From Burkholderiaceae bacterium (GTDB taxonomy: Bacteria; Pseudomonadota; Gammaproteobacteria; Burkholderiales; Burkholderiaceae_F): a stretch of DNA of 25,130 nucleotides. Made by a program: the position numbers and the translations under genes. Shown here in pieces: positions 1 through 25,130 of the stretch (positions within the stretch are counted from its first letter, which is position 1; each line of letters begins with the position of its first letter). The stretch covers positions 1 to 25,130 of the forward strand of contig JBGSWX010000156.1 in the NCBI GenBank assembly GCA_041751695.1, written 5' to 3'. A model generated the notes under the pieces. That model was not told the DNA's origin and ran no database searches. It saw only the letters and a program-made list of their open reading frames with translations.

Positions 1-181
1 GGCGCTGGGCAGTCCTGTCGAAGATCTCACAACTGCGCGTGCTCGACCAACGCTTTGGTGGCAGCGGCCAGTACCTTCCGGCCGGCACGTCAAGTGGGAC
101 ACGTTGTTCGCAACGGTTTCGCCGCCTGCTGCGGCACCGGACGCGCGATAATCTCGCGCTTCTTCGCAACTCGCGCTCAAG

Positions 182-2080
182 ATGGAAACGCAAACTGCCC
201 CCGGCAAGGAAACACTCGGCTTTCAAGCCGAGGTCAAGCAGCTGTTGCAGCTGATGATTCACTCGCTGTACAGCAACAAGGAAATATTTTTACGGGAATT
301 GATCAGCAACGCCTCGGATGCGTGCGACAAGCTGCGCTTTGAAGCGATGTCGCAGCCGCAGCTGCTCGAAGGCCATTCGGAGCTCGGCATTAGCGTGGCG
401 TTGGACCCGGCGGCACGCACGATCACGGTGTCTGACAACGGTATCGGAATGTCGCGCACCGATGCGATCGAGCACCTGGGAACGATCGCCAAGTCGGGCA
501 CGCGCGAGTTTTTCTCGCAGTTGTCGGGTGATCAGCAGAAGGACGCTCAGCTGATCGGGCAGTTCGGTGTCGGCTTTTATTCGAGCTTCATCGTGGCCGA
601 TCGCGTCACCGTCGTATCACGGCGCGCCGGCACCGGTGCATCCGAGGCGATTCGATGGGAGAGCGACGGCGGAGGTGAGTTCACGATCGAGCCGGCGCAG
701 CGTGCGGAGTCAGGCACCGACGTCACGCTGCATTTGCGCGACGGTGAAGACGAGTTCTTGTCGGCTTCGAAACTGAAGTCGGTGGTCATGCGCTACTCGG
801 ATCACATCTCGCTGCCGATTCGGATGCGCAAGGAAGTGTGGGACCCAGATAAGAGCGAATACCGGCCCACCGACGAGCTCGAGACGATCAATCAGGCCAG
901 TGCGTTATGGACGCGCGCCAAATCGGACATCACCGACGAGCAGTACCGCGAGTTCTACAAGCATGTGTCGCACGACTTTGGCGATCCGCTGGCGTGGACG
1001 CACAACCGGGTGGAAGGCCGCACCGAGTACATCCAGCTGCTGTATCTGCCCGAGCGCGCGCCGTTCGATCTGTGGGACCGCGATCAGCGGCATGGCCTGA
1101 AGCTGTACGTCAGGCGCGTTTTCATCATGGACGATGCGGGCGATTTGATGCCTGCTTATCTGCGCTTCGTGCGCGGCGTGATCGACTCGTCGGACCTGCC
1201 GCTGAATGTCTCGCGTGAAATTCTGCAGGAGAGCCGCGATGTCAAGTCGATCCGCGAAGGATCGACCAAGCGCGTGCTCGGCATGCTCGAGGACCTGGCC
1301 GAAAACCAGAAAGACAAGTACGGCGCGTTCTGGAAGGAATTCGGGCAGGTGCTGAAGGAGGGTGTCGGCGAAGACGCCGCCAATCGCGAGCGCATTGCGA
1401 AGTTGTTGCGATTCGCGTCGACCACTCGCGATGCGCAGGATGTATCGCTCGCCGACTACGTCGCCCGCATGAAGGCCGCGCAAAAGGCGATTTACTACGT
1501 GACCGCCGATTCGCTCGAGGCGGGCAAGATGAGCCCGCATCTGGAAGTTTTTCTGCGTAAGGAAGTCGAAGTGTTGATTCTCACCGACCGCGTCGACGAG
1601 TGGATGCTGTCGTTCCTGAGCGAGTTCGACGGCAAGCCGCTGCTGTCAGTGGCCAAAGGCGATCTCGACCTCGGCGATCTGGCCGATGCCAATGAGAAGG
1701 AAGAGCAGCGCAAAGCGGTCGAGCAGAGCAAGGATCTGATCGAAGCGGTCAAGGCCGCGCTCGGCGAGCGCGTCAAGGACGTACGAGTGACCTTGCGCCT
1801 GACCGACTCGCCCGCGTGCATCGTGGCCGATGAGCACGCAATGAGCCAGCATCTGCAGCGCTTGCTGAAAGCGGCCGGGCAGAGCGCGCCGGCCTCCCGG
1901 CCGGTGCTCGAGCTCAATCCGCATCACCCATTGGTAGAGCGACTCAAACCCCACGATCCGCAACTGCCCGAGTGGTCGGCACTGCTGCTCGATCAGGCGG
2001 TGCTGGCCGAAGGTGGGCAGCTCGACAACCCCGCGCAGTTCGTGAAGCGATTGAATACGATGCTGCTCAATGCCGGCTAA
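182..2080 (+). CDS. htpG: Molecular chaperone HtpG (Hsp90), 632 aa
   Basis: N-terminal [38 protein letters not shown] motifs DNGIGM and [10 protein letters not shown], middle-domain [11 protein letters not shown]; full length. Confidence 0.98.
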
Positions 2081-2603
2081 GCCGGCCGCGCCGTCGCTGC
2101 GCGGTTTTCCTCCGGTCATCGACCGTCACATCGAGCGCCTGATCCTTGGCAGTTTTCCCTCCGAAGCGTCACTCGCTGCCGGCCAGTATTACGCGCACCC
2201 GCGCAACCAGTTCTGGCGGCTGCTGTCCGATCTGCTCGACGAGCCGCTGGTTGCGCTGCCGTATCGGCAGCGCCTGGTGCGCGTGTTGACGCATCGGCTC
2301 GGCGTCTGGGATGTGCTGCAAGCCTGCGATCGGCAGGGCAGCGGGGATGCTGCGATCCGCAACCAGAAGGCCAATGCTTTCGCGCGCCTGCGCCGGTTGG
2401 CGCCGCACCTGTCGAGTGTGGCCTTCAATGGACAGGCGGCGGGGCACTACGCGGGTGGGTTTGCGGCCGCGGGCTTCAGAACGACGGTGTTGCCGTCTTC
2501 GAGCCCGGCGCATGCGGGAAGCTCGTACGAGCAGAAACGGACCGTCTGGCGGGCGTGGTGGACCGCTTCGCCCTCTAAAGGCGGGCCAGCCCCGGGCCAA
2601 TAG
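2070..2603 (+). CDS. DNA-deoxyinosine (hypoxanthine)/uracil-DNA glycosylase superfamily protein, 177 aa
   Basis: [35 protein letters not shown] and LPSSSPAHA match the UDG-superfamily HDG/MUG-like pattern; start overlaps the htpG stop by 11 nt. Confidence 0.85.
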
Positions 2604-2619
2604 GCCGAGATGCGGCCTA
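2601..2619. other. Short GC-rich inverted repeat beginning at the glycosylase stop codon
   Basis: TAGGCCG-AGATG-CGGCCTA: 7-bp perfect stem, 5-nt loop, no U-tract. Function unknown. Confidence 0.35.
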
Positions 2620-2712
2620 ATGGGCGGCAATTACCGGCGCCGCCAAGCTGCCTTAATCGGCTAATCTTTCCACCCTCGGGCGCGGCCGTCGTGCCCCCAC
2701 AACAACTCACTT

Positions 2713-5145
2713 GTGAGCGCCACACCCAATTCGACTCCCGGACGCGCCAGTCGCACGACGGTTCACCGCGTCATCGGCGAAATGCGCAAGATGGTGCGCA
2801 CGCAGTTCGAGCCGCTGCTGCCCGAGGCTGCGCGCGAAGCAATTCAAGCGATTGACGCGGACGACACCGCTTCGGCGACGCTGAAAAAATCGGTGCGCCG
2901 GCTGCTGGTCGATCAGCGCGAATTTTCCAATGCGTTTTTCACCGCGGTCGACAGCCACATCGATGCTGCGATCGACGAGCTGTTCAGCGGCGGCGGTGAA
3001 AAGAAATCGGGCGCACCGGCCGGCGGCAACGCGTTGAGCCTGTCGCTGGTCGAGTACGACGAGATGGAAGAAGCGATGGTGATCGATCGCTTTTCATCCC
3101 GCATTCGCAATGCGGCCGACGCATCGTTTAATCCGCTCACACAGCGGCTCGCCAGGGCGCTGCAAATTCCGGGGTTGGGCGATCGTGAAAACCCGCTTCA
3201 TCCTGTGCGTTTTTGCCGCGCGCTGGGCGACGCGATCGACAAGCTCGGGTTCAAGGGCGATCAGCGCCATGCGGTGCTCAAGGCGTTCGATGTCAGCCTA
3301 TTGAAGCCTTTGGTGGCTGTTTACACCGCGCTCAATGACGACTTGCAAGGCAAGGGCGTGCAGGAAGGCGCCGCCGCGTCGTCCGGCTACAAAAACACCA
3401 CCGCCGGTTTTCGAAATACGATGATTGGCGGCGCCAGCTCGGGCCGGCCGTCGCAGCAGGGCCAGATGCCTGGACAGGCCACCGGCGCCACGGCAGAGCA
3501 GCTGCTGAGCGCGCTGTATCAGCGCATGCAAGTGCCGGTCACTCCGGGCGGCATGCGGCCGATGCCGATGATGCACACGCAGCAGCCTGCGATGCCGATG
3601 TTCGATCGGGTTGAGCCGGTGACGGGCGCCTCGCCGATGTCGCCCGGCTTCGTCATCACCGGCGCGATGTCGATGCCGGTCGCGCCCGGCACACCGATGC
3701 AGTTTGCCGCCATCGATCCGGGTCTGCTGGCATCGATCAACGAAGTGCAGCGCTTGAACGCCATGGCCACCATGGCCGGCAAGAGCGGAGCCGCAGCGCA
3801 GATGATCAGCGAGCGCGACGAGGCGCATTTGCGCTCGCACGTCGCTGAAAAAGCGACCAAGCAGATCGACAAGCTGACGATCGAGCTGGTCGGCATGGTG
3901 TTCGATCGCATTCATCAGGACAAGCACCTGCCGGTGGAAATCAAGACCGCGATATCGCGCCTTCAGTTTCCGATCATGAAGATAGCGCTGTCGGATTCCG
4001 ATCTGTTCGTCTCGCCGGTGCAGCCGGCGCGCCGGCTGATGGATCGCATCGCCAGCACCGGCATCGGCTGGCGACCCGAAGGCGAGGATAACGTTCGTTA
4101 TCTGTCCGAGGTCACCAAGGCGGTCAACACCGTGGTCCTCGCGATCAACGACGGCCCGCCGATTTTCGAGAAGGCACTCGGCGAGTTCGAGCAATACCTG
4201 GCCGAGGAGCGGGTGCGCGACGATGACCCGGTCACACGCGCGAAGCGAGCGCTCGAGGAGGCCGAGACGCGCGAGATCATGTCGATTAACGCCGCCATCG
4301 GCATTCGGCAAGCGTTCGACGGCGTGCAAATCGAATCGTATCTGCGCGACTTTCTGCTGGGAGCCTGGGTCAAGGTCCTGGTCGCCGCGACGCTGCGCGA
4401 GCGCACGCAGCCGTCGTTCGCCAAGAAGTTTCGCGATGTCGTGCCCGATGTCGTGTGGAGCGTGCAGCCGAAGATCGATCCGGAGGAGCGCAAGCGCCTG
4501 GTCAAGACGATTCCCGCGGTGCTCAGTACGGTGCGCGAGGGCCTGCAGCTGACGGACTTTTCTGCTTCCCAATCGCAGGAATTTTTTTCGCGCTTGATGA
4601 CCTCGCACGCGCAGGCCGTCAAGGCGCTCGAAGTCGCCTACGGCACCGGCGCTCCGCTCGACCCGGCAGCGTTCAAGCGCAAGTTCGATGAAGTCAAGAT
4701 CGTCGAGCCGCCGCCGATGGTCGAAGAAGAACCCCAGTACCTCACCATCACACCGGAAGCCGTGCGCAGCGCAGTGGCCGCCAATCATGCGGAGGTCAAT
4801 CTGGTGGAGGCGCCACTGACCGTGCAGCCCGAGGAGATGATCCCGATCGAGAAACTGTCCGACGGCGACATCGACGTCATGATCGGAGGCTGGCAGCGCG
4901 GCACCTGGTTCGATCTATGGACCGGCGAGCAGACCGAGCGCGTGCGCCTGCGCTGGATCAGCCCGCGCCGCAATTTTTATCTGTTCACGTCCGCCGAGAC
5001 CGGCAAGGCGCACAGCTTGGCGCCGCTGATATTGCGTGGCTACGTGCGCGCCGGACGACTCAGGACGACCGAGAGCGCGCCGCTGTTTGAGCGCGTGGTC
5101 GACGGCCTGATGCGCGATCTGCAGCCTGAAGGCGCGCCGGCTTAG
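2713..5145 (+). CDS. DUF1631-like protein, paralog A (810 aa, GTG start)
   Basis: Long helical ORF with LSLSLVEYDEMEE, RENPLHP, IELVGMVFD...ISRLQFPIMKIAL...PARRLMDRIA, WSVQPK and a C-terminal RGTWFDL...LRWISP module, the pattern I recognise for DUF1631 (PF07793). Clear similarity to 6237-8615. Confidence 0.8.
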   Translation: MSATPNSTPGRASRTTVHRVIGEMRKMVRTQFEPLLPEAAREAIQAIDADDTASATLKKSVRRLLVDQREFSNAFFTAVDSHIDAAIDELFSGGGEKKSGAPAGGNALSLSLVEYDEMEEAMVIDRFSSRIRNAADASFNPLTQRLARALQIPGLGDRENPLHPVRFCRALGDAIDKLGFKGDQRHAVLKAFDVSLLKPLVAVYTALNDDLQGKGVQEGAAASSGYKNTTAGFRNTMIGGASSGRPSQQGQMPGQATGATAEQLLSALYQRMQVPVTPGGMRPMPMMHTQQPAMPMFDRVEPVTGASPMSPGFVITGAMSMPVAPGTPMQFAAIDPGLLASINEVQRLNAMATMAGKSGAAAQMISERDEAHLRSHVAEKATKQIDKLTIELVGMVFDRIHQDKHLPVEIKTAISRLQFPIMKIALSDSDLFVSPVQPARRLMDRIASTGIGWRPEGEDNVRYLSEVTKAVNTVVLAINDGPPIFEKALGEFEQYLAEERVRDDDPVTRAKRALEEAETREIMSINAAIGIRQAFDGVQIESYLRDFLLGAWVKVLVAATLRERTQPSFAKKFRDVVPDVVWSVQPKIDPEERKRLVKTIPAVLSTVREGLQLTDFSASQSQEFFSRLMTSHAQAVKALEVAYGTGAPLDPAAFKRKFDEVKIVEPPPMVEEEPQYLTITPEAVRSAVAANHAEVNLVEAPLTVQPEEMIPIEKLSDGDIDVMIGGWQRGTWFDLWTGEQTERVRLRWISPRRNFYLFTSAETGKAHSLAPLILRGYVRAGRLRTTESAPLFERVVDGLMRDLQPEGAPA

Positions 5146-5308
5146 TGGCCTGTAACAGCCGAATCCAGGCCGAAGGACGCGCCACTCGGCGTGCAGGGCT
5201 AGGCGCAAAGCACAGCAATACTCGAAGGTATTGCGAGCATTTGCAACGCCGCCATGCGCGTCGATGGCGTGGCAGGCGGGCTAGGCATTTGGCCGTTACA
5301 GGCGACTA
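5143..5308. mobile_element. MITE / ERIC-like non-autonomous element: 162-bp body (5145-5306) with TA target duplication
   Basis: Terminal inverted repeats GTGGCCTGTAACAGCCGAAT (5145-5164) and 5287-5306 (reverse complement GTCGCCTGTAACGGCCAAAT), 17/20 identical. TA at 5143-5144 and 5307-5308. Central hairpin GCAATAC-tcgaag-GTATTGC (5215-5234) lies at the midpoint. No transposase in the window. Confidence 0.7.
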
Positions 5309-5309
5309 A

Positions 5310-6068
5310 GTGTCGCGTAGCCGGAGCAGTAGTCCAGTCACCCTTTCGGAAGAAGATGGCGTCCGCTATCTGCACTTCGGGACCCAATGGGTGCAAGGCG
5401 GCATGCGCATTGCGCGGCCGTTCGCATTGGAACTCGAGTACCAGCGGCAGATGATGGCGGTCGGACTATTTTTGCCGCAGCCGCAATCCATCGTGCAACT
5501 GGGTCTGGGCGCCGGTGCGCTCACCAAATTCTGTTTGCGCCATGTGGCCAGCGCGCGCATCGTCGCCGTCGAGCTCAGCGTCGATGTCGTCGATGCGGCG
5601 CGCGCTTGGTTTTGCCTTCCTCAGGACGACGCGCGCTTGACGGTGATCAACGCTGATGCGCGCGCGTTCATCAGCCATCCACGGCAGCGCGGCTGTGCCG
5701 ATTGGCTGCAGGTCGATATCTACGACGCTGACGCACGCGGCCCGGTGTATGACGACGTCGCGTTCTACCGCGCGTGTGCGAAGGCGTTGCGAGCCCCCGG
5801 TGTCGCGGCGTTCAATCTGTTCGGCCGACGCTTCGATCCGAGCTTCGCGGCGATCACAGAGGCGTTCAAAGATCGTGCACTCGTGCTGCCCGAAGTCGAT
5901 GAGGGCAACCGTGTCGTGCTGGCCTTCGCCGGCCCGCTGCTCGACGTGTCGTTTGCTGCACTTAACCGGCGCGCGCGCGAACTCGAAGAGCGCTGGAAAC
6001 TCGCCGCGCGCGGCTGGGTTGCGGGGCTGCGTCGCGCGAACGCGTTCGGCGCGACGTTTTCTGTTTGA
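5310..6068 (+). CDS. Spermidine-synthase-fold, class I SAM-binding protein (probable methyltransferase), 252 aa
   Basis: SEEDGVRYLHFGTQWVQGGM, LELEYQRQMM, QLGLGAGAL (SAM-binding glycine loop), VAVELS, DARAFI, QVDIYD, PGVAAFNLF. Confidence 0.8.
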   Translation: MSRSRSSSPVTLSEEDGVRYLHFGTQWVQGGMRIARPFALELEYQRQMMAVGLFLPQPQSIVQLGLGAGALTKFCLRHVASARIVAVELSVDVVDAARAWFCLPQDDARLTVINADARAFISHPRQRGCADWLQVDIYDADARGPVYDDVAFYRACAKALRAPGVAAFNLFGRRFDPSFAAITEAFKDRALVLPEVDEGNRVVLAFAGPLLDVSFAALNRRARELEERWKLAARGWVAGLRRANAFGATFSV

Positions 6069-6070
6069 AA

Positions 6071-6087
6071 CCGATGCGAAACATCGG
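6071..6087 (+). terminator. Weak hairpin after the methyltransferase stop
   Basis: CCGATG-cgaaa-CATCGG, 6-bp stem starting 2 nt after the TGA; no clear U-tract. Confidence 0.2.
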
Positions 6088-6139
6088 CTAATGCCTTCAA
6101 TTTAGGGATATTTTGCTACCAGTAACTGCTTAAACTTGC

Positions 6140-6167
6140 TTGACAGCCTGTGCGACGCGGATAGAGT
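6140..6167 (+). promoter_or_regulatory. Putative sigma70 promoter for DUF1631 paralog B and the ATPase
   Basis: Perfect TTGACA (6140-6145), 16-nt spacer, TAGAGT (6162-6167), in a locally AT-rich intergenic stretch about 70 nt upstream of ATG 6237. Confidence 0.6.
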
Positions 6168-6236
6168 CCGCCGTCTATAGTGTCGAAGCCGCTGAGTGTG
6201 CGGCGTCTGAAACCTTGCCAAGAAACCAGGGACTGC

Positions 6237-8615
6237 ATGGAGTTTCCTCCGGCTTCCGAACCGTCGCGCACCAGCAGTGACGTGCCGTTTGTGACGGCGG
6301 CGCAGGCGTCTGCGCTGCTGAAGTCCGGCATGGCGATTTCCAACGAGCTGATCGGCGCCGCGTTCCCTGAGTTTGCCAAGACGATTCTCGACGATCTTTC
6401 CGGCAAGTGGGATTTCGATGTCGGGTCGCCGCTGGTGCAGCGGCATCTGGCTGCGAAGTTCGACGATCTGCACCACACGTTCATGGCGCGCCTGCAGGAA
6501 ACGCAGGATCAATATTTCCACGAAATCACCGTGGGCCGGGTGCAGGCGCCTCCCGGCTCGCTCGATGCAGAAACGCTGTCGCTGGTCGATTCGATTTCGG
6601 TTGAAAGCAACACCGTGGTCGAGCGCCACGCGAGCAAGGTCGCCGGCTACGCCGAGCAATCGCTGCGCGATCTGAATCTGGTGGTGGCGTTCCTGCTGGG
6701 CAGAAGCAACGTTCGCAGCTCTGAGAATCCGCTTGGCCCCGGGGTGTACGTGCGCGCATTGCTGCGCGCTGCCGAAGACACCGACCTGCATAAGGAGGCG
6801 TGGGAGTTTTTTCTGACGGTGTTCGAGAAGCCGTTCGGCGAGGAGCTGGCGCGCATCGTGCGGCAGCTTCTGGATCACTACGCCAATCACGGCGTCGACG
6901 TGCGCGCAGTGCGCAGAACGCGGGCGGCGCCCAAGCAGTCGAGTACTCCGTGGCAGGTTCCGGGCAGTGGCGCCCCGGCAAACGCCGGCAATAGCGCTTC
7001 GAATTCGGAGGCAAGCCCGCGTGGAAACAATGCGGCGGGCGCCCAGGCGAGGTCGCAGGGCGGTGCAGGCCAGGGGCCTGAAGAACCGAACATGCTGCTC
7101 GGCGGATTGTTGACGCGCCTGCAAGCCAACGCCCGCGGATCTCGGCTGCCGCATCTCCCCTCGCACGGTCCGGCGCCGCAGCAGTTGCTGCAGTCGATCG
7201 GCGAGTTTCAGCAGATGAACCTGCACGAGCTCGGTCCGAGCGGAAATTTTGCGCTTCCGACCGAATCGGTCAGCGCGATGCGCGACGAGCTGATTTCGAA
7301 GTCCACGCGCGTGGTCGACAAGTTGACGATCGAGCTGGTCGGCATGCTGTTCGATCACGTGATGCAGGACAAGCAAGTGCCCTCGGAGATCAAGGCGCGC
7401 ATTTCACGGCTGCAGTTTCCGGTGCTCAAGTCGGCGCTGATGGATGCCGCGTTTTTTGCGTCCAGTGCGCATCCGGCGCGCAAGCTGATCGACCGCATCG
7501 CCGGCACGTCCGCCGGGTGGGAGCCGTATGGCGACGACAACCAGCGCTATTTGAAGGAAGTCGATCGGGTCATCACCGAGATTCTGAAAAATTTTGAAAC
7601 CGATCTCGGCGTATTTGAGCGGCTGTACGGTGAGTTCGACAAGTTCGTCTCCGACATCGCGCCCGAAGAAAACGATCCGGTGTCGCGCGCCAAGAAAGCG
7701 CTCGAGTCGGCCGAGAAGCACGAGATTCTGACGATCAACACGACGATTCAGGTCAGGCGCGCATTCGAGCGGGTCGATCTCGAGCCTTACATCAAGGAGT
7801 TCCTGCTCGGTGCTTGGGTCAAGGTGCTGGTCGCTGCGACGATACGGCAGGAGAAGACGCCCGGATTTGCGAAAGCGTTCCGCGATGTCATTCACGAGGT
7901 GGTGTGGTCGGTGCAGCCGAAGGCGAGCACCGAAGATCGCGGCAAGCTGGTCAAGCTGATCCCCAGCATGGTGCGCGTGCTGCGCGACGGTTTCGGCCTG
8001 ATCAACGTGCCCGAGCGCGACCGCGAATTGTTTTTCACGCAGCTGATGGAATCACACGCGATGGCCGTCAAGCCGGTCGATCAGGCGACCTATATCAAGT
8101 CGAGCCTGCTCGCCTCCGAGCTGCGCGCCAAGATCGACGGCATGCAGTTGTCAGGCGTGTTCCCGGTCACGACCGTGCCGGGCGGCATCAAGGTGCCGAC
8201 CAACGTCATCATGCGCGCCGCTGCTGAGCACAAGGCCGATATTTTCATGCCCGATCCGGTGACCGACATCGGGCGGCTCGACCCGGTCGAAGACGCGCGC
8301 GTGCAGGAAGAAATCGGCCGCTGGCAGCGTGGCAACTGGTTCAAGCTGTGGAACGGCATGGAGTTCTCGCGCGCCAAGCTGCGCTGGATGAGCCCGTTGC
8401 GAACGTTGTTCCTGTTCGCCAGCGAGCACGATCAGAAAGCGCACGTGATGTCGGCCGACATGTTGAAGTCATACCTGGCGCGCAAGTACATCGAGCCGCT
8501 CGAAAGCGTGCCGCTGACCAAGCGCGCGGTCGATGCGGTAGTGGCCGATTTTGAGAACGTCCCCGATCGGGCGAAGTCGATGGCCAAGCGCTACGAGGCG
8601 TCGCAACCGGCATGA
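6237..8615 (+). CDS. DUF1631-like protein, paralog B (792 aa from ATG 6237; the ORF track extends it to GTG 6180)
   Basis: Same motif order as paralog A: LSLVDS, SENPLGP, IELVGMLFD...ISRLQFPVLKSAL...PARKLIDRIA, LLGAWVKVLVAAT, WSVQPK, RGNWFKL...LRWMSP. ATG 6237 fits the upstream promoter better than GTG 6180. Confidence 0.8.
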   Translation: MEFPPASEPSRTSSDVPFVTAAQASALLKSGMAISNELIGAAFPEFAKTILDDLSGKWDFDVGSPLVQRHLAAKFDDLHHTFMARLQETQDQYFHEITVGRVQAPPGSLDAETLSLVDSISVESNTVVERHASKVAGYAEQSLRDLNLVVAFLLGRSNVRSSENPLGPGVYVRALLRAAEDTDLHKEAWEFFLTVFEKPFGEELARIVRQLLDHYANHGVDVRAVRRTRAAPKQSSTPWQVPGSGAPANAGNSASNSEASPRGNNAAGAQARSQGGAGQGPEEPNMLLGGLLTRLQANARGSRLPHLPSHGPAPQQLLQSIGEFQQMNLHELGPSGNFALPTESVSAMRDELISKSTRVVDKLTIELVGMLFDHVMQDKQVPSEIKARISRLQFPVLKSALMDAAFFASSAHPARKLIDRIAGTSAGWEPYGDDNQRYLKEVDRVITEILKNFETDLGVFERLYGEFDKFVSDIAPEENDPVSRAKKALESAEKHEILTINTTIQVRRAFERVDLEPYIKEFLLGAWVKVLVAATIRQEKTPGFAKAFRDVIHEVVWSVQPKASTEDRGKLVKLIPSMVRVLRDGFGLINVPERDRELFFTQLMESHAMAVKPVDQATYIKSSLLASELRAKIDGMQLSGVFPVTTVPGGIKVPTNVIMRAAAEHKADIFMPDPVTDIGRLDPVEDARVQEEIGRWQRGNWFKLWNGMEFSRAKLRWMSPLRTLFLFASEHDQKAHVMSADMLKSYLARKYIEPLESVPLTKRAVDAVVADFENVPDRAKSMAKRYEASQPA

Positions 8616-8734
8616 GTCGTCCGCCGGGCCGACACAAGGACGGCGCGGGTCCCTCCTGGAGGGACCGCGCGCAGCGCCAGGGAGCACAAATGAGCCCCGG
8701 GGGGACCGCGCGTAGCGCCAGAGGCCAACAATGA
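8612..8734 (+). CDS. Possible 40-aa bridge peptide encoded by the repeat (MSRPPGRHKDGAGPSWRDRAQRQGAQMSPGGTARSARGQQ)
   Basis: Its ATG overlaps the paralog B TGA (ATGA 8612-8615) and its own TGA overlaps the ATPase ATG (ATGA 8731-8734). Translation is not demonstrated. Confidence 0.3.
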   Translation: MSRPPGRHKDGAGPSWRDRAQRQGAQMSPGGTARSARGQQ

Positions 8735-8738
8735 GCCC
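8612..8738. repeat. ATGAG-anchored palindromic (REP-like) tandem element
   Basis: ATGAG at 8612, 8690 and 8731. Direct repeat 8661-8697 vs 8702-8738 is 31/37 identical with a 41-bp period. Hairpin GGTCCCTCC-t-GGAGGGACC (8648-8666) extends to about 8643-8670 with one bulge. Confidence 0.75.
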
Positions 8739-10569
8739 GAAGGACGGGGCCGCTGTCCTGAGCAATACGACGCAACCGCGCGAAAAGATCGCGCGCGCAC
8801 AGCCGGTGCAGGCGCCACCGGGCCGCGTCACGAGCGGCTACGTGATCAAACAGCTCGTGGTCGATGGATTGTTGTCGGCCGCCGATGCCGAGCGCTTCAA
8901 GATGACCGGCGGCCGCGAGCGTGCCGGGCATCCGCTGGTGGTCCTGGCCGAGATGAACTACCGCTCGCCGCAGGCCGATCGGCAATTGCTCGATCTCGAA
9001 ACGCTAACGCGCTGGATTTCCGAAAAAGCCGCGCTGCCGTACTTCCACATCGATCCGCTGAAGGTCGATTTCACGCGCGTCGTCGATGTGATGTCGGCGT
9101 CGTACGCGACGACGTATTCGATCCTGCCGGTGTTGATGACTCCCACCGAAGTCACGATCGCCACCAGCGAGCCGTTCCTGACCGGCTGGGATCGCGAGAT
9201 CGAACAGATCACCAAGAAAGCCGTACTGCGCGTCGTCGCCAATCCGCTCGACGTTGCGCGCTACACCACCGAATTCTTCAAGCTTGCGCAGCAGGTGCGC
9301 GGCGCGGCGAAAACCGGCAGCACAGCGCTGGTCTCGAGCTTCGAACAGCTGGTCGAGCTCGGCGGCAAGGTCGAGGCCAACGACGCGCACGTCATTCATA
9401 TCGTCGACTGGCTGCTGCAATACGCGTTCGATCAGCGCGCGAGCGATATTCATCTTGAGCCGCGGCGCGAATTCGGCGTCGCAAGATTCCGCATCGACGG
9501 CGTATTGCATCAGGTGTACCAGGTGCCGGCCGGCGTGATGGGCGCGATGACGAGCCGCATCAAGCTGCTCGGTCGCATGGACGTGGTCGAGAAGCGGCGT
9601 CCTCAAGACGGGCGCATCAAGACCAAGGTTTCAACGGGGCAGAACGCGGGGCGCGAGGTCGAGATCCGTTTGTCGACGCTGCCGACAGCGTTCGGCGAAA
9701 AACTCGTGATGCGCATTTTCGATCCCGAAGTCGTGGTGCGCAGCTACGCCGAGCTTGGCTTCGCCAACGAAGAGGCGAAGCTATGGGAGAACTGGATCCA
9801 TCGTCCCTCCGGCATCGTGTTGGTCACGGGGCCGACCGGCTCCGGCAAGACCACGACGCTGTATTCGACGCTGAAGCAGCTGGCAACCGACGAAGTCAAC
9901 GTCAGCACGGTCGAGGACCCGATCGAGATGGTCGATCCGGCGCTAAACCAGATGCAGGTTCAGCACGGCATCGATCTTGGCTTCTCCGACGGCCTGCGCG
10001 CATTGATGCGGCAGGATCCGGACATCATCATGGTGGGCGAAATTCGCGACAAGGAAACGGCCGACATGGCGGTGCAGGCTGCGCTGACCGGCCATCTGGT
10101 GTTCTCGACGTTACACACCAACGATGCCGCGTCGTCGATCGCGCGGCTAATGGAACTCGGCGTGCCGAACTATCTGGTCAACGCCACCCTGGTCGGCGTC
10201 CTGGCGCAGCGGCTGATACGCACGCTGTGCCCGCACTGCAAGGCGCTCGGTGAGCCGATCGATCCTGTCCTGTGGAAAGAGCTCGTCAATCCGTGGCGCT
10301 CAAATATTCCGGACAAGGTCTACAAACCGGTCGGCTGCCTCGAATGCCGCAACACCGGCTACATGCGCCGCACTGGATTGATCGAGATGCTGGTGATGAC
10401 CGACGCGATGCGGGCACTGGTGTCGCAGCAGGGCGACATCGTCAAGCTGCGCAATCAGGCCGCGCGCGATGGGTTGAAGTCCTTACGCCTGTCCGGTGCG
10501 CAGAAAATTGCGCACGGTGTGACGACGATGGAGGAGGTGCTGAAGGCGGCGCCGCCGTTTACTACTTAG
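8731..10569 (+). CDS. GspE/PulE/PilB-family type II secretion / type IV pilus assembly ATPase, 612 aa
   Basis: RASDIHLEP, KRRPQDGRI, Walker A GPTGSGKTT, Asp box VEDPIE, Walker B RQDPDIIMVGEIRD, His box STLHTND, tetracysteine CPHC...GCLEC. Confidence 0.93.
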   Translation: MSPKDGAAVLSNTTQPREKIARAQPVQAPPGRVTSGYVIKQLVVDGLLSAADAERFKMTGGRERAGHPLVVLAEMNYRSPQADRQLLDLETLTRWISEKAALPYFHIDPLKVDFTRVVDVMSASYATTYSILPVLMTPTEVTIATSEPFLTGWDREIEQITKKAVLRVVANPLDVARYTTEFFKLAQQVRGAAKTGSTALVSSFEQLVELGGKVEANDAHVIHIVDWLLQYAFDQRASDIHLEPRREFGVARFRIDGVLHQVYQVPAGVMGAMTSRIKLLGRMDVVEKRRPQDGRIKTKVSTGQNAGREVEIRLSTLPTAFGEKLVMRIFDPEVVVRSYAELGFANEEAKLWENWIHRPSGIVLVTGPTGSGKTTTLYSTLKQLATDEVNVSTVEDPIEMVDPALNQMQVQHGIDLGFSDGLRALMRQDPDIIMVGEIRDKETADMAVQAALTGHLVFSTLHTNDAASSIARLMELGVPNYLVNATLVGVLAQRLIRTLCPHCKALGEPIDPVLWKELVNPWRSNIPDKVYKPVGCLECRNTGYMRRTGLIEMLVMTDAMRALVSQQGDIVKLRNQAARDGLKSLRLSGAQKIAHGVTTMEEVLKAAPPFTT

Positions 10570-11734
10570 ACAGCTGCCTCATCGCCCGAGTCAAGCCATC
10601 GAGCGTCATCGGGAACATCTTGCCGCCCGCAATCTGCCGGATCACCGAGATCGATTGACGGTACTGCCATAACTGTTCAGGTTCCGGGTTCAGCCAGACC
10701 GACTTTGGAAACGTCGCGAACAGCCGCTGCAGCCACACCGCGCCGGCCTCGTCGTTGTTGTATTCGACCGAGCCGCCGGGCTGCAGGACTTCATACGGGC
10801 TCATCGTCGCGTCGCCGACGAAGATCAACTTCCAATCGTGCGGATACTTGCGCAGCACGTCCCACGTCGCGTGGCGTTCGGTGTAGCGCCGCCGATTGTT
10901 GCGCCAGAGAAATTCGTAGACGCAGTTGTGAAAGTAATAGAACTCGAGATGCTTGAACTCGCTCTTGGCGGCGCTGAATAGCTCCTCGGTGCGCTTGATG
11001 TGTTCGTCCATTGTGCCGCCGACGTCAAGGAGCATGAGGACCTTGACGGTGTTGTGCCGCTCGGGCACCAGCTTTAAGTCGAGCCAGCCCGCGTTTTTTG
11101 CGGTCGATTCGATCGTGTCGTGCATGTCGAGCTCGAGCTCAGCGCCTTCGCGAGCGAATCGCCGCAGGCGACGCAGCGCCACTTTGATGTTGCGCGTACC
11201 GATCTCGACCGAGTCGTCGTAGTCGCGATAGCCGCGCATCTCCCACACCTTGACGGCCGACTTGCCGCCCTTGGATGCGCCGCCAATGCGAATGCCTTCC
11301 GGATGCGCGCCGCCGTGGCCAAACGGTGACGTGCCGCCCGAGCCGATCCACTTGCTCCCGCCGTGGTGCGCGCCGTCCTGTTCTTCGAGCCGCTTGCGAA
11401 ACTCTTCCATCAGTTTGTCCCAGCCGAGCTTCTCGAGCTTCGCGATCTCCTCCGGCGAAAACGTGCGCTCCAGCATTTGCTTGAACCACTCGTCGGGAAT
11501 TTCCTTCGCAAAGTCGATCGCGGTCTGCACGCCGCGAAAATATTCGCCGAAGGCACGATCGAAGCGGTCGAACTGCGTTTCGTCTTTGACCAGCGTCGTC
11601 CGCGACAGGAAGTAGAACTGGTCGATCGAGGGTCCGATCACGCCACACTTCAGCGCATCGAGCAAGGTAAGCAGCTCGTTGATCGAAACCTTGAGCTTCG
11701 CTTGGCGCAGATGAAAGAAGAAGTCGATCAGCAT
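10562..11734 (-). CDS. VWA-domain protein (COG3825-like partner of MoxR), 390 aa
   Basis: MLIDFFFHLR, KWIGSGGTSPFGHGG, NIKVALRRLRRFAREG, degenerate MIDAS LLDVGGTM, YFHNCVYE, IFVGDATMSPYE, WLNPEP. Confidence 0.85.
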   Translation of the reverse strand: MLIDFFFHLRQAKLKVSINELLTLLDALKCGVIGPSIDQFYFLSRTTLVKDETQFDRFDRAFGEYFRGVQTAIDFAKEIPDEWFKQMLERTFSPEEIAKLEKLGWDKLMEEFRKRLEEQDGAHHGGSKWIGSGGTSPFGHGGAHPEGIRIGGASKGGKSAVKVWEMRGYRDYDDSVEIGTRNIKVALRRLRRFAREGAELELDMHDTIESTAKNAGWLDLKLVPERHNTVKVLMLLDVGGTMDEHIKRTEELFSAAKSEFKHLEFYYFHNCVYEFLWRNNRRRYTERHATWDVLRKYPHDWKLIFVGDATMSPYEVLQPGGSVEYNNDEAGAVWLQRLFATFPKSVWLNPEPEQLWQYRQSISVIRQIAGGKMFPMTLDGLTRAMRQLSK

Positions 11735-12184
11735 CTACTCGCTCCAGCGCGCATCGCCGCGTTTGGCCGGATGCTTCAAAGTGTTGTCCTCGACGCGCGG
11801 CAGATTATCGTCGATACGCAGCCACGCCAGGCGGTCCGCGAAGCACAAGTGGATCGCAGGTTCGATCTCGGCGGCGCGATCGATCGTACCGTGATGCACT
11901 GAGATCATGTCCCAGCGCTGGGGATCGATGCTCTCGGTCCACATCAACGTGCCACATCGATCGCAGAACGCGCGCCGAAATCGTTCTGACGTTGCGAGAT
12001 AGCATTGTGTCCCGTCCGTAATCGTGAAGCCGTTGCGCGGCGTATTCGCCCAGGCGATCACCGGGGCGCCGCTGGTGCGACGGCAGATGCTGCAATGACA
12101 ATAGCCGGCATCGAACACATCGACGAACCGATAGCGGATCGCTCGACAAAAGCAGCCGCCATCGAATTCGCCGCGGTAAAGCAT
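11735..12184 (-). CDS. GFA/CENP-V family Zn-binding protein, 149 aa
   Basis: GGCFCRAIRY, YCHCSICRR, FCDRCGT cysteine pattern. ATG 12184 overlaps the GNAT stop (TGATG), and its TAG abuts the VWA ATG. Confidence 0.85.
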   Translation of the reverse strand: MLYRGEFDGGCFCRAIRYRFVDVFDAGYCHCSICRRTSGAPVIAWANTPRNGFTITDGTQCYLATSERFRRAFCDRCGTLMWTESIDPQRWDMISVHHGTIDRAAEIEPAIHLCFADRLAWLRIDDNLPRVEDNTLKHPAKRGDARWSE

Positions 12185-12783
12185 CACGCTTCCCGATGCC
12201 GGGCCAATCGCCATTCGAGATGCCGCTTGACGTCGGGCCACTCGGACGCAACGATGCTGTAAATCACCGTATCGCGCACCGTGCCGTCGCGCCGCGGATG
12301 ATGGTGGCGAATCACGCCGTCTTTCTTCGCACCCAGCGCTTCGATCGCGCGCTGCGATCTGAAGTTGAAGTTGTCGGTGCGCAGGCCGACCACCCGGCAG
12401 CCGGCAGTCTCAAACGCGTGCGTCAGCAACAGCAGCTTGCACGCGGTGTTAACGGCGGTCTTCTGCCAGCGCGCCGCGTACCACGTGTAGCCGATCTCGA
12501 CCCGATCGGCTGCGCGCACGATGTCGTGATAGCGCGTGCTGCCCGCTACTGCGCCGGTGGAGAGCTCGCGCACCGCCCACGGCAGCATGTGCCCGTCTTG
12601 TTGACCTGCCAGCGCTGCATCGATGTACAAGCGCGTGCCCGCAGGCTCCGGCACGGTCGTGAACCACAGCTTCCATAGTTCTCCGTCCGCCGCGGCGGCG
12701 GCCAGCCCGTTTTCATGTTCGGGTTGCAGAGGCTCCAGGCGCACGCCGTGTCCCTCGAGCGTCACCGGCGCGACGCCGATCAT
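12184..12783 (-). CDS. GNAT N-acetyltransferase, RimJ/RimL-like, 199 aa
   Basis: VTLEGHGVRLEPL, GSTRYHDI, EIGYTWYA, TDNFNFRSQRAIEALGAKKDG, RDTVIYSI. ATG 12783 overlaps the MoxR stop (TGATG). Confidence 0.88.
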   Translation of the reverse strand: MIGVAPVTLEGHGVRLEPLQPEHENGLAAAAADGELWKLWFTTVPEPAGTRLYIDAALAGQQDGHMLPWAVRELSTGAVAGSTRYHDIVRAADRVEIGYTWYAARWQKTAVNTACKLLLLTHAFETAGCRVVGLRTDNFNFRSQRAIEALGAKKDGVIRHHHPRRDGTVRDTVIYSIVASEWPDVKRHLEWRLARHREA

Positions 12784-13634
12784 CAGCGATTCTGGCGCGC
12801 CATGAACACGAGCCGCTCGAACAGATGCATGTCCTGCTCGTTCTTCAACAGCGCGCCCGCCAGTGGCGGCACGACCAGCTTGTCGTCCTTCGAGCGCAGC
12901 GCATCGACCGGAATCTGCTCGGCCACCAAGAGCTTCAGCCAATCGAGCAATTCGGATGTCGACGGCTTTTTCTTCAGGCCCGGCAGGTCACGCGTGCCGA
13001 AGAAAACCGCCAGCGCGTTTTGCAGAAGCTCTTTGCGCAGCTTCGGAAAATGAACGTCGACGATGGCCTGCATCGTCTCTTTGTCCGGAAACTTGATGTA
13101 GTGAAAAAAGCAGCGCCGAAGAAACGCATCCGGCAGCTCTTTCTCGTTGTTCGACGTGATCACGACCAGCGGTCGATGGCGCGCCTGCACCGTCTGACGC
13201 GTCTCGTAAACGAAAAATTCCATCCGATCGAGCTCGCGCAGCAAGTCGTTCGGAAATTCGATATCGGCCTTGTCGATCTCGTCGATCAGCAACACATTCG
13301 GCTGCCCGGCCTCGAACGCCTGCCACAGCACGCCCTTGACGATGTAGTTCTGAATGTCCTGCACACGGGCGTCGCCCAGTTGCGAGTCGCGCAGCCGTGA
13401 AACGGCGTCGTACTCGTACAGGCCCTGCTGTGCCTTGGTGGTCGACTTGATGTGCCACGCCAGCAGCGGCATATCGAGCGCACGCGCCACTTCTTCGGCC
13501 AGCATGGTCTTGCCGGTGCCGGGTTCACCCTTGATCAACAGCGGCCGCTGCAACGTCAACGCAGCGTTGACTGCGAGTTTCAAATCATCGGTCGCGACGT
13601 AGGTGTCGGAGCCTTCAAAGCGCGGTGTCGGCAC
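12783..13634 (-). CDS. MoxR-family AAA+ ATPase, 283 aa
   Basis: Walker A GEPGTGKT, QGLYEYDAVSRLRD, Walker B LLIDEIDKADIEFPNDLL, TSNNEKELPDAFLRRC. Confidence 0.92.
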   Translation of the reverse strand: MPTPRFEGSDTYVATDDLKLAVNAALTLQRPLLIKGEPGTGKTMLAEEVARALDMPLLAWHIKSTTKAQQGLYEYDAVSRLRDSQLGDARVQDIQNYIVKGVLWQAFEAGQPNVLLIDEIDKADIEFPNDLLRELDRMEFFVYETRQTVQARHRPLVVITSNNEKELPDAFLRRCFFHYIKFPDKETMQAIVDVHFPKLRKELLQNALAVFFGTRDLPGLKKKPSTSELLDWLKLLVAEQIPVDALRSKDDKLVVPPLAGALLKNEQDMHLFERLVFMARQNR

Positions 13635-13664
13635 GGCTACGTACGTGGTTGAACAGGTGAATCG

Positions 13665-13670
13665 AGTATA
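13665..13670 (-). promoter_or_regulatory. Possible -10 element (TATACT) for the MoxR operon
   Basis: TATACT on the minus strand about 30 nt upstream of the GTG start; no convincing -35. Confidence 0.3.
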
Positions 13671-13713
13671 CCCATCGAGCGAGCCGAGCTTGGTCGCAAC
13701 GAGAACGCTCCGC

Positions 13714-13719
13714 TACAAT
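13714..13719 (+). promoter_or_regulatory. Possible -10 element (TACAAT) for the cytochrome c pair
   Basis: TACAAT 31 nt upstream of ATG 13751; only a weak TTGgtc 18 nt upstream of it. Confidence 0.35.
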
Positions 13720-13750
13720 CACGCGCTGGCAGATCACGACTCGAACATAG

Positions 13751-14116
13751 ATGAGGCTCTCTTCATTGCTGCTCTCAGGCGCCTTGTTGGCGATAGCGCA
13801 GTCCAGCGCGGCGCAAGACAACAAGACGGCTGCAGGGGCGGCAACAGCACACTCCGACGTGCCGGTGTCGATGTGCATCGGCTGTCATTCGATCCCCGGC
13901 TATCAAGCCTCGTTTCCGTCGGTGTATCGAGTGCCGAAGATCGGCGGGCAAAGTCAGCAGTACATCGAAGCCGCGCTCAGAGCCTATCGGCAGGGCGCTC
14001 GCAATCATCCCTCGATGACTGCGGTGGCGCGGGGACTGACCGACCAGCAAATTTCCGCGGTAGCCGCGTACTACGAGGCGCGCGGCAATAGTCCCTTGGT
14101 GGCGGTGTCCAAATGA
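13751..14116 (+). CDS. Single-haem class I cytochrome c (c553/c4-like), 121 aa
   Basis: Signal peptide, CIGCH haem motif, VPKIGGQSQQYIEAALRAY, distal Met in RNHPSM. Confidence 0.9.
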   Translation: MRLSSLLLSGALLAIAQSSAAQDNKTAAGAATAHSDVPVSMCIGCHSIPGYQASFPSVYRVPKIGGQSQQYIEAALRAYRQGARNHPSMTAVARGLTDQQISAVAAYYEARGNSPLVAVSK

Positions 14117-14457
14117 ACGGCGGCATCAAGACGAAGTTCGCGTGGGTCGCCGGGTTTGCGATGGCAGTTGCCGCGCCGGCGGCGGCACAGAATGCAAAAA
14201 AAGGCGAAGCGTTGGCGCAGCATCAGTGCGCCGCGTGCCATGGCAAGGACTTCCTAACGCCGATCGATGCGACCTACCCGAAACTGGCCGGGCAGTATCA
14301 GGATTATCTTGAGAAGTCGCTGCGCGATTACAAAACCGGCGCCCGCAAGAATGCGATCATGAACGGCATCGCGAAGCCACTGACGCGCGGCGATATTCGC
14401 GACGTGTCATCCTATCTCGCAGCGTTGCCCGGCCCGCTGAGTAACGAGAAGCGTTAA
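14113..14457 (+). CDS. Single-haem class I cytochrome c (c553/c4-like), 114 aa
   Basis: Signal peptide, CAACHG, YPKLAGQYQDYL, RKNAIM; ATGA overlap with the preceding cytochrome gene. Confidence 0.9.
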   Translation: MNGGIKTKFAWVAGFAMAVAAPAAAQNAKKGEALAQHQCAACHGKDFLTPIDATYPKLAGQYQDYLEKSLRDYKTGARKNAIMNGIAKPLTRGDIRDVSSYLAALPGPLSNEKR

Positions 14458-15104
14458 GAACGTTCTGCAGGCGCCAGCGTCTTGCGCCGGTACTCGCACC
14501 ATTGCACGATCGAGCAGCGCCAGCATTCGGGCACGCGCGCTTTGCAGACGTAGCGTCCGTGCAGAATCAGCCAGTGATGCGCGTTTTTCTTGAATTCGTC
14601 CGGCGTGAACTTCAGCAGGCGGCGCTCGACCTCCACGACATCCTTACCCGGCGCCAGATTCGTCCGGTTGGAAACTCTGAAAATGTGAGTGTCGACCGCG
14701 ATCGTCGGTTCGCCGAATGCCGTGTTCAACACGACGTTGGCGGTTTTGCGTCCGACGCCCGGGAGCGCTTCGAGCGCTTCGCGCTCGCGCGGCACGCCGC
14801 CGTTGTGTTGCTCGACGAGAATTTGCGACAACCGCATCACGTTGCTCGCCTTGGTTCTATACAGGCCGATCGTGCGGATGTATTCGGTCAAGCGCTCCGC
14901 ACCGAGCTTCAGTATTGCAGCCGGCGTGTTGGCGACCTTATAAAGCTCGCGCGTTGCCAGGTTGACGCTGCGGTCGGTCGCTTGCGCCGACAAGACGACC
15001 GCCACCAGCAGCTCGAACGGAGTCGAGTAGGCAAGCTCGGTCGTGGGGTGTGGATTGAGCGCTTGCAGCGTCTCGTAAATCGCGCGTCGCCTGGCGGGAT
15101 TCAT
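14454..15104 (-). CDS. nth: Endonuclease III, 216 aa
   Basis: [16 protein letters not shown], helix-hairpin-helix [22 protein letters not shown], [4Fe-4S] motif [17 protein letters not shown]. Confidence 0.97.
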
Positions 15105-15697
15105 CGCCCGGCCGCGGTCCTGCGCTGGCGCGCGCGATCGATCGCAGCAGCGACGACCGCACTTTGTTGCTGAACGTCCGTAGGCTCAGGCTCGCGCTCA
15201 GGCCGTTTCGGCACAGTGCGCTGCCGTTCGATGTGAGTGTGATAGCGGGCGCGTGCGGCTTGTGCATCGCTCACTGTCCACGCGCGCGCCGGCGCAACTG
15301 GAACCATCGAGATGCAATCCATCGGGCACGGCGGCAGGCACAGATCGCACCCGGTGCAGAGCGAAGCGATCACCGAGTGCATGCGCTTGGATGCCCCGAC
15401 GATCGCATCGACCGGGCACGCCGGAATGCACAACGTGCAGCCGATGCATCGGCCTTCGTCGATCACCGCCAGCATTAACGGCTGCTCGACGCCGTTGGCG
15501 GGATTCAGCGGCAGCGGAACGCGGCCCAGCAGCTGTGCGAGTTTCTCAACGCCGGCTACGCCGCCTGGAGGGCATTGATTGATCTCGGCCGCACCGGCGG
15601 CAATCGCGTCGGCATAAGGGCGGCAACCTTCGTAACCGCATTTCGTGCACTGCGTTTGCGGAAGCAGGGCGTCGATAGCCTCAGTCAGCCGCGACAT
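15101..15697 (-). CDS. rnfB: RnfB/RsxB-like Fe-S protein without N-terminal membrane anchor, 198 aa
   Basis: [19 protein letters not shown]...NQCPPGG plus two ferredoxin motifs ([32 protein letters not shown]); ATGA overlap with nth. Confidence 0.88.
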
Positions 15698-15701
15698 TCG
15701 G

Positions 15702-16937
15702 CTATGAATTGGCCTGGATGAATTTCGCGATCTCAGGCGCAATCTTTCCGCGCCAGCGACGCCCGCTGAAAATACCGTAGTGGCCGGTGCGCTCGGCCGT
15801 CATGTGCCGCTTTTTTGACTTTGGTATGTTTCTGCACAACTCGTGCGCGGCTTGCGTCTGGCCGCTGCCCGAAATGTCGTCGAGCTCGCCCTCGATCGTG
15901 AACAGCGCCACCGTGCGGATATCCTGCGGCTTCACCAGCTGCCCGCGCACTCGCCACTTGCCGTCGGGCAGCAGATGCTCCTTGAACACGATCTTGATCG
16001 TGTCAAGGTAGTACTCCGCGGGCAGATCGATCACCGCGTTGTACTCGTCGTAGAACTCGCGATGACCGTCGGCGTCCTCCTGATCGCCTTTGACCAGGTC
16101 GAGGTAATAATCCCAGTGCGACTTCAAATGCCGGTCCGGATTCATCGCAACAAAACCGGCGTGTTGCAGAAAACCCGGATACACACTGCGCAGATAACCG
16201 GGATGCGCTGCCGGCACCTTGAAGATGACATTGTTGGCAAACCAGTGTGCGCTTTTTCGCATCGCCAGCGCATTGACCTGAGTTGGATTGCGGCGCGGAT
16301 CGATCGGGCCGCCCATCATCGTCATCGACTTCGGCAGCTTCGGGTCCTGATTGCTCGCCATCAGCGAAATGGCTGCAAGCACCGGCACGGTAGGCTGGCA
16401 CACGGAGATAACGTGCAAGTCCGGGCCGAGCAGCTGCACGAACTCGATAACGTAGTCGACGTAGTCGTCGAGGTGAAACGGCCCCGCGGACACCGGGACC
16501 AGCCGGGCATTGATCCAGTCGGTGATGTACACGTCGTGGGTTGGCAGCAGCGCTCGCACCGTATCGCGCAGCAAAGTTGCATGATGCCCAGACAGCGGCG
16601 CCACGATCAATATCGTCGGATCGGCGGCGTGATCTGCAACCTTGGGCGGTAGCGTGCGTGTGAAGTGAAGCAGCCGGCAAAACGGCTTCACGAGAACGAC
16701 CTCTTCGCCGACGGCAACGTCCACGCCGTCAATTTGCGTTGACGTTAGCCCGAACTCGGGCTTCTCGTAGTGCTTGCCGAGCCGATACAACAGGTCATAA
16801 CCCGCAGCGATCCGTCGCGACAGCGGCGTGTAGGCCCATGGGCTGTAGGGATTCGAGAACAATTGCGACGTTGCCCGAGCCCACTCCGAGAGCGGGTTCC
16901 ACAGACGACGCTGCATTTCATGCAGGTGATAGAGCAC
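15702..16937 (-). CDS. phaZ: Intracellular polyhydroxyalkanoate depolymerase (PhaZa1 type), 411 aa
   Basis: [30 protein letters not shown], cysteine nucleophile box [34 protein letters not shown]. Confidence 0.93.
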
Positions 16938-16978
16938 CGATGTCCTTGAAAGAGGTGGAAGAGGCGATACGGAGCAAA

Positions 16979-17302
16979 TCAGCGCTCGAGCAGATGGCGC
17001 TTGGCGCTGACGTCCTTCCAGTCGTCGGCGTCGGGCGGATGCGGCTTCATCCGCGTGATCGACGGCCAGCCTTTTGACAGCTCGACGTTCAGTGGAATCC
17101 AGTCGCGCTGGTCTTCGGGTACGTCCTCCTCAGCGTAGATCGCGTTGACCGGACACTCCGGAATGCACACGGCGCAGTCGATGCACTCGTCCGGATCGAT
17201 CGACAGCATGTTCGGTCCCTCGCGGAAGCAATCGACCGGGCACACGTCGACGCAGTCCGTATATTTGCACTTGATGCATGATTCGACGACGACGTGCGTC
17301 AT
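16979..17302 (-). CDS. fdxA: 7Fe ferredoxin, Azotobacter FdI type, 107 aa
   Basis: MTHVVVESCIKCKYTDCVDVCPVDCFREGPNML...DECIDCAVCIPECPVNAI and C-terminal WPSITRMK...ADDWKDV. Confidence 0.95.
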   Translation of the reverse strand: MTHVVVESCIKCKYTDCVDVCPVDCFREGPNMLSIDPDECIDCAVCIPECPVNAIYAEEDVPEDQRDWIPLNVELSKGWPSITRMKPHPPDADDWKDVSAKRHLLER

Positions 17303-17319
17303 CCATGGGCTCCAATGCC

Positions 17320-17351
17320 GCGTTGCTTGCAACGCACAAACCGCTATTCTA
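17320..17351. promoter_or_regulatory. Divergent overlapping promoters with a palindromic putative operator
   Basis: Palindrome GCGTTGC-tt-GCAACGC (17320-17335). Plus strand: TTGCTT (17323-17328), 16-nt spacer, TATTCT (17345-17350). Minus strand: TAGAAT (17351-17346) upstream of fdxA. Confidence 0.5.
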
Positions 17352-17378
17352 GCGTCGCACTTTCATGAGAACGTCTAC

Positions 17379-18599
17379 ATGACTACCCGCCGCCAGGTTC
17401 TCGTTGCTTCCGCTGCTATCGGCGCTACAGCGGGGTTGCCGCTTCGCGCGCGCGCTCAGTCCGTGCCGATCCGCATCGGTGAGATCAACAGCTATTCGAC
17501 GATTCCGCAGTTCACGCTGCCGTATCGGATGGGGTGGCAGCTTGCGGTCGAGGAAGTCAACGCCGCCGGCGGATTGCTCGGGCGCAAAGTCGAAGTGATC
17601 TCGCGCGATGACGCCGGCAAGCCGGAAGACGCGATTCGCCTGGCGACCGAGCTCGTCACGAACGAGCGCGTTGTGTTGGTTACGGGGACGTTCCTGTCGA
17701 ACGTCGGTCTGGCGGTGTCGGACTTCGCTCTGCGCAACAAGATTGTCTTTGTCGCCGCCGAGCCGCTGACCGATGCGCTGGTGTGGGAGAAGGGCAATCG
17801 CTACACGTTTCGGCTGCGGCCGAGCACGTACATGCAGGCCGCGATGCTGGTGGAAGAAGCCGTAAAGCTGCCCGCCAAGCGCTGGGCGACGATCGCGCCG
17901 AACTACGAGTACGGTCAGTCCGCAGTCGCCAACTTCAAGCAGCTGTTGAAAGCCAAGCGGCCCGATGTCGAGTTCGTTGCCGAGCAATGGCCCGCGCTCG
18001 GCAAGCTGGAAGCCGCGAGCACGGTGCAGGCGATCATCGCAGCGCGGCCCGACGCGGTGTTCAATGCAACCTTCGGCGCCGATCTGCCGCGGCTGGTGCG
18101 CGAAGGCAATCTGCGTGGATTATTTCCGCGCGTGCCGGTGGTGAGCCTGTTGTCCGGCGAGCCCGAGTATCTCGATGTATTGAAGGACGAAACGCCGAAG
18201 GGGTGGATCGTCACCGGGTATCCGTGGGATCAGATCTCGACACCGGAGCACTCGAAGTTTTTCAACGCGTACTACAAGCGGACCAACGAGACTCCGCGGC
18301 TGGGCTCGGTGGTCGGTTATGCGACCTTCACCGCGATCTTCGAAGCAATTCGCAAAGCGAAATCCGTGGATACCGAAAAGCTCATCACCGCTCTGCGCGG
18401 GCTGCAGTGGTCGACGCCGTTCGGTCCTGCGCAATTCCGCGCGGTCGATCAGCAGTCGACGATGGGCGCCTACGTCGGCAAGCTCGATTTGCGCGACGGC
18501 AAGGGCACGATGACCGGCTGGCGCTACGCGGACGGCGCGAATTATCTGCCGCCCGAGCGCGAGGTCGCGAAAATGCGGCCGCTTGAAGCGCAGAAGTAG
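17379..18599 (+). CDS. ABC transporter substrate-binding protein, LivJ/LivK (HAAT) type-1 fold, Tat-like signal, 406 aa
   Basis: MTTRRQVL twin-arginine-like leader, IRIGEINSY, AVEEVNAAGGLLGRKVEVISRDD, RYTFRLRP, PNYEYGQS. Confidence 0.9.
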   Translation: MTTRRQVLVASAAIGATAGLPLRARAQSVPIRIGEINSYSTIPQFTLPYRMGWQLAVEEVNAAGGLLGRKVEVISRDDAGKPEDAIRLATELVTNERVVLVTGTFLSNVGLAVSDFALRNKIVFVAAEPLTDALVWEKGNRYTFRLRPSTYMQAAMLVEEAVKLPAKRWATIAPNYEYGQSAVANFKQLLKAKRPDVEFVAEQWPALGKLEAASTVQAIIAARPDAVFNATFGADLPRLVREGNLRGLFPRVPVVSLLSGEPEYLDVLKDETPKGWIVTGYPWDQISTPEHSKFFNAYYKRTNETPRLGSVVGYATFTAIFEAIRKAKSVDTEKLITALRGLQWSTPFGPAQFRAVDQQSTMGAYVGKLDLRDGKGTMTGWRYADGANYLPPEREVAKMRPLEAQK

Positions 18600-18629
18600 C
18601 CGGCGTCCTTCGCAAACTTCGCACCGCCG

Positions 18630-20462
18630 GTGGATCTTTTCCTCGGCCAGTTGATCGCAGGCCTGTCGTACGCCTCGACGTTATTTTTGGTCAGCGCCGG
18701 CCTGACGCTGATTTTTGGTGTCACGCGCGTGGTCAACTTTGCGCACGGCTCGCTGTACATGATCGGCGCGTATCTGGCGTACACGATCACGACGCACCTG
18801 CCAGCCACTTCATTCGGATTCTTCGGCGGGGTGCTGCTGGCCGCGCTCGGCGTTGCCGTCTTCGGCGCGGCGATCGAGATCGTACTGCTCAGACGCATCT
18901 ATGCGTCGCCCGAGATCTTTCAATTGCTTGCCACGTTCGGCGTCGTGCTGATCGTGCAGGACCTCGCGCTGCAGATCTGGGGTCCGGAGGAACTGTTCGC
19001 GCCGCGCGTTCCGGGCTTAAAAGGCAGCGTCGAGATCGCCGGTGCATTTGTGCCGCAATATTCGTTGTTCGTGCTGCTGATCGGCCCCGCGGTATTTGCG
19101 TTTCTATGGTGGCTGCTGAACCGCACGCGCTGGGGCGTCTGGGTTCGCGCATCCTCACAAGACCGCGAGATTTCAAGCGCGCTCGGCCTGAACGAGCCGC
19201 GGCTCTTCACCTCGGTGTTCGCGCTCGGCGCGTTTCTCGCCGGCCTGGCGGGCGCACTGCAAATCCCACGCGAGACCGTCAATCTGCAGATGGATCTGTC
19301 GATTCTGGTCGAAGCGTTTGTGGTCGTCGTGGTGGGTGGGCTCGGATCGGTGACCGGCGCGCTATGGGCGGCGTTGCTAATCGGCTTGCTGCATGCGTTC
19401 GGCACGTTGTGGCTACCGCAGTCAACCCTGGTGCTGATCTTCGTCGTGATGGCAGCAGTGCTGATCGTGCGGCCGCATGGCCTGCTCGGGCGCCCGACCG
19501 CCCCGCACGTCGCACGCGCATCGGCGCACGCGCCATTCGTTCCGCTCGCGCACTACTGGCGTGCGATTGTCGTCGCTGCGCTCGTGACAGCGGTGGTGAT
19601 ACCCGCGCTGATCGGCGACTACGCGATCGTGATCGCCACCGAGATCGCGATTGCTGCACTACTCGCAGCGAGTTTGCATTTCGGCATGGGACTGGGCGGC
19701 ATCATTTCATTTGGGCACGCCGCGTTCTTCGGGCTGGGTGCCTACTCGGTTGCGCTGGCGATCGAACACATCGGCGCGCCGTTTGCGGTTGCGCTGCTGC
19801 TGGCGCCGTTTGCCGCGGGCGTGGTGGCGCTGCTGGTTGGGCGCGTGGTGTTGCGATCACACGGCGTGTACGCGGCGATGCTGACGCTCGCGTTCGCTCA
19901 GATCCTGTGGTCGACCGCGGTGCAGTGGGTCGACGTGACCGGTGGTGATAACGGCTTGCTCGGCCTATGGTCGGTGTTGCCCGCTGCGCTGTCGTCGCCG
20001 ATCGCGTACTACGTGTTGACTCTGCTGATCGTCGTCGTCTCGCTGACAGTGCTGCGGCGGGCTGCACTGGCTCCGTTTGGGTTTGCGCTGCGCGCCACGC
20101 GTGACAGCGCGCCGCGCGCCGAAACGATCGGCATCGACTCGCATCGCACCCGCTGGCTCGCGTTTAGTGCGGGCGGTCTCGCGGCCGGCCTGGCCGGCGC
20201 GCTGCATGCTTTCCACAAGGGGTCAGTGTTTCCCACGTCGCTGTCGATTCCGGTATCGGTCGATGCATTGGTCATGGTGTTGTTGGGCGGAGTGCAGACA
20301 CTCTCGGGTCCGATCGTGGGGGCGCTGGCGTACCACGGGCTGGCCACCGAGCTGACTCGCGTGACGGATCACTGGCGACTGATCCTCGGTCTTGCAATCG
20401 TGCTGCTGGCGGCGGCGTTTCCGGAAGGCATCGTCGGGTTCTTGCGGCGCCGGGTGCGATGA
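18630..20462 (+). CDS. Fused LivH-LivM ABC permease, 610 aa
   Basis: GLTLIFGVTRVVNFAHGSLYMIGAY (LivH-like half), ISFGHAAFFGLGAY, TGGDNGL and VLLGGVQTLSGPIVGA (LivM-like half); multiple hydrophobic segments. Confidence 0.9.
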   Translation: MDLFLGQLIAGLSYASTLFLVSAGLTLIFGVTRVVNFAHGSLYMIGAYLAYTITTHLPATSFGFFGGVLLAALGVAVFGAAIEIVLLRRIYASPEIFQLLATFGVVLIVQDLALQIWGPEELFAPRVPGLKGSVEIAGAFVPQYSLFVLLIGPAVFAFLWWLLNRTRWGVWVRASSQDREISSALGLNEPRLFTSVFALGAFLAGLAGALQIPRETVNLQMDLSILVEAFVVVVVGGLGSVTGALWAALLIGLLHAFGTLWLPQSTLVLIFVVMAAVLIVRPHGLLGRPTAPHVARASAHAPFVPLAHYWRAIVVAALVTAVVIPALIGDYAIVIATEIAIAALLAASLHFGMGLGGIISFGHAAFFGLGAYSVALAIEHIGAPFAVALLLAPFAAGVVALLVGRVVLRSHGVYAAMLTLAFAQILWSTAVQWVDVTGGDNGLLGLWSVLPAALSSPIAYYVLTLLIVVVSLTVLRRAALAPFGFALRATRDSAPRAETIGIDSHRTRWLAFSAGGLAAGLAGALHAFHKGSVFPTSLSIPVSVDALVMVLLGGVQTLSGPIVGALAYHGLATELTRVTDHWRLILGLAIVLLAAAFPEGIVGFLRRRVR

Positions 20463-21202
20463 GCTTGCTGATCGTCGATCGATTGCAAAAAAGCTTTGGC
20501 GGGGTGCGCGCACTCGACGGCGTGTCCTTTGGTCTCGACGCGAGTGATCTCGCTGCACTGATCGGGCCCAACGGCGCTGGGAAATCCACGCTGTTCAATT
20601 TGATCGACGGCCAGCTTGCGCCCGATGCAGGCACGGTGAAATACGACGGGCAGCCGATCGCGGCGCTCGCGACGGCCGAACGCACGCGACGCGGCATCGG
20701 CCGCACGTTTCAAGTGGCACAGATTTTCGGCACGATGACCGCGCTGCAGAACGCGCAGCTTGCGATCGCCGCCGCACGCGGTGAAGCGCAACGAATCGGT
20801 GGGCCGCTGTGGAATCTGCATGTGCCGGCGGCGCGTTCGCTGCTGTCACAAGTTGGACTTGAGGCGCGCGCATCCACGGCCGCGGGGGAGCTCGCCTACG
20901 GAGATTCGAAGCGGCTCGAGCTCGCGCTCGCGCTCGCCGGCCAGCCGCGGCTGTTGCTGATGGACGAGCCCACCGCCGGGATGGCGCCGGCCGAGCGCAC
21001 GGTACTGATGCAGCTCGTCACTTCGCTCGCGCGCGAGCGTTCAATGGCCGTACTGTTTACCGAGCACAGCATGGACGTCGTGTTCGGTTTTGCACAACGC
21101 GTGCTGGTGATGTCGCAGGGGCGATTGATCGCCGACGGTGCGCCCGAGGACGTTCGCGTCGATCCCGAGGTTCGGCGTGTTTATCTGGGCGCAGAAACAT
21201 GA
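20459..21202 (+). CDS. ABC ATP-binding protein, LivG-like, 247 aa
   Basis: GPNGAGKST, GIGRTFQ, LAYGDSKRLELALAL, LLMDEPTAGM, TEHSMD, VRRVYLG. Confidence 0.92.
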   Translation: MSLLIVDRLQKSFGGVRALDGVSFGLDASDLAALIGPNGAGKSTLFNLIDGQLAPDAGTVKYDGQPIAALATAERTRRGIGRTFQVAQIFGTMTALQNAQLAIAAARGEAQRIGGPLWNLHVPAARSLLSQVGLEARASTAAGELAYGDSKRLELALALAGQPRLLLMDEPTAGMAPAERTVLMQLVTSLARERSMAVLFTEHSMDVVFGFAQRVLVMSQGRLIADGAPEDVRVDPEVRRVYLGAET

Positions 21203-21927
21203 GCCCGGCGCTCGAGCTGCGCAGCGTGTCGGCCTGGTACGGTCGCGCGCAGGTGCTGTTCGATGTAAATCTCTCGCTCGCCGGCGGCGAGGTCGTCGCG
21301 TTGATCGGCCGCAACGGCGCCGGCAAGACCTCGCTGCTGCGCGCAGCGATGGGGTTGATGCCGCGCGTGTCGGGGAGAGTCTGGCTTGACGGCACCGACA
21401 TCACTCGCGAGCCAGCATTTCGCCGGGCTCAACACGGACTCGGCTACGTGCCCGAGGATCGGCGCATCTTTACGGATCTGACGGTCGTGGAAAATCTGCG
21501 CATTGCCGCACGACTATCGCCCGACGGATTCACCGAGCGCGAGTTGTTGACGCTGTTTCCCAATCTGGCCGAGATGCTCGATCGGCCGGCCAGCGAAATG
21601 AGCGGCGGCGAGCAGCAGATGCTTGCGGTCGCTCGCACGCTGGCGGCGAACCCGCGTGTCGTGTTGCTCGATGAACCGTCGGAAGGCATCGCTCCGATGG
21701 TGGTTGCGAAGATGCGAGACGCCGTGCTCGCGATGAAGTCGCGTGGAGTGGCAACGTTTGTGTCCGAACAGAACGTGCGCTTTGTCGCGGCGATTGCCGA
21801 CCGTGCCGTGCTGATGGAGCAGGGCAGGCTGGTCGGCTCGGCAACGCGCGAGCAGCTTGCGGCGCCGAGCGAAGCGGTGCAGCGTGTTCTCGGGCTCGGC
21901 AAGACGGCACCTACAATCTATCGATGA
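21199..21927 (+). CDS. ABC ATP-binding protein, LivF-like, 242 aa
   Basis: [46 protein letters not shown]. Confidence 0.92.
21912..21917 (+). promoter_or_regulatory. Possible internal -10 (TACAAT) for a leaderless pncB transcript
   Basis: TACAAT is separated from the pncB ATG (21924) by 6 nt and lies inside the livF-like 3' end; no clear -35. Confidence 0.35.
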
Positions 21928-23114
21928 TCATCACCTCTCTGCTCGACACCGATCTGTACAAGTTCACGATGATGCAGGTCGTGCTGCATCATTTTCCGGG
22001 TGCCAGCGTCGAATACCGCTTCAAGTGCCGCAATGCCGGGATCGACCTGGTGCCGCACATCGAAGCGGTTTGCAACGAGATCGATTCGCTGTGCGAGCTG
22101 CGGTTTCGAGACTCCGAGCTTCAGTATCTGCGCGGGCTGCGTTTTATCAAAAGTGATTTCGTCGACTTTCTCGGCCTGTTTCAGCTGAACACCAAATACA
22201 TCACGGTGGCCCCGTCGCCGCTCGACAACGGCGAGATCGACATCGTCATTCGCGGGCCGTGGCTGCATACGATTCTGTTCGAGATCCCCGTGCTGGCGAT
22301 CGTCAACGAGGTCTACTTCCGCGCGCAGCAAAAGGCGGCGGATTTCGACGAAGGGAGGCGCCGACTGCACGCCAAGATCGAGCTGTTAAATGGCGATCCG
22401 GGACTCGACGGCGTGCGAATCGCCGATTACGGGACGCGCCGCAGATTCTCACGCCACTGGCACGAGGAGGTTCTACTGCAGTTGAAGAAAACGCTCGGCG
22501 ACAAACTCGCGGGTACCAGCAACGTGATGTACGCGGCGATGCACGGCATGACGCCGCTGGGCACGATGGCGCACGAGTATCTGCAGGCGTGCCAGGCGCT
22601 CGGCCCGCGCCTGCGTGACTCGCAAACGTTCGGCTTCGAGATGTGGGCGCGCGAGTATCGAGGCGACTTGGGTATCGCGTTGTCCGACGTCTACGGCATG
22701 GATGCGTTCCTGCGCGACTTCGACATGTACTTTTGCAAGCTGTTCGACGGCGCGCGGCATGATTCGGCAGATCCTTTCGCATGGGGCGAGCGCTTGATTG
22801 CGCATTACCAGCGCAACCGGGTCGACCCCAAAACCAAGGTCCTGGTGTTTTCCGACTCGCTGACGATTCCGAAAGTGATCGAGCTTTATCAGCGGTTTCG
22901 CGATCGCGCGCGCACCGCCTTCGGCGTCGGCACCAATCTGACCAACGATGTCGGCTACACGCCGCTGCAGATCGTGATCAAACTGGTTCGATGCAACGGC
23001 CAGCCGGTGGCCAAGCTGTCGGACTCGCCGGACAAGAACATGTGCGACGATCAGGCGTACCTGGCCTATCTGCGGCAGGTGTTCGAGATTGCACCGGCAG
23101 TGACTTCCCAATAG
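21924..23114 (+). CDS. pncB: Nicotinate phosphoribosyltransferase, 396 aa
   Basis: [35 protein letters not shown] (phospho-His region), [34 protein letters not shown]. Confidence 0.97.
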
Positions 23115-23120
23115 AGCTCC

Positions 23121-24323
23121 ATGCAGCGCCTGTCCCGCCGCGCCGACGCGCTCGGCACCGAGAATGCATTCGTCGTGCTGGCCGAAGTGAACCGGCTGAT
23201 CGGCGCGGGGCGCGACATCGTCTCGTTCTGCATCGGCCAGCCTGATTTTCCGACGCCGATTCACATCCAGGACGCAGCGGTCGAAGCTGTGCGCGGCGGC
23301 AAGCACGGCTACACGCCCTCCGCCGGTATCGACGAGCTGCGCGCAGCGGCGGCGAAGTCGATGGGCGCACTGCGCGGGCTGCAGATCGCCCCCGACGAGG
23401 TTGTCGTCGGCGCCGGCGCCAAGCCCTTTATCGCGTACACGATTGCATCGGTGACCGACTACGGCGCCGGCGACGAAGTGATTTTCCCGGTGCCGGGGTT
23501 TCCGATTTACGAATCGCAGATCGTTGCCAACGGCGCGGTGCCGGTGGCATTGCCGCTGTCGGAGTCGCGCGGCTTTGCATTCGACCCGGCCGAGCTCGCG
23601 GCGCGGATCGGCCCAAAAACGCGGCTGCTGATTCTGAACACGCCGCACAACCCGACCGGAGGGTTGCTGTCGCGCCGTGATCTGGATGCGATTGCAGAAG
23701 TGCTGCGCGCGCATCCGCAGGTATGGATTTATGCCGACGAGATCTACAGCAAGCTCGTGTACGACGGTGAATTCAGTTCGATTGCGGCGCTGCCCGGCAT
23801 GCGCGAACGAACGATCATCTCGGACGGCGCATCGAAAACGTATGCGATGACGGGATGGCGCATCGGTTTTGTAGCCAATGAGATTCTGGCGCCGGTTTTT
23901 ACACGCTGGATCACGAATACCGAATCGTGCGCGTCGCAAATCAGCCAATGGGCGGTGGTTGCAGCGCTGACGGGGCCGCAGGATGAAGCCGCGCGCATGA
24001 GGCAGCGCTTTCAGCAACGCCGCGACTTGATCGTGCGGCTGCTCAACGCGTTGCCGGGATTTCGCTGCGCGGCGCCGGGTGGCGCGTTCTACGCCTGGCC
24101 CAACGTGACGGAAGCGTGTGCCATCGTCGGCGCCAAGGATTCGGAAGAGCTGCGAACGCGGTTGCTGCACGAGGCCGGCGTTGCCGTGCTGGCCGACATT
24201 CACTTCGGGCCGCGCGTGGAAGCAGATGGCCAGCACATTCGCTTTTCTTATGCGGCCAGCGAAGCGGCAATCGAAGAGGGCGTTCGCCGCATCGATGCGT
24301 TCATGCGCAAGGCACGCCGATGA
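23121..24323 (+). CDS. Class I/II PLP-dependent aminotransferase (AspC/AatA-like), 400 aa
   Basis: IGQPDFPTP, GYTPSAGIDELR, NTPHNPTG, ADEIY, SKTYAMTGWRIG (PLP lysine), GGAFYAWP, IRFSYA. Confidence 0.92.
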   Translation: MQRLSRRADALGTENAFVVLAEVNRLIGAGRDIVSFCIGQPDFPTPIHIQDAAVEAVRGGKHGYTPSAGIDELRAAAAKSMGALRGLQIAPDEVVVGAGAKPFIAYTIASVTDYGAGDEVIFPVPGFPIYESQIVANGAVPVALPLSESRGFAFDPAELAARIGPKTRLLILNTPHNPTGGLLSRRDLDAIAEVLRAHPQVWIYADEIYSKLVYDGEFSSIAALPGMRERTIISDGASKTYAMTGWRIGFVANEILAPVFTRWITNTESCASQISQWAVVAALTGPQDEAARMRQRFQQRRDLIVRLLNALPGFRCAAPGGAFYAWPNVTEACAIVGAKDSEELRTRLLHEAGVAVLADIHFGPRVEADGQHIRFSYAASEAAIEEGVRRIDAFMRKARR

Positions 24324-25015
24324 CGCTGGACACCGCTAAAGCACGCGCATCGATATTTCAGCGCATTCGCGCGCAGCAGGGTCGCAGCGCGGCTGCGGCG
24401 GCGCACGAGCAAGTCGAGATCGACGCCTACATCGCGCAGCATCCGTCGGGTCCGCGCCCCGTACTGCCGAGCGATTTGAAGCAGCGATTCCGCGCGATGG
24501 CCGAGCGGATGTCAAGCACGGTCGACGAAGTCGCGAAGATCGACGAGGCACCGGCCGCGGTCGCGCGCTATCTCGCCGCGCAATTTCTACAGTCGCGCGC
24601 GGTCGTCTGGCCGGCCTTAGCCCATCTCGACTGGAGCGGCGCCAGCATCGGAGTTGAAGCGCGTGCGCCGAAGCGCGATGAATCCGGCGGCGCCGACCTG
24701 GTCGGCATTACAGGTTGCTACTGCGCGCTCGCAGAAACCGGCACGCTCGTGCTGCTGTCAGGCGCGCGAACGATCGCGTCCACGCATCTGCTGCCGGAGA
24801 CGCACATTGCCATCGTTGCCGCGTCGCGCATCGTCGCCGGAATGGAGGATGCCTTTGCGCTGATGCGCGCCGAAAGAAGCGGCTCCGGCGCCATGATGCC
24901 GCGTGCGATTAACATGGTGTCCGGCCCGTCGCGCACCGGCGATATTGAACAGACGATCGTGCTCGGTGCGCACGGTCCATATCGAGTTCATATCATCGTT
25001 GCCACATCGGATTGA
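24320..25015 (+). CDS. LutC/YkgG (LUD-domain) protein, 231 aa
   Basis: GITGCYCALAETGTLVL, LLPETHIAIV, SGPSRTGDIEQTIVLGAHGP; ATGA overlap with the aminotransferase stop. Confidence 0.88.
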   Translation: MTLDTAKARASIFQRIRAQQGRSAAAAAHEQVEIDAYIAQHPSGPRPVLPSDLKQRFRAMAERMSSTVDEVAKIDEAPAAVARYLAAQFLQSRAVVWPALAHLDWSGASIGVEARAPKRDESGGADLVGITGCYCALAETGTLVLLSGARTIASTHLLPETHIAIVAASRIVAGMEDAFALMRAERSGSGAMMPRAINMVSGPSRTGDIEQTIVLGAHGPYRVHIIVATSD

Positions 25016-25019
25016 CGCC

Positions 25020-25130
25020 TTGACTCGCCATCTTCTAGTTGCATTGCCGCTGCTCGCGCCATCGATCGCGTTAGCCGCGGGCGGTGCGTTTGCCGGACCG
25101 GTGATCGCCGGCATTCCGGTCGAGTTCATC
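25020..25130 (+). CDS. 5' fragment of a membrane protein, possibly an ion-transporter-superfamily (citrate/Na+:H+ antiporter-like) permease; runs off the window
   Basis: TTG 4 nt after the LutC-like stop opens MTRHLLVALPLLAPSIALAAGGAFAGPVIAGIPVEFI. The signal-like hydrophobic start and GIPVEFI resemble N-termini I recall from such permeases; only 37 codons are visible. Confidence 0.5.
   Translation, partial: MTRHLLVALPLLAPSIALAAGGAFAGPVIAGIPVEFI

Follow-up and report, generated by a model that had tools for sequence, protein, structure and literature searches.

The locus described here raises the question of what is imported by an ABC transporter of the LIV type whose last gene overlaps pncB, the gene for nicotinate phosphoribosyltransferase. 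The window, which is the whole 25,130-nucleotide (25-kb) stretch of Burkholderiaceae DNA that was analyzed, and the related loci were mapped using tblastn matches and Pfam/NCBIfam scans of selected frames. The following features were identified:

17341..17354, + strand, upstream element CCGCTATTCTAGCG, containing a -10-like TATTCT at 17345-17350
17379..18599, + strand, periplasmic substrate-binding protein of 406 amino acids, predicted to bind nicotinate; Peripla_BP_6 (PF13458), 235 bits, residues 30-374
18630..20462, + strand, fused LivH+LivM-type permease of 610 amino acids; two BPD_transp_2 stretches
20459..21202, + strand, ABC ATPase 1, LivG/UrtD-like; ABC_tran and BCA_ABC_TP_C; 4-bp overlap of its start with the permease stop
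21199..21927, + strand, ABC ATPase 2, LivF/UrtE-like; ABC_tran; stop overlaps the pncB start
21912..21917, + strand, TACAAT, -10-like hexamer inside the 3' end of the ATPase 2 coding sequence
21924..23114, + strand, pncB, nicotinate phosphoribosyltransferase of 396 amino acids; NF003704, TIGR01514, NAPRTase and NAPRTase_N
23121..24323, + strand, class I/II aminotransferase; Aminotran_1_2, 195 bits, below all specific NCBIfam cut-offs

Organization and conservation of the locus

The genes are arranged head to tail in the order binding protein, fused LivHM-type permease, ATPase 1, ATPase 2 and pncB. A gap of 30 nt separates the binding-protein gene from the permease gene and the remaining three junctions are 4-bp overlaps, the last being the ATGA at 21924-21927 in which the stop of ATPase 2 overlaps the start of pncB. 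The original prediction had described a four-gene transporter run that enters pncB through the ATGA at 21924 with no terminator, and all of the genes and the junction were found where it had placed them. From the ATPase-pncB junction onward a consensus scan predicted no terminator-like site, and the 9 sites that it found across the region are at chance level, 7.1 being expected. The proposed translational coupling is not conserved: the ATGA overlap is confined to the genome of the window and a small number of its relatives, and in most of the relatives a gap of 18-84 nt is found instead. Apparent ATPase-PncB fusion proteins in five loci were excluded, an ATPase stop codon being present in every locus.

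The aminotransferase gene starts 6 nt after pncB and is a conserved right-hand neighbor in the genus of the window. It lies 3' of pncB in most loci of the family, sometimes beyond a 1.7-kb insert, and in other lineages other genes are found there; it is uncertain whether it forms part of the functional unit.

In the family sample 40 genomes, representing 8 genera, have the start of pncB no more than 6 kb from that of the binding-protein gene; chance does not account for the arrangement. A block of the same fused form of permease, both ATPases and pncB was also found in five genomes of Polaromonas, Rhodoferax and Limnohabitans, where both flanks consist of different genes and the binding-protein gene is an orphan located elsewhere in the genome. 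In other families of the Burkholderiales the homologues of the fused permease mostly do not adjoin pncB, and 10 of the 33 loci surveyed are bare transporters with no informative neighbor; the family that contains Comamonas and its relatives (f58) includes such bare homologues.

Properties of the transporter proteins

The components are those of an importer of the HAAT/LIV type (TC 3.A.1.4), comprising a Type I (cluster B) periplasmic binding protein with the Peripla_BP_6/ANF_receptor fold, LivH and LivM domains, here fused, and LivG and LivF ATPases. The LivH/UrtB-like half of the permease spans residues 3-291 and the LivM/UrtC-like half residues 310-609. ATPase 1 scored 201 bits with the UrtD model and 199.5 bits with LivG, and ATPase 2 scored 225.8 bits with UrtE and 172 bits with LivF, all of these being under the equivalog cut-offs. 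PncB scored 585 bits with NF003704 (cut-off 379) and 473 bits with TIGR01514 (cut-off 270). The system resembles LivJ/LivK-LivHMGF of E. coli and the cyanobacterial UrtABCDE in its Peripla_BP_6 and BPD_transp_2 domains, its LivG/LivF-type ATPases and its BCA_ABC_TP_C tail, but differs in carrying both permease halves on one polypeptide and in a genomic context of pyridine metabolism rather than of amino acids or urea.

The binding protein has a twin-arginine-like leader (MTTRRQVLV...ARA/QS) and carries the motifs IGEINSY, RYTFRLRP and GEPEYL, the signature residues being invariant in 46 of 46 family members. Its homologues in the PDB are all LivJ-fold binding proteins. Chain A of PDB entry 3i45 ('twin-arginine translocation pathway signal protein') is about 66% identical over the full length (E 1.3e-155) and has all three signature motifs in common with it. 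The entry, probably a structural-genomics structure from Rhodospirillum rubrum, may have nicotinic acid bound, to which no weight is given here; it was nowhere mentioned in the literature searched. The binding protein scored 66.6 bits with the LivJ/LivK model NF011933, which has a cut-off of 477, and 74.2 bits with the UrtA model TIGR03407, which has a cut-off of 492.75. The public names seen for its relatives are all either generic or 'branched-chain amino acid', the JGI label being 'branched-chain amino acid transport system substrate-binding protein'. Scores so far below both cut-offs support the earlier contention that a default annotation of this kind would be wrong, and binding proteins that are more Liv-like are encoded elsewhere in the same genome.

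Homologues in nicotinate gene clusters

Nicotinate degradation clusters of the 6-hydroxynicotinate-reductase type have been published for Azorhizobium caulinodans (AZC_2790-2804), Bradyrhizobium japonicum (blr3818-3830), Rhodopseudomonas palustris and strain SG-6C (Shettigar et al., 2012, PMC3511419, citing Alhapel et al., 2006), and a 'putative nicotinate ABC transporter' within such clusters has already been described there as a prediction only. Data on ligand binding, transport or expression for any member of this transporter group were not found in the literature. The original prediction had put forward a tie between binding proteins of this signature and nicotinate catabolism, and the tie proved to be real. 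Homologues with 51-76% identity to the binding protein adjoin a protein that is named 6-hydroxynicotinate reductase by both NCBI and JGI, and the same loci, which occur across the Pseudomonadota, contain molybdenum hydroxylases of the xanthine-dehydrogenase (XDH) type or NicB-like, with an amidohydrolase nearby. A homologue of the reductase lies within 10 kb in 15 of the 33 loci, including 8 of the 18 unselected loci of the phylum sample. PncA scoring above its curated cut-off adjoins the ATPases in loci of families f28, f45 and f58, while a NicB-like molybdenum/cytochrome c hydroxylase gene is located between the ATPase genes and pncB in f13. Alphaproteobacterial loci have a pncB of divergent sequence (33% identity, 455-501 bits) at a distance of no more than about 8 kb from the transporter. 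The binding proteins in loci L104-L106 are 73-76% identical to that of the window and are encoded beside genes for the reductase, an XDH-type hydroxylase, an amidohydrolase and PncA.

The phylogenetic tree placed the pncB-linked and the orphan binding proteins in one clade (SH-aLRT 100), with the binding proteins from clusters that combine catabolic genes and pncA as its sister group (SH-aLRT 98). The window's protein is nested among proteins of catabolic clusters, and genes of nicotinate or NAD metabolism recur beside its homologues, the outcome on which the original prediction had made itself depend. The proposed recruitment of a nicotinate-type transporter to NAD salvage agrees with this nested position, which would fit either recruitment or reduction. 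The window itself was said to be free of nicotinate-catabolic genes; none were found within the 25 kb, nor in near-complete genomes of the same genus.

Compared with the transporter of the published clusters, the system described here has the same four-part architecture, and the binding proteins, 51-76% identical with an invariant signature, are judged to be orthologous. The hydroxylase, reductase, amidohydrolase and conserved unknown genes of those clusters are absent from the locus and were not found in genomes of the genus. Their place after the transporter is taken by pncB, and the role predicted for the system is accordingly the scavenging of a vitamin, not catabolism for carbon or nitrogen.

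Routes to NAD in the genus and family

G000 and four relatives that are 97-100% complete gave no match for NadA, NadC, PnuC or 6-hydroxynicotinate reductase. The same searches for NadA and NadC were each positive in 12 of 14 reference genomes and that for PnuC in 4 of 14, while the reductase was sought, with a positive control, in G000, G024, G113, G010 and G004. The PnuC domain (NMN_transporter, PF04973) was detected neither in the window nor in five family genomes, and PncA was detected in only one of the five genomes formed by G000 and the four near-complete relatives. As far as NadA, NadC, PncA and PnuC are concerned, all of them undetected apart from PncA in that one genome, PncB looks like the sole route to NAD.

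The family sample of 201 genomes, in which relatives are not independent, contained a NadC match in 2 of the 81 genomes that carry the binding protein, as against 63 of the 120 that lack it, many of the matches in transporter-less genomes scoring 140-175 bits, below the 198-bit cut-off. Within genera g2 and g20 the single genome without the binding protein is the one with NadC. This pattern, read from gene content, predicts that organisms of the window's lineage are niacin auxotrophs with the transporter-pncB operon as their route to NAD. NadC is present in three of the five genomes with orphan binding proteins, and the link to auxotrophy therefore fails outside the family of the window.

Candidate promoters

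The element CCGCTATTCTAGCG, with its -10-like TATTCT, is positioned 29 nt upstream of the start codon of the binding-protein gene. Its core, (C/G)TATTCTAGC, is conserved 5' of this gene across some 20 related loci belonging to several genera, with variable intergenic sequence on either side, and it is probably the promoter of the transporter genes. Conservation of the palindrome GCGTTGCttGCAACGC at 17320-17335 ends at close relatives. An operator common to three sets of genes, namely those of the transporter, those of the orphan binding proteins and the permease-pncB operons, was considered and rejected, the upstream regions giving only lineage-specific -10-like elements, and no site of the NadQ type (consensus from PMC5343134) was evident by eye upstream of these genes.

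The second candidate is the TACAAT that is separated from the start codon of pncB by exactly 6 nt, where there is no Shine-Dalgarno sequence. The hexamer is at -12 in 27 of the family's 35 transporter-linked rows, the window counted, and at -13 in one more; it is also at -12 in one f13 locus. This position is constant whether the ATPase stop codon overlaps the pncB ATG or lies 18-33 nt upstream. None of 16 pncB genes that lack an upstream transporter has TACAAT at -12, and about six of these have a clear Shine-Dalgarno sequence of the GGAG type. The conserved position suggests that TACAAT is a leaderless-type promoter belonging to pncB itself and additional to that of the transporter, in which case pncB could be expressed independently of the transporter.

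Proposed function and alternative substrates

Taken from sequence comparison, the four genes probably encode a HAAT importer of nicotinate, possibly also of nicotinamide, that derives from the catabolic-cluster lineage and feeds PncB in niacin auxotrophs. The Tat-exported binding protein would capture niacin in the periplasm, and the fused LivHM permease with its two ATPases would carry it into the cell, where PncB, encoded directly downstream, would turn nicotinate into NaMN for NAD synthesis. The ancestors of the system would be the 'putative nicotinate ABC transporters' of degradation clusters of the 6-hydroxynicotinate-reductase type, and in this uncultured Burkholderiales family the degradative genes would have been lost, leaving the importer and pncB.

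PncA, which acts on nicotinamide, directly adjoins the transporter in the sister clade, and in some clusters the hydroxylases carry cytochrome c domains; the 6-hydroxynicotinate that they form could be the species imported. Binding proteins of this kind can also be promiscuous, Bug27 binding nicotinate, nicotinamide and quinolinate (PMC11452294). A related pyridine in place of nicotinate, whether nicotinamide, 6-hydroxynicotinate, quinolinate or NMN, is nonetheless an unlikely substrate: PncA, NadC and hydroxynicotinate-consuming enzymes were not found in the genus of the window, apart from PncA in one of five genomes, so that nicotinamide, quinolinate and 6-hydroxynicotinate would be without a consuming enzyme there, and the gene retained beside the transporter is that of PncB, the substrate of which is nicotinate.

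It is somewhat less plausible still that the adjacency of pncB is a relic of a decayed catabolic island, with the transporter serving another substrate, for example an aromatic or heterocyclic acid, without any tie to PncB. In another family the permease-ATPase-ATPase-pncB block has persisted although both of its flanks were completely replaced. Transporter and NadC almost exclude each other in the window's own family, also where genomes of one genus are contrasted. The binding protein still shares 73-76% identity with its counterparts in intact nicotinate clusters, and none of the signature residues varies. These observations argue against a relic, despite the frequency of bare homologues with no nicotinate genes nearby (10 of 33 loci), the probable promoter of pncB's own, and the existence of aromatic-acid importers in the HAAT family, of which PDB entries 4ey3, 4evs and 4f06 were matched with E values of 1e-8 to 1e-24.

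An ordinary importer of branched-chain or neutral amino acids, or of urea, lying beside pncB by chance is very improbable, for although the domain architecture is that of LivJHMGF/UrtABCDE, the top NCBIfam matches are Urt and Liv models and JGI names the relatives accordingly, the scores are far under every Liv and Urt equivalog cut-off, in two classes of the Pseudomonadota the homologues are repeatedly encoded amid enzymes specific to nicotinate, and other binding proteins of the genome are closer to the Liv type.

Comparison with known niacin importers and significance

A nicotinate importer of this type would stand apart from the known niacin-type importers, which are NiaP of the MFS, the ECF S-component NiaX, and PnuC (Rodionov et al., 2008, PMC2330245, PMC2330246). 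It shares with them a predicted role in supplying NAD precursors to salvage of the PncB type and genes that adjoin NAD genes, but it is a primary, ATP-driven and binding-protein-dependent transporter, neither an MFS protein nor an ECF S-component, and its affinity is therefore presumably higher. Bug27 and Bug69 of Bordetella, periplasmic binding proteins of the TTT family (Sorci et al., 2024, PMC11452294), are likewise beta-proteobacterial and linked to NAD precursor uptake by genome context, and their genes stand apart from those for membrane components, as do the orphan copies of Polaromonas, Rhodoferax and Limnohabitans. They differ in belonging to another fold family, in working with a secondary TTT transporter, in preferring quinolinate, and in being tied to nadC and nadQ rather than to pncB. 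Pyridine uptake in niacin-auxotrophic beta-proteobacteria is still described as occurring "by unknown mechanisms" (PMC11452294).

The chances are roughly even for a broader account, in which a whole family-level clade of uncultured soil, biocrust and hot-spring Burkholderiales would have lost de novo NAD synthesis and would live on a high-affinity ABC niacin importer from a decayed island, whittled down to importer and pncB with a conserved leaderless-type pncB promoter in the 3' end of the last ATPase gene. The relocated binding protein of Polaromonas, Rhodoferax and Limnohabitans would then serve the permease-ATPase-pncB operon, and the system would rank as the first ABC-type importer of niacin with a dedicated role in NAD salvage. 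The proposal of a nicotinate importer is directly testable in culturable carriers (Polaromonas, Rhodoferax, Limnohabitans and Comamonas) and with the close crystal structure. If true, it would add a fourth class of niacin importer, ATP-driven, binding-protein-dependent and probably of high affinity, and thousands of database entries that now carry the mistaken and widespread "branched-chain amino acid" label would be put right. It would also provide a clear case of a catabolic island shrunk to a vitamin-scavenging operon, and would predict a nicotinate growth requirement for an abundant uncultured soil lineage.

Organization of the transporter-pncB locus

The open reading frame map, together with Pfam and NCBIfam scans, placed five genes in the same direction, from a periplasmic binding protein to pncB:

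17379–18599, + strand, binding protein, Peripla_BP_6, 406 aa
18630–20462, + strand, permease, 610 aa, a LivH/UrtB-like half and a LivM/UrtC-like half
20459–21202, + strand, ABC ATPase 1
21199–21927, + strand, ABC ATPase 2
21924–23114, + strand, pncB (NF003704, 585 bits against a cut-off of 379)

The binding protein starts with a twin-arginine-type leader (MTTRRQVLV...ARAQS) and contains all three motifs quoted in the original prediction. The last three junctions of the run are 4-bp overlaps, including an ATGA at 21924–21927, and a consensus scan put no terminator-like site where ATPase 2 meets pncB, the matches in this region being at chance level. The predicted four-gene transporter meeting pncB through an ATGA overlap, with no terminator between them, was thus borne out. 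The scans also agreed with the claim that the window contains no nicotinate-degradation genes. The aminotransferase and LUD-domain protein genes lie downstream of pncB, and the window further encodes HtpG, a UDG-like protein, two DUF1631 paralogs, a PilB/GspE-type ATPase, an AAA ATPase, Nth, an RnfB-like protein, PhaZ and a divergent FdxA-type ferredoxin. The DUF1631 paralogs (383 and 371 bits; 2713–10569) stand on either side of a 252-aa protein without family match, upstream of a T2SSE/MshEN-type ATPase. The genome is a metagenome-assembled genome of an uncultured Burkholderiales lineage (2.58 Mb, 600 contigs, 76% complete).

Genomic context of the transporter homologs

The neighborhoods of transporter homologs were surveyed by tblastn in 20-kb regions at 33 loci from order and phylum samples, covering two classes of Pseudomonadota, with reference proteins identified by Pfam and NCBIfam. 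A recurrent cluster was found that holds, with the transporter and an amidohydrolase or hydantoinase A/B, either a xanthine dehydrogenase-type Mo hydroxylase and FAD subunit or a protein of ~1,300 aa with molybdopterin-binding and cytochrome c domains, the architecture of Pseudomonas putida NicB. The cluster also contains a 500-aa protein without Pfam or NCBIfam match that NCBI and JGI call “6-hydroxynicotinate reductase”, a 333-aa protein that matches no family (such as L105:6113–7114) and one or two AA_synth (PF06684) proteins (such as L104:14772–15356 and 15387–15992). At six loci (L087:13847–17589, L107, L114, L125, L132 and L134) hydantoinase/oxoprolinase A and B directly follow the ATPases, where other clusters have the amidohydrolase, which suggests that some lineages may open the ring by another, ATP-dependent step.

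A reductase homolog lay within 10 kb of the transporter at 15 of the 33 loci, and at 8 of the 18 unselected loci of the phylum sample. PncA directly followed the transporter at four loci, above the curated cut-off in L104, L106 and L116 and by homology in L105. At three loci of family f13 the cluster was followed by pncB, and a deeply divergent pncB (33% identity; 455–501 bits against a cut-off of 379) was located ~8 kb from three alphaproteobacterial clusters. The same catabolic cluster has been reported for Azorhizobium, Bradyrhizobium, Rhodopseudomonas and strain SG-6C (Shettigar et al., 2012, PMC3511419), and its association with the transporter is prior art. The tie to nicotinate catabolism given in the original prediction therefore holds. 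The 5-hydroxypicolinate cluster of Alcaligenes faecalis also has LIV-type ABC genes (bioRxiv 10.1101/171595).

Phylogeny of the binding protein

A maximum-likelihood tree of 46 binding proteins of the transporter family was rooted with a paralog encoded in the window's genome. The pncB-linked and orphan proteins all fell into one clade (SH-aLRT 100), whose sister (98) comprised the binding proteins of L104–L106, from clusters containing both catabolic genes and pncA; the next branch outside this pair was again a catabolic-cluster protein. The pncB-linked proteins are thus nested among catabolic ones, which is most simply explained by the shrinking of a catabolic island to importer and pncB, a direction suggested by the nesting in a tree rooted on a distant, long-branch paralog. 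The f13 binding proteins, from clusters adjoining pncB, were elsewhere in the tree, so their pncB adjacency involves a different branch of the transporter family. Nine signature residues (G34, E35, Y39, T143, R145, R147, E261, P262 and E263) do not vary among the 46 sequences, as would fit one ligand class, and we conjecture that R145 and R147 contact a carboxylate.

Conservation of the linkage to pncB

The order phaZ-fdx-binding protein-permease-ATPases-pncB-aminotransferase was kept at those of the 80 closest loci from named genomes whose binding protein showed 79% identity or more. Gene distances were taken from contig coordinates in 201 genomes of the family. In 40 genomes, belonging to eight genera, less than 6 kb separated the starts of the binding-protein gene and pncB; six further genomes had inserts of 7–15 kb, and in one the two genes were 156 kb apart. 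Binding-protein homologs at 60–64% identity, from three genera, were not linked to pncB.

In Polaromonas, Rhodoferax and Limnohabitans (71–76% identity) the binding-protein gene is an orphan (L057:9980–11188; also L053, L055, L075 and L079), separate from a permease-ATPase-ATPase-pncB operon. The Limnohabitans orphan is flanked by a sulfate-assimilation operon and an FAD oxidoreductase. In all five orphan-type genomes tested, the fused permease (46–48% identical) and two ATPases were directly upstream of pncB (L099:5820–11380 in Limnohabitans; likewise L100–L103). The flanking genes are different there: histone-deacetylase-family and nitroreductase-family genes precede the block, and genes for CitMHS_2 and a 2-hydroxyacid dehydrogenase follow it. 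Because this block is kept while both flanks are replaced, the linkage appears to be conserved not by descent alone, which argues for selection. The operon begins further upstream in L099, where the nitroreductase-family gene ends in an overlap with the permease start. Of 41 genomes beyond the family that encode a close permease homolog, only those of f13 had pncB downstream in the same orientation at a distance of a few kb; in f14 it was 5–15 kb away and convergent. At order level the association is lineage-restricted.

Sequence elements upstream of pncB

The spacing between ATPase stop and pncB start was −4 to +84 nt at 24 of 32 family loci, six of them overlapping. One locus had a 165-nt gap, two had inserts of several kb, and at the last five the ATPase stop codon was at least 18 nt upstream of the pncB ATG. 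Conservation extends not to the ATGA overlap but to CC-TACAAT-N6-ATG, a stretch lacking a Shine-Dalgarno sequence. Two elements were located in the window:

21912–21917, + strand, TACAAT, −10-like hexamer within the 3' end of the second ATPase gene, 6 nt before the pncB ATG
17341–17354, + strand, conserved TATTCT-containing element upstream of the binding-protein gene

TACAAT was at exactly −12 in 27 of 35 transporter-linked sequences, whether coding or intergenic, at −13 in one more, and at −12 in one f13 locus. It was absent from this position in the five Polaromonas-group loci and in 16 pncB genes that no transporter precedes, and about six of those 16 carry an evident GGAG-type ribosome-binding site. 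Promoters of leaderless mRNAs are expected to place a −10-like hexamer in just this way, ending 6 nt ahead of the start codon, and from this position we infer that pncB probably has its own promoter besides any read-through. The proposed translational coupling is thereby weakened as a mechanism; the functional association is not. A perfect palindrome (GCGTTGC-tt-GCAACGC, 17320–17335) between the divergent ferredoxin and binding-protein genes is kept only in the closest relatives (L011 and L019).

NAD biosynthesis and the predicted substrate

NadA, NadC, PnuC and 6-hydroxynicotinate reductase were not found in the window's genome or in four genomes, 97–100% complete, representing three genera of the family. 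For NadA and for NadC alike, 12 of 14 control genomes gave a match; the reductase search, repeated with a positive control, detected the protein in three genomes that carry the cluster, and once more did not find it in the window's genus. PncA was above cut-off in only one of the five genomes. Lacking NadA and NadC there would be no known de novo route to NaMN, and lacking PncA nicotinamide would be unusable, leaving PncB acting on imported nicotinate as apparently the only visible route to NAD.

At a threshold of E ≤ 1e-20, NadC was matched in 2 of the 81 family genomes with the binding protein compared to 63 of the 120 without it, related genomes not being independent samples. Of the two co-occurring matches one was partial and the other split; the latter (G158:C23:96820–97613), in two adjacent pieces, may be a decaying pseudogene or an artifact of assembly. 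Genera g2 and g20 each have a single genome without the binding protein, and it is in that genome that NadC was above cut-off. Many NadC matches in small-genome genera were under the curated cut-off. Genera g9 (23 genomes, 1.4–1.9 Mb) and g23 have pncB and neither NadC match nor transporter, and are predicted to be niacin auxotrophs using a different importer.

Outside the family NadC was present in three of five orphan-type genomes, and searches of five genomes with the cluster, from f13, f45 and f28, did not find it in any. Five Burkholderiales genomes (G348, G431, G409, G488 and G497; 90–98% complete), in which NadC was not detected, carry a full nicotinate-degradation-type cluster adjoining pncA or pncB (L104, L105, L109, L110 and L111). 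Degradation of a vitamin that the cell cannot synthesize is known from Bordetella, and these organisms would do likewise.

Papers on NAD regulons name only NiaP, NiaX and PnuC-type importers (PMC2330245, PMC2330246, PMC5343134), and pyridine uptake in niacin-auxotrophic bordetellae was described in 2024 as occurring “by unknown mechanisms” (PMC11452294). A literature search turned up no experiments on proteins of this transporter family. In view of its genome context, phylogeny and phyletic pattern, the transporter is likely to be a nicotinate importer, and would then be a salvage-dedicated form, free of the catabolic cluster, of a predicted transporter type.
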